Below, piece by piece: positions 1 to 64,000 of a DNA stretch of 64,000 nucleotides. Numbering within the stretch: the first letter of the stretch is position 1; each line of letters begins with the position of its first letter. Under the pieces are notes generated by a model that made no database searches, had not been told where the DNA came from, and was given only the letters and a program-made list of their open reading frames with translations. This stretch comes from Candidatus Buchananbacteria bacterium. Lineage in GTDB: Bacteria; Patescibacteriota; Patescibacteriia; Buchananbacterales; UBA6539. The stretch spans positions 276,441 to 340,440 of the forward strand of contig JABWCG010000001.1 of NCBI GenBank assembly GCA_013359225.1, read 5' to 3'. Both the position numbers and the translations under genes were made by a program.

Positions 1-2
1 CC

Positions 3-3000
3 GTGACTCATGAAGAATGCACGCCGGTGTATGGAGATGTCGCACACGATTATCCAGGCAAAAACTGGGGCACTGAAGGTCAGGCAATTTGGAATAACGG
101 TTGCCAAATTCCGGCAGTTTGCGGCAATGATGTTTTAGAATTTGGTGAAGAGTGTGACGATGGCGCAGAAAATGTTGACGACGCTCAGGCTGTTTGGAGC
201 CAGAACCAGGGTGAAGGCGACCGAACCTATTGTTCAGTAAGTTGTGAAAGTTATACTATTCCTGGCTTGTACTGTGGTGACGGCCAAATCAATGGCGAAG
301 AAGACTGCGACGATGGTATCAGTGGTTCGCAAACCTGTAGCACTGCTTGTGAAACTATTGTTCCAGAACCAGACGCTCCGGTGACTATTCTAGCCTGGAA
401 AGTGGTGTGCGATACTGAAGCAGCTCTTCCAGATTGGGGATTAAACGGCGGTGTTGAACCAGACGAACCGGATGTGGTTGGACCAACCACTGCAGCCGAC
501 TATGTTGCATCAAGCGAGGGTCATTGTTGGCTTCAAGAAGGCTGGAATTTCCAGTATGGTCCTTACGGCCAATTAATGAGCGGCGATTACACTGGCTCAG
601 CGCCAACAGAAAACGGCTGGTTTGATTTTGACAGTGTTACCGGCACCTCAACTCCGGCTCAAGTGGAAATTGAAGACTGGGATGACAATAATAATTTAAT
701 TTGGTTTAGAGAAGTTTTACAGCCAGGTTACATTCCGTTTGTGAATCCTCCAGGGGACAATCAAAACCCAATTAGCGCTGAATTTTATTGCGGTAATGAT
801 GTTTTGAATTTTGATAACTGGGAATGGGTTGACGGTTTAGAAAGTGGCGAAACCCACTATTGTGTGGCATTTAACGTCGCGGTTGGCTGCGGCAATGGCA
901 TTGTTGAAGGGCAAGAAGCTTGTGATGACGGTCCGGCCGGTTCAAATGAATGTTCACCGCAGTGTACAACCGCGCCTGAATGTAATCCGGAGATTGAATT
1001 AGTAGTTAATGGTGGCTTTGAAGAGCCGATTGTAACCAACTCAAACAAATGGGATATTTTCCCAAGCACCCTTACTAATTGGTTGACTGACTGGATGTCG
1101 CTAAGTCCAGGCACTTTTGGCGCCCAGACCAGACCGGAAGAGGCCTGGCTTGAATTGCATCGCAAGGTTTCCGGCTGGTTGCCTTCGGAAGGCGAACAAT
1201 ACGCGGAACTTGACGGCGACTGGTATGGACCAAGCAATGCGGGTTCTGGTGAACCGGCCTCAACCAAGATCAAACAAAATTTGATCACCTGGCCGGGGTA
1301 CAATTATGAAGTTAGTTTTGATTTCTCACCAAGACCAAGCACCGGTAGTGGTGATAACATCCTTCAATTTAACTGGGACGGTGGTTTGATTGATACATTA
1401 AATGGTGCTGGTGCTGGCAATACCAACTGGTCAAGTCATACTTATGATTTAACAGCAACTGGATTTAGCACCGAACTGATGTTCGCTGATGCCGGCACTT
1501 CCAATTCACTTGGAACATTCTTGGACAATGTCAGCGTTCGTTGTATTCCGCCGGTAATTCCAGTCTGTGGTGACGGCGAAGTTAATAACGACGGCGAAGT
1601 CTGCGACGACGGTAACACTGAAAATGGTGACGGTTGCGATGCCCAATGTCAGCCCGAAGAAATTTACGCCGATTACTGTGGTGACGGCGAAGTTAATCAA
1701 GAATGGGAACAGTGTGACGGTGATGAGGGTTGTACCCAATACTGTCAGTGGGAAGAACAAAATGAATGCAGCGATTTAGTTTTGGCCCGAGTAAATGTTG
1801 ATGAAGTTAAAAACTGGGGCGCTGGTGATATGAGTTCAGACGTCTATCTTGGTAGCGCCGGCAATAAGATTCCGGCTGGTACGTGGTTTGCCTTATACTA
1901 CAGCGGCGCTGGAATCACTGATGCTGATCTTTCCGGCTATGAAAATGTTGAAGGCTTAGCCGTACAGCGTTTGGCCGGAACAGTTCGCGCCGTAGTACAT
2001 GGTACCGGTACCAATAATGATAAAGAACATATTCACGGTAATATTGAATTCTACAACGCCACAGTAACTGATCAGGATAACGATCCGTCAAACGCTTTGC
2101 CGGGCGCCAACGGACTAGAAGATGGCTTTAACGGCACTGGCACTGGCCAGTATAACGCCAGCAACGATGAGGTTTGGATTTCTGATGCAACTCATTCAAA
2201 CTTCTGGTTAACCACCACCACTGCTGATGATGGTTTCTATTCCGACTGGCAGATTGTTGAGGATTGCGTCGGTCAGATTTGCGGCTATAAATATAACGAC
2301 AAAGACGAAAATGGTTCTTTGAGCGAAGGTGATGAAGGTTTGGAAAACTGGACCATTAAATTGCTGCAATTTACCGCTTGTGAAGAGGGTGATGAATGGG
2401 CAGATTCTGTAGTTGACTATACTCAGGGTACTCGCCGAAATGGCACTCCCATTCTTGCCGAACGAACGGTAACGACGAAAGCATTGGGAGCAGCTCAGAA
2501 TAATGACTCAATCAATTTTGTTTCGCTTGGATTTGGCGGTGAGTTAATCTTAGGCTTCAACAATTTAATTGTGAATGCTGCCGGAAACGACGTTCAGGTT
2601 GTTGAAACCACTTACGGCAATCAAGTGTGTAATACCTATCCAGAGAAAGCCGATGTCTATGCTTCGCAGAACGGACTTGATTGGATCTATTTAGGTAACG
2701 CCTGCCTAGACAGTAGTTTTGATTTAGGAACTTTGTCATGGGCTCAATACATTAAGTTTGTTGATGCGACTAGTTTAGCAGACTTTACCAACGTGCCGGA
2801 AGCTGACGGATATGATGTTGACGGCGTTAAGGCCTTGAATTGTGCTTCTGCAGTAACGGTTGTTGAAACGCAGATGACTGATGAAACTGGTCACTACTGT
2901 TTTGAGACTGCTACACCCGGTGACTACCGAGTTCAGGAAGAGCTCCAGTCAAATTGGCATAATACTTCTGACTGGTTTACAGATGTAGACTTTAACGGCG

Positions 3001-4325
3001 AAAACAGCCTGAATGTTGATTTCTTTAACGCAGTTGAAGAACAAGCGCCTCAGGGCAGCATCTGTGGGTATAAATTCTACGATGCTGATCAAGATGGTGT
3101 CTTTAACAACAACGATTACGGCATTGACGGTTGGAAAATCTTTGGCCTTGGCGGCAGCTTAACCAGTACTTACACTAATGAAAATGGTGAGTATTGTTTG
3201 AATGCGCTTGAGGAAGGAACCTGGAATGTTTTTGAAGAACTCTTCACCCTGCCGGGTAACTGGGCTACCACAACTGTTGCAACCAGAACAATTGAGCTAA
3301 GCAGTGAAGGTGTTATCGGCATTAACTTTGGAAACATTCTTTGTACCGATGCCGATGAAGACGGTTTTGCCGCCAATGGTGGTGCCATCTGTGGCGAACA
3401 GGACTGTGATGACAATGATTCAGAAAAAACTACTGACTGTAGTGAAGAAGAACCAAATGATCCAGGCCCTAACAACCCAGGTGGCGGAGGCGGGGGCGGA
3501 GGCGGAAGCTTCAGCAATCTAGTAATTCATACTGAAAACACTGGCAATGGTCCAGAAAGCTTAACGGTTTTGATCACTTGGTTTACTAATAAACCAGCTA
3601 CGAGCCGCGTGGTTTATGACACTGTTTCCCATCCGGAACCGGGTGAAGCGCCAAACTATGGTTACCAGTGGTCAACCCCGCAGACCGATACTGATCCAAA
3701 AGTCACTTATCACGAAGTTTTGATTAGTGGTTTGGATCCAAACACGATCTATTACTTCCGACCAATTTCTTCGGCTTCCCCGGAAGTTTTGGGAACGGAA
3801 GTTTCCTATCAGATTCTGGAAAACGGGGAAGTTATTGTTGAAGAAACTACACCTCCGGCCAATGAAGAGCCAAATCCAGGGCCCTCGGCCCAAACCCCTC
3901 AGGGTGAGGAAACGTCTGCTGCCGGTGGCGCGGGTAATACCGGTATTGTTGCCGGTGCGGAATTTGAAGAGCCAACCTTGTTAGCTCAGGGTGGTGATGC
4001 TGTACCGACTCAGCAGCCCGACAGAAATCAACCTCAGGAAACTGCCCCTGAACAAACCGCTCAAGTGGGTGCAACTGACTGTGTAATGTATATCTGGTTG
4101 CTATTAGTGATTAATATAATTACGATCGCCGACCTGGCGTACTTTGGTATGAACGCCGCTAATAACTTTGCCAAACAGTTGTGGTGGATGCTGGCAATTT
4201 TGGTGGCTGTACCTGTCATCCTTGGTTATGCTCAATGTTGGCTTGTCGTCTGGTTGCTAATCACTTTAGTAATTGCAATCATTCTGTACTTCTCAGTTAT
4301 TGCTAGAAAACAACAGCATTCATAA
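3..4325 (+). CDS. Large cell-surface protein, 5'-truncated at the window edge, with a C-terminal membrane anchor. Contains Myxococcus-type cysteine-rich repeats (DUF4215-like), SdrD/Cna B-like domains and a purple-acid-phosphatase-N/FN3-like domain.
   Basis: 1440-aa ORF open from the window start. At least six CGDG/CGNG...C.DDG.EN.DDGC motifs; ICGYK(Y/F)xDxDxDG B-type repeats; TVLITWFT...YYFRP FN3/PAP-N-like block; Gly9 run; two hydrophobic helices at the extreme C-terminus. Confidence 0.8.
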   Translation: MTHEECTPVYGDVAHDYPGKNWGTEGQAIWNNGCQIPAVCGNDVLEFGEECDDGAENVDDAQAVWSQNQGEGDRTYCSVSCESYTIPGLYCGDGQINGEEDCDDGISGSQTCSTACETIVPEPDAPVTILAWKVVCDTEAALPDWGLNGGVEPDEPDVVGPTTAADYVASSEGHCWLQEGWNFQYGPYGQLMSGDYTGSAPTENGWFDFDSVTGTSTPAQVEIEDWDDNNNLIWFREVLQPGYIPFVNPPGDNQNPISAEFYCGNDVLNFDNWEWVDGLESGETHYCVAFNVAVGCGNGIVEGQEACDDGPAGSNECSPQCTTAPECNPEIELVVNGGFEEPIVTNSNKWDIFPSTLTNWLTDWMSLSPGTFGAQTRPEEAWLELHRKVSGWLPSEGEQYAELDGDWYGPSNAGSGEPASTKIKQNLITWPGYNYEVSFDFSPRPSTGSGDNILQFNWDGGLIDTLNGAGAGNTNWSSHTYDLTATGFSTELMFADAGTSNSLGTFLDNVSVRCIPPVIPVCGDGEVNNDGEVCDDGNTENGDGCDAQCQPEEIYADYCGDGEVNQEWEQCDGDEGCTQYCQWEEQNECSDLVLARVNVDEVKNWGAGDMSSDVYLGSAGNKIPAGTWFALYYSGAGITDADLSGYENVEGLAVQRLAGTVRAVVHGTGTNNDKEHIHGNIEFYNATVTDQDNDPSNALPGANGLEDGFNGTGTGQYNASNDEVWISDATHSNFWLTTTTADDGFYSDWQIVEDCVGQICGYKYNDKDENGSLSEGDEGLENWTIKLLQFTACEEGDEWADSVVDYTQGTRRNGTPILAERTVTTKALGAAQNNDSINFVSLGFGGELILGFNNLIVNAAGNDVQVVETTYGNQVCNTYPEKADVYASQNGLDWIYLGNACLDSSFDLGTLSWAQYIKFVDATSLADFTNVPEADGYDVDGVKALNCASAVTVVETQMTDETGHYCFETATPGDYRVQEELQSNWHNTSDWFTDVDFNGENSLNVDFFNAVEEQAPQGSICGYKFYDADQDGVFNNNDYGIDGWKIFGLGGSLTSTYTNENGEYCLNALEEGTWNVFEELFTLPGNWATTTVATRTIELSSEGVIGINFGNILCTDADEDGFAANGGAICGEQDCDDNDSEKTTDCSEEEPNDPGPNNPGGGGGGGGGSFSNLVIHTENTGNGPESLTVLITWFTNKPATSRVVYDTVSHPEPGEAPNYGYQWSTPQTDTDPKVTYHEVLISGLDPNTIYYFRPISSASPEVLGTEVSYQILENGEVIVEETTPPANEEPNPGPSAQTPQGEETSAAGGAGNTGIVAGAEFEEPTLLAQGGDAVPTQQPDRNQPQETAPEQTAQVGATDCVMYIWLLLVINIITIADLAYFGMNAANNFAKQLWWMLAILVAVPVILGYAQCWLVVWLLITLVIAIILYFSVIARKQQHS
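3480..3506 (+). repeat. In-frame (GGN)9 simple repeat encoding a Gly9 linker inside the surface protein.
   Basis: ggt ggc gga ggc ggg ggc gga ggc gga read directly. The antisense frame gives the poly-Pro artefact ORF 3170..3517. Confidence 0.9.
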
Positions 4326-4435
4326 TTCTTGAATGAATAAAAGCTAAAAAGCAGTCAAACAGCCCCAATCCAGGGGCTGTTTGACAAATCGTATTACTTA
4401 TGTCATACTATATATAGTAGTTAACTGCAAAGAAA

Positions 4436-5587
4436 ATGTTTAAGAAACAAGACGGCGGGAAAACTAAAAAATATCTGACTTTAATTGGCGCTTTAAGTGT
4501 TGTCATTAACGCTTTCGGCGTCTTTTTTGTTTTGTTTCGTCCAAAGCGCTGGCGGCAATTTATTAAAGGCCAAAAAAAAGAATTTTCTGAATTGTCCAGC
4601 GGCAAAGAGGATTTTGTCAGATTTACTAAAGATTCTTCCAGACTGCTGAAGGATTTGTTTATTCCGGATGTTTCTAACGATCACCGGCCGATAGTTTTAC
4701 GTCCCAAAAATTTGTTGAGCTTAGCCGTAACAGCCGTTGCTATTAAACTGATAGTGACAGGATTCTTATTTTTAACCTACCCAAGTCCGGCGCAATTGTC
4801 GGCAATTATCTCCAGCAATATTATTTCGTTGATTAATCAGTCTCGGACTGATGCTGGCGTTGAAGCCTTGGCTGAAAATGAATATCTGACCAAATACGCG
4901 TACGAGAAAGGGCAGGATATGATTACCAATGATTATTTTGCCCACGACACTCCCGACGGCAAGCGGCCATGGCAATGGATCAACCGTGGTGATTATGACT
5001 ACGTCTATGCGGGCGAGAACCTGGCCATGGATTTTACCAATGCCGAAGTTGTTCATGACGCGTTCATGAAAAGCCCAAGCCATCGCCGCAATATTTTAAA
5101 TCCAAAATATAAAGATGTCGGTATTGCCGTTATTAACGGTGAACTGAATGGGCATCAGACCATTCTATTGGTTCAATTTTTTGGCACTAAACGTTCTGAT
5201 GCCGCAACGTCGGTGGCTCAGGCTAATGAAATACCGTCACAACCACCCAATGCGGATCAGGTACCGGTTGCCGAGGTGGTTGAAACCGAAACAAACCCCG
5301 ATGTCCTGGCGGCAGGAACGGCAAATGAAGGCCTGATTGTCGTGACTACTCAACAGCAGGCGACAAAACCGCTAGTGAATATGATTGTTGAATATTCAAA
5401 TATTTTCTTTATCGCTTTCCTGATTTTCATGTTTTTATCTTTAATGCTTAATATTTTTATAAAAATCAGGGTGCAGCATGCTTCAGTTATTTTGCAAAGT
5501 TTGGCAGTAATTGCCCTGCTGGTTTCCCTCATCTTGGTGAAATTCCATTTCATTGAGCAGGTAGCGCCGCAGATTCTTATTCTATAA
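4436..5587 (+). CDS. CAP/SCP/PR-1 domain (YkwD-like) protein with an N-terminal TM helix and a C-terminal hydrophobic region.
   Basis: YFAHDTPDGKRPW...YVYAGENLAMDF...HDAFMKSPSHRRNILNPKYKDVGIAV matches CAP-domain motifs; hydrophobic N- and C-termini. Confidence 0.75.
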   Translation: MFKKQDGGKTKKYLTLIGALSVVINAFGVFFVLFRPKRWRQFIKGQKKEFSELSSGKEDFVRFTKDSSRLLKDLFIPDVSNDHRPIVLRPKNLLSLAVTAVAIKLIVTGFLFLTYPSPAQLSAIISSNIISLINQSRTDAGVEALAENEYLTKYAYEKGQDMITNDYFAHDTPDGKRPWQWINRGDYDYVYAGENLAMDFTNAEVVHDAFMKSPSHRRNILNPKYKDVGIAVINGELNGHQTILLVQFFGTKRSDAATSVAQANEIPSQPPNADQVPVAEVVETETNPDVLAAGTANEGLIVVTTQQQATKPLVNMIVEYSNIFFIAFLIFMFLSLMLNIFIKIRVQHASVILQSLAVIALLVSLILVKFHFIEQVAPQILIL

Positions 5588-5664
5588 AGTTAGCCGTTAA
5601 ACTAATCCTTCGTAAGCTTTGCGGGGATTTTTTATTTTTGGTTGATTTGTGGTATAATTAGCCC

Positions 5665-7197
5665 ATGCCAACTTTCAAGAAAAGCAACAAAGTGGAGAAT
5701 ATTAAGAGTGATTTTATCACCGTAGCTTCCCATCAGCTGCGTACGCCAATCTCCGGTATCCGCTGGTCGTTAGACACCCTTTTAAGCGGACGTGCCGGGC
5801 TGTTAACAGAAAAGCAAATTGAAATAGTCCAGGAAGCCTACCGCAACAATAAGTTTATGGTAAAGGTGGTAAACGACTTATTACGGGTTTCGCGTTTTGA
5901 GGAGAAAGGACTGAATTTACAACCAAAATTCATTAGTCTTAAAAAAATTATTACCGAGGCTATCGAAGAACTAAGGCCGTTAGCAACTGCTAACAACTGT
6001 GAGATATTTTTTGACGCCGGCAAAAATATCCCTAATGTCTATGTGGACCCGCTCCAGCTTAAACCGGTTGTGTTTTCCTTCATTGATAACTCTATCTTAT
6101 ACAGTAAAGCTAAAGGTAAGGTAAAAATTTCTTTAAAAAAAGTTACTGATTTTGTCTTTTTAAAAATTGAAGATAACGGTATCGGCATTCCGGCCAACGA
6201 ACAGGAATTGGTTTTTTCAAAATTTTTTCGTGGCAGTAACGCCATGAAGGCACAAACCGAAGGCATCGGGCTGGACTTATATTTAGCCAAAGAAATTATT
6301 GAACAGTCCGGCGGTAAAATTAGTTTTCAGAGCCGTGAAGATCGGGGCACGACGTTTAACATTTATTTGCCGTACATTAAGGTTGATGTTGACGGCAAGC
6401 CGACAATGGAAGCCGAAGCAAAAAATATTAATGATGTTTTAAAGAAAGAACGCGAATTCGTTTCCATTACTGTTCATGAGTTAAAGGCACCGCTAGGTAT
6501 CACCAAGTGGAGTTTGGAGATGCTTAAAAATCAAAAGCAGGGCAAACTTAACAAAAATCAATTGGAATTAATTGACCAGGTATATCGGGGCAATGAACGG
6601 CTGTTGGTGCTGGTTCGGGATCTGCTTAATTTGTCCAAACTTCAGGAAGGTAAATTTGAAATTGAACCTAAAGAAATACTTTTTGAGTCAGTCATTGATG
6701 ATGTGGTAAAAGGTTTTAGCATTCAGGCTAATAAAAGCAAGGTAAAATTAATCTGGAAACGCCCGGCCAAACCCTTTGGGACGATTAAGGCCGATCCAAA
6801 CCGAGTCGCACAGGTAGTTACAAATATAGTGTCAAACGCCATTAAGTATACACCGGCGAATGGTAAAGTGATTTTGGCGCTTGAGAAGGTGTCTGGTGCG
6901 GATTTAAAAAAAATTTCCCAAGATTTGCCGACTGCTAATTTGTCATTTACTTCAAACAAGAACGGATATTTAGTGCTGAGCATTAAAGACAGCGGTATTG
7001 GTATTTCTGATGAAGATCAAAACAAGCTTTTTACCAGATTTTTTAGAAGTAAGAAAGTTTTAACCTCCAAAACAGAAGGTACTGGTTTGGGGTTATATAT
7101 CACTAAATCAATTGTTAACCTGCATCGCGGCGACATTTGGTTTACCAGCAAGCTTGGAAGCGGTTCAACGTTTTATATCAGTTTGCCGATTGCATAA
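5665..7197 (+). CDS. Cytoplasmic histidine kinase with two tandem HisKA+HATPase_c modules and no sensor or TM domain.
   Basis: H-box 1 ASHQLRTPISGIRW followed by an N/G1/G2 block (IEDNGIGIP...GIGLDLYLAKEII..GTTFNIYLP). H-box 2 VHELKAPLGITKW followed by a second block (IKDSGIGIS...GTGLGLYITKSIV...GSTFYISLP). Confidence 0.85.
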   Translation: MPTFKKSNKVENIKSDFITVASHQLRTPISGIRWSLDTLLSGRAGLLTEKQIEIVQEAYRNNKFMVKVVNDLLRVSRFEEKGLNLQPKFISLKKIITEAIEELRPLATANNCEIFFDAGKNIPNVYVDPLQLKPVVFSFIDNSILYSKAKGKVKISLKKVTDFVFLKIEDNGIGIPANEQELVFSKFFRGSNAMKAQTEGIGLDLYLAKEIIEQSGGKISFQSREDRGTTFNIYLPYIKVDVDGKPTMEAEAKNINDVLKKEREFVSITVHELKAPLGITKWSLEMLKNQKQGKLNKNQLELIDQVYRGNERLLVLVRDLLNLSKLQEGKFEIEPKEILFESVIDDVVKGFSIQANKSKVKLIWKRPAKPFGTIKADPNRVAQVVTNIVSNAIKYTPANGKVILALEKVSGADLKKISQDLPTANLSFTSNKNGYLVLSIKDSGIGISDEDQNKLFTRFFRSKKVLTSKTEGTGLGLYITKSIVNLHRGDIWFTSKLGSGSTFYISLPIA

Positions 7198-7204
7198 AAT
7201 TTTT

Positions 7205-7582
7205 ATGGTCCGACCAAAAATTTTAATTGTTGAGGATGATAAATCCTTGGTCAAAATCCTTGAGGAGGCTTTGGATAAAGAAAAATTTGAGGTCATCTTA
7301 ACAATGGACGCCAGTCAGGCGATCAAAAAAGCCCGTTTAGAAAAACCAAACATTATCATTTTGGATGTTATGTTGCCCGGTAAAAGCGGCTTTACCTGTC
7401 TGCAGCAGCTAAAAAACAGTAAAGAAACTAAAAACATTCCGGCGATTATCCTGTCGAATTTAGGCCAGGCCGAAGAGATTAAAAAAGGCCTTGAACTGGG
7501 GGCAGTTGATTATTTGGTGAAAGCCAATTTCTCAATTGATGAAATTATCAAAAAAATATTAAAATATTTAAAGAAAAATTAA
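7205..7582 (+). CDS. Stand-alone response-regulator receiver (CheY-like) domain protein.
   Basis: MVRPKILIVEDD...IIILDVMLPGKSGF...AVDYLVKA receiver motifs. The ATG at 7205 was chosen over the 7112 ORF start, which overlaps the kinase. Confidence 0.8.
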   Translation: MVRPKILIVEDDKSLVKILEEALDKEKFEVILTMDASQAIKKARLEKPNIIILDVMLPGKSGFTCLQQLKNSKETKNIPAIILSNLGQAEEIKKGLELGAVDYLVKANFSIDEIIKKILKYLKKN

Positions 7583-7594
7583 GGGATATTTTTT

Positions 7595-8509
7595 ATGGCT
7601 ATCAAAACGGTAAAATCTCAAAATTTTGACTGGTACTACCTAACCGATTTTTCAAACGAGGAGTTAAACTTCTTAAAAACCAATTTCAAGTTTCACCCCT
7701 TAGATCTCAAAGACTGTGCCGGAGAAATTCGGCCCACTAAAATTGACATTTACCGAAACTACATATTTTTAGTTTTTCAAATTCCATATTTGGATAAAGT
7801 TGGAAAAAAAGTTTCTGTTAGCCAGGTTTATTTTTTCTTGGGTAAAGGATTTTTGGTGACGATTACTAAGTCGCGGATGAAAATTTTTAACAATTTTTTC
7901 TACCGGATTGTTAATAATCCAAAAGTCAAAGAAGAGGCTTTTTCCCAGGATGCCGGTTACTTGCTGTATAAAATTCTTGATTTGTTGCTTCGCAGCAGCT
8001 GGCTTTTGCCCAATTATTTGGACCAGGATATCAGACGAGTGGAGGCTGATATTGAAGAGGGCCACACCCGAAAAATTGTTTTTGAAATTGCCACTTTGCG
8101 CCGGCTAATGCTGCAACTTAAAGCGATTATCGACCCGCAAAAAATCGTCACCAACACCTTGAGCCGTTTAGACGCCAAATTTATTGACAGCGAAATGTTG
8201 GTGTATTTTGACGACTTGGACGACTTTATTGAAAAAAATATTTATATTTTAGAAAGTTATCGCGACCGCGTTTTGAGCCTATACGAAATCAACGAAGCGT
8301 TAATGTCCCACCGGACTAACTCGGTAATGAAAATCCTGACCGTTATGTCTGTGGCGTTAATGCCGTTAACCCTACTGTCTGGCATTTACGGAATGAATAT
8401 CGATTTGCCGCTGGGCAATCATCCGTTTTTCATCTGGGGATTATTTATTGGTTTGGCGGCGTTGATTCTCGGCGTTTTGTTTTATTTACGAAAAAAGGAT
8501 TGGATTTAA
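7595..8509 (+). CDS. corA: CorA-family Mg2+/Co2+ transporter.
   Basis: C-terminal two-TM region with the YGMNIDLP (GMN) signature; length about 300 aa. Confidence 0.8.
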   Translation: MAIKTVKSQNFDWYYLTDFSNEELNFLKTNFKFHPLDLKDCAGEIRPTKIDIYRNYIFLVFQIPYLDKVGKKVSVSQVYFFLGKGFLVTITKSRMKIFNNFFYRIVNNPKVKEEAFSQDAGYLLYKILDLLLRSSWLLPNYLDQDIRRVEADIEEGHTRKIVFEIATLRRLMLQLKAIIDPQKIVTNTLSRLDAKFIDSEMLVYFDDLDDFIEKNIYILESYRDRVLSLYEINEALMSHRTNSVMKILTVMSVALMPLTLLSGIYGMNIDLPLGNHPFFIWGLFIGLAALILGVLFYLRKKDWI

Positions 8510-8513
8510 CCAT

Positions 8514-9521
8514 ATGGCTAAATTTGACATTATCACTATCGGCGGGGCAATTAAAGATTTTACGCTGTATACTAATCAGGGAAAAGTTTTTAACACCCCC
8601 CAAAATCTAACTGCGCAAAAAATGCTTGCTTTTGAATATGGCGCAAAGTTTTTAATCAAGGATGTCAGTCTTAATTTTGGGGGCGGCGCTTCCAATGCCG
8701 CAGTGGCATTGGCTAAATTAAATTTAAAAACAGCAATCATTACTCACCTGGGTAACGACGAAATCAGCAGAGAAGTCTCAGCCAACTTAAAACAGCATAA
8801 AGTTTCAACTGATTTGATTACCTTTGACCGGCTTAACCCGACCGGATTTTCTTTTATTATTGCCGTTGATAAAAAAGAGCGCGAACATGTGGCGTTTTCC
8901 TGCCGCAATTCCGACGAATATCTCAAAATCACGCCGGCGAGTTTAGCCAAAGTAAAGACGGATTGGTTTTATATCACGTCATTATACGGTAAAAATTGGC
9001 AGACTAATCTTAAAGCAGTTTTTAAATTCGCCCGGGACAACAATATTAAAGTCGCCTGGAACCCGGGAACGCAACAGCTGCAGGCGGGAAAAAGGATTAT
9101 TGGTGAATTTATCAAACAGACAACAGTTTTGGTTTTGAATAAGGACGAAGCGATTGAGTTAGTGTTATCCGGTATAAAACTTGGCAAGAAAAGTCCAAAC
9201 TATTTAAATCGCCATGTCTATTTGCTTAACATTTTGCAGGAGTGGGGCCCTAAGATTGTGGTGATTACCGATGGCGCTAAGGGTGCCTGGGCGTACGATG
9301 GCAAAAAGATTTATCACCAAAAAGTGGTAAAGGCAAAAATTATTGACACTACCGGCGTTGGTGATGCGTTTGGTTCAAGTTTTGTTTCGGGATTAATTAA
9401 ACACCATTTTAATATCAGTAAAGCGCTGCGGCGAGGGGCCATAAATAGTTCGGCAGTCACTAAAGAAATTGGCGCGCAAAACGGCTTGCTGACTGAAAAA
9501 AAACTTTTAGAAAAATTATAA
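8514..9521 (+). CDS. PfkB-family carbohydrate/ribokinase-like kinase.
   Basis: GGGASNAAVALAKLN and DTTGVGDAFGSSFVSG motifs typical of the ribokinase/PfkB family. Confidence 0.8.
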   Translation: MAKFDIITIGGAIKDFTLYTNQGKVFNTPQNLTAQKMLAFEYGAKFLIKDVSLNFGGGASNAAVALAKLNLKTAIITHLGNDEISREVSANLKQHKVSTDLITFDRLNPTGFSFIIAVDKKEREHVAFSCRNSDEYLKITPASLAKVKTDWFYITSLYGKNWQTNLKAVFKFARDNNIKVAWNPGTQQLQAGKRIIGEFIKQTTVLVLNKDEAIELVLSGIKLGKKSPNYLNRHVYLLNILQEWGPKIVVITDGAKGAWAYDGKKIYHQKVVKAKIIDTTGVGDAFGSSFVSGLIKHHFNISKALRRGAINSSAVTKEIGAQNGLLTEKKLLEKL

Positions 9522-9531
9522 TTAAAAAATT

Positions 9532-9618
9532 ATGGATCCATCAATCACTTGGAAGGTGCTTGCTCTCGTCTTTGTCGGAGTAGTAGTCGCCTTAATTGTT
9601 AAATCTAAGCTAAGTTAA
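9532..9618 (+). CDS. Possible 28-aa single-TM micropeptide (MDPSITWKVLALVFVGVVVALIVKSKLS).
   Basis: Short ORF read manually; it ends inside the 5' arm of a strong terminator hairpin; no obvious SD. Confidence 0.2.
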   Translation: MDPSITWKVLALVFVGVVVALIVKSKLS

Positions 9619-9640
9619 CCACTTAGCTTAGATTTTTTTC
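9596..9640 (+). terminator. Rho-independent terminator.
   Basis: Perfect 12-bp stem tctaagctaagt / acttagcttaga with loop taacc, followed by a T7 run. Confidence 0.8.
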
Positions 9641-9677
9641 TCATCTATATTTTAAATAGTCATTTTGTCATTTAGTA

Positions 9678-11285
9678 ATGTTAAAAAAAATTCTTAATCA
9701 GGAATCAAAAAGTTTAACGTCCGCCGCGATTGTTTTAGGGGTGGCATCTTTGGTTTCCCGCCTGTTAGGAGTGCTGCGGGATCGCGTTTTGGCTGGAGAG
9801 TTTGGCGCCGGCGTTGAACTTGATATGTATTATTCGGCGTTTCGGATTCCGGATTTAGTTTTTAATTTGTTAGTTTTGGGGGCATTGTCCGCCGGATTTA
9901 TCCCGGTTTTTACCGGGTATTTAAGCAACAAGAAAAAAGCTTGGGAGCTGGTTAATAATATTTTGAATGTTTTGATCGTCGCTTTGATGCTGTTGACTAT
10001 CTTTTTAGCAATCTTCGCGCCCTGGCTGGTTAAAATAATCACCCCTGGTTTTGGTCCGGAACAGTTAAAAATCACTACGCTGCTGACTAGGATTATGTTT
10101 TTGTCGCCAATTCTACTAGGAATTTCCGGCATCTTTGGCAGCGTGTTGCAATCAATGAAGCGGTTTTTTATCTACTCCGTAGCGCCAATTCTTTATAACG
10201 TCGGTATTATTGTCGGCGCCTTGGTATTTTCGCGCTATTGGGGAATTTATGGTTTGGCCTGGGGCGTAGTCTTTGGCGCCTTGATGCATATGATTATTCA
10301 GATCATTGCGGCGTTTACTTTGGGCTATCGCTACCAGTGGCAGTTTCAAATTACCGATAAAGGGTTGATCAAAATTTTAACCATGATGGTGCCGCGAACG
10401 CTCAGTTTGATTATTGCGCAGATTAATTTATTGATTGTGACCATTATTGGTTCAACTCTAGCCGTTGGTAGCATTGCCATTTTTAACTTGGCAAACAACA
10501 TCCAAAGTTTTCCGTTGGGAATCTTTGGTGTTTCCTTTGCTATCGCGGCGTTTCCGGCGCTGTCGGAATTGGTGAAAAAGAAAAAACAGTTTATTGAAAC
10601 ATTATCAATCACCATGCGTCAAATTCTATTTTTTATTGTCCCGGCGTCCGCCTTATTGATAGTTTTGCGCGCCCAAGTAGTTCGTGTAGTGCTTGGTAGC
10701 GGTCGGTTTGACTGGGAAGACACTGTTTTAACACTTGAAACATTGTCGTTATTTTCATTCAGTCTTTTTGCTCAGGCACTAGTAATGGTTTTAGTTCGCG
10801 CCTTTTTCGCGCTGGAAGACAGTAAGACACCATTTTATACCGGCTTAGTTAACGCCTTGGCGAATATCATTTTGGCGGTGATGTTAGTTGAGCCCTTTGG
10901 CGTGGCTGGTTTGGCGATTGCGTTTTCTCTTTCAACCATTTTAAATTTAGTATTATTGCTGTTAATCCTCCATTACCGACTTGGTAAATTAGACGGCGAT
11001 AAAATTGCGCTGTCGTCAGTTAAAATTTTAGTCGCTACTTTTATGCTGGCAATTACTGCTCAGGCGATCAAATACCCGTTGGAACAAAGTTTTGGCACTC
11101 AAACGCTTGTTGGTATTGGTTTACAAACCATAGCGGCAACCACTGGTGGCCTGCTGGTTTATTTTGCCATTTCCTGGCTACTCAAAAGCGAAGAGCTTGA
11201 TATCTTAATTTCTAGCTTACGCAAGAAATTATTGCGGCGTCCGGCCATCGCCGAAGAAATTATTGAGAAAGAAAAGTTAACTTAG
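9678..11285 (+). CDS. murJ: Lipid II flippase MurJ (MviN).
   Basis: N-terminus LLGVLRDRVLAGEFGAGVELDMYYSAFRIPD is diagnostic of MurJ; 14-TM MOP-superfamily topology; 535 aa. Confidence 0.9.
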   Translation: MLKKILNQESKSLTSAAIVLGVASLVSRLLGVLRDRVLAGEFGAGVELDMYYSAFRIPDLVFNLLVLGALSAGFIPVFTGYLSNKKKAWELVNNILNVLIVALMLLTIFLAIFAPWLVKIITPGFGPEQLKITTLLTRIMFLSPILLGISGIFGSVLQSMKRFFIYSVAPILYNVGIIVGALVFSRYWGIYGLAWGVVFGALMHMIIQIIAAFTLGYRYQWQFQITDKGLIKILTMMVPRTLSLIIAQINLLIVTIIGSTLAVGSIAIFNLANNIQSFPLGIFGVSFAIAAFPALSELVKKKKQFIETLSITMRQILFFIVPASALLIVLRAQVVRVVLGSGRFDWEDTVLTLETLSLFSFSLFAQALVMVLVRAFFALEDSKTPFYTGLVNALANIILAVMLVEPFGVAGLAIAFSLSTILNLVLLLLILHYRLGKLDGDKIALSSVKILVATFMLAITAQAIKYPLEQSFGTQTLVGIGLQTIAATTGGLLVYFAISWLLKSEELDILISSLRKKLLRRPAIAEEIIEKEKLT

Positions 11286-11758
11286 TTTCTACTATTTCAG
11301 CCACCTTTTTATAATATTATTTTGTCTGACACTTTTTTAGAAAAAGTGTCCAAAAATCGTAAGCCTGGTGACAAAACTGACATAATTTTTACGCTCCCAA
11401 CGCTAGGTGTCGTAAACTCGTTGCTTGTTGCTCCTCAGACATACGACACCTTAAAGGCGCGTTGGTCACTAAAATTATGAAACGTTTTTCAAGGCTTGCC
11501 TAGATAATTAAATAATGCCGGCACTAGCAAACGTAGAGAATTTTAGTGAACAATATGACCATCCTTTTGCTTGTTTGAGGAACATAGTGACGAGTTTGCA
11601 AAAGGATAGTATTGTGAACGTTGAAAAATTCTTACAGTTTGGCTATCTGCCGGCGATTTTGGAGCCACCTTTTTACAAAGGTGGCTAAGATTTTTGCCAA
11701 AGTATCAAAACGATCACTATTGATTTTAGGCCAATTTCTTGGTATGCTAGTTTCTGTT

Positions 11759-13534
11759 ATGGACCAAAAAATAAGAAATTTTTGTATCATCGCACATATT
11801 GATCACGGCAAGTCCACACTGGCGGACCGCTTTTTAGAATTGACCAATACCATTTCCAAGCGGGAAATGAAAGAGCAGCTGCTTGATCAAATGGACATTG
11901 AACGCGAGCGGGGAATTACCATTAAGCTTCAACCGGCGCGAATGAAATGGCACGATTATGAATTAAATTTAATTGACACTCCTGGTCACGTGGACTTTAG
12001 TTATGAAGTTTCGCGCAGTTTAGCCGCAGTTGAAGGTGCGATTTTATTAGTAGACGCGTCTCAGGGTGTGCAGGCGCAAACCGTAGCCAATTTATATTTA
12101 GCGCTTGAACAGGGTTTAGAAATTATTCCCGTCTTAAATAAAATTGATTTACCAAACGCGGACGTTCCCCGAACAACTGACGAAATTTGCAAACTAACTG
12201 GCTGCAAGCCAGAAGATGTTTTGAAGGTTTCCGGCAAGACCGGGCAAGGAGTTGACTTATTGTTACAGGCGATTGTGGACCGGGTGAGCGCACCCAAAAC
12301 TAACACCAACCCCTTACGAGCTTTGGTGTTTGATTCCAACTACGACGAATATCGCGGGATTGTGGCGCAAATTCGGGTGATGGATGGTGAAATCAAGCAA
12401 GGCGATAAAATTAAATTAACTTCCACCAAAAAAGAAACAGAAGTGCTGGAAGTCGGTTACTATACGCCAAAGATGAAAAAATCTGCTTCCTTAAAGTCGG
12501 GTGAAATTGGCTATGTGGTTACCGGCTTAAAAAGCATTGAAGACTGCCGGGTTGGCGACACGGTGACATTGTTTGATACCAACGTTGAAATGTTGAAAGG
12601 CTACAAAGAAGTTAAGCCAATGGTATTTGCCGGACTGTTTTGCAAAGAAGGAAACGAATATCCGCGTTTGCGCGAAGGCATTGAAAAATTAAAGCTTAAT
12701 GACGCGGCCTTGATGTACGAACCGGAAAATTCGCAAGCCCTCGGCTTTGGTTTTCGTTGTGGTTTTTTAGGGCTGCTCCATTTGGAAGTTATTCAAGAGC
12801 GGCTCAAACGTGAATTTGGACTTGATTTGGTGGTTACTGTACCAAGCGTTGCGTATAAAATTACCAAAACTGATGGTACCGTCATCACTATTCACAGTCC
12901 GCAGGAGCTGCCATCACCGGACAAAATCAATAAAGTCGAAGAGCCGATTATGAATGTGGATATTTTTTCACCCAAAGAATACCTGGGCGGAATTATGCAG
13001 CTGGTGGCCCAAAAGCGGGGGATTTATCTAAACACTGAATATTTAGACGACAAGATTGTTGTGCTTCATTATCACATTCCTTTAACCGCCTTGCTGGTTG
13101 ATTTTTATGACAAGCTAAAAAGCATTTCTGCCGGCTATGCTTCGCTTAACTATGAATTTTTAAATTACCAAACTACGGAAGTCGTTAAACTTGATATTTT
13201 AGTGGCTGAAGAAATTGTGGAATCACTAGCCTCAATTGTCTATAAGGATGAAGCGTTTACCATCGGTAAAAAGATTGTTAATTCGCTCAAAGAAACCTTA
13301 CCGCGCCAGCAGTTCGTTTTGAAAATTCAAGCGTCGGTTGGTAGTAAAGTGATTGCCGCGGATCGATTAAGCGCTCTACGCAAGGATGTAACTGCTAAAC
13401 TCTATGGTGGTGATTACACCCGCAAACGTAAACTTCTTGAAAAACAAAAGAAGGGTAAGAAAAAGATGTTGGCGCATGGTACTGGGAAGGTTGATATTCC
13501 AACTGAAGCATTTTTGGCAGTTTTGAAGAAATAG
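11759..13534 (+). CDS. lepA: Translation elongation factor 4 (LepA).
   Basis: MDQKIRNFCIIAHIDHGKSTLADR G1 motif, DTPGHVDF G3 motif, and the LepA-specific C-terminal region. The ATG at 11759 was chosen over the upstream 11621 ORF start. Confidence 0.95.
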   Translation: MDQKIRNFCIIAHIDHGKSTLADRFLELTNTISKREMKEQLLDQMDIERERGITIKLQPARMKWHDYELNLIDTPGHVDFSYEVSRSLAAVEGAILLVDASQGVQAQTVANLYLALEQGLEIIPVLNKIDLPNADVPRTTDEICKLTGCKPEDVLKVSGKTGQGVDLLLQAIVDRVSAPKTNTNPLRALVFDSNYDEYRGIVAQIRVMDGEIKQGDKIKLTSTKKETEVLEVGYYTPKMKKSASLKSGEIGYVVTGLKSIEDCRVGDTVTLFDTNVEMLKGYKEVKPMVFAGLFCKEGNEYPRLREGIEKLKLNDAALMYEPENSQALGFGFRCGFLGLLHLEVIQERLKREFGLDLVVTVPSVAYKITKTDGTVITIHSPQELPSPDKINKVEEPIMNVDIFSPKEYLGGIMQLVAQKRGIYLNTEYLDDKIVVLHYHIPLTALLVDFYDKLKSISAGYASLNYEFLNYQTTEVVKLDILVAEEIVESLASIVYKDEAFTIGKKIVNSLKETLPRQQFVLKIQASVGSKVIAADRLSALRKDVTAKLYGGDYTRKRKLLEKQKKGKKKMLAHGTGKVDIPTEAFLAVLKK

Positions 13535-13552
13535 TATGACTGCTATCGTCAA

Positions 13553-13591
13553 AAAGAGGTCTTAGATTCAGTTCTAGGACCTTGTTTTTTC
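13553..13591 (+). terminator. Rho-independent terminator after lepA.
   Basis: Hairpin gaggtcttaga-ttcag-ttctaggacct followed by tgtttttt. Confidence 0.75.
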
Positions 13592-13704
13592 GCTTAAAAC
13601 GAGCCGTAGCTGAACGTTTTACGCTAGTTCATGGATATTTTATAAACTTGCTTTTTGGCTTAGCTGAGAGTAAAATTTTAGGTACTATAATCAACAATAA
13701 AACT

Positions 13705-13851
13705 ATGACTGAAGAAAATTCTCTACAAAAATTTATCAAAGATCTCAAAGAACAAAGAGCAGCGTTGCTTAATGGGTATGCAGATAATCAAAGTTTAGAA
13801 AAACTTTCAGAAAATTTTGATAAAATTATTACAACAGATGAAAATAACTAA
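13705..13851 (+). CDS. Small (48 aa) predicted helical protein, translationally coupled to the downstream ATPase.
   Basis: ATG 13 nt after a TATAAT box (13687-13692). The stop codon overlaps the ATPase start (ATGAAAATAACTAA). AT-rich island composition. Confidence 0.45.
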   Translation: MTEENSLQKFIKDLKEQRAALLNGYADNQSLEKLSENFDKIITTDENN

Positions 13852-16225
13852 ACTGACAATTAACGGGTTTCGAGGCTTTAATGAGAAAGAAGTTATTGAT
13901 GTAAATAATAATATAGTTATTATTTATGGTTTAAATGGTTCTGGAAAAAGCAGTTTTACGGAGGCATTAGAATGGTTATTTTTTGACGCAATTAGTCGGC
14001 AAAGGTTATCAAGATGTAAATCTGACTACAGATATGAAGAATATTTAAAAAATGTATTTTATACAGGAAGTGAGCATCCTTTCGTTGAGGTAGAGGGAAT
14101 TTTAGATGGAAAAAACATTAAATTAAGAAAAGAGATGGCATCCGGAGGGAATAAACATTATATTGATGACATAGAAAAAGAAAATTTTAAATCACTAAAT
14201 TTAAAATTGGATGATTATTTTAGACCAATGCTAGCTCAAACAGAAATTAAATCTTTGGTAGATTCTGAGCAAAAAGATCGATGGGAACAACTATCTAGTA
14301 TCTTAGGTCAAGATAGTCTGACGAAACTGCGTGAAAGTTTAATGCAGCTAAAAAGTCAAAAACGAGATGATTCTTACAAAAGCACTGAAAGAATTTGGCA
14401 ATCTGTTGTAGTTGAAACAGAATCACTTGCTGAATTGAAATTATTAGTAGATCCTTTAAAGAAATTAGATGAAAAATCTGTTTTAGAAAAAGTTAATGAA
14501 GTTTTTGGTACAAAAGAGTTGGCCTCTTTAGAGGCGCTAGCTGAGAAGATTAAAATAAAACAAAAGGCTTCTTTAAATACAGAGGTAGGTAAAAGAGTGG
14601 CCCAAGTGAATTATCAAGAAATTAAAACAATTGAGCCATATTTAGGAGAACTTAAGTACTACGCTGAAAAATTGGAAGAATTTTCTCATCAATCAACAAA
14701 AGATGGGGTAAATCATAGACACATTAACTTTTTAAAAACAGGGTTAGAGTTTTGTAATCCACCAGAATGTCCTTATTGTACTGAAAAGACAATCACAGAA
14801 CAAAAGATTAAAAATATAGAAGACACTATCCATAAAGCTAAAGATGCTAGTAAAGCGATGGAAAGCATAGACGAAAATAAAAAACTTTTAGAAATTTGGG
14901 AGTCTGGATTAGCGTCAGAAGTAGAGAAAATTTTTCCAGATCGACGAGAACTTAAATTAATCTCACAAAATTTAATGAGTTTGCAAGAGATTGATTTGGC
15001 GGCATTAGTTCAGGGACTAGAAAAAGATATTGATAGCTATAAGTTAGAAATTAAAAAGTTTGTTATTACACAGAAGGGTGCTTTGTATTCATATTTACGA
15101 AATAAATATTTTGTTTCAGGATCAACTGATGATGTGTACCCGGAAGATCTTGATAAGGTCGTAGGCTTTGTTGAGGATAAATTCATTCATGCTAATCAAA
15201 GATGGAACGAAATAAAAATTAAAATTACTGAAAAACTGCCAAATTTTGGAGAAGATGACACTGCAGAGATAAAAAAATGGTTTGTTTTAGAAAAAATTGT
15301 AAAGTTTTTTTACAACAATAAAAAATTTATTAAAAAAACAAAGTTACTGGACGTAGTAGAAAAGTTAAGATTAGACTTAGAAAATTATGAAAAATCAGAG
15401 GTTGACAGACTTCTGCAGGAACATTCTGAAGAAATCAAAAGTTACTATGACTCTTTGAATCCTAATGATGATGTAAAATTTTCAAAGATAGAAGTTGGTG
15501 ATGGCGTAAGAAGACAAGCAAAACTAAAAGGAGAGGCTTATGGCCAGGATATTAATCCTGTAACATTTTTCAGTGAAGCGCACACTAACAGTCTTGCTTT
15601 AAGTATTTACTTTCCACAAAGAGTTGACAGAAATACTACTTGGAATACGGTTGTTTTAGACGACCCTGTTCAATCAATGGACGAGAATCATTCACACGCT
15701 TTATTAAAAATATTATCAGATATCTCGGAAAAAAAACAAATTATAATTTTAACTCACTCAAAATCTTTTGCTAGGAAAGCCTCAGCATTATTTTCTCATA
15801 AAAATCCTTTAGGGTATTCATTTTATTACAATGATAAAAAGGGTCCTAAGGTAGAAATAAACAATGCAGAAACACTTACATATTTAGATAGGGCAGAAGA
15901 TCAAGCTAAAAAGGGAGATCCGAAGTCACTAGAAGAAGCTTCTCAAAATTTAAGAAAGTCTATAGAATCTCTATGTTTTGAATTTCTTATATCAAAAGGA
16001 GTAGGATTTAATACAGCTAAGAAAAAACAAGAAGAGGGGCTTAAAACTTTATTTTCAGTCTCGGAAAGTAATGGTCTTCCTTCTAGTGAGATTAGTAAGA
16101 TGAAAAGTTTTCTAGATACCTCGCATGCTAACTCTCATGCATGGAGTGTCGCAGACACAACTCCCGGAGGTGTTAACCTAGGAATAAAAGAAATGCGAGG
16201 GATTTATTCTACTTATTTAGCATAA
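13838..16225 (+). CDS. Rad50/SMC-like ABC ATPase with a coiled-coil zinc hook and a C-terminal ~140-aa domain; candidate RloC-like anticodon nuclease or defense ATPase.
   Basis: MKITKLTINGFRGF...IIYGLNGSGKSS Walker A. Long K/E-rich coiled coil containing CNPPECPYC (CxxC hook). Degenerate signature FSEAHTNSLALSIYF, Walker B/D-loop VVLDDPVQSMD, H-loop IILTHSK. About 30% GC versus about 42% in the flanks. Confidence 0.6.
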   Translation: MKITKLTINGFRGFNEKEVIDVNNNIVIIYGLNGSGKSSFTEALEWLFFDAISRQRLSRCKSDYRYEEYLKNVFYTGSEHPFVEVEGILDGKNIKLRKEMASGGNKHYIDDIEKENFKSLNLKLDDYFRPMLAQTEIKSLVDSEQKDRWEQLSSILGQDSLTKLRESLMQLKSQKRDDSYKSTERIWQSVVVETESLAELKLLVDPLKKLDEKSVLEKVNEVFGTKELASLEALAEKIKIKQKASLNTEVGKRVAQVNYQEIKTIEPYLGELKYYAEKLEEFSHQSTKDGVNHRHINFLKTGLEFCNPPECPYCTEKTITEQKIKNIEDTIHKAKDASKAMESIDENKKLLEIWESGLASEVEKIFPDRRELKLISQNLMSLQEIDLAALVQGLEKDIDSYKLEIKKFVITQKGALYSYLRNKYFVSGSTDDVYPEDLDKVVGFVEDKFIHANQRWNEIKIKITEKLPNFGEDDTAEIKKWFVLEKIVKFFYNNKKFIKKTKLLDVVEKLRLDLENYEKSEVDRLLQEHSEEIKSYYDSLNPNDDVKFSKIEVGDGVRRQAKLKGEAYGQDINPVTFFSEAHTNSLALSIYFPQRVDRNTTWNTVVLDDPVQSMDENHSHALLKILSDISEKKQIIILTHSKSFARKASALFSHKNPLGYSFYYNDKKGPKVEINNAETLTYLDRAEDQAKKGDPKSLEEASQNLRKSIESLCFEFLISKGVGFNTAKKKQEEGLKTLFSVSESNGLPSSEISKMKSFLDTSHANSHAWSVADTTPGGVNLGIKEMRGIYSTYLA

Positions 16226-16235
16226 GTAGGTGTTT

Positions 16236-16298
16236 AAACTAGACATCCAATGGTCTAGTAATGAAAATCAAAAAAACCGGGATTAATTCCGGTTTTTA
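16236..16298. terminator. Bidirectional terminator pair between convergent genes.
   Basis: Palindrome ctagacatccaatggtctag, then aaaaaaccgggattaattccggttttt (GC stem flanked by A and T runs). Confidence 0.75.
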
Positions 16299-16329
16299 AA
16301 AATTAATAAATAAATTTTAGATGGTTATA

Positions 16330-16587
16330 TTACTTATTCTCTAAAATCCAACTCTGACATTTTTTAGCCCAACTGATCGGCATCTTCTCAGAAGCAAGCT
16401 CGACACCTCGTCCGATAATTTTTAGATTACTCTCGCCCCAACCTTTAACATCAATTGTCACTGTTTCAATATCATTAATCGGCACACGAAAAGTTCGACC
16501 ATAAGGATGTTGATAGTTTAAAAAACCATTTTCCATTTTTAGAGTTCCACCGGCACCGAAAGCTAGCCGTAAAATCTTTTTGTCCAT
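16330..16587 (-). CDS. Hypothetical small protein (85 aa), possibly PH-like.
   Basis: Clean ORF convergent on the terminator; no motif recognised. Confidence 0.5.
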   Translation of the reverse strand: MDKKILRLAFGAGGTLKMENGFLNYQHPYGRTFRVPINDIETVTIDVKGWGESNLKIIGRGVELASEKMPISWAKKCQSWILENK

Positions 16588-16666
16588 AGTTTTTAAGATT
16601 ATTTTAAATCATTAATCAAAATCATGCATTGCGTATGAGTGTAAAGCTCAAGAGTTACCAACTTTT

Positions 16667-16771
16667 TTAGTAAAAAGCCGGGCCGATGGTCCAAATAATC
16701 ATTGAAATAGTAATCATCAACACCAAAACAAACCAGATGATTTTTTTAAGTTTTTCGTGTCTTTTTGCCAT
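16667..16771 (-). CDS. Possible 34-aa single-TM micropeptide (MAKRHEKLKKIIWFVLVLMITISMIIWTIGPAFY).
   Basis: Manually read ORF upstream of the 85-aa gene on the same strand; no clear SD. Confidence 0.2.
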   Translation of the reverse strand: MAKRHEKLKKIIWFVLVLMITISMIIWTIGPAFY

Positions 16772-16830
16772 ATATTTGATATTATTTTAGCACTTTATTT
16801 TTACCAAGTAAAATGTTAAAATAATATCCT

Positions 16831-18546
16831 ATGTCTGAAATGAATTGGCAGGTTGCTGCCGCCGTCCCTAAAGAGTTTAGCGATAAATTCCCGGAAATTA
16901 ACCCGATTGTTTTACAGCTGCTCTATAACCGCGGCATTAAAACGCAAGAAGCGGTTGACGAGTTTTTAAACCCTGATTATGGTGCTGATATCCATAGTCC
17001 TTTTTTATTTCGGGATATGGAAAAAGCGGTGACTAGAATTTTACAGGCTGTTGAGGAAAAGGAAAAAATCGTTGTCTATGGCGATTACGACGCCGACGGT
17101 GTCTCATCTTCGGCGGTGATGGTAGAAACCCTCGCCAAGCTTGGTGCGGACGTGGACGTCTATATCCCGTACCGTGAAACGGAAGGCTACGGTTTAAATA
17201 AAGAAGCCGTATTAGAACTTTCAAAGCGAGGAGTGAGCCTGGTGATTACGGTTGATTGCGGCATTTCTAATGTTGAAGAAGTCAGGCTCTTAAACGAAAA
17301 CCATATTGATATTATTATTACTGATCATCATCATGAACCGCCAACATTGCCGGAAGCGTTTGCAATCATCAATCCAAACGTGGCGGCTGAAACCTACCCG
17401 TTTCGCAGTTTGGCTGGTGTTGGTGTGGCATTTAAAGTCGCTCAGGGTTTAGTGTTAAGACACAAAAATTTTAAAGTCACGCCCATTCCCGAGGGGTGGG
17501 AAAAATGGCTTTTGGATTTGGTGGCTATTGGCACCATTGCTGACTTGCAGTTGCTGCTTGGTGAAAACCGCACGTTAGTCAATTATGGTTTAGTGGTACT
17601 GCGAAAAACCAATCGGCTTGGTCTGCGTGAGTTGCTTAAATCTACCAATGCTGATTTAGCAAGCGTGGACGAGCAAGTCATTGGCTGGCAAATTTCACCG
17701 CGCCTGAATGCGGCCGGCCGGCTTAATCATGCCAGTTCGGCATATCAGTTGTTAATCACGCAAAGCCCGGAAGAAGCGTTAAAACTTACCCAGGAATTAA
17801 ACCAGACTAATCAGGAACGCCAGCAGCTGACCGAAAAAGTAAAAACGGAAGCTCGTGAAGTCTTAGGACAATTTAACGGCGAGAAAATTTTGATTGCCGT
17901 CGGTAAAAATTGGCCGACCGGTGTGGTTGGGCTCGTTGCTGGGCGCATTACCGATCAATGGCACCGTCCGGCGCTGGTAATTAGTCACTATAATGGCGAA
18001 ATTATCGGCTCAGGCCGCAGTATTGCGGAATTTAACATTATTGAGGCTTTGGATGAATGCCGGGAATATCTGGCCCGTTATGGCGGCCATGCCCAGGCCT
18101 GCGGTTTCACTGTTAAAGACGAAGCTAATCTAAAGCTGTTTATTGAAAAAATCAAAACACTGGCCGAAACCCAGCTGGCCGGAAAAGACATTGCCAAGTC
18201 GCTTTTTATTGATGCCCAAGTTGAACTTGAAAATGTTGATTGGCACTTGTTTGAACAATTAGAAAAGTTTTTTCCGCATGGTGTCGGCAACTATAAGCCC
18301 CGGTTTGTGGCGCACGATTTAAACATCAAAGAAATTCAAACCGTTGGCAAAGACGGTCGGCATTTGCGTCTGATGGTCCAGCATAAAACTCAAATCATCC
18401 GCAAAACAATCGGGTTTACATTTGGTGAATGGCGGGATAAACTTAAACCCGGAGATAAAATTGACATGGTGTTTGAGGTTGATGTCAACGAATGGAATGG
18501 TAATCGTGAATTGCAGCTAAAAATTATTGATTTAAAATCAAAATGA
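16831..18546 (+). CDS. recJ: Single-stranded-DNA-specific exonuclease RecJ.
   Basis: DHH phosphoesterase motifs (VYGDYDADGVSS, IITDHHH), a DHHA1 region, and a C-terminal OB-like domain; 571 aa. Confidence 0.9.
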   Translation: MSEMNWQVAAAVPKEFSDKFPEINPIVLQLLYNRGIKTQEAVDEFLNPDYGADIHSPFLFRDMEKAVTRILQAVEEKEKIVVYGDYDADGVSSSAVMVETLAKLGADVDVYIPYRETEGYGLNKEAVLELSKRGVSLVITVDCGISNVEEVRLLNENHIDIIITDHHHEPPTLPEAFAIINPNVAAETYPFRSLAGVGVAFKVAQGLVLRHKNFKVTPIPEGWEKWLLDLVAIGTIADLQLLLGENRTLVNYGLVVLRKTNRLGLRELLKSTNADLASVDEQVIGWQISPRLNAAGRLNHASSAYQLLITQSPEEALKLTQELNQTNQERQQLTEKVKTEAREVLGQFNGEKILIAVGKNWPTGVVGLVAGRITDQWHRPALVISHYNGEIIGSGRSIAEFNIIEALDECREYLARYGGHAQACGFTVKDEANLKLFIEKIKTLAETQLAGKDIAKSLFIDAQVELENVDWHLFEQLEKFFPHGVGNYKPRFVAHDLNIKEIQTVGKDGRHLRLMVQHKTQIIRKTIGFTFGEWRDKLKPGDKIDMVFEVDVNEWNGNRELQLKIIDLKSK

Positions 18547-18947
18547 GTAAAGCAATAATTCATACCGATGGCGGTGCTAGGGGAAACCCCGGCCCGGCCG
18601 GTATTGGTGTGGTGATTGAAATTAATGGCCAAACCCACCACTTTAAAAAATTTATCGGCGAGACCACTAATAACCAAGCCGAATACCAAGCTGTTATTTT
18701 AGCGTTGGAAAAAGCCAAAGAACTTGGCGTCGAAGAAATCGATCTGTTTTTAGATAGCGAACTGGTGCAGCAGCAATTGGTCCAGAAATATAAAGTTAAA
18801 AATGTTGATTTAGCGCCATTGTTTGTAAAAGTTTGGAATCTGGCAATGGGGTTTAAAAAAGTCAGATACACGCACGTTCGTCGGGCCGACAACAAAGCCG
18901 CTGACCGCTTAGTTAATGAGGTCTTGGACGAACAGCTAAAAAAATAA
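18543..18947 (+). CDS. rnhA: Ribonuclease H (type I, short form).
   Basis: HTDGGARGNPGPAGIGVVI...NNQAEYQAVILALE...DSELVQQQL...RADNKAADRL carries the RNase H catalytic residue pattern. Start overlaps the recJ stop (ATGA). Confidence 0.8.
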   Translation: MSKAIIHTDGGARGNPGPAGIGVVIEINGQTHHFKKFIGETTNNQAEYQAVILALEKAKELGVEEIDLFLDSELVQQQLVQKYKVKNVDLAPLFVKVWNLAMGFKKVRYTHVRRADNKAADRLVNEVLDEQLKK

Positions 18948-18954
18948 CTTTTGT

Positions 18955-19287
18955 ATGCAGCCAGAAATCAGTTCACATGAGGTGCACAGCCGACTAAAAA
19001 ATCAACAGCCCTGCACGCTGCTTGATGTTAGAACTAAAGAAGAGTTTGATCGCGCCCACATTCAGGGTGCGCTGTTTTTACCACTTGATGAAATTTCTCA
19101 ACTCTCTTTGACTAAATTAGGTCTGGAGAAAAACCAGGAAATAATCGTTTATTGTTTGAGCGGTCCGCGTGGATTTGACGCCGCTAAAATTTTAGCCAAC
19201 TTGGGATATACCAACGTCAAAAATATGACCAGTGGACTGCTGGCCTGGCGCGCCAATGGCTACAGTTTTTTGGTTTCCGGCCAGTAA
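18955..19287 (+). CDS. Single-domain rhodanese-like sulfurtransferase.
   Basis: Active-site loop YCLSGPRG and the rhodanese fold signature ...GYTNVKNMTSGLLAW. Confidence 0.8.
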   Translation: MQPEISSHEVHSRLKNQQPCTLLDVRTKEEFDRAHIQGALFLPLDEISQLSLTKLGLEKNQEIIVYCLSGPRGFDAAKILANLGYTNVKNMTSGLLAWRANGYSFLVSGQ

Positions 19288-19300
19288 TATTTAGAAATAA

Positions 19301-19335
19301 AAAAACACCTCGCATCAACTCGAGGTATTTTTTAT
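19301..19335. terminator. Bidirectional rho-independent terminator (rhodanese gene on +, rnpB on -).
   Basis: aaaaaacacctcg-catcaa-ctcgaggtatttttt: hairpin flanked by an A-run and a T-run. Confidence 0.75.
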
Positions 19336-19712
19336 TGTCTAAGCAAATCGATAAGCCGAATTTTGTACCGCGCTTGAAAGCGTGGTGATGGTCATCTATC
19401 TAGGCCATTTGTCGCCAAATGACTCAAGCTGCCTACCTAATTTGGCATTGCACCTGGTAGGTGTTTACCACACCGACTGTTACCAGTCAGACGTGCGTGG
19501 GCTCTTACCCCACGATTTCAACCTTACCGGTCGCAACGAGTGCGACTTGGGCGGTATATTTTCTGTTGCACTTGCCCTAGGCTTCGCAACAGAATAGAAG
19601 CCTTAAGAACTTCTACTCTTTTACTTATTCCCGGCTCCCGTTAGGAGCTACCTTTTGTAATGGTGTTCGGACTTTCCTCCCTCCACATGAAAACGCACCG
19701 TCTTGTTATTTG
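19330..19712 (-). ncRNA. rnpB: RNase P RNA (bacterial type).
   Basis: On the minus strand: GGAGGGAGGAAAGUCCGAACACC (P4 5' strand consensus GAGGAAAGUCCGGGCUCC), GGUAAGAGCCCACGCAC, and ACAAAAUUCGGCUUAUCG (P4 3' strand consensus ACARAAYYCGGCUUAUCG). Ends are approximate. Confidence 0.85.
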
Positions 19713-19931
19713 CCGTAAAAAATCTGTATAACTTTTGGTATTACTGTTCTATTTCTTCGAAATAAACCGTACCTGCATCTTTTACCAGTAAATTTGCCAA
19801 TGCGCTTTCAGGTGGAGGGCGACCATCTAATTTACTTAGACTAAAATAGACTAGCACAAATTTACTGACTTGTCAAGTTTAGTTGATTTTCAACCCCATT
19901 TTTGCTATGCTAAACGCTAGAAACTAGACTT

Positions 19932-21335
19932 ATGAAAAAGTCGGAATTGATATTAACCGCTGTTAAACCGCCGTTGGACTATTTGGCGTTAGTTTTTGCG
20001 GCATTGGGGGCGTACTCCATTCGTTATTTACCGGAAATCCAAAAGATTAGACCGGTAGTTTTTGATTTGCCATTTAAAGAATATTTTCAAATCAGCTTGG
20101 GAATCTGCGTTGGGTGGGTATTGATTTTCGCCTTAACTGGGCTGTATAGCGTCAGCGGCCCAAAAAAAATCAGAGGTGAAGTGACTAAAATTTTTATTGC
20201 CTGTTCGGCCGGGCTTGCATTTGTTTTGGGCGTGATGGTCTTTAACCGATTTTTGTTTGACTCTCGTTTTATTATTTTGGCTGGCTGGGTATTAGCATTT
20301 GTTTTTGTCAGCATAGAGAGGGGACTAATCAACTTGATTCAAAAATTTGCCTACCGCTTTGGCTTTGGTGTTCACCGGATTGTAATCATTGGCAATGGTA
20401 ATGTGGCCGATGAACTTAAAAAGGAATTTTCAACCAAGCCAGGCCTGGGGTATTTGGTTGTTGGCCAGTTTAGAAATTTTAACGAAAATGCCAAACTGCA
20501 AATCAGTCAGATGGTTGATAACGATCAACTTGATGAAATTATTCAAATCAACCCTAACGCCAACATTGAAGAAACTAATCAGCTGCTTGATTTTATTACC
20601 GAACACCATCTCGATTTTCGCTACACGGCCGATTTATTAGGAACGCAGCTGGTTAATTTGGAAATGACAACTTACGCCGGTATGCCGGTGGTAGAAGTGA
20701 AAAAAACCAGGCTGGACGGCTGGGGGCGAATCTATAAAAGGACGTTTGATATTATCGGCTCAGTCCTGTTAATCATTGTCACTTCACCGGTTATGGTTAT
20801 AACTGCTATTCTGATTAAACTGGACAGTAAAGGGCCGGTATTGTTTAAATATAAACGCATCGGACAGTTTGGAAAACCATTTACTTATTTTAAATTTCGC
20901 TCAATGTTTAAAGGCAGCCACAAGCTACGGTTTGATTCTGAATTTTTGGCGAGCCAGCAGAATGTCCGCGAAGGTAGTCCCATGATTAAATTTCAAAAAG
21001 ATCCCCGAATTACTCGGGTTGGACGAGTTATTAGGCGTTTTAGCATTGATGAACTGCCGGAATTGTTTTTATCGCTGATTGGTAAAATGAGTTTAGTCGG
21101 GCCGCGGCCGCACGAAGTTGAAGAAGTTGAAAAATATCAGCGGCACCATAAAAAAGTTTTAACTATCAAGCCGGGCATAACCGGAATGGCCCAGGTTTCC
21201 GGACGGTCTGATCTTGATTTTGAAAAAGAAGTCAAACTTGACACCTACTACATTGAAAACTGGTCGCTGGGCTTAGACTTTATGATTTTATTAAAAACCC
21301 CATTAGCCGTTTTAAAAAGGAGACAAACCGAATGA
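19932..21335 (+). CDS. Polyprenyl-phosphate sugar phosphotransferase (WbaP/WcaJ bacterial sugar transferase family), the priming enzyme.
   Basis: N-terminal TM segments; C-terminal sugar-transferase domain with ...LVGPRPHEVEEV...PGITGMAQVSGRSDL. Confidence 0.85.
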   Translation: MKKSELILTAVKPPLDYLALVFAALGAYSIRYLPEIQKIRPVVFDLPFKEYFQISLGICVGWVLIFALTGLYSVSGPKKIRGEVTKIFIACSAGLAFVLGVMVFNRFLFDSRFIILAGWVLAFVFVSIERGLINLIQKFAYRFGFGVHRIVIIGNGNVADELKKEFSTKPGLGYLVVGQFRNFNENAKLQISQMVDNDQLDEIIQINPNANIEETNQLLDFITEHHLDFRYTADLLGTQLVNLEMTTYAGMPVVEVKKTRLDGWGRIYKRTFDIIGSVLLIIVTSPVMVITAILIKLDSKGPVLFKYKRIGQFGKPFTYFKFRSMFKGSHKLRFDSEFLASQQNVREGSPMIKFQKDPRITRVGRVIRRFSIDELPELFLSLIGKMSLVGPRPHEVEEVEKYQRHHKKVLTIKPGITGMAQVSGRSDLDFEKEVKLDTYYIENWSLGLDFMILLKTPLAVLKRRQTE

Positions 21336-22450
21336 AGCTCGCGTTAGTACATGATCATCTAATTCAAGAAGGCGGCGCCGAACGGGTGTTGCAGGTTTTG
21401 CAAGACTTATACCCCGACGCTCCAACCTACACTCTGTTGTATGATCAGGAAAAACTGGGCTCGCTTTTTAAAGGTAAAGACATACGCACCTCGTTTTTGC
21501 AAAACTGGCCGGGAGCTTTAAAGCACTATCAGTGGTTTTTACCGGTTATGCCGACTGCTACCGAAAGCTATAATCTGGCTGATTATGATGTGGTACTTTC
21601 CAGTTCATCAGCGATGGCTAAAGGGGTGGTGACCAGATCAAATACCCTGCATTTTTGCTATTGTCACACACCAACTAGGTACCTGTGGTCTGACACTCAC
21701 CGCTACATCGACGAATTGAAATACAACCGAGTAGTTAAAAAAATTATTCCCCTAATGCTAACCCAGTTGCGGCTTTGGGATCAGCAAGCCGCCCAGCGGG
21801 TTGACTATTTTATTGCTAATTCAAAGAATGTCGCGGCCCGAATTGAAAAATATTACCGCCGTAGTTCGGTAGTAATCCATCCGCCGGTTGACACCAAACA
21901 ATTTCAGATCAGCGAAGCAGTCGGCAAATATTTTCTCACCGGTGGGCGCCTGGTAACATACAAAAAGTTTGACTTAACCATTCAGGCATTTAACCGCTTA
22001 GGAATTCCGCTAAAAATTTTTGGCATCGGGCCGGAAGAAAGCAAATTGCGTGCAATGGCTAAATCTAATATTGAGTTTGTCGGCAAAGTTGATTCCAAGC
22101 AGCTGGCAAAGCTATACAGTGAGGCAATTGCGTTTATTCATCCGCAAATTGAGGACTTTGGCATTACTATTGTTGAATCAATGGCATCGGGCCGACCGGT
22201 AATTGCCTATTCGGCCGGTGGGGCCTGTGAAACCGTGGTGGAAAAAAAGACCGGCAAATTTTTTGATGAACAAACCTGGGAAGCCTTAGCCGACACTATT
22301 GTTAGGTTTAAACCGGAGGAATACGATCCAAAAGTTATTCGAGCATATGCTGAACAATTTGGCACTGAAAGATTTAAAAAAGAAATCAACGATTTGATCC
22401 AAGCCGAGCTGGAGAAGATGAACAGCTCCCAAATTCGTTGCGGATTTTAA
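21332..22450 (+). CDS. GT4-family glycosyltransferase.
   Basis: EDFGITIVESMASGRPVIAYSAGG (the GT4 E-x7-E region). Start overlaps the previous stop. Confidence 0.8.
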   Translation: MKLALVHDHLIQEGGAERVLQVLQDLYPDAPTYTLLYDQEKLGSLFKGKDIRTSFLQNWPGALKHYQWFLPVMPTATESYNLADYDVVLSSSSAMAKGVVTRSNTLHFCYCHTPTRYLWSDTHRYIDELKYNRVVKKIIPLMLTQLRLWDQQAAQRVDYFIANSKNVAARIEKYYRRSSVVIHPPVDTKQFQISEAVGKYFLTGGRLVTYKKFDLTIQAFNRLGIPLKIFGIGPEESKLRAMAKSNIEFVGKVDSKQLAKLYSEAIAFIHPQIEDFGITIVESMASGRPVIAYSAGGACETVVEKKTGKFFDEQTWEALADTIVRFKPEEYDPKVIRAYAEQFGTERFKKEINDLIQAELEKMNSSQIRCGF

Positions 22451-22456
22451 TAACGT

Positions 22457-23584
22457 ATGAAAATAGGAGTTGACGTTCGCTGTTTGATGGAAAAACAGTA
22501 TTCCGGCATCAGCGAATACACCTACAATCTGCTCAAAGCCTTATTCAAAATTGATCAGGAAAATCAATATTTTTTGTTTTATAATTCTTCAAAGCCGGTC
22601 AAAATGCCGGAATTTGACAGTCCAAGAGTTTTTTATAAAGCATTTAATTATCCAAACAAGCTTTTTAACTTATCGTTACGATTCCTAAAAATTGCCGAAA
22701 TTGACAAATTAGTCGGCGGCGTGGATGTCTTTTTGATTCCCAGCTTTTTATTTTCTAACCTTTCAAAAGATTGCCGTAAGATTTTAATCGTTCACGATTT
22801 ATCATTTGAACTCTATCCTGAATTTTTTACTTTTAAAAAACAACTGTGGCACCATTTAATTGAACCGCGCCGGATTACTAACACTGCTGATAGTATCATT
22901 GCCATATCGGAAAATACTAAACAAGATGTGGTAAAAATTTATCAGACGCCGCCGGAAAAAATTGACGTAATTTATAACGGCATCAGCGACATGTTTTTTG
23001 AACCAATCACCGACAACGATATTTCGCGCGTCAAGAAAAAATATGATTTGCCGGACGAATACATTTTTTCGCTAGGCAACCTCGAACCGCGAAAAAATGT
23101 CGAGTCACTCCTTAAAGCTTTCAATCTATTGGAAAATAAATCAATTCAACTAGTCATTGCCGGCGGTCAGGCCTGGAAATATCAAAAAATCTACCAGATT
23201 TGGCAAAAATCAGCTAAAAAAAATCAGATTAAGTTTATCGGCTATGTTGATGCCAAAGACCGCGCGGCGCTGTACCACTTGGCAAAAGTGTTTGTTTATC
23301 CCTCCATTTATGAAGGGTTTGGCCTGCCGCCGATCGAGGCTATGGCCTGCGGCACACCCGTTATTAGCAGTTTTACTTCCTCGTTGGTTGAATCAGTTAA
23401 TGACGCCGGGCTGTTAATTGACCCGCAGAATTATAACGAATTGGCTAAAACCATTGATCAATATTTGGCTGACAGCAGATTGCAGGAAATATTAAAAACA
23501 AAAGGATTAGAGTATGCCAAACAGTTTAACTGGGCCAATACCGCTAAGGCTGTTTTAGCTGTTTTAAATCGAGAAAAAAAATGA
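22457..23584 (+). CDS. GT4-family glycosyltransferase.
   Basis: EGFGLPPIEAMACGTPVISS GT4 C-terminal motif. Confidence 0.8.
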   Translation: MKIGVDVRCLMEKQYSGISEYTYNLLKALFKIDQENQYFLFYNSSKPVKMPEFDSPRVFYKAFNYPNKLFNLSLRFLKIAEIDKLVGGVDVFLIPSFLFSNLSKDCRKILIVHDLSFELYPEFFTFKKQLWHHLIEPRRITNTADSIIAISENTKQDVVKIYQTPPEKIDVIYNGISDMFFEPITDNDISRVKKKYDLPDEYIFSLGNLEPRKNVESLLKAFNLLENKSIQLVIAGGQAWKYQKIYQIWQKSAKKNQIKFIGYVDAKDRAALYHLAKVFVYPSIYEGFGLPPIEAMACGTPVISSFTSSLVESVNDAGLLIDPQNYNELAKTIDQYLADSRLQEILKTKGLEYAKQFNWANTAKAVLAVLNREKK

Positions 23585-24696
23585 GAATCGGAATCGATGC
23601 CCGAATGTACGGTCCGCAAGCCGCGACTGGCATCGGGAACTATATCAAAAATCTCACCCAAAATCTTTTTGCCGTTGACCAAACCAACGAATATTTTTTA
23701 TTCATGATTGAACCGCAATTTTCAGCGTTCACCCCGCCCAATGAGCGGGTTAAAAAAATTAAAGTTGACAGTCCGTGGTACAGCTGGTCAGAACAGTTAA
23801 AATTACCTTTTGTCTATCGACATTACAATCTTGACATATTACATGTGCCTCATTTTAACGTGCCGATATTTTATCCGGGCAAAATGGTTACTAGCATTCA
23901 TGATATCACCCCGAAATTTTTTCCGGGCCCGGTGGTGAGTAAATCAATAATCCGAAAACTTGGTTATAACGCCGTTTTACGCTCGGCGGTTTACAAATCA
24001 AAAAGCATTCTGGTCGGCTCACAGCACACTAAAAACGAAATCACCAAGCATTTTAAAGTCGATGAAAGTAAAATCAAAGTCATTCCTTTGGGCTATGATT
24101 TTGCCGCCGCAAAACAATATTTAGCTTCACCTCAGCAATTGGTCGAAAAATATAAAATCACCAAACCGTTTATTTTATATATTGGTGTCTGGCGTGATCA
24201 TAAGAATTTACCGGGACTGATTACTGCTTTTGATATTATTAAAGAAAAATTTGGCTTAGATTATCAGTTAGTCTTGGGAGGCAAAGCTGACCCTAGCTAT
24301 CCGGAAATACCGCTGGCGATTAACAAGGCTAAATATCGGCAAGATATTATTGTTCCCGGTTACATTCCTGAAGATGAATTGCCAAACTTTTATCAGCATG
24401 CCAAAGTATTTGTCTTGCCGTCATTTTGTGAAGGGTTTGGTCTTGTTGCCCTTGAGTCGGCAACTTGGGGTGTGCCGGTAGCAGCTTCAAACACCACCAG
24501 TGTTCCGGAAGTCTTGGGACCGGCCGGAAAGTATTTTAATCCGCATGACCCCGAAGAAATGGCGCGGGTTGTTAGTGAAGTTGCAACTAATGAAAACCTT
24601 CATCAAAATCTTGTCACTCTTGGCTATGAACAAGCTAAAAAATACAGCTGGGTTGAAACTGCCAAGCAAACTTTAGCAGTTTACCAAGCAAGTTAA
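23581..24696 (+). CDS. GT4-family glycosyltransferase.
   Basis: EGFGLVALESATWGVPVAASNTTSVPEV GT4 motif. Overlapping start/stop indicates an operon. Confidence 0.8.
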   Translation: MRIGIDARMYGPQAATGIGNYIKNLTQNLFAVDQTNEYFLFMIEPQFSAFTPPNERVKKIKVDSPWYSWSEQLKLPFVYRHYNLDILHVPHFNVPIFYPGKMVTSIHDITPKFFPGPVVSKSIIRKLGYNAVLRSAVYKSKSILVGSQHTKNEITKHFKVDESKIKVIPLGYDFAAAKQYLASPQQLVEKYKITKPFILYIGVWRDHKNLPGLITAFDIIKEKFGLDYQLVLGGKADPSYPEIPLAINKAKYRQDIIVPGYIPEDELPNFYQHAKVFVLPSFCEGFGLVALESATWGVPVAASNTTSVPEVLGPAGKYFNPHDPEEMARVVSEVATNENLHQNLVTLGYEQAKKYSWVETAKQTLAVYQAS

Positions 24697-24747
24697 TTTG
24701 TGTTATAATAAAACCGTCTTAGTTTTAGAAACTTAGCGGTTATTATT

Positions 24748-27219
24748 ATGACCGAAGAAAATAAACAGGAAAAAACAAAAAAATCGGCTTCAGTCCGAAA
24801 AGTTCGCGCCAAAAAACTAGCTTCAACAGCTAAAAAAACCAGCGTCAAGGCGAAAAATCTACCCTTAAACTCAGAACCAATCGAATCTGAAGTTACTATT
24901 TCTAGTATCCCAACCAAGAAATCTGGTCATGTGGTCAATTTAAAAAATCCCTATAGTGAAAAATTTGAAAAAATTATCTCCGGCAAAGCAGCCCTGAAAA
25001 CTCAGGTTCCCATTCCGCCGCCTCCGCCCAACATTCGTCCGGCGACCAAAAAGACCAAAAAAATGGGGGTCAATTTTATGACGAATAAAACCTCCATTCT
25101 TAAGATTGGACAAAATTTATTACCCTCGATACCCTCGGTAGCCGCCAGTCCGCAATTGGAAACAAAAAAACTTCCCGAGCCGGGAACATTTGAAAAAATT
25201 GAGGAGGAAATTGAAGATATCTTTGCGCCGCCATCTGAATATCGGGTACTGTCTTTAAATATTCCCAAAGATTGGCATAAGCGCCTGGTGGCGTTTGTTA
25301 TTTTTTCTTTGGTTTTTGTTTTGCCATTGCAGGCTTTAACGTATTACCAGAGTTTGCAAAAAACTCAGGACCGGGTGCTTTATGCAACCAATGAAGCCAT
25401 TGAAAACTTAAAGCTTGGTGAGCAGGCGATCGCTAATTTTGATTTGACAGGGGCGACTAATCAGTTTAACGAGGCTAAATCTAACTTTACCCTGGCTCAA
25501 AATGAGATTAATGCCTTAAATAGTTTGACGACGGAACTCATTAAATTTTTGCCGGAAAAAGGTGAATCAATGAACGCCGGACTCAATTTACTGGCTGCCG
25601 GTCAGCTAGTTGCTGAAACCGGGCAAATCATGATTGCCGATGCTAGTAAGCTTTTAACCAGTAAATCGCTTCAAGAGTATTACCAATCACTGGTTAGTTT
25701 TGAAAAAACCTTGCGTCAAGCGCTGAAAAATTTTAGGGAAGCGAAAACAAAAATTGAGTCTGTCAAACTGTCGGATTTACCCGAACAACACCGGCAAGAT
25801 TTTGAAAAAGTGGTTAATAATTTGCCGACAATCGAGCAGGGAATTATTAATCTGTATCAACTCAACGATGCCGGCTTAAAACTCTTGGGGCACGAACAGT
25901 GGTCTCGGTATATGCTGGTCTTTTTGAATAATAACGAATTGCGGGCAACGGGAGGCTTCATGGGCAGTTTTGGGTTGCTGGATATTGATCGGGGAGAAAT
26001 AAAAAAGCTTGATATCCCTGGCGGCGGTACGTATGATATTCAGGGTCAGTTGACCAAAAAAGTTATTTCTCCAGAGCCGCTTCATTTAATTAACTCCCGT
26101 TGGGAATTTCAGGATTCAAACTGGTGGCCTGATTTTCCGACTGCGGCGAAAAAAATGCAATGGTTTTACCAAAATGCCTCAAATCCGAGCGTTGACGGCG
26201 TAATTACTATCACCTCAACAATGATGGAACGGTTGCTGGCAATTTTTGGCCCGATTGAAATGCCGGAATATGGCCGAACAATCAGCAGTGAAAATTTTGT
26301 CACGGAAACCCAAAAAATAGTTGAAATTGAATACGATCGGGAAGAGAATCGACCAAAACAATTTATTGCCGACTTGGCCCCAAAACTGCTTGAAAGGATT
26401 TTTAAGGCTAATAACGACCAAGTAAAGCAATTATTTAATCTAATTATCTCCGGTCTCAATGAAAAACAATTAATGGTATATTTTAACGATCCAGAACTTG
26501 AAGATGTCATCACCCAATTTGGCTGGTCGGGAGCCTTAAAATCCACCGAAGGAGACTATCTGAGCGTTGTCCACACCAATTTGGCCGGCGGCAAAACCGA
26601 CGGCGTTATCAAGGAAACTATTGAACATGCGGCTGAAATCCAACCCGATGGTTCAATCATTGATACAGTAAAACTGATTCGCCGTCATACCGGTAAACCC
26701 GGCGAAAGCGTTTTCACAGGCGTGCAAAATAATAGTTATGTTAGGTTTTATGTGCCGCTTGGCAGCACGCTACTGGAAGCGTCCGGATTTAAAAAACCGC
26801 CGGAAAAATTTTTTGATGAAGTAACAAGCGAGCTGATTCCGGATGCTGATTTATTAAGTATTGAAACTGATCGCTTTCAGGATGAAAAAACCGGCACTGA
26901 CGTTTATAAATCATTTGGCAAAACCGTTTTTGGCAACTGGCTACAGCTTAAGGCCGGGGAGGTCCAGGAAGTAACTATCAAATACCGCTTGCCGTTTAGT
27001 CTAAAAGCCGAACCTGAAAGTAAATACTACTACAGTCTCTTAGCCCAAAAACAAGCCGGTAGCCTTGGTAGCGAATTGAAAAGTTATCTGAAAACCAATA
27101 ACAATCTAATTCCTTTGGCAAAATTCCCAAATGATTTGCCAAGCGACGAAACTGGCGTTAGCTTTAACTCCATCCTGACCACCGACAAATTCTACGGCGT
27201 GGTTTTGGTAAACAAGTAA
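24748..27219 (+). CDS. Large membrane-anchored protein (823 aa): K-rich N-terminus, one TM helix, large extracytoplasmic domain; function unknown.
   Basis: N-terminal Lys/Ala-rich region, hydrophobic helix RLVAFVIFSLVFVLPLQAL, then a 600-aa domain with no motif I recognise. Sits directly downstream of the GT operon. Confidence 0.6.
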   Translation: MTEENKQEKTKKSASVRKVRAKKLASTAKKTSVKAKNLPLNSEPIESEVTISSIPTKKSGHVVNLKNPYSEKFEKIISGKAALKTQVPIPPPPPNIRPATKKTKKMGVNFMTNKTSILKIGQNLLPSIPSVAASPQLETKKLPEPGTFEKIEEEIEDIFAPPSEYRVLSLNIPKDWHKRLVAFVIFSLVFVLPLQALTYYQSLQKTQDRVLYATNEAIENLKLGEQAIANFDLTGATNQFNEAKSNFTLAQNEINALNSLTTELIKFLPEKGESMNAGLNLLAAGQLVAETGQIMIADASKLLTSKSLQEYYQSLVSFEKTLRQALKNFREAKTKIESVKLSDLPEQHRQDFEKVVNNLPTIEQGIINLYQLNDAGLKLLGHEQWSRYMLVFLNNNELRATGGFMGSFGLLDIDRGEIKKLDIPGGGTYDIQGQLTKKVISPEPLHLINSRWEFQDSNWWPDFPTAAKKMQWFYQNASNPSVDGVITITSTMMERLLAIFGPIEMPEYGRTISSENFVTETQKIVEIEYDREENRPKQFIADLAPKLLERIFKANNDQVKQLFNLIISGLNEKQLMVYFNDPELEDVITQFGWSGALKSTEGDYLSVVHTNLAGGKTDGVIKETIEHAAEIQPDGSIIDTVKLIRRHTGKPGESVFTGVQNNSYVRFYVPLGSTLLEASGFKKPPEKFFDEVTSELIPDADLLSIETDRFQDEKTGTDVYKSFGKTVFGNWLQLKAGEVQEVTIKYRLPFSLKAEPESKYYYSLLAQKQAGSLGSELKSYLKTNNNLIPLAKFPNDLPSDETGVSFNSILTTDKFYGVVLVNK

Positions 27220-27222
27220 TTT

Positions 27223-29130
27223 ATGGAAAACCAACGACTTAAAAAAATGAAAAAAGAATCCGGCGCTGAAGATTTAAATGTCCAAAAAGGACTGATGAAA
27301 ATTTACAGCAATTCCGACGGTAGCCTGCCGGACATTTCTCATCTTGAAGTCAGACGCAAGGGGCGCTGGCGAATGTTATTTTTAAGTTTTTTGGGAATTA
27401 CTTTATTGCTAGCAGCCATTTCCTGGCTGGGATTTTTAGTGTTTAATCCGACTACCGGCGTTGGAACTCAAAGTATCAAATTGGAGATAAAAGGCGAGCA
27501 AAATATTTCTTCGGGAGACGAACTGACGTACGTTTTGGAATACAAAAATATTGAAGACGTCACTTTGCATAATGTTGAATTGATATTCCGCTATCCCGAA
27601 GGATTTGAATTTATCTCAAGTGAACCAAAAGCCGCCAATGAATTTAACACCTCTTGGGCGCTGGGTGATTTGGCCAAAAATCAAAGCGGCAAAATTGAAA
27701 TTAAAGGTAAAATGATCGGAGAGGTCGGTTCAATAAAAAATATCAGCGTCACTGCTTCATTTAACCCGGAAAATTTCAGCTCAACATTTAAAGAATCGGC
27801 AAGTTTTAGTAGTCAGATAACTTCTTCAATTTTAAATATCACGCTTGAGGGTCCGGATAAAATTTTACCCGAAAAAAAGACTACTTATAAAATAAAATAC
27901 CGCAACGACTCCGACCAGGATCTGGAAAACATTAAAATTTTAGTGACTTACCCTAGCAATTTCTTGTTCCAGGAAGCAACTCCAGCAGCATTTCACCGGG
28001 AAGAAGATGCCCGCAACCTGAATAATCAATGGGTAATTGAAAAATTAGAAAAAAATCAGGAAGGAGAAATTGAAATTTCCGGCGGTTATCTCAAAGACCA
28101 AACAATTACTAATGCCGAATTTAAAGCGCAAATTGGCTTTTTAGACCCTGAAACCGAAGCCTTTTCACTTCAGCAAGAACAAATTATCACTACTCAGATT
28201 ATTGATTCCGGCCTTAGCCTAAACCTGATTATTAACGGTTCAAACCAGTCTCAACCGATTAATTTTGGGCAAACATTAACATATTCTCTTGTCTACAAGA
28301 ACTTGGGCCAGGAAGATTTGGACGATGTTTCCTTTAGCGTTACGTTGGACTCTGATATTCTCGATTGGGAAAGTTTAAGTGATCTTAATAATGGATTAAT
28401 TGAGGGTAACACCATCACTTGGAACAAAGATCAAATATCGCAATTTGATTTAATTAGACCACTGGACGAAGGAACAATTGATTTTTCAATAGACATCAAA
28501 GCTGCCGACAGTGTCAATATTAAAAACGCCGACCTACAAATTACCAGCACCGCTAAAGCGACTATGGTGAAAATTGGCGAAGTGGAAGTGCCTGACTTTG
28601 AAGTTGTTGCGCCGGAAATCAACAATAATATTAACACTGATATTCAACTCAATGTCGCCGGACGATACTTTGACGAAGACAACATTGCTGTTGGCACTGG
28701 GCCATTACCCCCGGCCGTTGGTCAAAAAACCACTTTTAGAATTTACTGGTCAATTGCCAACAGCCTTCATGAGGTAAAAGATGTGACTGTTACCACCAGC
28801 TTACCTGACGGCGTTATCTGGGAAAACAAATTTTTAGCCCGTGCCGGTGAAGTGGATTTTACCCAATCCGGAAACACTGTTACCTGGTCGATTGATCGAA
28901 TCCCACCCAACAAAGGTTTTGAAGATGTTAACTTTTGGTTTGATGTTTCTGTAACTCCAACCAAACAGCAGGCTAAAAAATTAATTATTTTGACCGATCA
29001 AACCGTTTTGCAGGCGACTGATCAGGCAACCGATTCAATTATCATCAAAAACGCCAAAGCCATTACTTCTAATTTGGAAGATGATCCAATCGGTGGCGGG
29101 CGCGGTTTAGTGATTGACTTGACGCAATAA
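27223..29130 (+). CDS. Membrane-anchored surface protein with multiple DUF11-type repeat domains.
   Basis: N-terminal TM helix. At least four repeats of the pattern (L/T)TYxLxYKNxGxxDLxNVxxxVxxPxG typical of DUF11 conserved repeats. Confidence 0.65.
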   Translation: MENQRLKKMKKESGAEDLNVQKGLMKIYSNSDGSLPDISHLEVRRKGRWRMLFLSFLGITLLLAAISWLGFLVFNPTTGVGTQSIKLEIKGEQNISSGDELTYVLEYKNIEDVTLHNVELIFRYPEGFEFISSEPKAANEFNTSWALGDLAKNQSGKIEIKGKMIGEVGSIKNISVTASFNPENFSSTFKESASFSSQITSSILNITLEGPDKILPEKKTTYKIKYRNDSDQDLENIKILVTYPSNFLFQEATPAAFHREEDARNLNNQWVIEKLEKNQEGEIEISGGYLKDQTITNAEFKAQIGFLDPETEAFSLQQEQIITTQIIDSGLSLNLIINGSNQSQPINFGQTLTYSLVYKNLGQEDLDDVSFSVTLDSDILDWESLSDLNNGLIEGNTITWNKDQISQFDLIRPLDEGTIDFSIDIKAADSVNIKNADLQITSTAKATMVKIGEVEVPDFEVVAPEINNNINTDIQLNVAGRYFDEDNIAVGTGPLPPAVGQKTTFRIYWSIANSLHEVKDVTVTTSLPDGVIWENKFLARAGEVDFTQSGNTVTWSIDRIPPNKGFEDVNFWFDVSVTPTKQQAKKLIILTDQTVLQATDQATDSIIIKNAKAITSNLEDDPIGGGRGLVIDLTQ

Positions 29131-29143
29131 GCAGCCAAACTTC

Positions 29144-30226
29144 ATGCTTAAAATTTTGAAGGAATCCAAAAAATCAGCCGCCCGACTTACTAAGCTTAAA
29201 ACTGCCCATGGTGATATCATGGGCCCTTTTTTTATGCCAATTGCCACTAAAGCGGCCGTCAAAAATCTTTCCACCCCTGAATTGAAAAATTTAAAAGCTG
29301 AAATTATTCTGTCAAACACTTACCACCTGATGCTTGCCCCTGGTTCAGCGCTAATTAAAAAAGCCGGCGGTTTGCATCAATTTATGTCCTGGCCCGGACC
29401 AATTTTAACTGATTCCGGAGGGTTTCAGGTATTTTCGCTTTCGCGACTTCGACAAGTTAAAGAAGACGGCGTGATGTTTTCCGACCCTAAAAGTGGTGCT
29501 AAACATTTTTTAACTCCCGAAAAATCAATTAGTATCCAGCAGGATTTGGGGGTTGATATTATGATGGCCTTTGATGACGTTATCGGTTATCCAGCAACAA
29601 AAAAACAAGTTAAAGAATCGATGCAACGAACTAGTCGCTGGGCGAAGCGATGCAAGACTGCCCATCAAAATAAAACCCAGTTGCTTTTTGGTATCGTTCA
29701 AGGCGGGGTTCATAAAGATTTGCGTCAGCAGTCTCTTGCGGATCTACTGCCACTTGATTTTGACGGATACGCAATTGGCGGCGTTGCTGTCGGAGAACCC
29801 AGAAACAAAATGAAAGATATTTTGAATTGGACCGTGCCACACTTGCCCAAAAATAAGCCCCGCTATTTAATGGGTTTGGGTAAACCCGAAGAAATTGTCG
29901 CGGCCGTCAAACAGGGAATTGATATGTTTGATTGTGTCATTCCAACCAGGGAGGCCCGACACGGTCGGCTATATTTATGGCACGGTAAGGCTGACATAAC
30001 AAAAAAGAACTTTTACACCACCATTAATATTACTAATGCTAAATTTATCAAGGATTTTAAGCCGGTAAACGATACTTCACTCAAGGGATATTCGCGTGCC
30101 TATCTCAACCATTTATTCAAAACTCAAGAATCTCTTGCGCTACGGCTAGCAACGATTAATAACCTTGAATTTTATCTTTCATTAATGGCAAAAATTCGAA
30201 AAGGGATCAGCGATGGAAAATTATAG
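29144..30226 (+). CDS. tgt: Queuine tRNA-ribosyltransferase.
   Basis: LKTAHGDIMGPFFMPIATKAA, LSNTYHLM, MAFDDVI, DCVIPTR and GG..GEP motifs of TGT. Confidence 0.85.
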   Translation: MLKILKESKKSAARLTKLKTAHGDIMGPFFMPIATKAAVKNLSTPELKNLKAEIILSNTYHLMLAPGSALIKKAGGLHQFMSWPGPILTDSGGFQVFSLSRLRQVKEDGVMFSDPKSGAKHFLTPEKSISIQQDLGVDIMMAFDDVIGYPATKKQVKESMQRTSRWAKRCKTAHQNKTQLLFGIVQGGVHKDLRQQSLADLLPLDFDGYAIGGVAVGEPRNKMKDILNWTVPHLPKNKPRYLMGLGKPEEIVAAVKQGIDMFDCVIPTREARHGRLYLWHGKADITKKNFYTTINITNAKFIKDFKPVNDTSLKGYSRAYLNHLFKTQESLALRLATINNLEFYLSLMAKIRKGISDGKL

Positions 30227-31268
30227 GAAAAAAATTATTTTTTTTATCTCCAGCATGGTGCTAATGTCTTTTTTTCCAGTAACAAATGTCGCACGAGCAA
30301 CCACTCTGGCTGAAAGTTTACGCGGGTATATTTTGTTGCAAGTTGAAGAAAAGGGTGAAGCCTGGTATGTCAACATGAATGATTTTCGACGCTACTACCT
30401 TCAAAACGGTCAAATTGCCTATGTGGTGCTGCGGGAATTCGGTCTTGGAATAACCAATGATGATTTAGAAAAAATCCCGGTTGGTATTAAAGAGCTCGAC
30501 GATCAAGTTGATAGCGACAATGATTCTTTGGCCGATAGATTAGAAGAAGCGCTTGGCACTAATCCGCTTAGCCCTGATTCCGATGGCGACGGCTATACCG
30601 ACGGCGTGGAAGTTAAAAACTCGTATCAACCCCTAGGGCCGGGTAAACAAACTATTGATCTAAGCCTGGCTAGCCGGCTCAAAGGCCAAATTTTACTTCA
30701 GGTTCAATCAAAAGGACAAGCCTGGTATATAAACCCTGCTGACAGTAAACGCTACTACCTGAAAGACGGTTTAGCAGCATACGAAATTATGAGATTTTTA
30801 AGCTTGGGAATTACCAATAAAAATCTGGAACAAATCCCAACCGGCGTTTTGAATTTTACTATTGATACACCAACACCCGCACCAGTACCGGTTACTGAGT
30901 CGCCGCAATCTAATAATGAGCCAACGGTGAATCCAGCCGGCGCATATCAATGGGTAGGACCCCATCAAACCACTCAGGCTGAAGCAATTACTAAAATAGA
31001 CGCATATCTTGATGAATTAATCAACCAAAATTTTTCCGGTGTTGAATTAAGCAATAAGCAATCTTCGTGGTCCGGTAATGTTCTTAGTTTTTCTTTTACT
31101 ATTAAGAAATTGTTCATCAGCGCCCAGATTAAAGGCCAGGTGGTCGTTACGAATAACGAAGTCAAACTCGGGCTGGATTTTCCGGAGATTATTACGGTGT
31201 TTGTTACCAAAGAAAAGGTTGATGCTATCGTTCAAGAAAAAGTTAATGAATTGTTTCAAATTGATTGA
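30213..31268 (+). CDS. Secreted repeat protein with two ~57-aa tandem repeats and a thrombospondin-type-3-like Ca-binding D-rich loop.
   Basis: Signal-like N-terminus. Repeats LRGYILLQVEEKGEAWYVN..RYYLQNGQIAY...GLGITNDDLEKIP and LKGQILLQVQSKGQAWYIN..RYYLKDGLAAY...SLGITNKNLEQIP. Also DSDNDSLADR...DSDGDGYTDGVE. Confidence 0.6.
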   Translation: MENYRKKIIFFISSMVLMSFFPVTNVARATTLAESLRGYILLQVEEKGEAWYVNMNDFRRYYLQNGQIAYVVLREFGLGITNDDLEKIPVGIKELDDQVDSDNDSLADRLEEALGTNPLSPDSDGDGYTDGVEVKNSYQPLGPGKQTIDLSLASRLKGQILLQVQSKGQAWYINPADSKRYYLKDGLAAYEIMRFLSLGITNKNLEQIPTGVLNFTIDTPTPAPVPVTESPQSNNEPTVNPAGAYQWVGPHQTTQAEAITKIDAYLDELINQNFSGVELSNKQSSWSGNVLSFSFTIKKLFISAQIKGQVVVTNNEVKLGLDFPEIITVFVTKEKVDAIVQEKVNELFQID

Positions 31269-31807
31269 TGAACAAACCAAGATATCAAGCAGTGGTTGTT
31301 GTCACCATTGACGGCAAAATCGCCAAACATGCCAACCATAACGTCAATTGGTCCAGCCCGGAAGATAAAAGATTCCTACACCAAAAAATTAAAGAAAGCG
31401 ACGTTATTATTATAGGCCGAAAGACTTTTGAAGTTGCCAAAAAGGCTTTAACAAAAAAAGAATTTATAACCAGAAACTACATTGTTCTTACCCGGTCAGT
31501 AAAAAACAGTAGGCGACTGGATGGACAGACACTATTAGTAAACCCTTCGAAAGTTGATATTAATCAAATGATTATTGATCTTGGGTGTACTAAAGTCTGC
31601 ATCCTGGGTGGTACTAAAACCTACGGCCTAATGCTGAGAATGAATTTAATTGACGACTTATTTATCACTATTGAGCCAATGGTGTTTGGAAGCGGGCAAG
31701 GAATTTTTGATTTTGTCGGTACCACCAGGCGTTTTATTTTAAAATCAATAAAATCTTTAAATAAAGAGGGAACTATTTTGCTTCATTACCAAAAAAATAA
31801 GCACTAA
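31265..31807 (+). CDS. Dihydrofolate-reductase-like / RibD C-terminal domain family reductase.
   Basis: AVVVVTIDGKIA...SSPEDKRFLHQKIKESDVIIIGRKTFE and C-terminal LFITIEPMVFGSG pattern of the DHFR/RibD_C fold. Confidence 0.7.
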   Translation: MMNKPRYQAVVVVTIDGKIAKHANHNVNWSSPEDKRFLHQKIKESDVIIIGRKTFEVAKKALTKKEFITRNYIVLTRSVKNSRRLDGQTLLVNPSKVDINQMIIDLGCTKVCILGGTKTYGLMLRMNLIDDLFITIEPMVFGSGQGIFDFVGTTRRFILKSIKSLNKEGTILLHYQKNKH

Positions 31808-31878
31808 ACGTTGACTGCTGCCGTCTTTGTGTGTTATCGTAGTGACACCTCTAAAGCACCTTCAAGGAGGGTTTCACT

Positions 31879-32022
31879 ATGAGGCTCTACCGCTTGTTAC
31901 CAGACGAGACTCGAGTGCCGTTCTTGTCCGCAATTCGCAAATGGCTGAAAAAACGCCATTACCATAAAAAACACGCCAAAAAGAAACGGCGCCAAACAAC
32001 CAACCACATCAGTGGTTCCTAA
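31879..32022 (+). CDS. Small highly basic protein (47 aa).
   Basis: Strong SD caaGGAGGgtttcactATG; sequence MRLYRLLPDETRVPFLSAIRKWLKKRHYHKKHAKKKRRQTTNHISGS. Confidence 0.4.
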   Translation: MRLYRLLPDETRVPFLSAIRKWLKKRHYHKKHAKKKRRQTTNHISGS

Positions 32023-32092
32023 AACCGAGCGTCAACTTTCCGACCTCGGTTTTTTATTTAAACTACTTTTGTGGTATAATTTAAACAAATTT

Positions 32093-32470
32093 ATGGTTAA
32101 TAATCTTGCAGCCTCTGCCTTTAAATACATTATTATTGATTTAATCGGCGATATTTTATATTGGCCGATTTGGTGGTATTCAAAAGGACTCTTAAAAGCG
32201 ACAAAGGCATCGATCAACGCCATAATCAACCAGGAGCGTTCGCTTGGTCTGGGGATTTGGGTAAAAAATATTTTTACTCCGATGTTTGGCCAGTATGATA
32301 TTGAAGGCAGAATTATTAGTTTTTTTGCCCGACTGATTCAAATTATCGTCCGAAGCATTATTCTGTTCGTCTGGGCGGTTGTTGTACTGCTTTTCTATCT
32401 GTTTTGGCTAATTCTGCCGGTAATTGTCGTCTACGAAATCTACTATAATATTTTAGGATTATTCGCCTAA
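32093..32470 (+). CDS. Hypothetical integral membrane protein (about 125 aa, 3-4 TM).
   Basis: Extended -10 TGGTATAAT at 32062-32070; the ATG at 32093 was preferred over the 32012 ORF start. Hydrophobic helices throughout. Confidence 0.55.
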   Translation: MVNNLAASAFKYIIIDLIGDILYWPIWWYSKGLLKATKASINAIINQERSLGLGIWVKNIFTPMFGQYDIEGRIISFFARLIQIIVRSIILFVWAVVVLLFYLFWLILPVIVVYEIYYNILGLFA

Positions 32471-32472
32471 CT

Positions 32473-35241
32473 ATGGCCGAAAAAGAAGTCCAAAAAATTA
32501 GTCTGACATTTCTTAGTTGTCCGACGTGCGGCGGCCAGGGATACCAAAACGGCAAACACTGCCTTGATTGCGAGACGGTTAGTGTAATCGCCTGGGACGG
32601 CAGCCGGGTGTTGCAGTGGGGTAAAAAAATAGATTTTTTGCACATTGCCCAGGAAAAACTGGAATTAACGGTCAAAAACACCATCAATTTTTTACTGTTA
32701 TTGGTTGGGCTGGTTGGTGTTGCTTTTCTGGGGTGGTTTATTTATGATTTCACTCAAACTAAATTTACTCTCAACCAAATATTGTCGGCGCATGACTGGC
32801 GCTTATTATTATTTTGGCTTTCAGTCTTGACTGACGGCTATTTATACTACCGATTTCAACGAGAAGTGGAAAAAATCAGTTATATTCCGAAGAAAAAATT
32901 TGATCAAGCCCCTGTTCAGTTACCGGCCGTTACCTGGCCGCAGGCAAAAAATATCGGCAAAGCCAAAAAAGAAGAGATTTCAAAATATTTTAATTTTGAA
33001 GCCCAAACGGCGATTTCCAAAGCTTGGGAATTGGCGAATAAATATGACGACGCTTATGTCAATCCAATTCATTTGTTAATTTCTCTGTTAACATTCCAGC
33101 AAACGCAGATTATTTTCAGTCGTCTAGGGATACCATTCAATAATTTGAAAAGTAAAATCAGGAATAATTTAACATTTCAATCGCCAAAAACTCAAGATCC
33201 GGTTGCTTTTTCTCAGTCAGTCTGGCAAATCATCTACAACGCTTATTTTCGAGCATATCAACTCCGGCAGAAAAAAGTTGATGTTACCGAATTGCTTGAA
33301 GAATTAGCCAATCAGGATAATGAAGTTAAAGAATTATTATACGATCTTAATGTCACAAGTGATAAAATTCAAAACGTTGTCGCTTGGCTCCGAATCAGAA
33401 AACAACTAACCGAAAACTGGAATCGTTTTCGTCGTCGCGCGTCGCTTAAGCCAAAAGGCAATATGGACCGGGCAATGACGGCCATTGCCACGCCGGTAAT
33501 TGACGCTTTTAGTAACGATATGACTTATTTGGCGCGCAGCGGGTATTTAATGCCGTGTGTTGGCCGGGAGCAGCAAATTGAAGATATTTTTAATATTATG
33601 CAGGGCGCTAACCGCCGCAGCGCTTTACTGGTCGGTAATCCGGGAGTTGGCAGAAACACCATTGTTGAAGGAATTGCCAATTTGATGGCCGAAGAGGCAG
33701 TGCCGGAATTTTTACAGGATAAACGACTGGTCAGTTTAAGTATTGCCAAGCTCGTTAGTGGTACAACACCAACCCAAGCCCAGGAGCGACTAATGATGAT
33801 CATTAATGAAATCAGACGGTCGGGCAATATTGTTTTATATATCAATGATATTCATAATATGGTTGGTATCAGTGCCGGACAGCAGGGGAGTATTGATCTT
33901 GCCGATGTTTTATCACAGGCACTTAACACTAATACGGTTTTAGCAATCGCCAGCACCACCCCAAATGATTACCGACGCTACCTTGAAGGAAAAAGTTCAA
34001 TCGATAACGTTTTTCAAAAAGTTGAGATTAAAGAAGTGTCCGGCAATGAAGCAATTCAAATTTTGGAATCAAAAGTCGGATCATTTGAATATAAAAATGA
34101 AGTTTTCTTTTCTTATGATGCCATTGCCCAGACTGTAAAATTGTCCGAACGCTACCTTCATGACCGCTATTTGCCAGAAAAAGCCATTGAAATTATTGAG
34201 GAGGTTTCCGCTGTCGTCAGACAACAAAAGGGAAAAAATGCCATTGTCACCGCCAATGACGTCGCTTTGGTTGTTTCCAGAAAAACCAATATTCCTTTAA
34301 CCGAAATTACCCAAGAAGAGTCGGCAAAACTACTGGGCCTGGAAGATAAAATCCATCAAAGAGTCATTGATCAAACCGAAGCCGTTAAAATGGTTTCAGC
34401 TGCTTTGCGCCGCGCCCGGGCCGAAATGAGAGACATTTCGCGGCCGATTGTAAACCTGCTATTTTTAGGACCAACTGGTGTTGGAAAAACTGAATTGGCC
34501 AAAACCGTCGCTGAAGTTTATTTTGGTGACGAAAAAAACATGATCCGGCTTGATATGTCAGAGTATCAGGAAAAGTCCAGCATTTCGCGCTTGATTGGCG
34601 CGCCGCCCGGTATGGGGAGCAGTGAAGGCGGTTATTTATCCGAAGCAATCAGAAAAAATCCGTTTTCACTGATCTTGCTTGATGAGTTAGAAAAAGCACA
34701 CCCCGATATTCTCAACATCTTTTTGCAAATTATGGACGATGGTCGCTTGACCGATAATATCGGCCGGACTATTGATTTTACTAACTCAATTATCATCGCC
34801 ACATCAAACGCCGGCACCAGATTCATCCAAGATAAAGTTAAAGAAGGTCAAAGTGTTGAACAAATTAAACAACAGCTAATGGATGTTGAATTGCACCAGT
34901 ATTTCCGGCCGGAATTTTTAAACCGGTTTGACGGTATTATTGTTTTCAAGCCCCTATCAATTCAAAACGTTGAAGAAATCGCCAAGCTGATGACCAAAAA
35001 AGTCGCCAAAAATCTTGAAGAAAAGGGTATTACGCTGGAAGTCGAGCCGCAAGCGTTAGCGGAATTAGCACAGCAAGGCTATGATCCGGAATTTGGCGCC
35101 AGACCGTTACGAAGAATTATTCAGGAAAAAGTTCAAGATCCGATTGCTAACGAGCTTTTAGCGGGAAAAATTGGCCGCCGCGATACAATTATTTTTGGCG
35201 TCGGTGGTCGTATTAATGTTATTAAGGCCAAAGAAATATAA
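32473..35241 (+). CDS. Clp/Hsp100-type AAA+ ATPase (ClpC/ClpB-like, two NBDs) with an N-terminal zinc ribbon and two TM helices; NBD1 appears degenerate.
   Basis: CPTCGG...CLDCE ribbon; two hydrophobic helices; Clp_N-like repeat. NBD1 Walker A reads GNPGVGRNT and Walker B reads YINDIH, both non-canonical. NBD2 is canonical (GPTGVGKTELAK, LILLDELEKAH, sensor/Clp D2-small region). Confidence 0.8.
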   Translation: MAEKEVQKISLTFLSCPTCGGQGYQNGKHCLDCETVSVIAWDGSRVLQWGKKIDFLHIAQEKLELTVKNTINFLLLLVGLVGVAFLGWFIYDFTQTKFTLNQILSAHDWRLLLFWLSVLTDGYLYYRFQREVEKISYIPKKKFDQAPVQLPAVTWPQAKNIGKAKKEEISKYFNFEAQTAISKAWELANKYDDAYVNPIHLLISLLTFQQTQIIFSRLGIPFNNLKSKIRNNLTFQSPKTQDPVAFSQSVWQIIYNAYFRAYQLRQKKVDVTELLEELANQDNEVKELLYDLNVTSDKIQNVVAWLRIRKQLTENWNRFRRRASLKPKGNMDRAMTAIATPVIDAFSNDMTYLARSGYLMPCVGREQQIEDIFNIMQGANRRSALLVGNPGVGRNTIVEGIANLMAEEAVPEFLQDKRLVSLSIAKLVSGTTPTQAQERLMMIINEIRRSGNIVLYINDIHNMVGISAGQQGSIDLADVLSQALNTNTVLAIASTTPNDYRRYLEGKSSIDNVFQKVEIKEVSGNEAIQILESKVGSFEYKNEVFFSYDAIAQTVKLSERYLHDRYLPEKAIEIIEEVSAVVRQQKGKNAIVTANDVALVVSRKTNIPLTEITQEESAKLLGLEDKIHQRVIDQTEAVKMVSAALRRARAEMRDISRPIVNLLFLGPTGVGKTELAKTVAEVYFGDEKNMIRLDMSEYQEKSSISRLIGAPPGMGSSEGGYLSEAIRKNPFSLILLDELEKAHPDILNIFLQIMDDGRLTDNIGRTIDFTNSIIIATSNAGTRFIQDKVKEGQSVEQIKQQLMDVELHQYFRPEFLNRFDGIIVFKPLSIQNVEEIAKLMTKKVAKNLEEKGITLEVEPQALAELAQQGYDPEFGARPLRRIIQEKVQDPIANELLAGKIGRRDTIIFGVGGRINVIKAKEI

Positions 35242-35253
35242 CCGTCTTTCACA

Positions 35254-36300
35254 ATGATCTACTTACTAGCCGTTTTAACGGGCACTGCGTTTTCCCTCAT
35301 TTTAACCCCGTTTATCAGAAAACTTGCTCTTCATCATCAGATTGTTGATTTGCCAAACCCGAGAAAAATTCATTCTACACCAACGCCACTACTCGGCGGT
35401 TTGGCGATTTTTTTCGCGTTTTTTTTCAGCACCTTAATTTTTTGGTTTGCCGGCTATATTGAAGACAGCCGAATAACACAAACACAAGTTTTAGCTATCT
35501 TGTGCGCCGGCGCAGCATTAATGATTGGCGGGGTACTAGACGACAAATTTAATCTCAAGCCAGCACAACAAATCATCTGGCCTCTTATTGCCATCGCTTT
35601 AATGATTACTGCCGGCGTCAAAATTCAATTTGTTACCAACCCGCTTGGCGGCGTGCTGGAATTCTCGTCTTTATTAGGAGTTATTACTGCCAGCCTGTGG
35701 ATTTTAGGAATGATTTATACCACTAAATTTTTAGACGGTTTAGACGGCTTGGTGGCCGGTATTACCACCATTGGAGCCACTATTATTTTTATTGTCAGCT
35801 TATACTGGGACGTACCATTATCTGGCACCTCAATCTTGTCTCTTATCCTGGCTGGCAGTTGTCTGGGTTTTTTAGTTTTCAACTGGCATCCGGCAAAAAT
35901 ATTTCTTGGAGAAGGGGGCAGTATTTTTTGCGGCTTCATGTTGGGGACCTTGGCTATTATTTCCGGCTCAAAAATTGCCACAGCGCTGTTGATTATGGGT
36001 GTGCCAATTCTCGACGTTGCCTGGGTTATTGTTCGCCGAATTTGGGAAGGCCGTTCACCGGTTTCAGCAGACCGCAAACACTTGCATTTTCGTCTTTTAG
36101 ATATTGGCCTAAATCACCGCCAGTCAGTTATAGTATTATATCTGATTACGATTGCATTTGGTACAACCTCGCTATGGCTTCACTCTAAAGGAAAAATTAT
36201 CGCTTTAGGAATTTTAGGAATCTTTATGGTACTATTAATTACCAGCTTAGTCTGGACATATCAACAAAAAATTAAAAATGACCAAGCAACAAAAAATTAA
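35254..36300 (+). CDS. MraY/WecA-family (GT4 polyprenyl-phosphate HexNAc-1-P transferase) membrane enzyme.
   Basis: Ten or so TM helices; DDKFNL and LDGLDGLVAGI motifs; HLHF loop. Confidence 0.75.
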   Translation: MIYLLAVLTGTAFSLILTPFIRKLALHHQIVDLPNPRKIHSTPTPLLGGLAIFFAFFFSTLIFWFAGYIEDSRITQTQVLAILCAGAALMIGGVLDDKFNLKPAQQIIWPLIAIALMITAGVKIQFVTNPLGGVLEFSSLLGVITASLWILGMIYTTKFLDGLDGLVAGITTIGATIIFIVSLYWDVPLSGTSILSLILAGSCLGFLVFNWHPAKIFLGEGGSIFCGFMLGTLAIISGSKIATALLIMGVPILDVAWVIVRRIWEGRSPVSADRKHLHFRLLDIGLNHRQSVIVLYLITIAFGTTSLWLHSKGKIIALGILGIFMVLLITSLVWTYQQKIKNDQATKN

Positions 36301-36730
36301 ATCCCTCCTGCTGTTTTTCGGCTTAATTGTTGGGCTATTGATTATCTACCTTGCTAACCAACATTTTGATAAAGGCACTGTCGCCCTTAATGGCAACCGC
36401 GTTAAAGTAGAAATTGCCAGCACCCCGCAACAATGGGCCCAAGGCCTTTCAAATCGTGACGGTTTAAAGCAAAATAATGGTTTATTGTTTGTCTACCCGG
36501 ACTATCTCTACCGCAATTTTTGGATGAAAGATATGAAATTTGAAATAGACATTATCTGGATTGCGGAAAATAAAATTGTCGGCATTGAAAAAAATGTGCC
36601 ACTACCAACAACTGTCCCAATTCCAACCTATCGGTCCCCAAAACCAGTCAATTACGTTTTAGAAGTAACCGCCGGGTATGCCGACCAGCACCATCTGCAA
36701 ATCGGCGATCCAGTAATATTTAACCTATGA
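36278..36730 (+). CDS. DUF192 (COG1430) family protein.
   Basis: NGNRVKVEIASTPQQWAQGLSNRDGL...LLFVYPD...MKDMKFEIDIIWI pattern of DUF192; N-terminal TM/signal. Confidence 0.65.
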   Translation: MTKQQKIKSLLLFFGLIVGLLIIYLANQHFDKGTVALNGNRVKVEIASTPQQWAQGLSNRDGLKQNNGLLFVYPDYLYRNFWMKDMKFEIDIIWIAENKIVGIEKNVPLPTTVPIPTYRSPKPVNYVLEVTAGYADQHHLQIGDPVIFNL

Positions 36731-38217
36731 AAGTAATCTTGAAAAAAATAGGGAAGTTAGAAATCATTATTTTTGTTTCCGGTTCAGTGGTAATGGTGCT
36801 TGAACTTATCGGTTCAAGAATCGTTGCGCCGTATCTTGGAACTTCAATTTTTGTTTGGGCATCATTGATTGGTATTATTTTAGGCGCTTTAAGCTTAGGC
36901 TACTATCTTGGCGGGCGGTTTTCCAAAACTAATCCGAATCTCCAATTTCTTGGTCGCACTTTACTTTTGGCCGGTTTATCAATTCTGCTAATTACCCTGA
37001 TCCAAAAACCGGTTCTCACTCTTGCCATGCAGCTTGGCGTAAAGACGGGTTCGGTGGTGGCAACGCTCGGCCTGTTTACCATTCCCAGTATCATCATGGG
37101 TATTGTGTCGCCGTATGCCATTCGTCTAAAAACCGACACCGTTGAACACGCCGGAGGTGTCGCCGGGAATTTATATGCTCTCTCAACTATTGGCAGCATT
37201 GCCGGAACTTTTTTAGCCGGGTTTTATTTAATACCAACGTTTGGCAGTCAGCAAATCCTTTTTGGGCTCAGTATTACTCTCATTCTAGTTTCTCTTTTGG
37301 CTAATAAAAATATCTTTAGTTTCTTGATTTTATTATTAGCATTTAACCTGCTTGGTTTTTCTTCGTTAACTGATTCAAAATTTGTCTATGAATCAGAAAG
37401 TGCGTATAACCATATCATTGTAAAAGACGGCGTTGATAAATCGGGCCGCCAGGTTAGAGCCCTATATTTGGCAACTGAATTGCATTCAATTATCTACAAA
37501 GATTCAACTGAGCTCGCCTCAAAATACCATCAAAATTATGCTTTAGATACTTTATTTAAACCAGACATCGCTACGGCGTTGAGTTTAGGCGGCGGGGCAT
37601 ACGTTGCACCTCAAGATTTTTTGCGCCGTTTCCCCGACGCCAAAATGACTGTGGTAGAAATTGATCCTGAAGTTACCGCCGTTGCCCGTGATTTTTTTGG
37701 GTTAAAGTCCAATCCGCGGCTAACTATCCGCCACGAAGATGGCCGAATTTTTCTAAATAATAATCAAGAAAAGTTTGATGTCATTTATGGTGACGCCTTT
37801 GCTTCGTACTATTCAATCCCGTTTCAACTGACAACAGCAGAGGCAGTAAAAAAAATGCATGATGCACTGACTGACGACGGCATTTTAATTTTAAATGTTA
37901 TTTCCGGCCTGGATGGCGACCGCGCAAAATTTTTAAATGCTGAATATTTAACTATTAAACAGTACTTCCCACAGATCTATTTGTTCCCCGTTGATTTTCG
38001 TGACGAGGCTAATTTTGATAAAATCCAAAATATTGTTTTGATTGCGACAAAAAATTCCAATCGGCTTTCAAAAGAAGAGATGTTGAATCTGGCAAATGCT
38101 AATCAAGTCCCATATGTTAATAATCTTTGGGAACAGCAACCAAATATCAAACCGACTGACCGGATTCTAACTGACGATTTCGCACCCGTTGACTACTATA
38201 TTTCAAAATTTCTCTAG
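36727..38217 (+). CDS. Membrane-fused spermidine synthase-like (polyamine aminopropyltransferase family) protein.
   Basis: N-terminal multi-TM domain plus a C-terminal SAM-dependent spermidine-synthase fold (VVEIDPEVTAVARDFF, IYGDAFAS). Confidence 0.7.
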   Translation: MKVILKKIGKLEIIIFVSGSVVMVLELIGSRIVAPYLGTSIFVWASLIGIILGALSLGYYLGGRFSKTNPNLQFLGRTLLLAGLSILLITLIQKPVLTLAMQLGVKTGSVVATLGLFTIPSIIMGIVSPYAIRLKTDTVEHAGGVAGNLYALSTIGSIAGTFLAGFYLIPTFGSQQILFGLSITLILVSLLANKNIFSFLILLLAFNLLGFSSLTDSKFVYESESAYNHIIVKDGVDKSGRQVRALYLATELHSIIYKDSTELASKYHQNYALDTLFKPDIATALSLGGGAYVAPQDFLRRFPDAKMTVVEIDPEVTAVARDFFGLKSNPRLTIRHEDGRIFLNNNQEKFDVIYGDAFASYYSIPFQLTTAEAVKKMHDALTDDGILILNVISGLDGDRAKFLNAEYLTIKQYFPQIYLFPVDFRDEANFDKIQNIVLIATKNSNRLSKEEMLNLANANQVPYVNNLWEQQPNIKPTDRILTDDFAPVDYYISKFL

Positions 38218-38252
38218 GTTTTACAAAAACTCAAAACTCCCGGTACGCTGGC

Positions 38253-38282
38253 GGCAGCAAAGGCTGCTTTTTTGTTCCAATT
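38253..38282 (+). terminator. Rho-independent terminator.
   Basis: gcagcaaaggctgc hairpin followed by ttttttgtt. Confidence 0.7.
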
Positions 38283-38416
38283 GAAACCAGCCCCAATCAA
38301 CGGCTGAGGCTAAAAAATTAACTCCATTAAAAGTCCTCTTTTAATACCCTTGACTTTTTTCACCCAAACTTATACACTGTAGGAGTTACTAAATTTTAGA
38401 AATTTTTTGCTAAATT

Positions 38417-38728
38417 ATGTCACTAGCTGTTATCAAAACCGGCGGAAAACAATACCTCGTTAAAACTGGGGATAAAATTAAAGTTGATAAAATCAACGGC
38501 AAAAAACCGGGTGAAATGATCAAATTAGACACCCTTATTATTACAGATGAAAAAGGGGATAATGTTGAAATCGGTAAACCACTATTAAAAACAACTGTTG
38601 AAGCTAAAATCATTAAACACAGTACTGATAAAAAAATCAGCGTAGTTAAATATAAGTCAAAGACTCGCTACCGCCGCAATGTCGGCCATCGTCAGCAGTA
38701 TTCAGAAATCCAGATTGAAAAAATTTAA
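38417..38728 (+). CDS. rplU: 50S ribosomal protein L21.
   Basis: MSLAVIKTGGKQYLVKTGDKIKVDKI and the C-terminal KTRYRRNVGHRQQYSEIQIEKI L21 pattern; 103 aa. Confidence 0.9.
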   Translation: MSLAVIKTGGKQYLVKTGDKIKVDKINGKKPGEMIKLDTLIITDEKGDNVEIGKPLLKTTVEAKIIKHSTDKKISVVKYKSKTRYRRNVGHRQQYSEIQIEKI

Positions 38729-38745
38729 CTTTCAACTATAAAAAC

Positions 38746-38780
38746 AAGCGCTCGAAGCAAATAGCTCGGGCGCTTTTGTT
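38746..38780 (+). terminator. Terminator hairpin after rplU.
   Basis: aagcgctcgaag-caaata-gctcgggcgctttt gttat. Confidence 0.6.
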
Positions 38781-39102
38781 ATGCCAAAAGATCAATTATT
38801 GTTCCGGTCGCCCCGTCTTCAGCGCGACGTCGACGGCGACCAACATAGGGATTTCGACGACGAAGTTCAGTTTCGGTTTGGTGTTCAGTAACAGCCGTCG
38901 GGTTAACCATTGTCTGTCTTAAAACAGATTCAAAATTGGTTTCGGCATCCTGACGATGTCGTTCGGCTGTTTTGCCAGGATCATCCTGATCCTTAATGAC
39001 GACTGTCAGTCGCTGCAACCCTACCCCCAACTGGGCGGCCGCGACGGTCTGATGCCCAGTGCTTTTGTCTAAAAGCAGGCCCGGCAAAGGAGTGATTTGC
39101 AT
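38779..39102 (-). CDS. Hypothetical protein (107 aa), GC-rich with an Arg-rich C-terminus; uncertain.
   Basis: The only long ORF in a roughly 320-nt segment whose GC is clearly above its neighbours. Lies downstream of recR on the same strand. No recognisable motif. Confidence 0.35.
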   Translation of the reverse strand: MQITPLPGLLLDKSTGHQTVAAAQLGVGLQRLTVVIKDQDDPGKTAERHRQDAETNFESVLRQTMVNPTAVTEHQTETELRRRNPYVGRRRRRAEDGATGTIIDLLA

Positions 39103-39136
39103 AGTAACACCTCCCTGGTTTCAGGTTAAATGCTCC

Positions 39137-39739
39137 TTAAAGCTCTCGGCGTCCTTTGAGAGCATTAGTCAAAGTAATCTCGTCGATATACTCCAGATCA
39201 CTGCCGATTGGCAAGCCTTGCGCCAGACGAGTGATCTTAATTGTTTTAAACTGTTTAAGTAGTTTTGTCAAATACATGATCGTTGTTTCTCCTGACATAT
39301 CTGAATTTAGTGCCAAGATAACCTCTAAAACATTATCTTGCTTAATCCGACCAACCAACTCACGAATTTTTAATTGTTCCGGCGTAATACCATTAATGGG
39401 GTCAACAACGCCTCCTAATACGTGATACGTTCCCTGGTACTGATTAGTGCTTTCTAGAGCCACCAAATCCTGTGGCTTGGAAACCACACAGACAACCTTA
39501 TTGTTTCTTTTAGTGTCAGCACAGATAAAACAGGGGTCTTCTGAAGAAAAATTATAACATTTACGGCAAACTGTGACCGCATCCTTAAGCTGGCTGATAT
39601 TAGTTGCTAATGTATTCAAATATTCTTTGGGCTGTTTGAGCAAATGAAAAATCAACCGCTCTGCTGTTTTGGGGCCGATGCCAGGCAGGCGGGAAAGCTG
39701 AGAAATAAGCTCCCTGATCACTCGTGGATATGGAGTCAT
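39137..39739 (-). CDS. recR: Recombination protein RecR.
   Basis: HhH LPGIGPKTAERL; C4 zinc finger CRKCYNFSSEDPCFIC; Toprim and C-terminal regions; 200 aa. Confidence 0.9.
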   Translation of the reverse strand: MTPYPRVIRELISQLSRLPGIGPKTAERLIFHLLKQPKEYLNTLATNISQLKDAVTVCRKCYNFSSEDPCFICADTKRNNKVVCVVSKPQDLVALESTNQYQGTYHVLGGVVDPINGITPEQLKIRELVGRIKQDNVLEVILALNSDMSGETTIMYLTKLLKQFKTIKITRLAQGLPIGSDLEYIDEITLTNALKGRREL

Positions 39740-40021
39740 TTATGATTTACTATTAACTGAATAAATTAAGGTGATTGAACCGACCCAGATCGGCGCTAAA
39801 ACCGGTAAAATTACCTCAATTGAAATATTAAAAAAACTAAGCGCCCCGGCACATAGTCCAGTAATAATCGTACCAATTAAAACAGCGGTTAGTAATGATT
39901 TCTTTTTATTAACTGGACGATTATGTGCCAATGATGGCAAGACCGGTGAAATTGGCTGAGGGGGTAGGTGAGGATGAGCATGCCTGTCGGCATGCTCGTG
40001 CGGTAGTGGTGGTAAGGGCAT
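39740..40021 (-). CDS. Small His/Pro-rich membrane protein (about 93 aa, 2 TM).
   Basis: MPLPPLPHEHADRHAHPHLPPQP... followed by two hydrophobic helices. The start chosen lies just after the dnaB stop. Confidence 0.45.
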   Translation of the reverse strand: MPLPPLPHEHADRHAHPHLPPQPISPVLPSLAHNRPVNKKKSLLTAVLIGTIITGLCAGALSFFNISIEVILPVLAPIWVGSITLIYSVNSKS

Positions 40022-40025
40022 AAAA

Positions 40026-41408
40026 TTAGAATGGAATATCGCTGTCGCTAATTTTGCTGGCAACGCTCTTAAAACTGACGTGTTTTTCGTCAAAGAAAAG
40101 TCTTAGTTTTCCGGTTGGACCGTTACGGTGTTTAGCCACCAAAACTTCAGCCAAATTGGCTTTGTCAGGCGGTAAATCCTGCTGGTACATTTTTTCCCGG
40201 TAGATAAATAATACCACATCAGCGTCTTGCTCAATAGATCCTGATTCGCGCAAATCGGCCAAGCGAGGAACGTGGCTATCTCGGGATTCAACCGACCGAG
40301 ACAGCTGCGACAGTGCCAATACCGGAACGTTTAATTCGCGAGCGATTGCCTTAAGGTTACGGGAAATTTCTGAAACTTCCTGAACGCGGTTTTCTTTGCC
40401 ACGCGAGCTGCCCTCCATTAACTGTAAATAGTCAATAACAATCAACCCTAAACCATGCTCGGATTGCAAACGCCGTGCTTTAGTTCTGATTTCCATCACG
40501 TTTGAATTAGCAGAGTCATCAATGAAAATTTTTGCTTCCGACAACAAAGCCATTGCCTTGTTAATTTTGGAAAAATCATCATTTTCACCCTGGTCGGTCA
40601 ATTTACCGGTTCTCATTTTCCACAAGTCCACGCCGGCTTCTGAACAAAGCATTCTATCAACCAATTGTTCTTTTGACATTTCCAAGCTAAAGATACCGAC
40701 TGTTTCTTTTGATTTAATTGCCACATTTCGGGCAATGTCCAAAGCCAGCGTCGTTTTTCCGACTGACGGCCGCGCGGCTAAAATAACCAGGTCGGATTTT
40801 TGCAACCCAGCCAAAATATTGTCGAGGTCGGGAAAATGAGTCGGTACGCCGCGTAATTTTCCAGATTCTTTGTGCAGATCGTCAATCCGGTCAAACGTTT
40901 CAACCAAAACTTGATCAATTCCAACAAAACTGCGTTTAATAAATTTTTGCGAAACACTAAAAAGTTTTTGTTCTGCCTGATCCAGTAGTTTATCAACCGC
41001 TTCAGTTTCCACATAGCCTAATTCAGTAATTTCGGAAGCGGCTCGAATTAATCGACGCAAGGTTGCTTTGTTTTGGACAACTGAAGCGTAGTGAACAACA
41101 TGACTGGAAGTAGGAACGCTATTAGCTAGACTGGTCAAATACCCCTGGCCACCAATCAAATCAAGCTTCTTTTTTTCCTCAAGCCGGCTGGCAAGGCTTA
41201 ATAAATCAATTGGCTCCCGACGATCATAAAGCTCTCTGATATTTTCAAAAATAATTCGGTGAGAATCTTTATAAAAATCATCCGGACTGATAATGTCGGC
41301 AATTTTCACGATTGATTCTTTATCAATCAATAAACAGCCTAAAAGCGACTGTTCCATTTCAGTATTTTGCGGCGGAATTTTACCGATTATTTCTCCTATT
41401 TGAGCCAT
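40026..41408 (-). CDS. dnaB: Replicative DNA helicase DnaB.
   Basis: N-terminal DnaB domain (SLLGCLLID), Walker A ARPSVGKTTLAL, the H2/H3/H4 motifs (LIVIDYLQLM, RLADLRESGSIEQDADVV); 460 aa, no intein. Confidence 0.95.
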   Translation of the reverse strand: MAQIGEIIGKIPPQNTEMEQSLLGCLLIDKESIVKIADIISPDDFYKDSHRIIFENIRELYDRREPIDLLSLASRLEEKKKLDLIGGQGYLTSLANSVPTSSHVVHYASVVQNKATLRRLIRAASEITELGYVETEAVDKLLDQAEQKLFSVSQKFIKRSFVGIDQVLVETFDRIDDLHKESGKLRGVPTHFPDLDNILAGLQKSDLVILAARPSVGKTTLALDIARNVAIKSKETVGIFSLEMSKEQLVDRMLCSEAGVDLWKMRTGKLTDQGENDDFSKINKAMALLSEAKIFIDDSANSNVMEIRTKARRLQSEHGLGLIVIDYLQLMEGSSRGKENRVQEVSEISRNLKAIARELNVPVLALSQLSRSVESRDSHVPRLADLRESGSIEQDADVVLFIYREKMYQQDLPPDKANLAEVLVAKHRNGPTGKLRLFFDEKHVSFKSVASKISDSDIPF

Positions 41409-41580
41409 AAATTAATAGAGTTGATTTTTGAGTTTATGAGCAACTTAATCTTACACGATACCGCGGCATGGTTCAAGGCAGATATTTCCCCCAGATTATC
41501 CACTGCTTTAAGGGCAGAATTATTGCCTAGTTAACTGTTTTTTGGTATGATACATCTGTCTAAAATATTAAATTTAAAAT

Positions 41581-41904
41581 ATGAAACTTATTTTCAAAGA
41601 ATGGTTTAAAATTTTAATTTCAATCTGTATCATTATCGCGACCGTAGCTGTGGTGCAATACTTTTTCTTCTTCTTGCCAGAAGAACGAGATTACAATCGC
41701 CGAGAAGCCAAGCGGTATGAATGCAAACAAGACATTCAAGGTTTGTACAGCCAATATAATGCATCAGCTAACGGACTTGAACAGACTGATGAGAATAAAC
41801 AGCTTCTCTTTTCATTGGCACTTAACCTTGGCTTAATTGATGAAAACGGAACTCCGATTGAGCAAGATCAACTAATCGAAAAGTGCCTGCGAGGCGAGCT
41901 CTAA
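41581..41904 (+). CDS. Hypothetical small membrane-anchored protein.
   Basis: N-terminal TM helix; extended -10 TGGTATGAT upstream at about 41545-41553. Confidence 0.5.
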   Translation: MKLIFKEWFKILISICIIIATVAVVQYFFFFLPEERDYNRREAKRYECKQDIQGLYSQYNASANGLEQTDENKQLLFSLALNLGLIDENGTPIEQDQLIEKCLRGEL

Positions 41905-42049
41905 AAATTAGATCAACACCTCTTAGCAAGAGCAAGGCATAATTTTTGCCAATATGCACGGAGGTTTACTTAATTTATTTTTTGGCAACAAGCTTGGTCT
42001 TGATTTTTCCAAAGAAGTTTGTTAGCATATTTTAGTTGATTGATATATT

Positions 42050-42125
42050 GGGTCCATAGCTCAGTTGGTAGAGCAGCTCCCTTTTAAGGAGATGGTCGGA
42101 GGTTCGAATCCTCCTGGACCCACCA
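42050..42125 (+). tRNA. tRNA-Lys (anticodon UUU), CCA encoded.
   Basis: Cloverleaf read by hand: acceptor gggtcca/tggaccc, D-arm gctc..gagc, anticodon loop cUUUUaa, T-arm ggagg-ttcgaat-cctcc, 3' ACCA. Confidence 0.9.
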
Positions 42126-42127
42126 GA

Positions 42128-42156
42128 TACCGCTTAGAGGCGGTTTTTTGTTTTTA
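42128..42156 (+). terminator. Rho-independent terminator after tRNA-Lys.
   Basis: ccgcttagaggcgg hairpin followed by ttttttgttttt. Confidence 0.75.
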
Positions 42157-42232
42157 GTCTATTTTTTATCTAGCGATAATTACATTTTTTTGTTATAATA
42201 AATTAAGTAATTGCCACTAAAATAAACAAAAA

Positions 42233-44920
42233 ATGGAAAAAACACTCTGGCACACTTTGGCGATCAAAAAAATATTTGAGGAGCTAAATAGTTCCAAGGA
42301 TGGGATCAACTCTCCAGAGGCGGAAAAACGCCTCAAAAAATTCGGATACAACAAGCTGGCCGAAGAAAAAAAACTCTCTGGATTAAAAATTTTTCTTAAC
42401 CAGTTTAAGAGTCCGCTGGTTTATGTTTTGTTCGGTGCCGCCGTTATTTCTCTACTACTAAAAGATTTTCTTGATGCCGCCGTTATTATGGTGGCTGTTT
42501 TTATTAATACAATTCTTGGGTTTTATCAGGAAAATAAAGCAAACAAATCAATTACTTTCCTAAAAAAATTAGTAGATCATAAAGCCAAAGTATTACGCGA
42601 CGGACAAAAGATTGAAATCGACAGTAAGTTATTGGTTCCTGGAGACATTATTTTTATTGAAGCCGGAGACAAGATTCCTGCTGATGCGCGACTAATTAAT
42701 ACCGAAGGACTTCAAGTAATTGAATCAGCACTAACCGGCGAGTCGGTTGCCTCAGATAAAAATTTAACTGTTTTAGACAAAGGAATTGGCTTGGCCGAAC
42801 GTGAAAATATGGTTTACAGCGGTACCATCATTGCCGCCGGACGGGGTCAGGGTATTGTTTGTGAAACCGGCATCAATACGGAAATCGGAAAAATCAGCCA
42901 GATGGTTAAAGATACCAAGGAAGACAAAACGCCGCTCCAGCTACAGCTGGCAAAATTCAGTCAAAATCTTACCTATCTAGTAATCTTTTTATGCTTAGTG
43001 ATTATTGTCATCGGCCTGGTTCAGGGACGGCCACTTTTTGGCGTGGCGGCTGAAGCCAGAGAAGGAATGCTTACCACCGCCGCGGCTATTGCCGTCGCGG
43101 CCATCCCCGAAGGCCTATTAGTTTCAGTTACGGCCGTATTGGCTATTGGCATGCAGGCGATTTTGCGGCGCAAGGCGTTGGTTCGCAAACTGATTGCCGC
43201 CGAAACTCTGGGTGGTGTTTCAATTATTTGCACCGATAAAACCGGAACGCTCACCGAAGGCAATATGCAAGTTTCAATGATCATCACCGCCAGTGATGAA
43301 ATTTCAACAACGCAAGATCTTCGCTACCAAAGCTCCGCCAACCTCAAAGACCATGATTTAATGATGAAAATTTCAGTCTTATGTAATAACGCCGTTATCA
43401 CTAATCCGCGCGACCAACTTGAAAATTGGGAAATGCTGGGAGCACCGACCGAAACCGGATTGTTGCTGGGCGCAATCCAGGCCGGCATCCCATACCAAAA
43501 AATTACCAAAGAACAGCCCCGATTGGCGGAAATACCGTTTAGTTCCGACCGGAAATATATGGCGACACTTAATCGTCTGGACAGCAAAAAAAATGTCGTC
43601 TACGTAAAAGGCGCGCCGGAAAAAGTGATGGCCATGTGCTCTCAGGTCAGAACCGACGGCAAAAAAGTTAAACTGACCGAAAAACAATTGCGATCATTAA
43701 AAACTAAATACGAAAAACTTACCGGGCAAGGATTACGCCTATTGGCCTTTGCTTATAAAAAAACCGCGCCGGAAAAAGATGACTTAACCAAAGAACTTAA
43801 ACAACTAGTCTTTTTAGGGTTTATTGCCCTTAAAGACCCCTTGCGCAAAGAAACAAAAGAAACTTTTCAGCTGGCAATCCAAGCTGGCATCAGGCCGATT
43901 ATCGTTACCGGTGATCACCGCTTAACGGCCCAGGCAATTGTCTCTGAATTAGGGCTTAAAGTTTCGGAAAAAAATATTATTGAAGGACCACAGCTTGACG
44001 ACATCACCGACGAGCAACTTGAAAAAATGGTTAAAGACATTGATATTTATGCGCGCGTTGAGCCGCGGCATAAACTTCGCATCATCAAGGCTTGGCAAGA
44101 CCGGGGAGAAACCGTTGCCATGACTGGTGACGGAGTTAACGACGCACCGGCATTGAAAGCCGCTGACATTGGTATTGCGCTTGGTTCAGGCACTGACATT
44201 GCTAAAGAAACTTCCGACCTAATTTTACTTGATAACAATTTTAAAACAATTGTCGCCGCCGTTGAACGCGGCCGGGTGGTTTATGAAAACATCAAAAAAA
44301 TATTAATTTACCTTTTGGCCAACACCTTCGCCGAAATGGTGTTGATTATCGGATCATTAATACTGGTTTTGCCGCTGCCAATTTTGCCGGCACAAATTAT
44401 CTGGATTAACCTGATTACGGATAGTCTGCCAAACTTAGCGCTGACTTTTGAAAATGGCGAAAAAGAGGTGATGAAAGATAAACCGCGCAAAAAGACCGCC
44501 AAAATCCTGGATGCCAACATGAAATCATTAATATTCATTATTGGTATTTCAACCGATCTGGTTTTGCTGGGTCTTTTCTTCATTTTAGTCAATCTCACAA
44601 CTTTAGACATTGATCAAATCAGAACAATTATCTTTTCTTCAATTGCCCTGGCATCCCTGATGTACGTATTCTCATGCCGCAATCTGCGCCATTCGGTCTT
44701 CTTAAAGAATCCTTTTGATAACAAATTTTTAAACTTGGCGGTTATTATTGGCGTTTTGGTTCAAATTCTAGCAATCTACCAGCCAACCTTGCAAAAAATT
44801 CTTAACACGGTGCCACTAAGCAGCCACGAATGGCTGATCGTCTTGGCTTTGGCTACCATTAAGATAATTTTTATTGAAATTGGAAAATATCGCTTTATTG
44901 TTAAGCCACGTCTAGCCTAA
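42233..44920 (+). CDS. P-type cation-transporting ATPase (type II, Ca2+/Mg2+-like).
   Basis: ICTDKTGTLT phosphorylation motif, PEGL motif, TGDGVNDAPALKAADIGIA hinge motif, 10 TM; 895 aa. Confidence 0.9.
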   Translation: MEKTLWHTLAIKKIFEELNSSKDGINSPEAEKRLKKFGYNKLAEEKKLSGLKIFLNQFKSPLVYVLFGAAVISLLLKDFLDAAVIMVAVFINTILGFYQENKANKSITFLKKLVDHKAKVLRDGQKIEIDSKLLVPGDIIFIEAGDKIPADARLINTEGLQVIESALTGESVASDKNLTVLDKGIGLAERENMVYSGTIIAAGRGQGIVCETGINTEIGKISQMVKDTKEDKTPLQLQLAKFSQNLTYLVIFLCLVIIVIGLVQGRPLFGVAAEAREGMLTTAAAIAVAAIPEGLLVSVTAVLAIGMQAILRRKALVRKLIAAETLGGVSIICTDKTGTLTEGNMQVSMIITASDEISTTQDLRYQSSANLKDHDLMMKISVLCNNAVITNPRDQLENWEMLGAPTETGLLLGAIQAGIPYQKITKEQPRLAEIPFSSDRKYMATLNRLDSKKNVVYVKGAPEKVMAMCSQVRTDGKKVKLTEKQLRSLKTKYEKLTGQGLRLLAFAYKKTAPEKDDLTKELKQLVFLGFIALKDPLRKETKETFQLAIQAGIRPIIVTGDHRLTAQAIVSELGLKVSEKNIIEGPQLDDITDEQLEKMVKDIDIYARVEPRHKLRIIKAWQDRGETVAMTGDGVNDAPALKAADIGIALGSGTDIAKETSDLILLDNNFKTIVAAVERGRVVYENIKKILIYLLANTFAEMVLIIGSLILVLPLPILPAQIIWINLITDSLPNLALTFENGEKEVMKDKPRKKTAKILDANMKSLIFIIGISTDLVLLGLFFILVNLTTLDIDQIRTIIFSSIALASLMYVFSCRNLRHSVFLKNPFDNKFLNLAVIIGVLVQILAIYQPTLQKILNTVPLSSHEWLIVLALATIKIIFIEIGKYRFIVKPRLA

Positions 44921-44924
44921 AATT

Positions 44925-45539
44925 ATGACGGATAAAATTGTTTACCAAAATTTAATTTTAAATGACGATGAATTGGTTGTGGCGACCATTAGGCAGTCAA
45001 TGCTGCTGCTTGGCAAAAAACTGATTATCCCGATCATCATGATCATTGGCGCATTCTTTCTTTTGTATCCGCTTTTTAGCTGGGGCGACCAGGGGATGGT
45101 TATATTTTTTGCCTTAATTGTTGTTGGCATAATCGGCCTGATGCGGTTAATCCTGATATGGTACTGGCAAATCTTGGTAATTACCAACCAAAGAGTAATT
45201 GATGTTGATCGTCCGGGATTGTTTCAAAAAATTGTTTCCGAAACCGACTTAACTAACGTTCAAGATGTTGTATACAAAAGTCGGGGATTAGTTCAAATTC
45301 TAGCTAAAATTGGCACAATCAAAATCAAACTAGCAGATCAAACCACTATTGAAGTTCAAGGAGTTTCAAAACCCCGAGTTATTCAGCAGTTGATTCTTCG
45401 CCTCAAGGCGGAATTCCACGGTTTAGTGCCGTCACTGGACAATCTGACAACCGAGCAGTTGATTATGTTGCTTAAAAACATCCGAAACACTTTAGGAGAA
45501 CAGCAATTCGCGAAAGCTATTCTAAAAGATTTTGAATAA
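44925..45539 (+). CDS. Membrane protein with a bacterial PH (bPH_2/YdbS-like) domain.
   Basis: Two N-terminal TM helices followed by ...WQILVITNQRVIDVDRPGLFQK...IKIKL pattern of bPH_2. Confidence 0.55.
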   Translation: MTDKIVYQNLILNDDELVVATIRQSMLLLGKKLIIPIIMIIGAFFLLYPLFSWGDQGMVIFFALIVVGIIGLMRLILIWYWQILVITNQRVIDVDRPGLFQKIVSETDLTNVQDVVYKSRGLVQILAKIGTIKIKLADQTTIEVQGVSKPRVIQQLILRLKAEFHGLVPSLDNLTTEQLIMLLKNIRNTLGEQQFAKAILKDFE

Positions 45540-45600
45540 TAGTTTACTTAAAAGGTAAAAATCTGTTATAATATAATCGTATCTAAAAAAGAAAAATAAA

Positions 45601-45990
45601 GTGGAAGATTTTAAGAAAACTCATAAAAAGTGGCGAAACTTTTTAATTTTTGCTGTTTTGGTAGTGCTTTTATTGATTGGCGGCTTGAATTTTTATCAAA
45701 GCTGGTCTCGCACTAAGGAAGTAAACAACGAAATCTCCCAATTGCAGGAAGAAATCAAAAATCTTGAAAAAAACAACAAAGAATTCCAGGAGCTGATTGA
45801 ATATTTTAATTCTGATGCCTATATTGAAGAGCGCGCCCGACTTGATTTGGGACTGAAAAAAGACGGTGAAAAAGTAGCCGTTATCCCTAAGGGCAATGAA
45901 ACGGCCGACACCAGATCGCAGGAAACCCAAACAAAAAACCGCTCGAATTTAACTAACCCGCAAAAATGGTGGGATTATTTTTTCAACTAA
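45601..45990 (+). CDS. FtsB/DivIC-like septum formation initiator.
   Basis: TM helix, then coiled coil (EISQLQEEIKNLEKNNKEFQE), then ...YIEERARLDLGL; GTG start. Confidence 0.6.
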   Translation: MEDFKKTHKKWRNFLIFAVLVVLLLIGGLNFYQSWSRTKEVNNEISQLQEEIKNLEKNNKEFQELIEYFNSDAYIEERARLDLGLKKDGEKVAVIPKGNETADTRSQETQTKNRSNLTNPQKWWDYFFN

Positions 45991-45993
45991 CCT

Positions 45994-47169
45994 ATGGCTA
46001 ACCCAATTAAAGAAAAAACGCCCGATCTGGACGAAACCGAAATCAGCCGCTTGCGGGATGCTGTCTTAAAATGGGTGGAAGCAAAAAAACAGGTTCCTGT
46101 AAGCCAACCAAAGCCCAGCGTCAAAAAACCGGTCAGTCCGAAGCCAAGTTCAGCGGTACTAAAGCCGGCACCAAAGGTTTTGGTAAAACCAGCAGTCTCA
46201 AATCAACCGCCCAAAATTGCCTTGCCTGAACCGGACAAAAAAATCAGCCTGCCAAGTCCACGACCGAAAAAACGGCTTAAAAAAATAATAGCGGCTTTAA
46301 TTGCTTTGTTTATCTTTAGCTTGGTCATTTTTGGTGTCGGGCTATACTACTTTAAGTGGCAAAACCAATTCACTAAAGCGGTAACAAAATTCATCCCATA
46401 TCCGGTCGCGCTGGTTAACTGGCAGCCGTTATTCTACTATACCTGGCAAGACCAGGTTGATACCCTGTGGAATTTTTACCAACGTGAAGGGGCTAACGAT
46501 TCGTCGCTTCTTATTCCATCATATTCCGAAACACAAAAGCATATTATTGATAGAATGATTGAACTATCACTCATGAACCAGTTGGCCGACTCTTATGGCG
46601 TGAGCGTCAGCGCGGCAGAAGTCAAAGAATATGTTGATTCATTAATTAAAGAAATTGGCAGCCAAGAGGCTTTGGAAAACCAACTTAAAGATTTATACCA
46701 CTGGAGTTTGGACGACTTTCAGCATGAGATTATTGAACCAGTCCTGCTAAAAAATAAATTAGCTATTGCCATTGTTTTAGACGACCGAATTAACAAAGAG
46801 GCTCACGCCAAAATGCAAGAAATTCTGGAAACGCTTCGCAGCGGCGAAAAAACTTTTGAAGAGTTAGCTGAAATATACAGTGAGGACGTCACTGCTTTAC
46901 AGGGAGGGGATTTAGGTTACTTCAGTCGGGGACAAATGGTTAAGGAGTTTGAAGATGCCGCCTTCAATCTTAAGCCGGGTGAAGTTAGCGATATTGTAAA
47001 AACCCAGTTTGGCTACCATCTGATTAAAGTTGAAGAACAATTATTGGACGAAAACGAAACCGTAGTGCAGGTCCGGGCAAAACATATTCTGATCAGGGGC
47101 GTTGATTTCAATCAGTTTTTTGAGAATTTCCGCAATCAGGCAAAAGTCTGGCGTTTCGTTAAAATATAG
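45994..47169 (+). CDS. Membrane-anchored parvulin-type peptidyl-prolyl isomerase (PrsA/SurA-like).
   Basis: K/P-rich N-terminus, TM helix, C-terminal PpiC domain [43 protein letters not shown]. Confidence 0.8.
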
Positions 47170-47192
47170 CGTAACTAAAAATCGTATCGTTT

Positions 47193-47268
47193 TGGAGCCG
47201 ACCGTGGGAATCGAACCCACAACCTACGGTTTACGATACCGTCGCTCTACCAATTGAGCTAGGTCGGC
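47193..47268 (-). tRNA. tRNA-Thr (anticodon CGU).
   Basis: Minus-strand cloverleaf: acceptor gccgacc/ggtcggc, anticodon stem acggt/accgt, loop aUCGUaa, T-arm gtggg-ttcgatt-cccac, 3' tcca. Confidence 0.85.
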
Positions 47269-47311
47269 CAACAAAAAAATACGATTTATTAGTTTGAAAT
47301 GTCACCACCCA

Positions 47312-47383
47312 AGCGGGTGAGCGGAGTCGAACCGCCGTCTTCAGCTTGGGAAGCTGACATAATAGCCGTTATACGACACCCGC
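47312..47383 (-). tRNA. tRNA-Gly (anticodon CCC).
   Basis: Minus-strand cloverleaf: acceptor gcgggtg/cacccgc, anticodon stem tcagc/gctga, loop uUCCCaa, T-arm ggcgg-ttcgact-ccgct; CCA not encoded. Confidence 0.8.
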
Positions 47384-47453
47384 TTAAGCAGTAACACTTC
47401 AAAGTATTTTAGATTATAATTCATTTTTTTAAATAAGAAAAGACCAAAACAAA

Positions 47454-48134
47454 ATGATCATTTTCCGAAATCTAAGCAAAATTTATCCGCCCGATGTGGC
47501 CGCTTTAAAAAATGTCAATCTGCACATCAAGCCAAAAGAGTTTGTTTCAATCGTCGGCCGCAGCGGTACCGGAAAGACCACCATGATGAAAATCTTAACT
47601 GCCGAAGAAAAGCCGACAAAAGGCAATATCATCGTCGGCGGTTGGGATATTACTAATATTAGGCCGTCTGAAGTTCCTGTCTTGCGCCGTCAAATCGGGG
47701 TGGTTTTTCAAGATTTCAAATTATTACATAAAAAAACCGTTTTTGAAAATATTGCTTTTGCGCTCCAAGTTTCCGGCGCGGACCGAAGAAAGATCGACGA
47801 AATTATCCCACAAGTCTTAAAAATTGTCGGCCTCAACGGCAAAGAAGACCGCTATCCGATCCAATTGTCCGGCGGCGAACAGCAGCGCGTTGCCATTGCC
47901 CGCGCCTTAGTTCATCGGCCAAAAATTCTTATTGCCGATGAACCAACCGGAAATCTGGATTCAATCAACACCCGGGAAATTGTTGATTTACTGCTCAAAA
48001 TTAATGAGTTTGGAACCACGGTGGTTATGGTTACCCATAACCGAGAAGTAGTTAATTCAATCAACAAGAGAGTTATCACTATTGATAACGGCGAAGTTGT
48101 TTCCGATCAAAAAGTTGGTAAATATTTATTATAA
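47454..48134 (+). CDS. ftsE: Cell-division ABC ATPase FtsE.
   Basis: Walker A GRSGTGKTT, signature LSGGEQQRVAIARAL, Walker B ILIADEPTGNLD; 226 aa; immediately upstream of ftsX. Confidence 0.9.
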   Translation: MIIFRNLSKIYPPDVAALKNVNLHIKPKEFVSIVGRSGTGKTTMMKILTAEEKPTKGNIIVGGWDITNIRPSEVPVLRRQIGVVFQDFKLLHKKTVFENIAFALQVSGADRRKIDEIIPQVLKIVGLNGKEDRYPIQLSGGEQQRVAIARALVHRPKILIADEPTGNLDSINTREIVDLLLKINEFGTTVVMVTHNREVVNSINKRVITIDNGEVVSDQKVGKYLL

Positions 48135-48137
48135 TCT

Positions 48138-49055
48138 ATGACGCTATCATCACTCTACCGAGTTATCATTTTTGCCTGGCAAAGCTTTTGGCGCAACATC
48201 TGGCTTTCGCTGGTTACTATTACCATCATCGTCCTGACATTTGTATCAATAAACTTTTTAATCGTGGTCAACATCATTACTGATTCGGCAATTGAAATTG
48301 TCAAAAACAAAGTTGACGTCAGCCTTTACTTTCGTCCTGATGTAACTGAACCGCAAGTTTTAGAAGTCAAAACTTATTTATCATCATTAACCCAGGTGCG
48401 AGAAATTGGGTATGTTTCACAGCAACAAGCGCTGGAAAATTTCCGCCAACAGCATCGCCAGGACACCAACATCATTGAATCACTTGCCGAACTGGAGGAA
48501 AATCCAATCGGTGCGACCTTACAGGTAAAAGCAAAAAACATTCAAGATTATCCAGAAATTATTGACGTTTTGAATAATTCAAAATATAACAATTTGATCC
48601 TGGATAAAAACTACGATGACCACAAAGTATATATTGAAAAAATCAAAAACTTTTCCGACAATATCAAAACTATCGGCTTGTTTACTTCAGGAACCTTCGC
48701 TCTGATAGCACTGCTGATTGTTTTTAACACCATCCGAGTTGCAATCTATACTCATCGTCAAGAAATTGCCATCATGAAGCTGGTCGGCGCCACTAATTGG
48801 TTTATTAAAGCGCCGTTTCTAGTTGAGGCAATTTTTTATGGCGTTATTTCCTGTATTATCAGTATTGCTGTTGTGTATCCGGCGATTGGGTTAATTCAAC
48901 CTTATGTTAATAATTTCTTTTTAACTGAAGAGTTTAACATCACTGGATATTTCAACGAAAACTTTTTCCTGATATTTGGACTGGAAATTTTGGTGATTAT
49001 TTTCCTCAATATTGTCAGTAGCAGCATCGCCATGAGGAGGTATTTAAAAGTCTAA
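48138..49055 (+). CDS. ftsX: Cell-division permease FtsX.
   Basis: One TM helix, an extracellular domain, three C-terminal TM helices; follows ftsE by 3 nt. Confidence 0.85.
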   Translation: MTLSSLYRVIIFAWQSFWRNIWLSLVTITIIVLTFVSINFLIVVNIITDSAIEIVKNKVDVSLYFRPDVTEPQVLEVKTYLSSLTQVREIGYVSQQQALENFRQQHRQDTNIIESLAELEENPIGATLQVKAKNIQDYPEIIDVLNNSKYNNLILDKNYDDHKVYIEKIKNFSDNIKTIGLFTSGTFALIALLIVFNTIRVAIYTHRQEIAIMKLVGATNWFIKAPFLVEAIFYGVISCIISIAVVYPAIGLIQPYVNNFFLTEEFNITGYFNENFFLIFGLEILVIIFLNIVSSSIAMRRYLKV

Positions 49056-49187
49056 TTTAGACACTTAATTGACTATTGACAGTGGAAAAAAATTCACTTA
49101 AGGTATAGAATTGTAAAATCAGTTTTGGAAAACTACAAAAGTCAGTTTAGGGGTAAAGTCTTAGCAAGGCGCACCCCGCACTAGTGC

Positions 49188-49258
49188 TCGGGGGTCGTCT
49201 AATGGTAGGACAGCGGGTTTTGGTCCCGTCAATCTAGGTTCGAATCCTGGCCCCCGAG
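49188..49258 (+). tRNA. tRNA-Gln (anticodon UUG).
   Basis: U1:A72 pair (tcggggg/cccccga) typical of tRNA-Gln, anticodon stem gcggg/cccgt, loop uUUUGgu, T-arm ctagg-ttcgaat-cctgg; CCA not encoded. Confidence 0.8.
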
Positions 49259-49306
49259 CAGTGGTGCGGGGCACATAACAAGTTTATTTTTAAACTTACA
49301 TACTAT

Positions 49307-50032
49307 ATGGAAATCCTAAATTATATTTGGGAATTCTATCTCTATATACCGCTATTCAACTTCTTAGTCTGGCTATACCTGACCTATTCTTGGTTTAATC
49401 TTGGTATTTCAGTCATTATTCTTACCATCCTTCTTCGGTTTGCCCTTTTGCCATTTAGCATCTTGACCGAGAAGGGGAAACTAGTCAGCATGAACTTGGG
49501 CAAGGAAGTAGCCGAGATCAAAAAAGATTTTGCCAATGACCCGGTTAAACAAAAGCAGATGATCAGGAATCTGTTAAAGAAGAAAAAGATTCGGCCGTGG
49601 GCCAAAGCCATTGTTTTAGGAGTGCAAGGTCTTGTCTTGCTCTTGCTGTATCAGGTTTTTTTGGGCGGTATTAATACCGAAGCCAAACTGCATCTTTTAT
49701 ACCCCGACATTCCGCGACCGGATTTTATCAACACCAAATTTTTATGGTTTGATATCGCTCAGCAGGACTTAGTTGCTTCAGCGCTAGTTGCTGGCTACAT
49801 TTTTGCTCAAAGCCTGATTGGCGCCTATAACCGCAAAGGTAAGCTGTCAAAAAAAGAGCAAATCTTTCTGATTTTTTTCCCGGCATTTATCTTTTTAATT
49901 CTGGCGGTGCTGCCGTCGGTTAAATCAATTTTCGTTTTGACATCATTCATTTTTTCCTCTATAATATCAATGTTTACGGCTATTATTAAAATAATGATAA
50001 CGCAGGCTAAGAAAAAGCCTCAAAGCTCATAA
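49307..50032 (+). CDS. yidC: YidC/Oxa1-family membrane protein insertase (short form).
   Basis: ...LLRFALLPFSILTEKGKLVSMNLGKEVAEIKKDFANDPVKQKQMIRNLLKKKKIRPW... matches the YidC C1 region/TM2-3 pattern; 5 TM. Confidence 0.75.
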   Translation: MEILNYIWEFYLYIPLFNFLVWLYLTYSWFNLGISVIILTILLRFALLPFSILTEKGKLVSMNLGKEVAEIKKDFANDPVKQKQMIRNLLKKKKIRPWAKAIVLGVQGLVLLLLYQVFLGGINTEAKLHLLYPDIPRPDFINTKFLWFDIAQQDLVASALVAGYIFAQSLIGAYNRKGKLSKKEQIFLIFFPAFIFLILAVLPSVKSIFVLTSFIFSSIISMFTAIIKIMITQAKKKPQSS

Positions 50033-50038
50033 AACCAT

Positions 50039-50599
50039 ATGTCTGACGAAGGTTTGGATAAGCTAATGTACTCATTTGTTGTCGAAGACGTCCTGAAAGG
50101 ATTTTTTATTCACGTCCCACCAGGATATGTCGCGGCAGTATACGATTTGGGCCGGGGGGTCTTGAAAAAAATCTATAAACCGGGCCTCCATCTCAAAATC
50201 CCGTTTTGGCAAAAAGCCAAACTGTTTAATACCCAGACGCTTGAGTACGATATCAATAAAAAATTTGATGCTGATAAACCGGAGCTGCTCGGCGACCTGC
50301 CGATAACTGCCACCAGCAAAGACGGCAAAAAAATTTCAATTGAAGGCACAATTCTGATGCGGCTTGATCCGGAACAAATCCCGGAAATTTGGCAGGGGAT
50401 TGGCGAAAAATTTGTTGAAAAAATTATTCGTCCGACTATTCAAAGCCGAATGAGAATGATCGCCGCCAAATACGACCTCCACGAGATTTCCACCAGTAAG
50501 CGCGGCGATGTCGAAGTTGATTCCCGCCAAGAGCTTGAACGGATTTTATACCCGCGCGGAATCTTTGTTGAAAATGTTTTACTTAAAGAAGTCTATTAA
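50039..50599 (+). CDS. SPFH/band-7 domain protein (short).
   Basis: ...PPGYVAAVYDLGRGVLKKIYKPGLHLKIPFWQKAKLFNTQTLEYD... SPFH core pattern. Confidence 0.6.
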   Translation: MSDEGLDKLMYSFVVEDVLKGFFIHVPPGYVAAVYDLGRGVLKKIYKPGLHLKIPFWQKAKLFNTQTLEYDINKKFDADKPELLGDLPITATSKDGKKISIEGTILMRLDPEQIPEIWQGIGEKFVEKIIRPTIQSRMRMIAAKYDLHEISTSKRGDVEVDSRQELERILYPRGIFVENVLLKEVY

Positions 50600-50612
50600 C
50601 ACTAACAGTTTC

Positions 50613-50643
50613 AAAAACCCCGGGCTCCAAGCCCGGGGTTTTA
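50613..50643 (+). terminator. Rho-independent terminator.
   Basis: aaaaaccccgggctccaagcccggggtttta. Confidence 0.8.
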
Positions 50644-50661
50644 TCTTAAACTTAAATAAAT

Positions 50662-51276
50662 ATGAAAGAGTTAATTATTGCATCTAATAATCCGGGCAAG
50701 ATTGAAGAAATCAACAATGTTTTAAAAGGCTTGAATATTACCATTAAAACTGTTCGAGAAGCCGGCCTCACTGAAGAAGCGCTGGAAGACGGGACCACTC
50801 TTGAAGAAAATGCTCTTAAGAAAGCTCATTTCGTCGCGAAACGCCTGGGCACATGGGCGGCCGCTGACGATACTGGCCTTTGTATTGAAGCTTTGAATGG
50901 CGCACCCGGTGTTTATAGCGCTCGTTGGGCGGGTGAAGGTGCTGACGAAAAAACGATGATTGATTTTGCTTTAAATAAACTAGCCGACGTACCAGCCGGT
51001 AAGCGCCAAGCATATTTTGAAACAGTAGTTGCCCTAGTAAGCCCAACGGGGGAGCACTGGCTGTTCTCGGGTAAATTACCTGGACAGATTGCTTTTGAAG
51101 CAAAAGGTAAACTGCGGCCAAAACTACCCTATAGCATGATTTTTATTCCCGATGGATTCACTAAGACTTTTTCTGAAATGACTGATGAAGAAAAAAATTC
51201 TGTCAGCCACCGCAGTATCGCTTTTAGAAAACTCAAAGAATTCCTCAAAGAAAAAAGCCACGAGGGTGTGGCTTAA
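50662..51276 (+). CDS. rdgB: Non-canonical purine NTP pyrophosphatase (RdgB/Ham1/ITPase).
   Basis: ASNNPGK(I/L)EE, ...ADDTGLCIEALNGAPGVYSARWAG and FDP motifs of the Ham1 family. Confidence 0.85.
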   Translation: MKELIIASNNPGKIEEINNVLKGLNITIKTVREAGLTEEALEDGTTLEENALKKAHFVAKRLGTWAAADDTGLCIEALNGAPGVYSARWAGEGADEKTMIDFALNKLADVPAGKRQAYFETVVALVSPTGEHWLFSGKLPGQIAFEAKGKLRPKLPYSMIFIPDGFTKTFSEMTDEEKNSVSHRSIAFRKLKEFLKEKSHEGVA

Positions 51277-51283
51277 GGTAACA

Positions 51284-52297
51284 CTAGCTATAAAGAACTT
51301 CGGCGATCTCCACTGCCGTTAGCGCCGCACCACGCAACAACTGGTCGCCGCAAACCCACAGCAGAATGTCGCCATTCGGAGTCACTCGAATCCGGCCGCA
51401 TCCAACTTCTTCTCGTCCCTCCATGTTTAATGGCATGGGGTAGATGTGCGAAGCCACATCGTCCAAGACAACAACACCGAAACTTTCGCTCAGCAGTTGG
51501 CGTACTTCTCCAACAGAAGGGCTGGCGTCGACTTGAACGGTCAGCACTTCGCTGTGGCACCGGCGAACCGGAACGCGGATGCAGGTTGCGTAAAACGGCA
51601 CAGTGTCCTTGAACAGGATTTTACGGCTCTCCCAAGCGGTTTTCATTTCCTCTTTGGTGAAACCGTCCCATTCAGCTTGAGCAACGTCAATGCGTGCCAA
51701 GAGATTGCCGGCCAAAGGATACGGCGTGGAACCGGTGGAACCGCTAGACGGCGGCAGACCGTTTTGAGCCCAGTAAGAGGTCTGGGCATCAAGATCGTCA
51801 AGCGCTTGCTTGCCCGCACCCGAGGCCGCCTGATATGACGCGAGGTCAACTCGCTGAATCGACCACGCGTGGTGAATCGGCGCCAAGGGCATCAAGGCAA
51901 TTGACGTCGTACAGTTTGGGCATGCGATAAGACGCTTGCCGATCATGTCCCTCTTGTTGATTGAGGGAATAACCAACGGCACGTTGTCATCATACCGGAA
52001 AGCCGAACTAAGATCGATTATGACCGAACAGTTGTTGGCTCCCAAGATTTGAGGAATCCACTCGCGGCTGACACCAGCGCCAGCAGCCATAAACACCAGT
52101 TCCGCGTCGCGGAACAAATCAAGTTCCAGACCGGTGATAACTGTGTCACCAACCGGCGTCTTGATTGTTTCGCCAACCGAGCTGCGGCCGGCGACAACCA
52201 GGTTAAGCGGCTTAATTTCATGCCGCCCCATGGTTTCCAACAATACTCGGCCGACCATTCCTGATCCGCCAACCACGACTGTTTTTCCGATTTGCAT
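51284..52297 (-). CDS. asd: Aspartate-semialdehyde dehydrogenase.
   Basis: N-terminal Rossmann VVVGGSGMVGRVLLE, active-site CPNCTTSIALMPLAPIHH, C-terminal dimerisation domain. The ATG at 52297 was chosen (AGGGAG SD 10 nt upstream). GC clearly higher than flanking genes. Confidence 0.85.
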   Translation of the reverse strand: MQIGKTVVVGGSGMVGRVLLETMGRHEIKPLNLVVAGRSSVGETIKTPVGDTVITGLELDLFRDAELVFMAAGAGVSREWIPQILGANNCSVIIDLSSAFRYDDNVPLVIPSINKRDMIGKRLIACPNCTTSIALMPLAPIHHAWSIQRVDLASYQAASGAGKQALDDLDAQTSYWAQNGLPPSSGSTGSTPYPLAGNLLARIDVAQAEWDGFTKEEMKTAWESRKILFKDTVPFYATCIRVPVRRCHSEVLTVQVDASPSVGEVRQLLSESFGVVVLDDVASHIYPMPLNMEGREEVGCGRIRVTPNGDILLWVCGDQLLRGAALTAVEIAEVLYS

Positions 52298-52606
52298 AAT
52301 GATCATGCTCCCTAGGGTTGCAAAAAAGGACAAACAAATAGTAGGATTATCTTAATAAAAATCGGCCCTTTTTGTCAATTAAGTAAAACCGAATACATTT
52401 TGTATTCACTTATTTTTTTATTCAATCTAAGTTATCCACCGTTTTTTTAACTATACTTTTTAGGAGGTAATTTCCGAAAACCTTGTCAAGTTTTTTTGTG
52501 AAAAAACTGTGTATTATTTAGTACTAGATAAAACCAACAAAAACCAGCCGGGAAGCACTTGTCAATTTAATTTCCATTTGCTAAACTATTCTTACTTATC
52601 ACTTAT

Positions 52607-54283
52607 ATGGTTAGTCAAAAAAATAAAAATCGGCTTATCGCTCTAGCTATTCTCATTATGGCAGTCACAGCCATCTTTTTAGATTTCCCTGGAACATTTA
52701 AAAAGATTGGTATTCCACTGCCTGGTTTTTTAGATGTTCCATTCCGACTTGGACTTGATCTGCAGGGTGGCACTCACTTGATTTACCAAGCAGACGTTTC
52801 AAATTTACCGGAATCAGAGCGGGCAAGCGCCGTTGAAGGAGTACGCGACGTTATTGAACGCCGAGTCAATGCTTTTGGTGTTGCCGAACCAAGTATTCAA
52901 ACTACCAAAGCCGGCGATACTTGGCGAGTCATTGTAGACTTGGCCGGAGTTACCGATGTTAACCAGGCTATCAGCATGATTGGCGAAACCCCATTATTAG
53001 AATTTAAAGAAGCAAATCCAAATCCAACTATTACCTTAACACCCGAACAGCAACAGCAGCTTGATACGTTCAATCAGGAAGCAAAAACCAAGGCTGAGGG
53101 GTTGTTAGCCAAAGTCCTTGAACCGGGAGCTGATTTTGCAGAAATTGCCAAAACCAACAGCGAAGATCCGGGCAGTGCATCAAACGGTGGAGACCTGGGC
53201 TTTGTTCCTCGTGGCTTGTTCGTGCCTGAATTTGAATCAGTTTGTTTTGACAAACTCAAAGTTGGCGAAACATCGAAAGAATTGGTAAAAAGTCCTTTCG
53301 GTTACCACATCATCAGAAAAGAGGGGGAAAACGGTGCGGGTGAAGATTATACCGCCAACTGCCGCCACATTATGATTACGACCCGAACCGAAAAAGACTT
53401 TGCTGCTGGTGACGATGAGTGGCTCTACACCGGCCTCACCGGAACTCAGCTTAAACGAGCCAGCGTTGAATTTGATCCAAATACCCAGATCCCTCAGGTG
53501 TTGCTTGAATTCAACGATGAGGGTAAAAACCTTTTTGCCGAAATCACCAAAAAGAATATCGGCAAGCCGGTTGCTATTTTCTTAGACGGTGAAGCAATCA
53601 GCGTTCCGACTGTTCAAAATGCCATTACCGACGGCCGAGCTGTTATTAGCGGCAATTTTAAAATCAACGAGGCAAAATTATTGGCTCAGCGCCTTAACGC
53701 CGGCGCGTTACCGGTACCAATTCAGCTTATTTCTCAGCAAACCATCGGCGCTTCTTTAGGAAACCAGTCTGTCCAAAAAAGCCTTAACGCCGGAATCATT
53801 GGTTTGATTGCTGTTGCTTTATTCATGATTGTTTATTATCGGTTGCCGGGTATAACTGCAGTTTTAAGCTTACTGTTTTATGCAGTAATCATCTTGGCAG
53901 TTTTCAAATTAGTGCCTGTCACTTTAACGCTGTCAGGAATTGCCGGATTTATTCTCTCGCTTGGCATGGCAGTGGACGCAAACATTTTGACGTTTGAGCG
54001 ACTACGCGAAGAACTTAAAGATAAAAAAATCTTACCGATTGCCATTGATGAAGGCTTTAAACGATCATGGCCGTCCATTTTTGACGGTAACACATCAACG
54101 CTAATTACTTGTTTTATCCTAATTGCATTTACCACCAGCGTCGTCAAGGGTTTTGCCATCACTTTAGCTATCGGAATTGCCATCAATCTTTTTTCGGCAA
54201 CAGTAGTTACTAAACTGATCTTAAAATCAGTTGCCCGCCTAAAGCCGTTTGGCTCACTGTGGCTGTATGGCGTCAAGAAATAA
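52607..54283 (+). CDS. secD: Protein translocase subunit SecD carrying an inserted parvulin (PpiC) PPIase domain in its periplasmic head.
   Basis: SecD N-terminal TM plus P1 motifs (LGLDLQGGTHLIYQA) and a C-terminal 5-TM SSD-like domain. Internal block ADFAEIAKTNSEDPGSASNGGDLGFVPRGLFVPEFESVCFDKLKVGETSKELVKSPFGYHIIRK is a parvulin rotamase signature. Confidence 0.85.
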   Translation: MVSQKNKNRLIALAILIMAVTAIFLDFPGTFKKIGIPLPGFLDVPFRLGLDLQGGTHLIYQADVSNLPESERASAVEGVRDVIERRVNAFGVAEPSIQTTKAGDTWRVIVDLAGVTDVNQAISMIGETPLLEFKEANPNPTITLTPEQQQQLDTFNQEAKTKAEGLLAKVLEPGADFAEIAKTNSEDPGSASNGGDLGFVPRGLFVPEFESVCFDKLKVGETSKELVKSPFGYHIIRKEGENGAGEDYTANCRHIMITTRTEKDFAAGDDEWLYTGLTGTQLKRASVEFDPNTQIPQVLLEFNDEGKNLFAEITKKNIGKPVAIFLDGEAISVPTVQNAITDGRAVISGNFKINEAKLLAQRLNAGALPVPIQLISQQTIGASLGNQSVQKSLNAGIIGLIAVALFMIVYYRLPGITAVLSLLFYAVIILAVFKLVPVTLTLSGIAGFILSLGMAVDANILTFERLREELKDKKILPIAIDEGFKRSWPSIFDGNTSTLITCFILIAFTTSVVKGFAITLAIGIAINLFSATVVTKLILKSVARLKPFGSLWLYGVKK

Positions 54284-54287
54284 TTTT

Positions 54288-55232
54288 ATGATTATCAAAT
54301 ATCGAAAAATCTGGTTTTTCCTCTCTGGCACGGCGGTACTTGCCAGCATTCTTGCCTTTGCCATCGTCGGCTTAAAGTGGGGAATTGACTTTACTGGCGG
54401 CAGCTTAGTTGAAGTAGAATTTTCCGTTACCCGCCCATCAAACGACGCAGTCAACCAAGTCCTGACATCTGTAGGTATTGATAATGCCACCATCCAGCCG
54501 GTTGAAGACACCAAAATGGTTATGCGATTTAAAGAAATCGATGAAGCCACCCACCAAAAATTGCTGACGGCCCTAGAAGATAAATTCAAACCTGAATTAA
54601 ATCTTGAAGGTGCTGCCGAGGCGGGGATTGTGGTTGATACTAAAAATGCCGTTCAGGAAACTAGATTTGATTCTATCGGACCAAGTCTCGGACAAGAACT
54701 TAAAGAAAAAACCGTTTGGGCGATTATTATTGCGCTTATTGCCATCATCAGTTACGTTGCCTGGGCTTTCCGTAAAGTCTCAAAGCCGATTGCTTCCTGG
54801 AAATATGGCCTCATCGCCATCCTTGCCTTGTTTCACGATATTATTATTACCATCGGCGTTTTCACTTTATTGGGAAAATTCTACGGCCTAGAAGTCAACG
54901 CGCCGTTTGTCGCCGCCTTACTTACCATTCTTGGTTATTCAGTTAACGACACCATTGTGGTGTTTGACCGAACCAGAGAAAACTTAGTCAGACGCATTGG
55001 CGAAAATTTTGCCCAAATTGTTCAGGAAAGCCTTAACGAAGTCATTGTCCGATCAATCAACGCCTCCTTTACCGTGTTGATAGTATTATTCGCCATTTTG
55101 TTAATTGGTGGCTCAACACTGCGAGATTTCACCCTAGCCTTGATTATTGGCGTAGCCGTTGGATCATATTCTTCAATTTTCTTAGCCAGCCCGTTACTGG
55201 TAGTCTGGGAAAAATGGATGTCCAAAAAGTAA
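54288..55232 (+). CDS. secF: Protein translocase subunit SecF.
   Basis: SecF motifs GIDFTGG, ...TILGYSVNDTIVVFDRTRE, 6 TM. The ATG at 54288 was preferred over the overlapping 54249 start. Confidence 0.9.
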   Translation: MIIKYRKIWFFLSGTAVLASILAFAIVGLKWGIDFTGGSLVEVEFSVTRPSNDAVNQVLTSVGIDNATIQPVEDTKMVMRFKEIDEATHQKLLTALEDKFKPELNLEGAAEAGIVVDTKNAVQETRFDSIGPSLGQELKEKTVWAIIIALIAIISYVAWAFRKVSKPIASWKYGLIAILALFHDIIITIGVFTLLGKFYGLEVNAPFVAALLTILGYSVNDTIVVFDRTRENLVRRIGENFAQIVQESLNEVIVRSINASFTVLIVLFAILLIGGSTLRDFTLALIIGVAVGSYSSIFLASPLLVVWEKWMSKK

Positions 55233-55254
55233 ACTGTTAATTTTGTAGTATTAT

Positions 55255-55282
55255 AAAAAATCCGGGCAAATCCCGGATTTTT
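55255..55282 (+). terminator. Rho-independent terminator after secF.
   Basis: aaaaaatccgggcaaatcccggattttt. Confidence 0.8.
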
Positions 55283-55326
55283 AAATAACTAAAATTAAAA
55301 TAGAAAAATAATTTATCAGTCAAGAC

Positions 55327-55354
55327 TTGACGATATTTATGTTTTATGATATAC
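55327..55354 (+). promoter_or_regulatory. Sigma70-like promoter: -35 TTGACG, 16-nt spacer, extended -10 TGaTATACT.
   Basis: TTGACG at 55327-55332; TG at 55346-55347; TATACT at 55349-55354; about 100 nt upstream of the 55455 CDS. Confidence 0.45.
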
Positions 55355-55454
55355 TAAAAACAATTTAAAAAAAGTGATTTATTACATTAACTGATAAACC
55401 AATAATTTTAGCTTAATTTAGCAAAATTTAAAACAGATTTCACTAACTAACCCT

Positions 55455-56603
55455 ATGACAGGTCAAAACTCAATTCTAGATAAAATCATCGAAAGTCAGG
55501 AAAAACAGCAAGCCGCTTCATTTAATTTAAGCGAATTGGTAAACAGCCTACTTAAGAACTTATCAAGCAAAGAAAGCGACATTTTAAGCCGCCGTTTTGG
55601 CTTAATGGGGCGAGAAAAAGAAACTTTAGAGCAAATTGGAAAATATTACAACATTACTCGGGAACGAATTCGTCAAATTGAGACTGCTACTATTAAAAAA
55701 TTAGCTGAACTAAAAGAACTAAAGGGGGAAGTAGACAGCGCCTCACAGTATGTTACTCATCTATTAGAAAATCATGGCGGTGTTATGGAAGAAAAATTCC
55801 TGCTTGATAAAATCAGCCAGTCAGCTGCCGACGAACAGCACCAGCGCTCAAGCCAGTTTATCTTAAATCATTTATTGCGGGATAAAATTGAAGGTGTCAA
55901 GCCAGACGCTGATGTTTTGCCGGGCTATAAGCTCCCGGTTGTTTCTTTGGATGTTGTTAAGGCCGCCATTAAAGAGCTGGTAGAAATGATTGATCAGCAA
56001 AAAAAGCTTCTTACTAGCGAAGAAATTTTAGACAGTTTCCGCAACTCCAACTTTTATTTGTCAAACAAAGACCAAATTACCGCCCTTAAACTTGGCACTC
56101 TTGAAGAAAATGAGGATATCGACAACATTATTCACTCGTTCTTGAGAATTGCCAAACGAGTTGACCAAAATATTTTGGGCGAGTGGGGATTGAACAACTG
56201 GAATACCGTCAAACCAAAGCGCATGAGCGACAAGGTGTATCTTGTTTTGAAGAAGCACGGTAAACCGCTCCATTTCACTGACATTACCAACCTGATTAAC
56301 CAGGAAAAATTTGACAAAAAAATTGCATACCCAGCCACTATTCACAATGAATTAATCCTGGACGACCGTTATGTTCTAGTCGGCCGCGGTATTTATGCAC
56401 TACAAGAATGGGGCTACAAACCGGGCACCGTTATTGATACGATTATTGAAATTTTGACCAAAGCCGGTAAACCAATGACCAAAGAAGAAATCGTCAAAGC
56501 CGTCTTAGACCAAAGAATGGTTCGAAAAAGCACCATCTATCTTGCTTTAACCAATAAAGACAAGATCAAAAAACTCCCTGATGGTCGCTATACCATCAAC
56601 TAA
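55455..56603 (+). CDS. Sigma-70 region-4 domain protein with C-terminal HARE-HTH-like (RNAP delta-subunit-like) winged-helix domains.
   Basis: LSSKESDILSRRFGLMGREKETLEQIGKYYNITRERIRQIETATIKKL matches the sigma70_r4 HTH. C-terminus (VYLVLKKHGKPLHFTDITNLI...YVLVGRGIYAL; IIEILTKAGKPMTKEEIVKAV...) resembles HARE-HTH. Confidence 0.6.
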   Translation: MTGQNSILDKIIESQEKQQAASFNLSELVNSLLKNLSSKESDILSRRFGLMGREKETLEQIGKYYNITRERIRQIETATIKKLAELKELKGEVDSASQYVTHLLENHGGVMEEKFLLDKISQSAADEQHQRSSQFILNHLLRDKIEGVKPDADVLPGYKLPVVSLDVVKAAIKELVEMIDQQKKLLTSEEILDSFRNSNFYLSNKDQITALKLGTLEENEDIDNIIHSFLRIAKRVDQNILGEWGLNNWNTVKPKRMSDKVYLVLKKHGKPLHFTDITNLINQEKFDKKIAYPATIHNELILDDRYVLVGRGIYALQEWGYKPGTVIDTIIEILTKAGKPMTKEEIVKAVLDQRMVRKSTIYLALTNKDKIKKLPDGRYTIN

Positions 56604-56646
56604 ATTTCTGGTAAAATAAAACCAAAAGAAAAAAATAATTAAGTTT

Positions 56647-57993
56647 ATGGAAATTGACTTAACTGGGGTTCCAATTAATAACCCAATTGCTTTTGCCTGG
56701 TGGTTTTTTAGGGCTGTTGGTTGGATATACCCGGTTTTTTTGTTTTGTTATGGTTTAATTTTGGCCTACCAAAATTGGCTTCGCAATAACTACCGCAAAC
56801 AACGAAAATACATTCTGCTGGCAATTGACATCCCAAAAAATAATGAACAAACACCCCGGGCGGTTGAAAACATTTTTTCCCACTTGTCTGGAGCTCATCA
56901 GCCTTTAAAATGGTACCAGAACTGGTGGACTGGCGAAATCAAAGACAGCTTTAGTTTTGAAATTGTCAGTATCGGCGGCTATATTCAATTTATCGTTCAC
57001 TTAGTCGACAAATACCGCGATTTAGTGGAAGCGGTAATTTATGCCCAATACCCCGACGCTGAAATCACCGAGATTGAAGATTACACCAAACATTGGAACA
57101 TTAAATTCCCTAATGACAAATATAATCTCCTTGGTTCTGAAATTGTCTTAGCAAAAAATCAATATTACCCGATTATTACTTACAAAGAGTTTGAGGATTC
57201 GGTCGCCGGTGACATTAAAGACCCGATGGCTTCAATCCTTGAGGCCATGACCAGGATCGGACCTGGTGAAGAAATGTGGCTGCAGTACGTAATTACGCCA
57301 GCCGATAATGACTGGGGCGAAGGCGCTAATTCCTTAATGGAAAAATTAAAAGGCGCCAAGGTTGAACACAAAAAAACCATTCTTGATTATCTTTTTGATA
57401 TTCCCAATTTTATTTTGGAAGGACTTAACCCCGCTCCAGCAAGTGATTCCGGCGGCGCGGCGGCTCCGCCAAACCAGATAATCTATCTAACCCAGGGAGA
57501 AAAAGATACTATCGGCGCCATTGAACACAAAACCGGTAAAATCGGTTTTCATGCCCGGATCAGATTTATTTATATCGCCGAAAAAAGGCTTTACACGCCA
57601 GCTCGCGGTTCAAGCGGGCTGTATGGAGCATTTAAACAATTCAACGATCTTGGCTTAAATTCGCTCAAACCGGATGCTAAAACCTACACCGGCGGTATTG
57701 TTTTTTTCAAACAGCGTCGCTTAATCAGCCGACGTAACCGTATTTTGTATCGCTATAAAAGCCGCGGTCACTGGCTAAGCCCCGGGGACTACGGTAAAAT
57801 TCTTAATACTGAAGAATTAGCCAGCTTATGGCACTTCCCATTGTTAACCGTCAAAGCACCGTTAGTTAAGAAAACCGAAGCCAAGCGATCCGAAGCGCCA
57901 ATTGGGTTGCCGGTTGAAACACGCATCCCACACGTGCGTCCTGATGACCCAAGTCTTAAATCTGAACCACCCAGGAATCTTCCAACTGCTTAA
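56647..57993 (+). CDS. Hypothetical membrane-anchored protein (448 aa; one or two N-terminal TM helices plus a large soluble domain), partner of the downstream ATPase.
   Basis: Hydrophobic N-terminus (PIAFAWWFFRAVGWIYPVFLFCYGLILAY); no recognised motif; 5-nt gap to the next gene. Confidence 0.55.
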   Translation: MEIDLTGVPINNPIAFAWWFFRAVGWIYPVFLFCYGLILAYQNWLRNNYRKQRKYILLAIDIPKNNEQTPRAVENIFSHLSGAHQPLKWYQNWWTGEIKDSFSFEIVSIGGYIQFIVHLVDKYRDLVEAVIYAQYPDAEITEIEDYTKHWNIKFPNDKYNLLGSEIVLAKNQYYPIITYKEFEDSVAGDIKDPMASILEAMTRIGPGEEMWLQYVITPADNDWGEGANSLMEKLKGAKVEHKKTILDYLFDIPNFILEGLNPAPASDSGGAAAPPNQIIYLTQGEKDTIGAIEHKTGKIGFHARIRFIYIAEKRLYTPARGSSGLYGAFKQFNDLGLNSLKPDAKTYTGGIVFFKQRRLISRRNRILYRYKSRGHWLSPGDYGKILNTEELASLWHFPLLTVKAPLVKKTEAKRSEAPIGLPVETRIPHVRPDDPSLKSEPPRNLPTA

Positions 57994-57998
57994 CCAAT

Positions 57999-59819
57999 AT
58001 GCCTGAAGACAAAAATCAAAAAAAATCAGACGAAATGGTGCTGCTCGGCGAAACGAACTTTCGCAATCAACGAGTACGGTTTGGCATCAAAAAAGATGAC
58101 CGGCGGCGGCACATGTACATCATCGGAAAAACCGGTATGGGCAAGTCAACCGTTATGGAAAACATGATCATCCAGGATATCCAAAACGGCTCCGGCGTTG
58201 CCTTGGTTGATCCGCATGGTGACTTCGCCGAAAAAATTCTTGACTTTATTCCCAGCCACCGCATTAACGACGTGGTGTACCTTAATCCGGCTGATATCCA
58301 GCATCCGGTTGCTTTTAACGTCATGGAATCTGTCTCTGAAGAACACAAGCACTTGATCGCTTCAGGGCTTGTTGGCGTCTTCAAAAAACTGTGGGCCGAC
58401 TCCTGGGGACCTCGCTTGGAATACCTGCTTCGTAACGCCATTTTAGCACTCTTGGATTACCCCGGTAGCACGCTGCTTGGAGTAATGAGGATTTTGGTGG
58501 ACAAAAACTATCGCAAAAAAGTAATCACCAAGATCCAAGACCCGGTAGTCAAGGCCTTTTGGGTTGAGGAATTTTCAAAATATCCGCAGCAGTTCCAGGT
58601 TGAGGCTGTTGCCCCAATTCAAAACAAAGTCGGACAGTTTCTATCCACGGCAATGATCAGAAATATCGTCGGCCAGGTGAAATCTTCTTTTGATTTGCGC
58701 GAAATCATGGATAATCAAAAAATCCTGATTATGAACCTGTCCAAAGGCCGAATTGGCGAAGACTCATCAGCCTTACTCGGAGCCATGATGATTACCAAAA
58801 TTCAATTGGCCGCCATGAGCCGAATTGATATTAAAGAAAACGAACGAAAAGATTTTTATCTATACGTCGACGAATTTCAGAACTTTGCCACCGAATCATT
58901 CGCCAGTATTTTATCTGAGGCCCGGAAATACCGCCTCGACTTAATCATCGGACATCAATACATTGAACAGCTTGATGAAATGGTTCGGGCCGCCGTGTTT
59001 GGCAACGTAGGAACATTAATGTGTTTTCGCGTCGGTGCGGCTGATGCTGAAGCGCTGGCAACTGAATTTGCGCCATATTTTGTTGAAGAAGATCTGGTTA
59101 ATCTCACCAAGTATGACGTCTACTTAAAACTGATGATTGACGGTGTTGCTTCAACTCCGTTTTCGGCGACCACCTTGCCGCCGCTTGACACACACCTTCA
59201 CGCTCATAATCGCGAAAAAGTTATCAACGTCTCGCGTGAACGCTATGCCAAACCTCGCGAAGTGGTTGAAGACAAAATCAGCCGCTGGACCGGCGTAGAT
59301 GGAGGCGGAGAAGAGGAATCTGACGGCAACCAAAAAACAACTACTAGCACCCCCTCGCAAGATGAAAAAAACCACCGCCCAAACGACGGTAAAAAGAAAC
59401 GTGACGATGACCGAAAAGGCAAAAAATCAAAAGAAAAAGAAACTTACACGGTTAACTGTTACGAGTGCGGTAAACCAACCGAAATTACTTTTAAGCCAGA
59501 TGGTCTGCGCCCGGTTTACTGTCCAACTTGTTTTAAAGAAATTCGCGAACGGTTGATGAAGGGCGAGGAAAGCGTCGAGACTGCCGCTGAGGCGCTGCCT
59601 GAACCGCAGCCGGAAATTTCACTTTCCGAAGCGCTCACTAAACCGCCACAAGCGTTCGAAAAAAAACGTTCAGAGCAACCACCGGCGGCAACTCCGGCAA
59701 AACCAATGACCATTCACCAGCTGATCAAGAAAAAAATTGAAGAAAATGCCAATCCAAATACTAATCAGGAAATCAACGAACTGCAGCAAATCAAACCCGG
59801 TGAAGTGATAAAATTTTAG
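57999..59819 (+). CDS. HerA/FtsK-superfamily (DUF87/AAA_10, VirD4/TraD-like) P-loop ATPase with a C-terminal charged low-complexity region and a C4 zinc ribbon.
   Basis: RRRHMYIIGKTGMGKSTVMENM Walker A followed by VDPHGDFAE (HerA-like). Walker B FYLYVDEFQNF. C-terminal NCYECGKPTEITFKPDGLRPVYCPTCF ribbon. No TM. Confidence 0.65.
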   Translation: MPEDKNQKKSDEMVLLGETNFRNQRVRFGIKKDDRRRHMYIIGKTGMGKSTVMENMIIQDIQNGSGVALVDPHGDFAEKILDFIPSHRINDVVYLNPADIQHPVAFNVMESVSEEHKHLIASGLVGVFKKLWADSWGPRLEYLLRNAILALLDYPGSTLLGVMRILVDKNYRKKVITKIQDPVVKAFWVEEFSKYPQQFQVEAVAPIQNKVGQFLSTAMIRNIVGQVKSSFDLREIMDNQKILIMNLSKGRIGEDSSALLGAMMITKIQLAAMSRIDIKENERKDFYLYVDEFQNFATESFASILSEARKYRLDLIIGHQYIEQLDEMVRAAVFGNVGTLMCFRVGAADAEALATEFAPYFVEEDLVNLTKYDVYLKLMIDGVASTPFSATTLPPLDTHLHAHNREKVINVSRERYAKPREVVEDKISRWTGVDGGGEEESDGNQKTTTSTPSQDEKNHRPNDGKKKRDDDRKGKKSKEKETYTVNCYECGKPTEITFKPDGLRPVYCPTCFKEIRERLMKGEESVETAAEALPEPQPEISLSEALTKPPQAFEKKRSEQPPAATPAKPMTIHQLIKKKIEENANPNTNQEINELQQIKPGEVIKF

Positions 59820-59953
59820 TTAGTCCGACTGGTACTAAATTGACTTTTTTAGGCTCATCTACTAAGATGGAGCTACTGTAACATCTCAATTAAATTTTCG
59901 TCTTAATTGATGATGATTCTTGATTAAGAATAAGGCTTAATCTTTTTTATTTT

Positions 59954-61258
59954 ATGAAAGCAACAATTATTGGTACCGGTTATGTCGGATTAACCACCGG
60001 CGTTTGTTTGGCGGATTTTGGCCACGATATTATCTGTGTTGATAATAATTTGGAAAAAGTTGAAAAATTGAACCGCGGCGAATCGCCAATCTTTGAGCCG
60101 GGCCTAGAAGAATTAATCGTTAAAAATAAAACCGCCGGACGCCTGACATTTACTAGCGACATCAAACCGGCGATTTTAAATTCAGAAATAATTTTTATTT
60201 GCGTCAACACGCCGCCAAAAGCCGACGGCCAAGCCGACCTGAAATATGTTGAAGCCGTTGCCAGAGAAATTGCGCAAACCGTCAACGGTGACTACAAGGT
60301 TATTGTTGATAAAAGCACTGTCCCGGTTCGCACCGCCGAAAAAGTCAAAGAAATCATTGATCGCTACAGCAGTTCAAAAGCTAAATTTGATGTTGTCTCC
60401 AATCCTGAATTTTTACGTGAGGGTACTGCCGTTAAAGACACATTGGAACCAGATCGCTTGGTTATCGGCGTTGACAGCGAACCGGCAAAAACTAAAATGC
60501 TTGAACTCTATAAACCGCTGATCGATAAAACAAACTGCCCGGTCAAAATTGTTTCTGTTCGCAGTGCGGAATTGATTAAACACGGAGCTAACACTTTTTT
60601 GGCGGCAAAAATCTCTTTTGCCAATCTGATCGCTCAAACGTGCGAAGAAGCCGGCGCTGACGCCTTGGAAGTCCTTGAAGCAATTGGCCTTGATGAACGT
60701 ATCGGTCGGCAATTTCTCAAGCCAGGCATCGGTTTTGGGGGCAGCTGTTTTCCTAAAGACATCGCTGCCTACAAAAAAACTTTAGAAATTTTGGGTATTG
60801 ATCCGATTTTTGTGGAAGCAATCGAAAAAATTAATGATCACGCCTGGCAGCGTTTTATCCATAAAATTGAAAAGCAACTTTGGGTGTTAGACGGAAAAAC
60901 CATTGGCGTTCTAGGCCTGGCGTTTAAACCAGACACTGATGATATTCGTAATGCCCCCGCTTTAAAAATTATTCAAAAACTAAAACAAGACGGCGCCCAT
61001 ATCAAAGCTTACGATCCTGAAGCTCAGGAGAACACTAAAAAGGTGCTGACTGACATTGAATACTGCCAAAATCCTTATGATGTCGCCGCGCAAAGCGAAG
61101 CGTTGGTGATTTGTACTGAATGGGATGAATTTAAAAAGCTTGACTTAGAAAAAATTAAAAGTCTAATGACCACTCCGATTATCTTTGACGGCCGAAATAT
61201 CTTTGACCCAAAAACTGCTCAGTCGGCCGGCTTTCAATACTTTGGCATCGGCCGTTAA
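59954..61258 (+). CDS. ugd: UDP-glucose/GDP-mannose dehydrogenase family protein (UDP-glucose 6-dehydrogenase-like).
   Basis: N-terminal Rossmann IIGTGYVGLTTGVCLA, catalytic GFGGSCFPKD, C-terminal UDP-binding domain. Confidence 0.85.
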   Translation: MKATIIGTGYVGLTTGVCLADFGHDIICVDNNLEKVEKLNRGESPIFEPGLEELIVKNKTAGRLTFTSDIKPAILNSEIIFICVNTPPKADGQADLKYVEAVAREIAQTVNGDYKVIVDKSTVPVRTAEKVKEIIDRYSSSKAKFDVVSNPEFLREGTAVKDTLEPDRLVIGVDSEPAKTKMLELYKPLIDKTNCPVKIVSVRSAELIKHGANTFLAAKISFANLIAQTCEEAGADALEVLEAIGLDERIGRQFLKPGIGFGGSCFPKDIAAYKKTLEILGIDPIFVEAIEKINDHAWQRFIHKIEKQLWVLDGKTIGVLGLAFKPDTDDIRNAPALKIIQKLKQDGAHIKAYDPEAQENTKKVLTDIEYCQNPYDVAAQSEALVICTEWDEFKKLDLEKIKSLMTTPIIFDGRNIFDPKTAQSAGFQYFGIGR

Positions 61259-61273
61259 ATCCAATAACTAACA

Positions 61274-61300
61274 AAAACGGGACTTTGTCCCGTTTTTTTG
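61274..61300 (+). terminator. Rho-independent terminator after ugd.
   Basis: aaaaacgggactttgtcccgttttttt; immediately followed by extended -10 TGGTATAAT (61299-61307). Confidence 0.8.
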
Positions 61301-61316
61301 GTATAATTCATCTATT

Positions 61317-62450
61317 ATGAAGAATTTCATTCTTGCCGTATCAATGTTTTGTGGCACCGTCATTGGCGTCGGGATGTTTGGTCTGCCATACGTCGCAGCT
61401 AAAGTCGGCTTCATGCCGGTCCTGATTTACTTTGGCGTCATTGGCTTAGTTATGATGGTAATACAGCTAATGTATGGCGAAATTTGCCTACGAACTAGAG
61501 AAGAACACCGCCTACCCGGCTACGTGGAAATTTACCTAGGTAAAAAATATAAATTCTTGCCGATTCTCAGCAACTCAGTCGGTTTATACGGAGCAAACCT
61601 GGCCTACATCCTGGTTGGCGGCACTTTTTTGGCGAATCTGTTAATACCGATTTTTGGCGGGGGATTGTTTACCTATCACATGATCTTTTTTGCCGTGGGA
61701 GCGCTGCTTATTTATTCGGGCAGCGGTACCATTGCCAAATCGGAGTTCGTTAGCATGGCCGTATTCTTTTTGGTACTGCTGTTCTTGGCGGTCAAAAGTT
61801 TACCACAGATTGATATTTACAACCTATTAGAAAGCGACTTAAGTTTCAAAAACCTGATTCTGCCGTATGGAGTCATTCTTTTTTCACTGTCTGGTATGTC
61901 TGTTATTCCGGAAACCAGAGAAATCTTAAAAACCAAATTTGAGCGTTTAAAAAACGTCATCATTTTAGGCACCCTGATTCCAATCATAACGTACCTCATC
62001 TTTATTATCACTGTTTTGGGTGTGACGGGCGCCAACACCAGCACCGATGCGCTCAGCGGCCTAGTACCATTTTTTGATAAAAAATTCCTTGCCGCCGGGT
62101 TTATCTCTGGAATTATTGCCACCTTCACTTCGTATTTAACTATCGGCACCACTATTAAAAAAATCTTGTGGTATGATCTAAAATTATCGCACCTCATCTC
62201 TTCCGGACTTGCAATCTTTGTACCGCTGGCACTCTACTTACTGGGACTACAAAATTTCTTGACCATCGTCGCATTCACCGGCGCGGTGACTATGGGTATT
62301 GATGTGGTTTTAATTGCACTGGTCTACCTCAAGGCTCAGAAACTCGGCGATCGCAAACCGGAATATCAGGCGCTGGTTCCCAAAACTGCATTGTATTTTC
62401 TAATCGGCTTATTTCTGATTGGTGTCGTGCTGAATTTGTTTCCACTATAA
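61317..62450 (+). CDS. Amino-acid permease of the HAAAP/Trp-Tyr permease-like family (11 TM).
   Basis: N-terminus AVSMFCGTVIGVGMFGLPYVAAKVGF typical of aromatic/hydroxy amino-acid permeases; polytopic. Confidence 0.55.
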   Translation: MKNFILAVSMFCGTVIGVGMFGLPYVAAKVGFMPVLIYFGVIGLVMMVIQLMYGEICLRTREEHRLPGYVEIYLGKKYKFLPILSNSVGLYGANLAYILVGGTFLANLLIPIFGGGLFTYHMIFFAVGALLIYSGSGTIAKSEFVSMAVFFLVLLFLAVKSLPQIDIYNLLESDLSFKNLILPYGVILFSLSGMSVIPETREILKTKFERLKNVIILGTLIPIITYLIFIITVLGVTGANTSTDALSGLVPFFDKKFLAAGFISGIIATFTSYLTIGTTIKKILWYDLKLSHLISSGLAIFVPLALYLLGLQNFLTIVAFTGAVTMGIDVVLIALVYLKAQKLGDRKPEYQALVPKTALYFLIGLFLIGVVLNLFPL

Positions 62451-62468
62451 ACAGTTGGTTCAAAGTAA

Positions 62469-62496
62469 AAACCCCCGACGTCGGGGGTTTTTACTA
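62469..62496. terminator. Bidirectional terminator.
   Basis: aaaaacccccgacgtcgggggtttttac: palindromic GC stem flanked by A and T runs. Confidence 0.8.
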
Positions 62497-62518
62497 GAAA
62501 GAATTTCTTTCTTAGAGA

Positions 62519-62644
62519 TTACATTTCTTCAGCATCTTCATCTGAAGATTCATCATCGTCGCCATCCATGTCTTCGTCCATATCGCCATCCATTTCTTCA
62601 TCCATTTCTTCTTCTGGAGTGGTCATTGGTTCGTCGAAAATCAT
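62519..62644 (-). CDS. Small highly acidic peptide (41 aa, MIFDEPMTTPEEEMDEEMDGDMDEDMDGDDDESSDEDAEEM).
   Basis: SD GGAGaaaatccta immediately upstream of the ATG on the minus strand; terminates at the bidirectional terminator. Confidence 0.4.
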   Translation of the reverse strand: MIFDEPMTTPEEEMDEEMDGDMDEDMDGDDDESSDEDAEEM

Positions 62645-62840
62645 TAGGATTTTCTCCTTAAAAGTTTCCGGAGTCTTTGGCTCATACGAGCGTAAAAAAA
62701 AGATAACCAGAAACATTAATTATTAGTTATCAACTTCTTAAATAAGTCTATCAAAACAGGGGTATATTGTCAATAGTAATTGGGGATTATTTTAGGTATT
62801 GAAATTTGCTAAAATATAAGGTATAGTACAGTATCAATTT

Positions 62841-63947
62841 ATGAAACTAAACAAATCAAACGGCAAAAAAGTTTGTATTGCAATGTCCGGCGGCGTTGAT
62901 TCTTCGGTTGCCGCGGCGCTACTTAAAGAACAAGGCTATGAATGCGTTGGTGTTTTTTTGAAACTCTGGAGCGAAGCTGAAGAAAACACCAGAAAGCTTG
63001 GCATTGAAAATAAATGCTGTTCAGTTGATTCTTTCAACGACGCCCGACGCATCGCTCATCAACTCGGCTTTCCGATTTATACTATCAACGTTCGCGAATC
63101 ATTCAAGCAGATGGTTGTTGATCAATGGCTGGAAAGCTACCGCGAAGGAAAAACTCCCAACCCGTGTATTAATTGCAATCGCCTCATTAGATTTAACGTA
63201 ATGCTAAAACGCGCCGAACAGCTTGGATGCGATTATCTGGCAACCGGACATTACGTCAAACTGGAAACCGGCAAAGACGGCACCATTAAACTGATTGCCG
63301 GCGACGATAAAAATAAAGACCAATCATATTTCTTATACACCATGACCCAGGAACGATTAAAAAAATTAATGTTCCCGGTCGGTCATTTGACCAAACCGGT
63401 AGTACGCGAAATCGCCAAAAAATTCAACCTGGAAGTCCATAAAAAACCCGAGAGTCAGGAAATCTGTTTTATTTCTGAAAAAACTCACTACTCATTTTTA
63501 CAACGACACCTCAACCTTAAACCTGGTCCGATTAAAAATCTGGACGGCAAAGAGCTTGGTCGCCACGATGGCTTGCCGCTGTATACCCTTGGCCAGCGCC
63601 AGGGTATTAAAATCGGCGGACCAGGCGGACCATATTATGTTGTCAAACTGGACCATAAAACTAACACGCTTTACGTTTCCAACAATGCCAATGATCCGCT
63701 GATCATGACCACTAAATTCGCCATCAAAGATCCTACTTGGATCAGCGGCAAGCGCCCGGGCGCAAACGAAAACTATGGAATTAAAATTCGCCACCAGGCT
63801 TCAATCATCCCGGCAACTATTGATGAAAATAATATCGTTACGCTCAAAGAACCGGCCCGTGCCGTAATGACCGGACAGTCCGCAGTGTTCTACCAAGACA
63901 AACAAGTGCTGGGCGGCGGAGTTATTTCCAAAATTGACATTTCCTAA
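62841..63947 (+). CDS. mnmA: tRNA-specific 2-thiouridylase MnmA.
   Basis: PP-loop KVCIAMSGGVDSSVAA, catalytic Cys region NPCINCNR, ...QSYFL..., C-terminal domains; 368 aa. Confidence 0.9.
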   Translation: MKLNKSNGKKVCIAMSGGVDSSVAAALLKEQGYECVGVFLKLWSEAEENTRKLGIENKCCSVDSFNDARRIAHQLGFPIYTINVRESFKQMVVDQWLESYREGKTPNPCINCNRLIRFNVMLKRAEQLGCDYLATGHYVKLETGKDGTIKLIAGDDKNKDQSYFLYTMTQERLKKLMFPVGHLTKPVVREIAKKFNLEVHKKPESQEICFISEKTHYSFLQRHLNLKPGPIKNLDGKELGRHDGLPLYTLGQRQGIKIGGPGGPYYVVKLDHKTNTLYVSNNANDPLIMTTKFAIKDPTWISGKRPGANENYGIKIRHQASIIPATIDENNIVTLKEPARAVMTGQSAVFYQDKQVLGGGVISKIDIS

Positions 63948-63989
63948 ATTTTAGGCTTTAATACCTCCTAGGTAAGGAGGGTGTCGACA

Positions 63990-64000
63990 ATGAACAAAGT
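63990..64000 (+). CDS. Start of a CDS truncated by the window end.
   Basis: Strong SD AAGGAGGG 8 nt upstream of ATGAACAAAG; only 11 nt visible. Confidence 0.3.

Follow-up and report, generated by a model that had tools for sequence, protein, structure and literature searches.

A two-gene cassette lying between lepA and recJ in a genome of Candidatus Buchananbacteria most likely constitutes a so far undescribed system, sparsely distributed across bacteria and archaea, that is related to RloC and Lamassu, both anti-phage systems. Its components are a zinc-hook ATPase that resembles LmuB in sequence and RloC in layout, and, encoded in overlap with its start, a micro-partner of 48 amino acids. 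The reading preferred here, held with reasonable rather than high confidence, is that the pair forms a mobile module for abortive infection or defence.

The lepA-recJ gap is the most AT-rich part of the window, i.e. the whole 64-kb stretch of DNA analysed (GC 0.31 versus 0.41). By windowed GC, the lowest 2.4-kb interval of the 64 kb starts at 13601 (0.308 versus a mean of 0.412, sd 0.028), and GC3 is 0.14 in the small ORF and 0.215 in the ATPase gene versus 0.43 in lepA and 0.45 in recJ. An earlier note on this DNA had proposed a segment of ~30% GC between the two genes, with its own TATAAT box and with terminators on both sides, and composition, codon usage and signals all agree with it. The left edge is marked by a terminator-like hairpin 3′ of lepA (13556-13583, + strand; an 11-pair stem followed by a T-run), just past which GC drops from 0.38-0.43 to 0.28-0.32. 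A promoter-like site (13664-13691, + strand; CTGAGA, 16 nt, then TATAAT at 13686-13691) matches 10 of 12 consensus positions, ends 13 nt 5′ of the small ORF and is the best-scoring of the region, though it is no more than a consensus match, and sites of this kind are no more numerous here than in shuffled sequences. On the other side, a bidirectional terminator-like hairpin read from the sequence (16272-16297; AAAAACCGG...CCGGTTTTT) is common to the ATPase gene and a convergent 85-aa ORF (16330-16587, - strand; GC3 0.31). This ORF is absent from the lepA-recJ gap of relatives, is not found beside the module at other loci and has a single weak PHROG match (E 0.0018). It is probably separate cargo outside the two-gene module, and the variable segment, in which this non-conserved ORF is included, probably reaches ~16600. 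The 34-aa ORF beyond it (16667-16771, - strand) is part of the conserved recJ neighbourhood.

In the three closest relatives found, whose RecJ is 66-84% identical, the module is missing from this gap and there is other cargo beside recJ; two of them have the full order murJ-lepA-[gap]-recJ-RNaseH, and in the third the contig stops short of lepA. The gap is an integration hotspot with differing cargo among related genomes. Elsewhere, the module is present in 22 of 185,579 species representatives, from at least nine phyla, and the ATPase family amounts to 448 clusters at 50% identity (E below 1e-30). The nearest homologues of the window ATPase, ~52% identical, are in other phyla, and at 13 of 15 loci the GC of the module is below that of its flanks. 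The horizontal acquisition that had been proposed fits well with the extreme composition, the other cargo of relatives and the phyletic position of the nearest homologues, and it is by such transfer that the cassette would have entered the hotspot.

Across 24 loci, the small ORF is the one conserved neighbour. Type III restriction-modification (R-M) genes adjoin the module at two of the loci (L001 and L011), an EcoRI methylase with GmrSD is in the vicinity at a third (L005), and a methylase (L014), McrBC (L024) and AbiE (L031) at others, while further contexts feature serine recombinases, a TraG-like protein, IS elements and plasmids, conjugative ones included. Four loci (L015, L017, L018 and L027) have no recognisable defence genes nearby. 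A phage or viral contig carrying the module was not found, which is neutral for defence, yet leaves no direct phage link. Of the earlier description of an acquired defence island, it is the acquisition that stands; a defence function is not established, and is suggested by genomic context and homology.

The larger gene (13838-16225, + strand) specifies 795 aa from an ATG. The N-lobe of its ATPase head (residues 1-133; 13838-14236, + strand) matches Pfam SMC_N (1.6e-15), AAA_23 and AAA_15, as well as SMC and Rad50 heads in the PDB, and has a Walker A motif, GLNGSGKSS (13922-13954, + strand), whose K37 is found in every one of the 179 family members. The Q-loop LAQTE (Q134 in 177/179) opens a helical insert of coiled-coil type (residues 134-540; 14237-15457, + strand) that is rich in K (13.5%) and E (12.3%); at ~407 aa it is shorter than the ~500 aa previously estimated. 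In an AlphaFold2 model of the full-length protein (mean pLDDT 84.8), from which the insert was delimited, the order of parts is head, helices, hook loop, helices, head and helical domain, with helices 134-305 and 321-540 flanking the hook loop, 306-320. This loop contains the predicted zinc-hook motif CPYC (14768-14779, + strand; C311, P312 and C314), invariant in alignment A1 and nearly so across the family (C311 in 179, P312 in 177 and C314 in 178 of the 179 members). Where CNPPECPYC as a whole had been presented as a CxxC hook, just C311 and C314 of CPYC are kept, the first Cys of CNPPEC (C306) not being conserved. The C-lobe (residues 541-677; 15458-15868, + strand), recognised by hhalign and PADLOC LmuB matches, contributes the degenerate signature FSEAHTNSLALS (FSEAHTNSL; 15566-15607, + strand; S579 in 179/179), the Walker B/D-loop VVLDDPVQSMDE (15644-15685, + strand; D608, D609 and D615 each in 179/179) and the H-loop LTHS (15743-15763, + strand; H640 in 167/179). 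The head and hook motifs previously listed are all present, and the ATPase belongs with the zinc-hook proteins of the Rad50/SMC type.

A profile search of the kind that the earlier note had suggested yields LmuB as well as SMC_N. The leading PADLOC matches of the window ATPase are the LmuB models PDLC03865 (4.6e-33) and PDLC03859 (2.6e-24), and LmuB ranks first for 39 of 39 aligned family members (best E 4.4e-42). Alignment A1 compared by hhalign with the LmuB of Shewanella plasmid pS19501 gives 97.7% probability (E 1.3e-12). Foldseek with the model puts Rad50 and SMC at the top and LmuB (9hqu) at rank 36. Pfam PF13166, AAA_13, which we take to be the family holding PrrC and RloC, scores 42.7 bits against a gathering threshold of 36, with SMC_N at 57.6; the match covers profile positions 511-652 of 713. 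Ten more distant members score no more than 36.1 bits or do not match, mainly with alignment to the Walker A or Walker B region.

That the gene could be for housekeeping, an SMC-like protein for DNA repair or chromosome maintenance akin to SbcC, RecN or RecF, whose helical tail would have no catalytic role, may be thought of given that some homologues are named 'DNA repair exonuclease SbcCD ATPase subunit' or RecF, that there are weak NCBIfam matches to RecF, SMC and Rad50, and that Rad50 is the best structural match. However, these NCBIfam scores are far under their cut-offs (Rad50 23.6-23.7 bits versus at least 1000, SMC 29.5 versus 567, RecF 31.9 versus 172), an SbcD/Mre11 partner is absent from the island, the composition is anomalous, and the gene, missing at the same locus in close relatives, is thinly scattered over phyla. 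The tail, moreover, has a HEPN fold with a near-invariant R and H. Neither a housekeeping orthologue nor the same pair in syntenic position in relatives having been found, this reading is very improbable.

The tail in question (residues 678-795 and the stop codon; 15869-16225, + strand) has a HEPN fold with R706-x3-E710 (LRKSIES; 15950-15970, + strand) and, further on, S766-H767 (SH; within 16124-16147, + strand). Among the 179 members R706 is kept in 176, H767 in 177, E710 in 132 and S766 in 95; E710 is found in at least 90% of the diverse set A4 and is A or G in one subclade. An R-x3-E with downstream His had been pointed out before, and the pattern, R-x3-E...(S)H within a HEPN fold, resembles that of the RloC/PrrC triad. 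RloC is defined by R-x3-E-x36-52-H, often with Ser before the His, and its activity requires each of the three residues (PMC2610378); the spacing of 56 seen here slightly exceeds that range. For the HEPN family of PrrC and RloC, Rx4-6H is given as retained (Table 1 of PMC3710099), but this canonical HEPN motif is absent from the window family, in which no Arg is conserved 4-6 residues before H767, so the domain could bind rather than cut. By analogy, the tail is nevertheless most likely an RNase-type HEPN effector.

RloC (Davidov & Kaufmann 2008; Klaiman et al. 2012), in which an anticodon nuclease of HEPN type is joined to a Rad50-like ABC ATPase with a zinc hook, is one candidate, and the earlier note had matched the size and order of parts to RloC-type anticodon nucleases. 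Its landmarks in G. kaustophilus, hook C291, R692, E696 and H737, in a family whose orthologues are of 658-897 aa (PMC2610378), are paralleled by C311, R706, E710 and H767 in 795 aa; the AAA_13 gathering score is passed with an alignment that spans R706-E710, and a few loci adjoin R-M genes, as do some rloC genes. A divergent RloC orthologue would be a stand-alone tRNA anticodon nuclease excising the wobble nucleotide, and the upstream ORF incidental or a translational leader. Yet the AAA_13 match is partial and below that of SMC_N, with distant members at or under threshold; LmuB comes first in the PADLOC ranking of all 39 members, with PrrC at just 4.3e-5 and over the Walker B region alone; the spacing lies outside the published range and Rx4-6H is missing; and the protein sequence of the small ORF is conserved at 27 of 28 loci. 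Size and order of parts are thus as in RloC, while membership of that family is not established, and orthology seems unlikely.

The small ORF (13705-13851, + strand; MTEENS...DENN) encodes an acidic protein in which the hydrophobic pattern suggests three short helices, and its stop overlaps the start of the ATPase gene by 14 nt, ATGAAAATAACTAA. An equivalent small ORF overlaps the ATPase start at 27 of 28 distinct loci, which range in GC from 27% to ~65% and come from archaea, Actinobacteria of high GC and plasmids of proteobacteria, among others, so that the small coupled protein of the earlier note has become a conserved partner in its own right. The length of the overlap differs, being 11 nt at most loci, 4 nt at two (L001 and L029) and 29 nt at two more (L030 and L031), and alignment A3 of the small proteins has the pattern L..F...L / ..LL..Y / (S)L(S)..FD.LL. 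No match was found in Pfam, NCBIfam, PADLOC, PHROGs or the PDB, and no similarity was detected to antitoxins, LmuC or the SbcD C-terminal domain. From these sequences the ATPase family appears always to be paired with a translationally coupled protein of ~50 aa, whose role as a partner is suggested by that coupling.

A small upstream gene overlapping one that carries a HEPN domain is the classic layout of type II toxin-antitoxin systems, and an addiction cassette of plasmids or other mobile elements, with a labile small antitoxin, a HEPN toxin and an ATPase part that is merely regulatory, would sit well on conjugative plasmids and beside recombinases. It would also be in keeping with the split or frameshifted ATPase gene at three loci, as expected of a costly toxin. 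A zinc-hook ATPase of 800 aa in which the catalytic residues are all conserved exceeds by far what addiction needs, however, and sequence searches of Pfam, NCBIfam and the PDB find no DNA-binding domain in the small protein, and hence no sign of autoregulation. The chances of pure addiction are slim, though the distinction from the preferred defence module is blurred because many such cassettes also defend.

A different possibility is a reduced Lamassu (ABC-3C) in which the effector became fused to the C-terminus of LmuB and LmuC was reduced to ~50 aa, with sensing of DNA ends kept. In favour are the LmuB models as best matches and the CPxC hook, the signature FS.A..N.L.LS and the DDPVQSMD common with long LmuB, which in plasmid Lamassu loci has CPLC at the equivalent apex. 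Further, the middle component in plasmid Lamassu operons is directly upstream of LmuB with an overlap of 11 nt, the very length seen at most loci of the window family, and a published model has LmuC derived from the SbcD C-terminal domain, encoded just before SbcC (PMC12663957). What speaks against it is the lack of LmuA: no other + strand gene lies in the island, none is conserved across the 24 loci, and neither the small ORF, the 85-aa ORF nor the tail gives a PADLOC LmuA match. The hhalign probability of the small protein is 0.2% with three middle-component-1 proteins and 0.1% with the E. coli SbcD C-terminal domain. The Lamassu effectors described are separate proteins that leave the complex on release, which a HEPN domain covalently attached to the ATPase cannot do. 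A reduced Lamassu is also improbable, and the uncharacterised two-component module that had been offered as an alternative to RloC is the best fit.

For such a module the following workings may be envisaged. An SbcC/Rad50-type ABC ATPase of the LmuB lineage would, by analogy with Rad50, RloC and LmuB, have two copies joined at the CPxC zinc hook, and foreign or broken DNA would trigger engagement of the heads upon ATP binding. The effector would be the HEPN domain fused at the C-terminus. Because HEPN RNases act as dimers, two of these domains would be paired when the heads engage or disengage, and they might then cleave RNA, possibly tRNA anticodon loops, via R706, E710 and H767, with a halt to translation and arrest of the infected cell. 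The overlapping stop and start codons would serve to make the 48-aa protein in fixed proportion to the ATPase, which it most likely binds, either as a silencer or antitoxin holding off the nuclease until the trigger or as a minimal adaptor in the place that LmuC or the SbcD C-terminal domain has before LmuB or SbcC.

A bolder proposal, tentative at present, is of a distinct, widespread-but-rare system linking two known ones, in which an SbcC/LmuB-lineage ATPase with an independent or ancestral RloC-type HEPN is gated by the ~50-aa protein, a third way of silencing beside the R-M silencer of PrrC and the internal switch of RloC. On this proposal the micro-protein could also be what senses the invader, e.g. 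by being displaced or degraded. If the preferred reading is right, the SMC-based immunity systems gain a compact two-gene addition and a natural bridge from Lamassu, with separate effector and DNA-end sensing, to RloC, with its fused anticodon nuclease, which would help explain the repeated wiring of Rad50-like sensors to different effectors. The 48-aa partner would be a tractable handle on silencing and release of self-toxic ABC-HEPN nucleases, and a defence-type cassette together with its lepA-recJ hotspot would be documented in a genome of the Patescibacteria group. Given that current annotation is just 'AAA family ATPase' and that PADLOC gives LmuB-type matches without LmuA or LmuC, the family is probably unrecognised at present.

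Among known systems, SbcCD/Mre11-Rad50 has the same head fold, coiled coil and zinc hook, and also an overlapping upstream gene (4 nt for E. coli sbcD/sbcC), but the module has no Mre11/SbcD nuclease, much shorter arms, an added HEPN tail and a patchy, mobile distribution. PADLOC PDC-S06, a candidate single-gene AAA ATPase of ~690-860 aa, is similar in size and its head regions match (E 1e-11 to 3e-18), though matches are limited to ATPase head motifs and weaker than those of LmuB.

PrrC is an anticodon nuclease made up of an ABC ATPase and a HEPN domain, and EcoprrI, a type Ic R-M enzyme, keeps it silent. It too has a HEPN domain at the C-terminus with R-x3-E...H, there a nuclease under control of the ATPase, and its restraint by an external protein offers a possible parallel to the small partner; however, PrrC is half the size, without the coiled-coil/hook insert seen here, is embedded in an hsd locus, whereas the island has no hsd genes, and has an R-M enzyme rather than a dedicated micro-protein as silencer. 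With RloC, compared by its published landmarks, the module shares a single chain of ~800 aa made up of N-lobe, coiled coil with CxxC hook, C-lobe and HEPN-type C-terminus, lateral spread and occasional R-M linkage, and it has a similar pattern of Arg-x3-Glu with (Ser)-His tens of residues on. It differs in sequence family and motif spacing, in being found also in archaea and candidate-phyla bacteria, and in its conserved coupled partner, RloC being described as a stand-alone gene with an internal switch and no dedicated partner (PMC3458546), and as spreading without an external silencer.

Lamassu, whose LmuB senses DNA ends (PMC12663957), has the nearest ATPase, above all in its long form (SxxxxNxL signature included), a similarly overlapping upstream gene, and a like presence on plasmids and in defence islands. 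The differences are that LmuA is lacking, the effector being fused to the ATPase C-terminus and not separate or releasable, that the upstream protein is of ~50 rather than ~180 aa and has no sequence similarity to LmuC, and that the ATPase is of ~800 aa where long LmuB is of ~1050.

The gap between lepA and recJ holds a two-gene operon whose larger product is a Rad50/LmuB-type ATPase with a CPxC hook and a fused HEPN domain with an invariant Arg and His. On the upstream side murJ (9678–11285, from the ORF call) has the same direction as lepA, recJ (16831–18546) and the RNase H gene. Mechanical ORF calling starts lepA at a TTG (11621–13534, + strand, 637 aa), and the likely start is the ATG at 11759, where the conserved N-terminus MDQKIRNF begins; LepA in relatives is 591–592 aa, and the initial 46 codons of the mechanical ORF are probably untranslated. 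A terminator-like hairpin (13556–13583) lies 3′ of lepA, and a promoter-like TATAAT box with a weak −35 element (13664–13691) is followed by the small partner ORF (13705–13851, + strand, 48 aa) and the ATPase ORF (13838–16225, + strand, 795 aa), whose ATG, within ATGAAAATAACTAA, is 14 nt ahead of the small-ORF stop. The ATPase gene has a bidirectional hairpin (16272–16297) in common with an 85-aa ORF that converges on it (16330–16587, − strand); beyond this ORF a hydrophobic 34-aa ORF, MAKRHEKLKKIIWFVLVLMITISMIIWTIGPAFY, is divergent from recJ (16667–16771, − strand). Reading the window recovers the terminators, TATAAT box and protein motifs of the earlier note, all where it had placed them, and a windowed GC run bears out its AT-rich island. 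Composition of the island is clearly anomalous: the GC minimum of the 64-kb window is the 2.4-kb stretch from 13601 that falls on the module (0.308 versus a mean of 0.412, sd 0.028), and GC3 is 0.14 in the small ORF and 0.215 in the ATPase gene versus 0.43–0.46 in murJ, lepA and recJ. No convincing attachment-site-like repeats flank the island to mark an insertion, and no tRNA or other RNA gene was found at the insertion site; the four tRNA genes in the window are at 42–49 kb, none near the island, and a bacterial class A RNase P RNA (19339–19713, − strand, 185 bits) is just downstream of the recJ-RNaseH-rhodanese block.

The module is a real feature and horizontally acquired. Following RecJ homologues (84%, 67% and 66% identity) back to their contigs gave three relatives, two of which keep the order murJ-lepA-[gap]-recJ-RNaseH. 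One of these two (L033, region 2122–5909) has a DpnI-like fragment, a 23S_rRNA_IVP protein and small ORFs, and the other (L034, gap 4465–5604) a NUDIX gene and an ORF without recognised function. In the closest relative (L032) a methylase, a ResIII helicase, a PD-(D/E)XK protein and an FtsK fragment are at 324–6068 upstream of recJ, cargo placed only relative to recJ as the contig stops short of lepA. Since the relatives hold different cargo, and no remnant of the module was found upstream of recJ in any of the three, the lepA-recJ gap in these Buchananbacteria behaves as an integration hotspot with exchangeable, partly defence-type cargo; with none of the three carrying the pair, the horizontal acquisition proposed from the sequence stands, the earlier note having named presence of the pair in all related genomes as what would refute it. 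In L032 (71% identity over 35 aa), L033 and L034 alike, the 34-aa ORF by recJ has been conserved; it looks like a real core-genome gene for a small membrane protein. The 85-aa ORF is absent from the gaps of the three relatives and from other module loci, its matches being a weak one to phrog_32788 (E 0.0018) and one to Pfam DUF903 (E 0.18), and it is possibly hotspot cargo in its own right. Also pertinent is that the methylase and helicase of L032 (324–4356) are homologous (44–50% and 34% identity) to a methylase-helicase pair (1987–5831) that immediately precedes the module in L001, from an Omnitrophota genome; such an R-M-like pair and the module may travel in the same element pool.

The distribution of the module is mobile, patchy and R-M-associated. 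Among 185,579 species representatives, 22 carry it, and these are spread across nine or more phyla; the wider family amounts to 448 clusters at E <1e-30. In 13 of 15 loci the GC of the module is below that of the flanks. When neighbours at 24 loci were compared all against all, no third conserved gene emerged, large serine recombinases (4 loci) being the only recurring neighbours besides the ATPase. Individual neighbours include type III R-M (L001, L011), an EcoRI-type methylase with GmrSD (L005), a methylase (L014), an McrBC component (L024), AbiE (L031), a LexA-like repressor (L009), a reverse transcriptase with DUF2779 (L007), a rolling-circle replication protein (L010) and a TraG-like coupling protein (L003); IS elements are nearby in L029 and L031, both on conjugative plasmids. 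Several loci have no recognisable defence genes among their neighbours, and none of the IMG/VR contigs or GenBank phages carries the module. The ATPase gene is interrupted in three loci, by a split or a frameshift (L012, 286–2694; L028, 7962–9796; L031, 4001–6432, with two annotated CDS of ~400 aa and the break past the hook) while the small upstream ORF stays open, a pattern that would be consistent with the gene being costly or toxic.

The protein encoded by the larger gene is identical to an NCBI entry, ‘AAA family ATPase’, from Candidatus Buchananbacteria on a 601-kb contig. Its Pfam matches are to SMC_N (1.6e-15) and then AAA_13, AAA_23 and AAA_15, and its PDB sequence matches to SMC and Rad50 heads. 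Orthology to a housekeeping protein is ruled out because scores with the NCBIfam RecF, SMC and Rad50 equivalogs are far under all cut-offs. The best defence models are those of Lamassu LmuB (PDLC03865, 4.6e-33; PDLC03859, 2.6e-24), and each of the 39 aligned family members has LmuB as its top defence-model match. An AlphaFold2 model built from 39 homologues (mean pLDDT 84.8) has a head N-lobe (residues 1–133), helices (134–305), a loop with CPYC (306–320), returning helices (321–540), a head C-lobe (546–675) and a helical domain (678–793). Rad50 (7zr1, E 1e-14) leads the Foldseek ranking against the PDB, followed by the heads of SMC, cohesin and condensin, with Salmonella LmuB (9hqu) at rank 36. 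Conservation was assessed in 179 full-length members, recovered by searching 1.84 billion representatives with a profile: K37, C311, D608, D609 and D615 are present in every member, C314 in 178, P312 and Q134 in 177 and H640 in 167. The window protein is full length and has all the conserved ATPase and hook residues, and such intactness of the catalytic set and CPxC hook is a sign that both work.

HEPN assignment of the tail is by fold comparison only, the tail profile having no significant match among PDB sequences. The canonical Rx4-6H motif is absent from family tails. What the tail keeps is R706-x3-E710 on its long second helix and S766-H767 just ahead of the last helix, with R706 in 176, H767 in 177, E710 in 132 and S766 in 95 of the 179 members; among 34 diverse tails, R and H never vary and conservation of E is 90% or higher. 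RloC is defined by Arg-X3-Glu-X36-52-His, often with Ser before the His, and in the Geobacillus protein R692, E696 and H737 are each essential (PMC2610378, Davidov and Kaufmann). Spacing from E to H in the window tail is 56, versus the published 36–52. Some HEPN families retain the His while a different conserved basic residue may stand in for the motif Arg (PMC3710099). Given the conserved R-x3-E...H and this precedent, the tail is a HEPN domain with RloC/PrrC-like, non-canonical candidate catalytic residues, from which we infer catalysis. Attention is drawn to a distant member on the Phaeobacter plasmid pP88_b (L029, 3549–6002, 817 aa, CPKC hook), which has beyond its HEPN-like region an extra Cys-rich C-terminal extension (CAQCDDCGSW...CSCN) that looks like a zinc ribbon.

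Of 28 distinct loci, 27 have an ORF of ~45–66 aa that ends within the first 4–29 nt of the ATPase gene. These loci include those of Bathyarchaeia, Aenigmatarchaeota, high-GC Solirubrobacterales and Chloroflexi, and those on Phaeobacter, Nitrosospira and Bradyrhizobium plasmids, where the ORF is annotated ‘hypothetical protein’; at the sole exception (L022) the ATPase start is N-terminally truncated or unresolved. The small proteins share three short hydrophobic repeats (L..F...L, ..LL..Y and (S)L(S)..FD.LL) and an acidic end, and are 25–38% identical to the window copy where the ATPases are 39–52% identical. Searches of Pfam, NCBIfam, PADLOC and PHROGs gave no match, and a profile against PDB sequences gave chance-level matches only. 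The small protein is a real, fast-evolving and obligate partner of the ATPase. Its being a relic of the SbcD C-terminus or of LmuC was considered and rejected, hhalign giving probabilities of 0.1% with the E. coli SbcD C-terminus and 0.2% with three Lamassu middle-component-1 proteins; the suggested link to LmuC or SbcD is one of positional analogy alone. Overlap with the ATPase gene is 11 nt in most family loci (e.g. 8001–8011) and 14 nt in the window, and the Lamassu ‘middle component 1’ gene also overlaps LmuB by 11 nt (732–742 and 819–829 in the two Lamassu loci, L036 and L037). Both upstream proteins end ...EN/HE because the ATPase start, M-K/R-I/L, is conserved, and the shared overlap could be coincidental or could go back to a common operon junction.

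From a mechanistic perspective, two ATPase chains would meet at the hook, and the ATP cycle would let the heads respond to foreign or broken DNA, uniting or freeing the two HEPN domains. RNA, perhaps tRNA, would then be cleaved and growth of the infected cell would halt. The small protein, made in fixed ratio, could be a silencer of the nuclease or an adaptor at the place of LmuC or the SbcD C-terminal domain. This picture, from hook dimer and DNA-triggered heads to RNA cleavage and silencer or adaptor, is one that as a whole we favour with moderate confidence.

In its reading the earlier note was largely right; membership of the RloC family, and direct evidence of defence function, are not established. 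No description of the pair was found in the searchable literature, and a prior mention is possible, a key ABC-ATPase classification paper being outside its coverage. Lamassu operons found on plasmids by tblastn comprise genes for an ‘ABC-three component system protein’, a ‘middle component 1’ and a ~1050-aa ATPase, LmuB, which has CPLC as its hook, FS.AQ.N.LSLS as its signature and DDPVQSMD. The family ATPase is of this Lamassu type (hhalign of the family profile with one plasmid LmuB, 97.7% probability). The plasmid LmuB proteins end directly past the head and lack a tail. LmuA is lacking from the family, and its upstream protein has no sequence relationship to LmuC. With RloC, compared by its published description, the family is alike in layout and triad-like residues, but lacks a canonical HEPN motif, and the match to the family HMM is marginal; RloC has no partner, in contrast to the conserved small protein here. 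A demonstrated member of neither, the module combines an RloC-like layout with a Lamassu-type ATPase.

What the first reader, a model, noticed from the sequence alone, without database searches (positions are those of the whole stretch)
32473..35241. Membrane-anchored Clp/Hsp100 ATPase with an N-terminal zinc ribbon and a catalytically degenerate NBD1
Typical ClpA/B/C proteins are soluble. This one begins with a CPTCGG...CLDCE ribbon and two TM helices before a Clp_N-like repeat.

In NBD1 the Walker A lysine is replaced (GVGRNT instead of GVGKT). The Walker B DE is ND (YINDIH), predicting no ATP hydrolysis in ring 1. NBD2 is fully canonical.

The ClpP-binding loop and M-domain were not evident.

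This suggests a specialised membrane-tethered unfoldase or disaggregase. It sits next to two small membrane/basic proteins (31879-32470) that may be partners.
Basis: partly seen in the sequence, partly recalled or inferred. Interest (0 to 1): 0.6.

Follow-up and report, generated by a model that had tools for sequence, protein, structure and literature searches.

The report
Membrane-anchored one-motor Clp ATPase of CPR bacteria
This gene encodes a membrane-embedded relative of the ClpB/ClpC protein-unfolding machines, found in hundreds of ultra-small CPR (Patescibacteria) species, in which one of the two ATP engines is dead, the usual substrate-gripping tyrosines are not kept, and a small membrane protein is always encoded next to it; its job is still unknown.

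Summary
ORF 32473-35241 (922 aa) is a two-ring Clp/Hsp100 ATPase. It starts with a four-cysteine zinc finger, a strong transmembrane helix and a weaker second helix, followed by a full Clp N-domain.

NBD1 is degenerate:
- Walker A is GVGRN (K to R, T to N, no insertion).
- Walker B is ND instead of DE.
- Arg fingers are NV.
- There is no pore tyrosine.

NBD2 keeps every ATPase residue, but it is not "fully canonical": Met replaces the pore-loop tyrosine. The M-domain and the ClpP-docking loop are absent.

This is a conserved Patescibacteria family, not an oddity of one genome. None of 179 members has an intact NBD1 Walker B. All keep the NBD2 catalytic residues. Only 23-43% keep an aromatic NBD2 pore residue. 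Most members have a DnaJ-type (CxxCxGxG) zinc finger.

A 125-aa membrane protein (32093-32470) lies directly upstream in 64 of 66 species loci. A WecA-like transferase usually follows. The 47-aa basic ORF is not a partner.

Best reading: a ClpP-independent, DnaK-uncoupled, NBD2-driven membrane remodelling ATPase. Its substrate is unknown and classical threading is doubtful. It is a new variant of a known kind.

The parts
32021..32053 (+). Hairpin followed by a U-run (intrinsic-terminator-like). It separates the 47-aa basic ORF from the partner-Clp unit.
   Evidence: RNA fold gives -15.2 kcal/mol, z = -6.0, with 0 of 200 shuffles folding as well. Sequence read. The consensus scanner missed it because the loop exceeds 8 nt.
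32072..32080 (+). TGgTATAAT, an extended -10-like element 12 nt upstream of the partner ATG. Putative promoter of the partner-Clp operon.
   Evidence: Read directly from the sequence. Not detected by the two-hexamer scan because it has no -35. This is an inference only.
32093..32470 (+). Conserved 125-aa membrane partner, with no Pfam or NCBIfam family. It is a helical hairpin with a strongly hydrophobic C-terminal TM (aa about 89-117), a W/Y-rich N-terminal helix with conserved Asp residues, and an Arg stripe (R73/R80/R87).
   Evidence: Homologues share 46-62% identity and start at this Met. 96 homologues were found, all from Patescibacteria and all annotated 'hypothetical'. The AF2 model has pLDDT 91.7 with helices H5-51 and H70-124. 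There is no structural neighbour in the PDB. In 64 of 66 species loci the gene lies immediately upstream of the Clp gene. Hydropathy is; invariant residues are.
32473..35241 (+). Membrane-anchored Clp/Hsp100 ATPase, 922 aa.
32518..32571 (+). Four-Cys zinc finger (aa 16-33). The first motif, CPTCGGQG, matches CxxCxGxG. The second, CLDCETVS, has lost its glycines in this genome.
   Evidence: The Cys are nearly invariant. 19/22 family N-termini match Pfam DnaJ_CXXCXGXG and 14/22 match Anti-TRAP; all matches are below the gathering threshold. AF2 places beta strands at aa 12-48.
32680..32748 (+). TM helix 1 (aa 70-92).
   Evidence: Kyte-Doolittle peak 2.46. Family mean 1.86. It lies inside AF2 helix 55-96.
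32794..32853 (+). Weakly hydrophobic conserved helix 2 (aa 108-127; family motif FWLSLLxDxYLxYR). Probably the returning arm of a membrane hairpin.
   Evidence: KD is 0.31 in the query and 0.90 in the family. Charge distribution favours N-in/C-in. D121, Y123, Y126 and R127 are nearly invariant. AF2 helix 109-134.
32995..33444 (+). Clp N-domain (aa 175-324; two four-helix repeats).
   Evidence: Pfam Clp_N. hhalign against the EcClpB N-domain: 94.6% probability, E 7e-8. Eight helices in the AF2 model.
33445..33495 (+). Highly conserved but disordered linker (aa 325-341; family motif KPKxxMNRAMTAxATP). Function unknown.
   Evidence: Mean identity to the query is 74%, the highest of any segment. 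T336 is invariant and R333, M335 and A337 are nearly invariant. pLDDT is below 50 for aa 323-336.
33496..34242 (+). NBD1 with its lid (aa 342-590), a catalytically degenerate pseudo-ATPase ring. Walker A GNPGVGRN is at 33634-33657. Walker B LYIND is at 33835-33849. Arg-finger positions are N512/V513. There is no pore-loop Tyr.
   Evidence: Alignments to ClpC, ClpA and ClpB. Family statistics.
34345..35190 (+). NBD2 with the D2-small domain (aa 625-906), the only competent ATPase. Walker A GPTGVGKT is at 34468-34491. Walker B ends in DE at 34669-34686. The pore loop GAPPGMGSSEGG at 34597-34632 has Met714 in place of Tyr.
   Evidence: Pfam AAA_2 and ClpB_D2-small. All catalytic residues are kept in 114/114 and 65/65 members.
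35254..36300 (+). WecA/TagO-like polyprenyl-phosphate HexNAc-1-P transferase (Glycos_transf_4), 12 nt downstream. A frequent neighbour; a functional link is not shown.
   Evidence: Pfam. NCBIfam ECA_wecA at E 6.5e-35, below its cut-off. It lies downstream of the Clp gene in 51/66 species loci. It also follows the NBD2-less variants in 3/3 contexts. One MAG carries an in-frame fusion.

Best explanation
The gene encodes a Patescibacteria-specific, membrane-integrated derivative of the ClpC/ClpB lineage of Hsp100 ATPases. It is made together with a dedicated 125-aa membrane protein, with stop and start 2 nt apart here and overlapping in other species.

A DnaJ-type zinc finger and a two-helix membrane hairpin hold the Clp N-domain and the two AAA+ tiers at the cytoplasmic face of the membrane.

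NBD1 is a pseudo-ATPase. It keeps the P-loop glycines and its fold and is well conserved. It has lost the catalytic Glu, the Arg fingers and, in this genome, the Walker A Lys/Thr. It probably serves only as a structural ring, possibly one that still binds nucleotide.

NBD2 keeps Walker A and B, sensor 1, sensor 2 and the trans-acting Arg finger. It must therefore work as an oligomeric ATPase and is the only motor.

The protein cannot dock ClpP (no IGF/IGL loop) and cannot be coupled to DnaK through an M-domain. It therefore acts as a stand-alone remodelling ATPase on something at the membrane: the partner, membrane proteins or envelope-synthesis enzymes.

Neither ring keeps an aromatic pore-loop residue across the family. 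Processive polypeptide threading, as in ClpB, ClpC or ClpA, is therefore doubtful, and an ATP-driven grip-and-release or conformational-switch action is at least as likely.

Shown: architecture, motif states, family-wide conservation and gene linkage.
Inferred: hexamer formation, cytoplasmic orientation, physical complex with the partner and the nature of the substrate.
For: - Domain order and fold. Pfam finds Clp_N, AAA, AAA_lid_9, AAA_2 and ClpB_D2-small. The AF2 model has pLDDT 85.6. Foldseek matches ClpC and ClpB protomers with TM-score 0.86-0.88 and rmsd about 3.6 A over about 585 residues.
- NBD1 decay. No member has an intact Walker B DE (0/114 and 0/65). The catalytic Glu is present in 4/114 and 1/65. 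At least one Arg finger remains in 7/114 and 2/65. An NBD1 pore aromatic is present in 0/65 members; the Tyr251-equivalent column is a gap in 113/114.
- NBD1 is still under constraint. Mean identity to the query is 55%, and G391 and G393 are invariant.
- NBD2 is intact. K, T, D, E, N and both R are present in 114/114 and 65/65 members.
- No M-domain and no ClpP loop. A hydrophobic-Gly-hydrophobic tripeptide occurs in that region in only 5/114 members.
- All NCBIfam equivalog scores are far below their cut-offs.
- Membrane anchor.
- Zinc finger type.
- Partner linkage. It was present in 5/5 loci inspected by hand and in 64/66 GTDB species loci. Adjacent NCBI locus tags are seen.
- Distribution. 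The N-terminal module profile finds 521 clusters at 50% identity. All organism names given by sources are CPR lineages.
Against: - There is no experimental or expression evidence.
- Oligomeric state, topology and partner binding are inferred.
- TM2 is only marginally hydrophobic, so a single-pass topology with an external zinc finger is not excluded.
- 23-43% of members, including the closest relatives P0002-P0004, still have Tyr or Phe in the NBD2 pore loop. The query has Met, a hydrophobic residue. Some threading ability may therefore persist.
- Variants of about 600 aa without NBD2 occupy the same genomic position in other CPR lineages. This suggests the core function may lie in the N-terminal half and may not need ATP hydrolysis at all.
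Confidence: 0.55

Rival explanations
1. It is a non-threading regulator or scaffold of envelope glycopolymer initiation. The N-terminal module, Clp N-domain and pseudo-NBD1 bind the neighbouring WecA/TagO-like transferase in the membrane. Where NBD2 is present, it supplies an ATP-dependent switch.
For: - The Glycos_transf_4 gene lies 12 nt downstream here and downstream in 51/66 species loci, often within 0-12 nt.
- All three NBD2-less variant contexts keep the same neighbour at 5, 19 and 80 nt.
- One MAG has an in-frame Clp-GT4 fusion that removes the transferase's first TM helix.
- The pore loops are not conserved.
- The neighbour is WecA-like rather than MraY.
Against: - The whole block (tgt ... 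Clp, GT4, L21, RecR, YbaB, DnaB) is syntenic across these lineages. Adjacency may therefore only reflect conserved gene order among unrelated genes.
- 15/66 loci lack the transferase nearby, and the Kerfeldbacteria locus has another gene there.
- The fusion is a single MAG contig and could be an assembly or deletion artefact.
- No Hsp100 is known to regulate a WecA-type enzyme (own knowledge).
Confidence: 0.2
2. It is a ClpB-type disaggregase that happens to be membrane-tethered. It would extract aggregated proteins together with DnaK/DnaJ.
For: - The highest NCBIfam score is to ClpB (633.7 bits).
- NBD2 is 49% identical to E. coli ClpB.
- There is no ClpP loop, as in ClpB.
- One NBD2-less relative sits next to hrcA-grpE-hsp20-dnaK-dnaJ.
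- The zinc finger is of the DnaJ type.
Against: - The M-domain, which in ClpB/Hsp104 mediates DnaK/Hsp70 coupling (established knowledge), is completely absent.
- The score is about half the ClpB cut-off of 1232.
- NBD1 is dead and both pore-loop tyrosines are missing or not conserved.
Confidence: 0.08
3. It is what the databases call it: the ATP-binding subunit of a Clp protease (ClpC/ClpA/ClpE-like) that feeds membrane substrates to ClpP.
For: - Source annotations read 'ATP-dependent Clp protease ATP-binding subunit (ClpC)'.
- The best solved-structure matches are ClpC.
- ClpE and ClpX also carry N-terminal zinc modules (own knowledge).
Against: - The ClpP-docking tripeptide loop is deleted relative to ClpC and ClpA and absent in 109/114 members.
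- The ClpA equivalog score of 576.9 is below the cut-off of 993.
- No clpP is present in the 64-kb window. This is weak evidence, because the contig is 601 kb.
Confidence: 0.05
4. It is a decaying gene or an annotation artefact: a wrong start, or a pseudogenised ClpC.
For: Many catalytic residues are substituted in NBD1, and the NBD2 pore loop is variable.
Against: - The 922-codon frame is intact, and the full length is conserved in hundreds of species from residue 1.
- NBD2 catalytic residues are invariant.
- The N-module has nearly invariant residues.
- The same substitutions (R394 in 26/114, N395 in 23/114) recur in relatives, so they are not sequencing errors.
Confidence: 0.01

Closest known systems
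ClpC (B. subtilis, S. aureus, M. tuberculosis ClpC1)
   Same: It is the best sequence and structure match: phmmer E 8e-152, and Foldseek TM-score 0.86-0.88 over both AAA+ tiers. It shares the Clp N-domain, two NBDs and the D2-small domain.
   Different: The window protein has no short M-domain and no VGF ClpP-docking loop. Its NBD1 Walker A, Walker B and Arg fingers are degenerate, and both pore tyrosines are missing. It adds a zinc finger and a membrane hairpin at the N-terminus and has a dedicated membrane partner.
ClpB / Hsp104
   Same: It is ClpP-independent, with no docking loop. NBD2 is 49% identical to E. coli ClpB. ClpB gives the highest NCBIfam score.
   Different: There is no coiled-coil M-domain, so no DnaK coupling. 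NBD1 is inactive. The pore-loop Tyr251 and Tyr653 equivalents are absent. The protein is membrane-anchored.
ClpA
   Same: It has no M-domain. ClpA aligns as one continuous stretch, query 341-900 to ClpA 167-725.
   Different: There is no IGL loop. NBD1 is dead, whereas ClpA D1 binds and hydrolyses ATP. Similarity is lower, at 30% identity.
ClpE and ClpX (N-terminal zinc-binding Clp ATPases)
   Same: All carry a Cys4 zinc module at the extreme N-terminus of a Clp ATPase. In ClpX that module binds adaptors and substrates (own knowledge).
   Different: Here the motif is the DnaJ/anti-TRAP CxxCxGxG type and is followed by membrane helices. ClpE and ClpX are soluble and dock ClpP.
Two-tier AAA+ machines with one inactive ring (NSF D2, p97/Cdc48 D1, Pex1/Pex6 D1)
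   Same: One tier keeps its fold, and often nucleotide binding, as an assembly scaffold, while the other tier does the work. This is an analogy from established knowledge.
   Different: Those belong to the classical AAA clade, not to Hsp100. Their active ring keeps aromatic pore loops, whereas this family does not.
Membrane-anchored AAA+ extractors and proteases (FtsH, Msp1/ATAD1, archaeal LonB)
   Same: An AAA+ ring is tethered to the cytoplasmic face of a membrane by N-terminal TM helices. This is a plausible functional analogy.
   Different: They have a single AAA tier with conserved aromatic pore loops, and FtsH and LonB also carry a protease domain. There is no homology in the anchor and no protease domain here.
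DnaJ-type zinc-finger membrane proteins (plant Orange, LQY1, BSD2-like; bacterial anti-TRAP)
   Same: They share a single CxxCxGxG...CxxCxGxG zinc centre. Family members give Pfam hits to DnaJ_CXXCXGXG, Anti-TRAP and BSD2_CRD. Orange and LQY1 are membrane-anchored holdases (own knowledge).
   Different: Those proteins have no AAA+ ATPase. The matches here fall below Pfam gathering thresholds, and the query's second motif has lost its glycines.

Membership tests
Class-I Clp/Hsp100 AAA+ (two-NBD) | Tandem AAA+ modules with AAA_lid_9 and the C-terminal D2-small domain | tested here: met
   Pfam finds AAA at 385-497, AAA_lid_9 at 525-590, AAA_2 at 657-820 and ClpB_D2-small at 828-906. Foldseek TM-score to ClpC and ClpB is 0.86-0.88.
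Class-I Clp/Hsp100 AAA+ (two-NBD) | Clp N-terminal domain (double four-helix repeat) | tested here: met
   Pfam Clp_N at E 2.3e-4. hhalign to the EcClpB N-domain gives 94.6% probability, E 7e-8, over 129 columns. Eight helices at aa 175-324 in the AF2 model.
Class-I Clp/Hsp100 AAA+ (two-NBD) | NBD1 Walker A GxxxxGK[ST] and Walker B hhhhDE | tested here: not met
   The query has GNPGVGRN and YIND. No family member has DE (0/114 and 0/65).
Class-I Clp/Hsp100 AAA+ (two-NBD) | NBD1 arginine fingers (ClpB R331/R332) | tested here: not met
   The query has N512/V513. An Arg remains in only 7/114 and 2/65 members.
Class-I Clp/Hsp100 AAA+ (two-NBD) | NBD2 Walker A, Walker B, sensor 1, Arg finger and sensor 2 | tested here: met
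   K672, T673, D737, E738, N779, R818 and R877 are present. They are invariant in 114/114 and 65/65 members.
Class-I Clp/Hsp100 AAA+ (two-NBD) | Aromatic pore-loop residues (ClpB Y251 in KYRG, Y653 in GYVG) | tested here: not met
   In NBD1 the residue is deleted (no aromatic in 65/65; the Tyr251-equivalent column is a gap in 113/114). In NBD2 the query has Met714, and an aromatic is present in 49/114 and 15/65 members.
ClpB / Hsp104 disaggregase | Coiled-coil M-domain inserted in the NBD1 small domain | tested here: not met
   The roughly 125-residue ClpB segment 405-530 is a gap in all 114 members.
ClpB / Hsp104 disaggregase | NCBIfam TIGR03346 equivalog score at or above the cut-off | tested here: not met
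   633.7 bits against a cut-off of 1232.1.
ClpA/ClpC/ClpE (ClpP-partner unfoldases) | ClpP-docking hydrophobic-Gly-hydrophobic loop (IGL/VGF) after NBD2 sensor 1 | tested here: not met
   There is a 7-residue gap opposite the ClpC 'VGFNVQD' and no such tripeptide in the query. A tripeptide of this kind is present in only 5/114 members.
ClpA/ClpC/ClpE (ClpP-partner unfoldases) | NCBIfam ClpA equivalog score at or above the cut-off | tested here: not met
   TIGR02639 scores 576.9 against 993.15, and PRK11034 scores 416 against 1350.
ClpA/ClpC/ClpE (ClpP-partner unfoldases) | A clpP gene in the same genome | not testable with these tools
   tblastn with E. coli ClpP finds nothing in the 64-kb window. 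The contig is 601 kb, and the rest is not available.
ClpK / ClpG / ClpV | NCBIfam model score at or above the cut-off | tested here: not met
   ClpK scores 521.6 against 1900, ClpG 518.3 against 1900 and TssH 490.9 against 884.95.
DnaJ-type (CxxCxGxG) zinc finger | Paired CxxCxGxG motifs recognised by PF00684 | tested here: inconclusive
   19/22 family N-termini match PF00684 (best E 4.8e-5), all below gathering. The query itself does not match: its first motif CPTCGGQG fits, but its second, CLDCETVS, lacks the glycines.
Integral membrane protein (two-helix hairpin anchor) | Two hydrophobic segments long enough to span the bilayer, with positive-inside flanks | tested here: inconclusive
   TM1 is clear (KD 2.46). 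Helix 2 is weak (KD 0.31 in the query, 0.90 in the family). The flanks are basic and the loop is neutral. AF2 pairs the two helices. No dedicated topology predictor was available.

The most novel reading that the evidence does not exclude
The family is an Hsp100-derived membrane machine that has given up polypeptide threading. With its 125-aa partner, and perhaps the adjacent WecA-like transferase, it would form a CPR-specific membrane complex. NBD2 ATP hydrolysis would drive a conformational switch transmitted through the dead NBD1 ring, the conserved KPKxxMNRAMTA linker and the acidic membrane hairpin. Such a switch could control envelope-polymer initiation, or membrane-protein assembly in cells that live attached to hosts. 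The NBD2-less 600-aa relatives would be the ATP-independent form of the same device.
Probability: 0.2. Interest if true: 0.8.

Novelty: new variant of a known kind. Interest (0 to 1): 0.58.

Why it matters
Every characterised Hsp100 (ClpA, B, C, E, L, V, K, G and Hsp104) is soluble. Each relies on pore-loop tyrosines to pull polypeptides through its ring.

This lineage is present in at least several hundred Patescibacteria species and differs in several ways at once:
- it is built into the membrane;
- it runs on one motor;
- it has lost ClpP and DnaK coupling;
- it does not conserve the gripping residues;
- its single ATPase site remains invariant;
- it has a strictly linked small membrane partner.

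If it still remodels proteins, it shows how far the Hsp100 mechanism can be pared down. If it does not, it is an example of an unfoldase scaffold re-used for another membrane task in organisms whose envelope biology and host attachment are poorly understood.

Practically, the blanket annotation 'ATP-dependent Clp protease ATP-binding subunit (ClpC)' for these genes is misleading. Neither the N-terminal module nor the partner has a Pfam or NCBIfam model.

Tried and rejected
- The look-up of encoding contigs for the window protein itself returned nothing on record. Context was taken from homologues instead.
- A GTDB scan with the N-module alignment failed because it had no stretch conserved enough. 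The partner alignment was used instead.
- A Foldseek search with the partner model against the PDB gave only noise (best E 2.2). Pfam and NCBIfam gave nothing for the partner.
- tblastn with E. coli ClpP, ClpX, Lon and ClpS found no such genes in the window. Only the Clp gene itself was hit. The clpP question therefore stays open.
- Six literature searches and two paper look-ups found no description of a membrane-anchored Hsp100 or of this CPR family.
- The 47-aa basic ORF (31879-32022) was rejected as a partner. It is followed by a terminator-like hairpin. It has no homologue at the same position in L001 or L002 and no Pfam hit.
- The idea that the canonical K and DE are merely shifted was rejected. 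Three independent alignments place R394/N395 and N458/D459 exactly opposite K/T and D/E with no indel.
- The Clp-GT4 fusion (P0243) was considered as Rosetta-stone evidence. It was down-weighted because it comes from one MAG contig, and that copy has also lost the zinc-finger cysteines.
- The ORF upstream of the NBD2-less variant in L092 is not the partner (hhalign probability 0.2%).
- My first regex count of pore-loop aromatics was faulty, because 'NOTFOUND' strings were counted. It was replaced by an alignment-based count.

Full report
**What is at the coordinates**

The window carries an uninterrupted 922-codon ORF at 32473-35241 on the + strand. Its ATG is the first possible start after an in-frame stop. 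It lies two bases after the stop codon of the upstream gene.

An identical protein is on record from a Candidatus Buchananbacteria MAG on a 601,517-bp contig, annotated 'ATP-dependent Clp protease ATP-binding subunit' (P0001).

Pfam finds this domain order:
- Clp_N, weakly, at aa 186-229
- AAA at 385-497
- AAA_lid_9 at 525-590
- AAA_2 at 657-820
- ClpB_D2-small at 828-906

NCBIfam scores are about half the cut-offs of every named Hsp100 equivalog:

| Model | Score (bits) | Cut-off (bits) |
|---|---|---|
| ClpB | 634 | 1232 |
| ClpA | 577 | 993 |
| ClpK | 522 | 1900 |
| ClpG | 518 | 1900 |
| ClpV (TssH) | 491 | 885 |

The protein is therefore a class-I Clp/Hsp100 but none of the named kinds.

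phmmer against solved structures puts B. subtilis ClpC first (E 8e-152) and prints the alignment. MAFFT alignments of 114 family members with E. coli ClpA and ClpB give the same register.

NBD1:
- Walker A GEPGVGKT is GNPGVGRN. That is Lys to Arg394 and Thr to Asn395, with no insertion.
- Walker B IDE is IND (Asn458, Asp459).
- The two Arg fingers are Asn512 and Val513.
- The KYRG pore loop has lost its tyrosine.

NBD2:
- Walker A (K672, T673), Walker B (D737, E738), sensor 1 (N779), the Arg finger (R818) and sensor 2 (R877) are all canonical.
- The pore loop GAPPGYVGY reads GAPPGM-GS. Met714 replaces the tyrosine that is essential for translocation in ClpA, ClpB and Hsp104 (established knowledge).

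The ClpB M-domain region is one long gap, and the NBD1-NBD2 junction looks like ClpA. The ClpP-docking loop (VGF in ClpC, IGL in ClpA) falls in a 7-residue gap or aligns to KEGQSVE.

**The N-terminal 340 residues**

- The four cysteines (16, 19, 30, 33) are nearly invariant in the family.
- The family consensus is CPxCxGxG...CxxCxGxG. 19 of 22 family N-termini hit Pfam DnaJ_CXXCXGXG, 14 hit Anti-TRAP and 6 hit BSD2_CRD. All are below gathering thresholds.
- The query itself has degraded the second motif to CLDCETVS.
- TM1 (aa 70-92) is strongly hydrophobic.
- The second helix (aa 108-127; family motif FWLSLLxDxYLxYR) is conserved but weakly hydrophobic, and carries a nearly invariant Asp121.
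- AlphaFold, run with a 101-sequence alignment (mean pLDDT 85.6, pTM 0.76), models beta strands at aa 12-48, helices 55-96 and 109-134, then eight helices at aa 175-324.
- Basic residues flank both sides of the helix pair while the connecting loop is neutral. This favours an N-in/C-in hairpin with the ATPase in the cytoplasm. That topology is an inference.
- The eight-helix region is a complete Clp N-domain: hhalign to the EcClpB N-domain gives 94.6% probability, E 7e-8.
- Between it and NBD1 lies a segment, KPKGNMDRAMTAIATP. It is disordered in the model (pLDDT below 50) yet is the best conserved segment of all (74% mean identity; invariant T336). I have no explanation for it.

**It is a family, not an accident**

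- The full-length search returned 546 hits at E of 1e-50 or better. The best 120 are nearly all 870-945 aa (a few shorter, partial sequences), 46-74% identical and mostly cover 94-100% of the query. All names given by sources are Patescibacteria lineages: Buchanan-, Falkow- and Kerfeldbacteria, and the Parcubacteria group.
- A profile of the first 172 residues alone finds 521 clusters at 50% identity among 1.84 billion representatives, 199 of them at E of 1e-10 or better.

Two independent samples gave these family statistics. The first is 114 near relatives. The second is 65 proteins extracted from GTDB species-representative genomes.

| Feature | 114 near relatives | 65 GTDB species |
|---|---|---|
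| NBD1 Walker B DE intact | 0 | 0 |
| NBD1 catalytic Glu | 4 | 1 |
| NBD1 Walker A Lys | 87 | 53 |
| NBD1 Walker A Lys plus Thr/Ser | 46 | 19 |
| At least one Arg finger | 7 | 2 |
| NBD1 pore-loop aromatic | Tyr251-equivalent column: gap in 113, Arg in 1 | 0 |
| All seven NBD2 catalytic residues | 114 | 65 |
| NBD2 pore-loop aromatic | 49 | 15 |

- In members without an NBD2 pore aromatic, the loop is Gly/Ser-rich and often 4-6 residues shorter.
- Among relatives 66-74% identical to the query, that position is Y, Y, Y, S, T or Y. It is drifting freely.
- NBD1 as a whole is nevertheless conserved (55% mean identity, invariant P-loop glycines).

NBD1 is therefore a maintained pseudo-ATPase and NBD2 is a maintained ATPase. 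The canonical substrate-gripping residues are not under selection.

**Neighbours**

- The upstream ORF listed as 152 aa really starts at 32093. Homologues from three other loci align from that Met at 46-62% identity, and NCBI annotates it as a 125-aa hypothetical protein (P0121).
- It has no Pfam or NCBIfam match.
- It has 96 detected homologues, all from Patescibacteria.
- AF2 models it confidently (pLDDT 91.7) as a two-long-helix hairpin. The model has no structural neighbour in the PDB.
- Its C-terminal 30 residues are strongly hydrophobic.
- The gene abuts or overlaps the Clp start in every locus inspected by hand, including a Kerfeldbacteria contig where the gene caller had missed it.
- Of 66 loci with at least 3 kb of downstream sequence, 64 have the membrane Clp immediately downstream on the same strand. 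The two exceptions carry a different ORF of about 220-230 aa, not characterised, there instead.
- The 47-aa basic ORF (31879-32022) has a good Shine-Dalgarno sequence. It is followed by a stable hairpin and U-run (-15.2 kcal/mol, z = -6.0) and then by a TGgTATAAT element. It has no counterpart in other loci. It is not part of the unit.
- Downstream by 12 nt lies a Glycos_transf_4 gene that is WecA-like rather than MraY. It follows the Clp gene in 51 of 66 species loci.
- The entire block (tgt ... Clp, GT4, L21, RecR, YbaB, DnaB) is syntenic across these lineages. Adjacency alone is therefore weak evidence of a functional link.

**Relatives that sharpen the question**

- The N-module profile also found a set of proteins of about 590-630 aa. 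They end naturally just after the NBD1 lid, with tails such as ...VPYTKILK. They have no NBD2 at all and an even more degenerate NBD1.
- Three of them were traced to contigs. Each sits directly upstream of the same WecA-like gene (5, 19 and 80 nt). None has the 125-aa partner upstream. One lies beside hrcA-grpE-hsp20-dnaK-dnaJ.
- One MAG encodes an in-frame fusion of the two-ring protein to the transferase. It is a single contig, and the junction removes the transferase's first TM helix.
- Together these suggest that part of the function resides in the N-terminal half and may relate to the transferase. They do not prove it.

**Mechanism**

What is shown:
- a membrane-anchoring N-terminus;
- a zinc module of the kind DnaJ uses to bind clients;
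- an intact Clp N-domain;
- a dead but conserved NBD1;
- a fully competent NBD2 whose trans-acting Arg finger implies ring assembly;
- no means of docking ClpP;
- no M-domain for DnaK coupling;
- a strictly linked membrane partner.

What I infer:
- The protein forms a hexameric, cytoplasm-facing, stand-alone remodelling ATPase powered by NBD2 alone.
- It works on the partner or on other membrane-proximal proteins.
- Because pore-loop aromatics are dispensable in both rings, processive threading is doubtful.
- A short-stroke grip or a nucleotide-driven switch is as likely.

I put 0.55 on this general picture, 0.2 on the more specific envelope-regulator version and small probabilities on ClpB-like or ClpC-like conventional roles.

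**Comparison with known systems and novelty**

- The body is closest to ClpC and ClpB in sequence and in fold: Foldseek TM-score 0.86-0.88, rmsd about 3.6 A.
- It fails defining tests for ClpB (M-domain), for ClpA, ClpC and ClpE (ClpP loop), and for an active class-I Hsp100 (NBD1 motifs, pore tyrosines).
- Inactive-ring precedents exist in NSF, p97 and Pex1/6. Membrane-tethered AAA+ precedents exist in FtsH, Msp1 and LonB. To my knowledge none is an Hsp100.
- Six full-text searches found no description of this family.
- I class it as a new variant of a known kind. The sequences are in databases under a generic and misleading name. The architecture, the family-wide motif pattern and the partner do not appear to have been described.

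**Limits**

- Whether the genome has clpP, a second Hsp100 or FtsH cannot be told from 64 kb. None of ClpP, ClpX or Lon is in the window.
- Topology, oligomeric state, zinc binding and partner binding are all inferred.

Noticed in passing
window 13817-16225 (+): This 802-aa SMC/ABC-type ATPase lies in a low-GC segment: GC is 0.31 against about 0.41 elsewhere, with strong GC and AT skew. Its best PADLOC match is LmuB of Lamassu systems (E 4e-33). Pfam finds SMC_N, AAA_23, AAA_13 and AAA_15. It may be a horizontally acquired defence gene.
   Followed up: partly
P0274, P0275, P0289, P0314, P0318, P0321, P0344 and others; loci L009:8001-9896, L092:401-2221, L093:1470-3272: These relatives of about 590-630 aa have the same zinc-finger, membrane-hairpin and Clp_N module and a very degenerate NBD1, but no NBD2. 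They end in a conserved ...VPYTKILK tail. They sit at the same syntenic position, directly upstream of the WecA-like gene, and have no 125-aa partner. One lies next to hrcA-grpE-hsp20-dnaK-dnaJ.
   Followed up: partly
L011:4001-7696 (P0243, 1231 aa; same contig as L017): This is an in-frame fusion of the membrane Clp to the downstream Glycos_transf_4 in one MAG. The junction deletes the transferase's first TM helix, and this copy has also lost the zinc-finger cysteines. It could be a real fusion or an assembly artefact.
   Followed up: partly
window 33445-33495 (aa 325-341 of the Clp): The linker KPKxxMNRAMTAxATP between the N-domain and NBD1 is the most conserved segment of the protein (74% mean identity, invariant T336). 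AlphaFold nevertheless predicts it to be disordered (pLDDT below 50). It has no counterpart in ClpA, ClpB or ClpC.
   Followed up: no
window 31879-32022 (+), with hairpin 32021-32053: This 47-aa very basic ORF (MRLYRLLPDE...KKHAKKKRRQ) has an AAGGAGG Shine-Dalgarno sequence 8 nt upstream and a strong terminator-like hairpin right after its stop. It has no Pfam hit and is not found at this position in two related loci.
   Followed up: partly
L025:2848-3207 and L028:6646-7005: Two related genomes carry the 125-aa partner gene without the Clp gene downstream. A different ORF of about 220-230 aa follows instead; it was not characterised. Whether their Clp gene is elsewhere is unknown.
   Followed up: partly
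window 36727-38217 (+): A 496-aa protein matches NCBIfam 'fused MFS/spermidine synthase' (E 4e-84). It keeps its place downstream of the Clp-GT4 pair in several CPR loci.
   Followed up: no
window 19339-19713 (-): Bacterial RNase P RNA, class A (185 bits). Four tRNA genes lie at 42050-42122, 47196-47268, 47312-47383 and 49188-49258.
   Followed up: no
loci L017, L020-L022, L032, L034, L040 and others: Many GTDB records carrying this CPR-specific gene pair are titled 'uncultured Gammaproteobacteria bacterium' (TPA_asm MAGs). Single ones are titled Acutalibacteraceae or Planctomycetota. These titles look like mislabelling or mis-binning.
   Followed up: no
L003:7607-8014: In a Kerfeldbacteria contig the partner gene was not called by the source's gene finder. 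It is present, though, and overlaps the Clp start by 14 nt. That Clp (P0110) keeps Walker A GKT and both Arg fingers (RR) but has Walker B DD. It looks like a less decayed NBD1.
   Followed up: partly

What the first reader, a model, noticed from the sequence alone, without database searches (positions are those of the whole stretch)
52607..54283. SecD with a parvulin-type PPIase domain inserted in its periplasmic head
The protein has unmistakable SecD ends (N-terminal TM plus LGLDLQGGTHLIYQ, C-terminal 5-TM domain).

In between it contains a canonical PpiC/parvulin rotamase block (GGDLGFVPRGLFVPEFESVCF...SPFGYHIIRK).

That block is essentially the same domain found in the separate PrsA-like gene at 45994-47169.

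Fusing a foldase to the SecDF motor would couple translocation to prolyl isomerisation at the exit site. I do not recognise this architecture as standard.
Basis: partly seen in the sequence, partly recalled or inferred. Interest (0 to 1): 0.65.

Follow-up and report, generated by a model that had tools for sequence, protein, structure and literature searches.

The report
SecD carrying a built-in prolyl isomerase
In this candidate-phyla-radiation bacterium the protein-export motor subunit SecD has a protein-folding enzyme (a parvulin prolyl isomerase, with its strands in a rearranged order) spliced into its outward-facing domain, and hundreds of related species share the arrangement although no paper found here describes it.

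Summary
Window 52607-54283 (+) is one intact 558-aa ORF. It is a full SecD with a parvulin/PpiC domain (aa ~146-258) between the P1-base module, which ends LEFKEA136, and the first P1-head strand (W272-LYTGLTG).

It is not a frameshift or assembly chimera. All 120 best protein homologues and all 80 species-representative genome loci examined carry the same stop-free secD-parvulin-secD frame. They span many Patescibacteria lineages. Related variants have two parvulins, or a single-chain SecDF. Some Parcubacteria SecDF proteins lack the insert.

The parvulin catalytic tetrad is conserved: D187, S/T229 and H234 in 81/81 sequences, H254 in 79/81.

The His-bearing strand that normally opens a parvulin (xHILv) instead follows the last strand as a hairpin. 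The separate PrsA-like gene at 45994-47169 has the same order but is only 41% identical.

Most likely function (inferred): a foldase/holdase tethered at the hinge of the proton-driven SecDF head. It would act on chains as they leave SecYEG, a covalent version of the PpiD-SecD, SurA-SecDF and Mpn444-SecD contacts.

No paper describing the fusion or a permuted parvulin was found. I rate it a new variant of a known kind, of moderate interest.

The parts
52607..54283 (+). secD CDS (558 aa, stop included) encoding SecD with an inserted parvulin domain
   Evidence: Single ORF. TIGR01129 scores 387 bits against a cutoff of 244. 100% identical to an NCBI MAG protein named 'protein translocase subunit SecD [Candidatus Buchananbacteria bacterium]'.
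52616..52684 (+). N-terminal transmembrane helix (aa 4-26)
   Evidence: AF2 helix 4-26, hydrophobic LIALAILIMAVTAIFL
52739..52795 (+). SecD/SecF GG motif (aa 45-63)
   Evidence: PF07549, 22.6 bits against a cutoff of 20.3
52835..53014 (+). P1 base, N-terminal module (SecD_1st, aa 77-136), ending in strand LEFKEA
   Evidence: PF21760 E 3.8e-16. Aligns to Thermus SecDF residues 33-118.
53015..53419 (+). Whole insert relative to canonical SecD (aa 137-271): N-linker, parvulin domain, C-linker with two short helices
   Evidence: It takes the place of about 40 residues (119-157) of Thermus SecDF and about 20 residues of E. coli SecD. GC is 0.464 against 0.434-0.436 in the flanking parts of the gene, so there is no compositional sign of recent acquisition.
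53042..53380 (+). Parvulin (PpiC-type PPIase) domain, aa 146-258. Predicted element order: long helix (146-170), helix (177-184), strand (196-201), helix (207-216), strand (227-229), strand (232-242), strand (249-258). By comparison with the canonical parvulin order this reads as a1-a2/a3-b2-a4-b3-b4-b1' (circularly permuted).
   Evidence: PF00639 and PF13616 matches. AF2 pLDDT is 93-98 in the isolated-segment model and 84-91 in the full model. PDB sequence hits to PrsA, SurA and PpiC.
53165..53167 (+). Asp187, equivalent of Pin1 Cys113 / PrsA Asp (catalytic tetrad)
   Evidence: 81/81 conserved. The residue equivalence comes from recalled parvulin sequences.
53291..53308 (+). Ser229...His234 (S-P-F-G-Y-H), equivalents of Pin1 Thr152 and His157
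   Evidence: S/T 81/81 and H 81/81; H234 invariant in 83 and in 89 protein homologues
53351..53380 (+). Relocated b1' strand TANCRHIMIT with His254 (codon 53366-53368), equivalent of Pin1 His59
   Evidence: H254 is invariant in 83/83 and 89/89 homologues and present in 79/81 loci. AF2 predicts a hairpin E232-242 / E249-258. Moving this strand in front of the domain extends the Pfam match to profile position 1.
53420..53716 (+). P1 head subdomain (aa 272-370)
   Evidence: PF22599, 104 bits, profile 21-114 at aa 277-370. Aligns to Thermus SecDF from residue 158 onward.
53720..54241 (+). SecD membrane domain, five TM helices (aa 372-545), with Asp457 equivalent to E. coli SecD Asp519
   Evidence: PF02355. 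AF2 helices 383-543. D457 is invariant. E. coli D519 lies in the same AVDAN motif.
54288..55232 (+). secF, probable ATG start 4 nt after the secD stop (the mechanical ORF begins at TTG 54249)
   Evidence: TIGR00966 scores 282 bits against a cutoff of 160 and aligns from residue 14 of the TTG ORF. Sequence checked. The Arg equivalent to E. coli SecF R247 is present.
45994..47169 (+). Separate membrane-anchored PrsA/SurA-like foldase with a parvulin domain of the same permuted order
   Evidence: SurA_N_3 plus Rotamase. 41% identity to the SecD insert, including the trailing KHILI strand. The rearrangement test gave the same result.
52559..52587 (+). Promoter-like site (TTGTCA-17-TAAACT, TG) 20 nt upstream of secD
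   Evidence: Consensus scan only. The number of sites found is not above shuffled expectation, so this is weak evidence.

Best explanation
The gene encodes a functional SecD subunit of the proton-driven SecDF export motor, with an extracytoplasmic parvulin-type prolyl isomerase domain spliced into the polypeptide. The splice point is the segment that leads from the P1 base into the mobile P1 head.

Shown here:
- The architecture and its position in SecD.
- Its conservation across many Patescibacteria species.
- Conservation of the parvulin catalytic tetrad.
- Conservation of the SecD and SecF residues that correspond to E. coli SecD D519 and SecF R247, which I recall as the proton-pathway residues.
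- The permuted strand order, at the level of sequence and predicted secondary structure.

Inferred:
- P1 lies outside the membrane, next to the SecYEG exit, and its head binds emerging chains. The tethered parvulin would therefore meet unfolded substrates as they emerge.
- There it would bind them and catalyse Xaa-Pro cis/trans isomerisation, acting as foldase and holdase. This would speed folding and release and limit back-sliding, aggregation or loss.
- The fusion would do covalently what PpiD, SurA, PrsA or Mpn444 do by contacting SecD/SecDF non-covalently.
- The domain probably arose from a SurA-like tandem parvulin by truncation, which left the next domain's first strand to complete the sheet.
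For: Architecture and family scores.

Insertion site, mapped against Thermus SecDF and E. coli SecD.

Fold: Foldseek matches the full model to SecDF crystal structures at E 6e-25. AF2 models the parvulin confidently, with pLDDT 93-98 in the isolated-segment model.

Conservation of the fused frame: 120/120 homologues and 80/80 genome loci. The fusion also appears in Uhr-, Kuenen-, Magasanik-, Gracili- and Peregrinibacteria, sometimes as single-chain SecDF.

Catalytic residues: D187, S/T229 and H234 in 81/81; H254 in 79/81.

Motor residues: SecD D457 invariant; SecF Arg present.

Permutation:
- 91/91 single-parvulin SecDs lack an upstream His strand and have a trailing one. Among the 134 non-SecD multi-parvulin proteins used as controls, 108 have an upstream His strand and only 2 have a trailing one.
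- The rearranged sequence matches Pfam from profile position 1, with 3-6 more bits.
- In 29 two-parvulin SecDs the first domain's b4 His and the trailing-strand His are both lost, while the inner domain keeps both in 27/29.
- SurA aligns as P1 plus the first strand of P2.

Functional context from papers:
- SurA binds the holo-translocon, with SecDF periplasmic domains proposed to recruit it (PMC9987972).
- The Mpn444 PPIase crosslinks to SecD (10.1101/2024.09.05.611430).
Against: - No activity or substrate data exist for any member.
- The full model has pTM 0.44, so the position of the parvulin relative to the head, the base and SecYEG is not reliably predicted.
- In B. subtilis PrsA, active-site mutations abolish PPIase activity with little effect on secretion (PMC12445088). 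Catalysis may therefore matter less than binding.
- In the two-parvulin variants the outer domain has lost both His residues, so the scaffold tolerates an inactive parvulin.
- A separate PrsA-like foldase is encoded 5 kb away, so the fusion is not the cell's only parvulin.
Confidence: 0.7

Rival explanations
1. The inserted parvulin works mainly as a substrate-binding (holdase or 'extra hand') module that enlarges the P1 head's capture surface. Isomerase catalysis is dispensable, as in the inactive parvulin domains of PpiD and SurA P1.
For: - PrsA active-site mutants keep their secretion function (PMC12445088).
- In the two-parvulin SecD variants the outer domain has lost both His residues in all 29 sequences, so a non-catalytic parvulin is tolerated at this site.
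Against: - The tetrad D187 / S-T229 / H234 / H254 is essentially invariant in single-domain forms across sequences down to about 46% identity. Residues without a role are not expected to be held that tightly.
- In tandem forms, 27 of 29 keep one parvulin with both His residues.
Confidence: 0.2
2. The fusion is an artefact: a frameshift, mis-assembly or gene-calling error that joins secD to a neighbouring PPIase gene.
For: None found.
Against: - The parvulin is internal, with SecD sequence on both sides in one frame.
- The same architecture is present in 120/120 homologues from independent assemblies and in 80/80 species-representative genomes.
- GC content of the insert is similar to the rest of the gene.
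Confidence: 0.01
3. The insert has a role unrelated to folding of Sec substrates. Examples would be anchoring SecDF to the cell wall or S-layer, binding a host-cell or partner protein, or regulating head movement. The parvulin fold would be only a scaffold.
For: Patescibacteria have unusual envelopes and episymbiotic lifestyles (general knowledge). The poorly defined interdomain geometry (pTM 0.44) leaves room for other partners.
Against: - Conservation falls on catalytic and proline-pocket positions (D187, L197, F209, S/T229, H234, H254), not on a new surface.
- Known parvulin partners of Sec machinery all act on translocating chains (PMC9643414, PMC9987972).
Confidence: 0.07

Closest known systems
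Canonical SecD/SecDF (Thermus thermophilus SecDF 3AQP/5YHF, Deinococcus 5XAN, E. coli SecD)
   Same: - N-terminal TM helix, GG motif, P1 base and P1 head.
- Five-helix RND-type membrane domain with the conserved Asp.
- Adjacent secF.
- 30% identity to Thermus SecDF over the aligned model.
   Different: About 135 residues, including a complete parvulin domain, lie between the base strand LEFK and the first head strand. Thermus has about 40 residues there and E. coli about 20.
PrsA (Bacillus/Staphylococcus lipoprotein foldase) and SurA / PpiD parvulin chaperones
   Same: - Extracytoplasmic parvulin domain of the Asp-type (non-phospho) class; best PDB sequence hits are S. aureus PrsA 2JZV (E 5e-15) and SurA.
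- Presumed post-translocational action on Sec substrates.
- PpiD and SurA physically meet SecD/SecDF (PMC9643414, PMC9987972).
   Different: - No NC/SurA-N chaperone domain and no membrane anchor of its own; the carrier is SecD itself.
- Scores lie far below the PrsA equivalog cutoffs (57 against 343 bits).
- The strand order is permuted.
Mycoplasma pneumoniae Mpn444 PPIase-SecD association
   Same: In a wall-less or monoderm-type minimal bacterium, an extracellular PPIase is placed at SecD and the translocon (10.1101/2024.09.05.611430).
   Different: Mpn444 is a separate trimeric lipoprotein that crosslinks to SecD. Here the isomerase is part of the SecD chain.
Bacteroides PPIase 8HM3/8HM4 (BfUbb target)
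   Same: Best structural match of the isolated insert model (Foldseek E 3e-7, 140-168 aligned columns). The sequence alignment runs through the trailing strand (query aa 167-260 of SecD).
   Different: A 427-aa soluble multi-domain PPIase, not a SecD. I did not establish whether its matching strand belongs to the same domain or the next one.

Membership tests
SecD (TIGR01129 / PF21760 + PF22599 + PF02355) | Full-length match above the curated cutoff of the SecD equivalog-domain model | tested here: met
   TIGR01129 scores 387.3 bits against a cutoff of 244.4, covering aa 48-539 and profile positions 1-397
SecD (TIGR01129 / PF21760 + PF22599 + PF02355) | Topology: TM1, large periplasmic P1 (base plus head), then five TM helices. 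Fold matches SecDF crystal structures. | tested here: met
   AF2 secondary structure. Foldseek best hits are 5YHF, 5XAN and 3AQP at E 1e-21 to 6e-25.
SecD (TIGR01129 / PF21760 + PF22599 + PF02355) | Conserved membrane Asp (E. coli SecD D519) and partner SecF with conserved Arg (E. coli SecF R247). Their role as proton-pathway residues is recalled from the literature, not checked here. | tested here: met
   D457 lies in the AVDAN motif and is invariant in 89 homologues. secF is adjacent, with the Arg present.
SecD (TIGR01129 / PF21760 + PF22599 + PF02355) | PMF-dependent stimulation of Sec translocation | not testable with these tools
   Requires biochemistry or genetics
Parvulin / PpiC-type PPIase (PF00639, PF13616) | Profile match above the gathering threshold | tested here: met
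   PF00639 scores 68.5 bits (cutoff 21.7). PF13616 scores 77.7 bits (cutoff 22.5).
Parvulin / PpiC-type PPIase (PF00639, PF13616) | Catalytic tetrad His / Asp(Cys) / Thr(Ser) / His (Pin1 H59, C113, T152, H157) | tested here: met
   H254, D187, S229 and H234 are present. Conservation is 79/81, 81/81, 81/81 and 81/81. The mapping to Pin1 numbering comes from recalled sequences.
Parvulin / PpiC-type PPIase (PF00639, PF13616) | Canonical element order b1-a1-a2-a3-b2-a4-b3-b4 | tested here: not met
   The Pfam match starts at profile position 11 (PF00639) or 30 (PF13616), and no strand precedes helix 146-170. The His strand follows b4. All elements are present but permuted, so this is a family member by sequence with a variant topology.
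Parvulin / PpiC-type PPIase (PF00639, PF13616) | Measured prolyl isomerase activity | not testable with these tools
   Requires an enzyme assay
PrsA foldase (NCBIfam NF002827 / NF002846 equivalogs) | Full-length match above cutoff: lipoprotein signal, NC chaperone domain, parvulin | tested here: not met
   57.1 bits against a cutoff of 343, and 50 against 361. Only the parvulin part aligns. The insert works like the PPIase module of PrsA but is not a PrsA.
Single-chain SecDF | SecD and SecF in one polypeptide (12 TM helices) | tested here: not met
   secF is a separate ORF starting 4 nt after the secD stop. Single-chain parvulin-bearing SecDF proteins do exist in related lineages.

The most novel reading that the evidence does not exclude
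The insert is a naturally circularly permuted but catalytically competent parvulin. Its new termini lie at the b1-a1 loop next to the active site, and they wire it into the hinge of the SecDF P1 head. Proton-driven head swings (F/I-form transitions) would then mechanically present the emerging chain to the isomerase and withdraw it. That would make an energy-coupled foldase, in which membrane potential indirectly paces prolyl isomerisation and folding outside the cell. It would also be the first described permuted parvulin topology, made by tandem duplication and truncation, with the two-parvulin SecDs as living intermediates.
Probability: 0.15. Interest if true: 0.8.

Novelty: new variant of a known kind. 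Interest (0 to 1): 0.55.

Why it matters
How chains leaving SecYEG are handed to extracytoplasmic chaperones is an open question, and so is whether SecDF recruits those chaperones. The current evidence consists of crosslinks and low-resolution complexes (PpiD-SecD, SurA-holo-translocon, Mpn444-SecD).

A conserved natural fusion of a parvulin to the SecD P1 domain, across a very large bacterial radiation, is independent 'Rosetta-stone' evidence that the two activities belong together. It also gives a compact single-polypeptide system in which to test that by structure and mutagenesis.

It adds a feature of envelope biology to Patescibacteria, which have reduced genomes and no cultured model for secretion. 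The apparent circular permutation, with both His residues retained, would be a useful case for parvulin structure-function and for domain evolution.

On the practical side, these proteins are currently annotated only as 'SecD', so the foldase domain is invisible in functional summaries.

Tried and rejected
1. Insertion hot-spot idea. I expected the extra length of E. coli SecD (615 aa) to sit at the same site. Pfam shows it lies upstream instead (SecD-TM1 plus a region before SecD_1st), and only about 20 residues separate SecD_1st from the head profile in E. coli. Rejected.

2. A three-sequence MAFFT alignment paired E. coli 'KRVILTG' with our 'CRHIMITT'. Pfam coordinates and the HMMER alignment to Thermus show that the true counterpart of (V)ILTG is our YTGLTG at aa 274-279. 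That MAFFT pairing was therefore discarded.

3. Counting fusions with the 1.84-billion-representative search using the insert alone was not informative. The ranking was dominated by multi-parvulin proteins (134 of the top 150), and only 16 were SecD fusions.

5. Literature searches found no description of the fusion or of a permuted parvulin. The term sets were SecD + parvulin; SecD / PPIase / Patescibacteria; SecD + peptidyl-prolyl + candidate phyla radiation; SecD + rotamase; SecDF / PrsA / fusion protein / Parcubacteria; and parvulin + circular permutation. The one paper containing all the CPR terms mentions SecD and a Rotamase_2 protein separately. A search for P1 head/base boundaries returned nothing.

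6. Recent acquisition of the insert: its GC and GC3 are not distinct from the rest of the gene.

7. Promoter and terminator scan: site counts are no higher than in shuffled sequence.
Full report

Yes. Window 52607-54283 (+) is a single ATG-initiated ORF of 558 aa with no internal stop. Pfam places these modules in order:
- Sec_GG, aa 45-63
- SecD_1st (P1 base, N-terminal part), aa 77-136
- Rotamase PF00639, aa 152-238 (68.5 bits, cutoff 21.7)
- Rotamase_3 PF13616, aa 153-237 (77.7 bits)
- SecDF_P1_head, aa 277-370 (104 bits, profile positions 21-114)
- SecD_SecF_C, aa 372-541

The NCBIfam SecD model TIGR01129 is passed at 387 bits against a cutoff of 244. The next ORF is SecF (TIGR00966, 282 bits against 160). 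Its likely ATG at 54288 lies 4 nt after the secD stop. The PrsA-like gene at 45994-47169 is real and carries SurA_N_3 plus Rotamase.

**2. Artefact or biology?**

The protein is 100% identical to an NCBI MAG protein named 'protein translocase subunit SecD [Candidatus Buchananbacteria bacterium]' on a 601-kb contig.
- All 120 best homologues, down to 52% identity and from NCBI, JGI, ENA and Logan assemblies, carry both SecD and Rotamase Pfam domains.
The 80 kept all matched residues 1-182 or more of the 189-residue junction-parvulin-junction query, and 79 of them matched at least 1-187.
- In all 80 loci one stop-free frame has the order SecD-N, parvulin, SecD-C by my own HMMs.
- Record titles name Buchanan-, Kuenen-, Falkow-, Uhr-, Magasanik-, Komeili- and Kerfeld-bacteria, Paceibacter and Parcubacteria.
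- A second protein search seeded with a 905-aa single-chain SecDF-parvulin added Gracilibacteria and Peregrinibacteria. Their SecDF forms are 1000-1080 aa and carry parvulin domains. The same search found Parcubacteria SecD/SecF fusions of about 740 aa that have no Rotamase domain.

The insertion is therefore widespread but not universal in Patescibacteria. A frameshift or chimera is excluded. The insert's GC content (0.464) is close to that of the rest of the gene (0.434-0.436).

**3. Where exactly is the insert?**

HMMER aligns query 46-152 to Thermus SecDF 33-134, and query 275-544 to Thermus 158-427. The base strand LEFKEA (131-136) corresponds to Thermus LEFRIV. The first head strand, W272-LYTGLTG, corresponds to Thermus PLLTG.

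In E. coli, SecD_1st (227-285) and the head profile (306-431, from profile position 6) are only about 20 residues apart. In this protein the Pfam matches are separated by 140 residues (aa 137-276). The first head strand already begins at aa 272, so I take the insert to be aa 137-271.

The parvulin thus sits in the N-terminal of the two chain connections between P1 base and P1 head. It is not in the body of the head. My first guess was that E. coli SecD's extra length marks the same hot-spot. That was wrong, because the extra length lies upstream.

**4. What the inserted domain looks like**

By sequence it is closest to PrsA and SurA parvulins: 2JZV at E 5e-15, and SurA P2. AF2 with 89 homologues gives mean pLDDT 80, but pTM is only 0.44, so interdomain geometry is not reliable. 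The isolated segment gives pLDDT 93-98 over the parvulin.

The predicted element order is helix 146-170, helix 177-184, strand 196-201, helix 207-216, strand 227-229, strand 232-242, strand 249-258. Canonical parvulins begin with the His-bearing strand b1 (xHILv). Here nothing of that kind precedes the first helix, and Pfam matches start at profile position 11 (PF00639) or 30 (PF13616). Instead a strand 'CRHIMIT' follows b4 ('GYHIIRK') after a six-residue turn.

Evidence that this is a circular permutation and not a leftover:
- **(a)** H254 is invariant in 83 and in 89 homologues and present in 79/81 loci. Its conservation matches that of H234.
- **(b)** Pasting aa 246-261 in front of aa 146-243 extends both Pfam matches towards the profile start: PF00639 from position 11 to 1, and PF13616 from 30 to 15. 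Scores rise by 3-5 bits. The same test on the PrsA-like protein gives +2 to +6 bits.
- **(c)** 91/91 single-parvulin SecDs have no upstream His strand and do have a trailing one. Among 134 non-SecD multi-parvulin proteins used as controls, 108 have an upstream His strand and only 2 have a trailing one.
- **(d)** In 29 two-parvulin SecDs the first domain's b4 His and the trailing-strand His are both absent in all 29. The inter-domain strand His is kept in 27/29 and the second domain's b4 His in 29/29. This is the pattern expected if the trailing strand belongs structurally to the first (outer) domain and a canonical parvulin is nested between them.
- **(e)** SurA aligns to the insert as P1 (without its b1) plus the b1 strand of P2, 'VHARHILL'. 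This suggests an origin by truncation of a tandem.

I could not inspect coordinates, so the three-dimensional closure of the active site is inferred.

**5. Is it likely to be active?**

The parvulin hydrogen-bond tetrad is Pin1 H59 / C113 / T152 / H157, with Asp replacing Cys in PrsA-type enzymes. This is recalled knowledge. It maps to H254, D187, S229 and H234. Conservation over 81 sequences is 79, 81, 81 (S or T) and 81.

The positions that I map, from the recalled Pin1 sequence, to the proline pocket are also conserved: L197, F205 (F, L or M) and F209. The permutation cut falls at the b1-a1 loop. That loop is the phosphate-binding loop in Pin1, and it is absent here, as in other non-phospho-specific parvulins.

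On the SecD side, D457 (equivalent to E. coli D519) is invariant, and the SecF Arg equivalent to E. coli R247 is present. The motor part therefore looks intact.

**6. Mechanism proposed (inference)**

SecDF's P1 head is thought to capture chains emerging from SecYEG and to swing between F and I forms using the proton gradient. This is established for Thermus and Deinococcus SecDF; the structures were recovered.

A parvulin tethered at the hinge by short linkers (aa 137-145 and 259-271) would sit beside that capture site. It could bind unfolded segments and isomerise Xaa-Pro bonds as they emerge.

This mirrors non-covalent arrangements described elsewhere:
- SurA binds the SecYEG-SecDF-YidC holo-translocon, with SecDF periplasmic domains proposed as the recruitment site (PMC9987972).
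- The Mpn444 PPIase crosslinks to SecD in Mycoplasma (10.1101/2024.09.05.611430).

In small cells without a periplasm bounded by an outer membrane (a general-knowledge assumption for Patescibacteria), tethering a foldase to the exit machinery is a simple way to keep it where substrates appear.

The main rival is a binding-only role. PrsA tolerates loss of PPIase activity (PMC12445088), and the outer domain of tandem forms is degenerate. The strict tetrad conservation in single-domain forms argues that catalysis is selected.

**7. Relation to the PrsA-like gene**

The two parvulin domains share 41% identity over 108 aa, including the trailing strand. They share family and permuted order but are not recent copies. 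The PrsA-like protein has its own TM anchor and a SurA-N chaperone domain. The cell therefore has both a free-standing foldase and a SecD-borne one.

**8. Novelty**

The architecture is visible in precomputed Pfam annotations, but source names say only 'SecD'. Six literature searches found no description of a SecD-parvulin fusion or of a circularly permuted parvulin. The searchable library lacks most subscription-journal papers, so prior mention cannot be excluded.

I classify it as a new variant of a known kind. All the parts are known; the combination and the topology are not described. Interest is moderate (0.55).
- It is not a new mechanism class.
- It is a phylum-scale natural fusion that bears directly on the open question of how SecDF and extracytoplasmic chaperones cooperate.
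- It offers a tractable construct for testing that question.

Noticed in passing
window 51284-52333 (-): The aspartate-semialdehyde dehydrogenase-like gene (Semialdhyde_dh + Semialdhyde_dhC) has GC 0.545 against 0.414 for the window. It lies on the minus strand within a long run of plus-strand genes. It is a compositional outlier and possibly horizontally acquired.
   Followed up: no
window 55455-56603 (+): A 382-aa protein combines Sigma-70 region 4 (aa 32-83) with a HARE-HTH domain (aa 262-319), directly downstream of secF. This is an unusual pairing and its function is unknown.
   Followed up: no
window 45601-55232: A cluster of envelope and division genes lies on one strand: DivIC, PrsA-like foldase, FtsE, FtsX, a short YidC (241 aa), an SPFH/Band-7 protein, then (after Ham1 and asd) SecD and SecF. 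YidC, a foldase and SecDF thus sit within about 9 kb.
   Followed up: partly
window 45994-47169 (+): The PrsA-like protein has a roughly 95-aa Pro/Lys/Val-rich N-terminal region before its TM helix. Its parvulin shows the same permuted order: the trailing strand VRAKHILI follows GYHLIKV, and there is no upstream His strand.
   Followed up: partly
related proteins P0064-P0119 (for example P0110, 685 aa) and loci: A subgroup of SecDs carries two parvulins. The first has lost both catalytic His residues (b4 reads 'NISII', the trailing strand 'SRILI'). The second is a full canonical parvulin (Pfam profile 2-115). This is consistent with a canonical domain nested inside a permuted one.
   Followed up: partly
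proteins P0179, P0281, P0286, P0353, P0358 and P0291-P0310: Single-chain SecDF proteins of 900-1080 aa with parvulin insert(s) occur in Magasanik-, Gracili- and Peregrinibacteria. Parcubacteria 'SecD/SecF fusion' proteins of about 740 aa at 42-48% identity have no Rotamase domain. Presence of the insert therefore varies within the phylum.
   Followed up: partly
loci L001, L007, L012-L014 and others: Many species-representative contigs that encode this patescibacterial SecD are titled 'uncultured Gammaproteobacteria bacterium', and one homologue is labelled Bipolaricaulota (P0109). These are probably taxonomic mislabels in the source records.
   Followed up: no
proteins P0134, P0157, P0164, P0249 (350-375 aa): Several representatives contain a parvulin followed by only the first ~100 positions of the SecD C-part, with no detected SecD N-part. 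They may be fragments or stand-alone parvulin-P1-head proteins.
   Followed up: no
window 3-4325 (+): An ORF of at least 1440 aa begins at base 3 of the window. Its identity was not examined.
   Followed up: no
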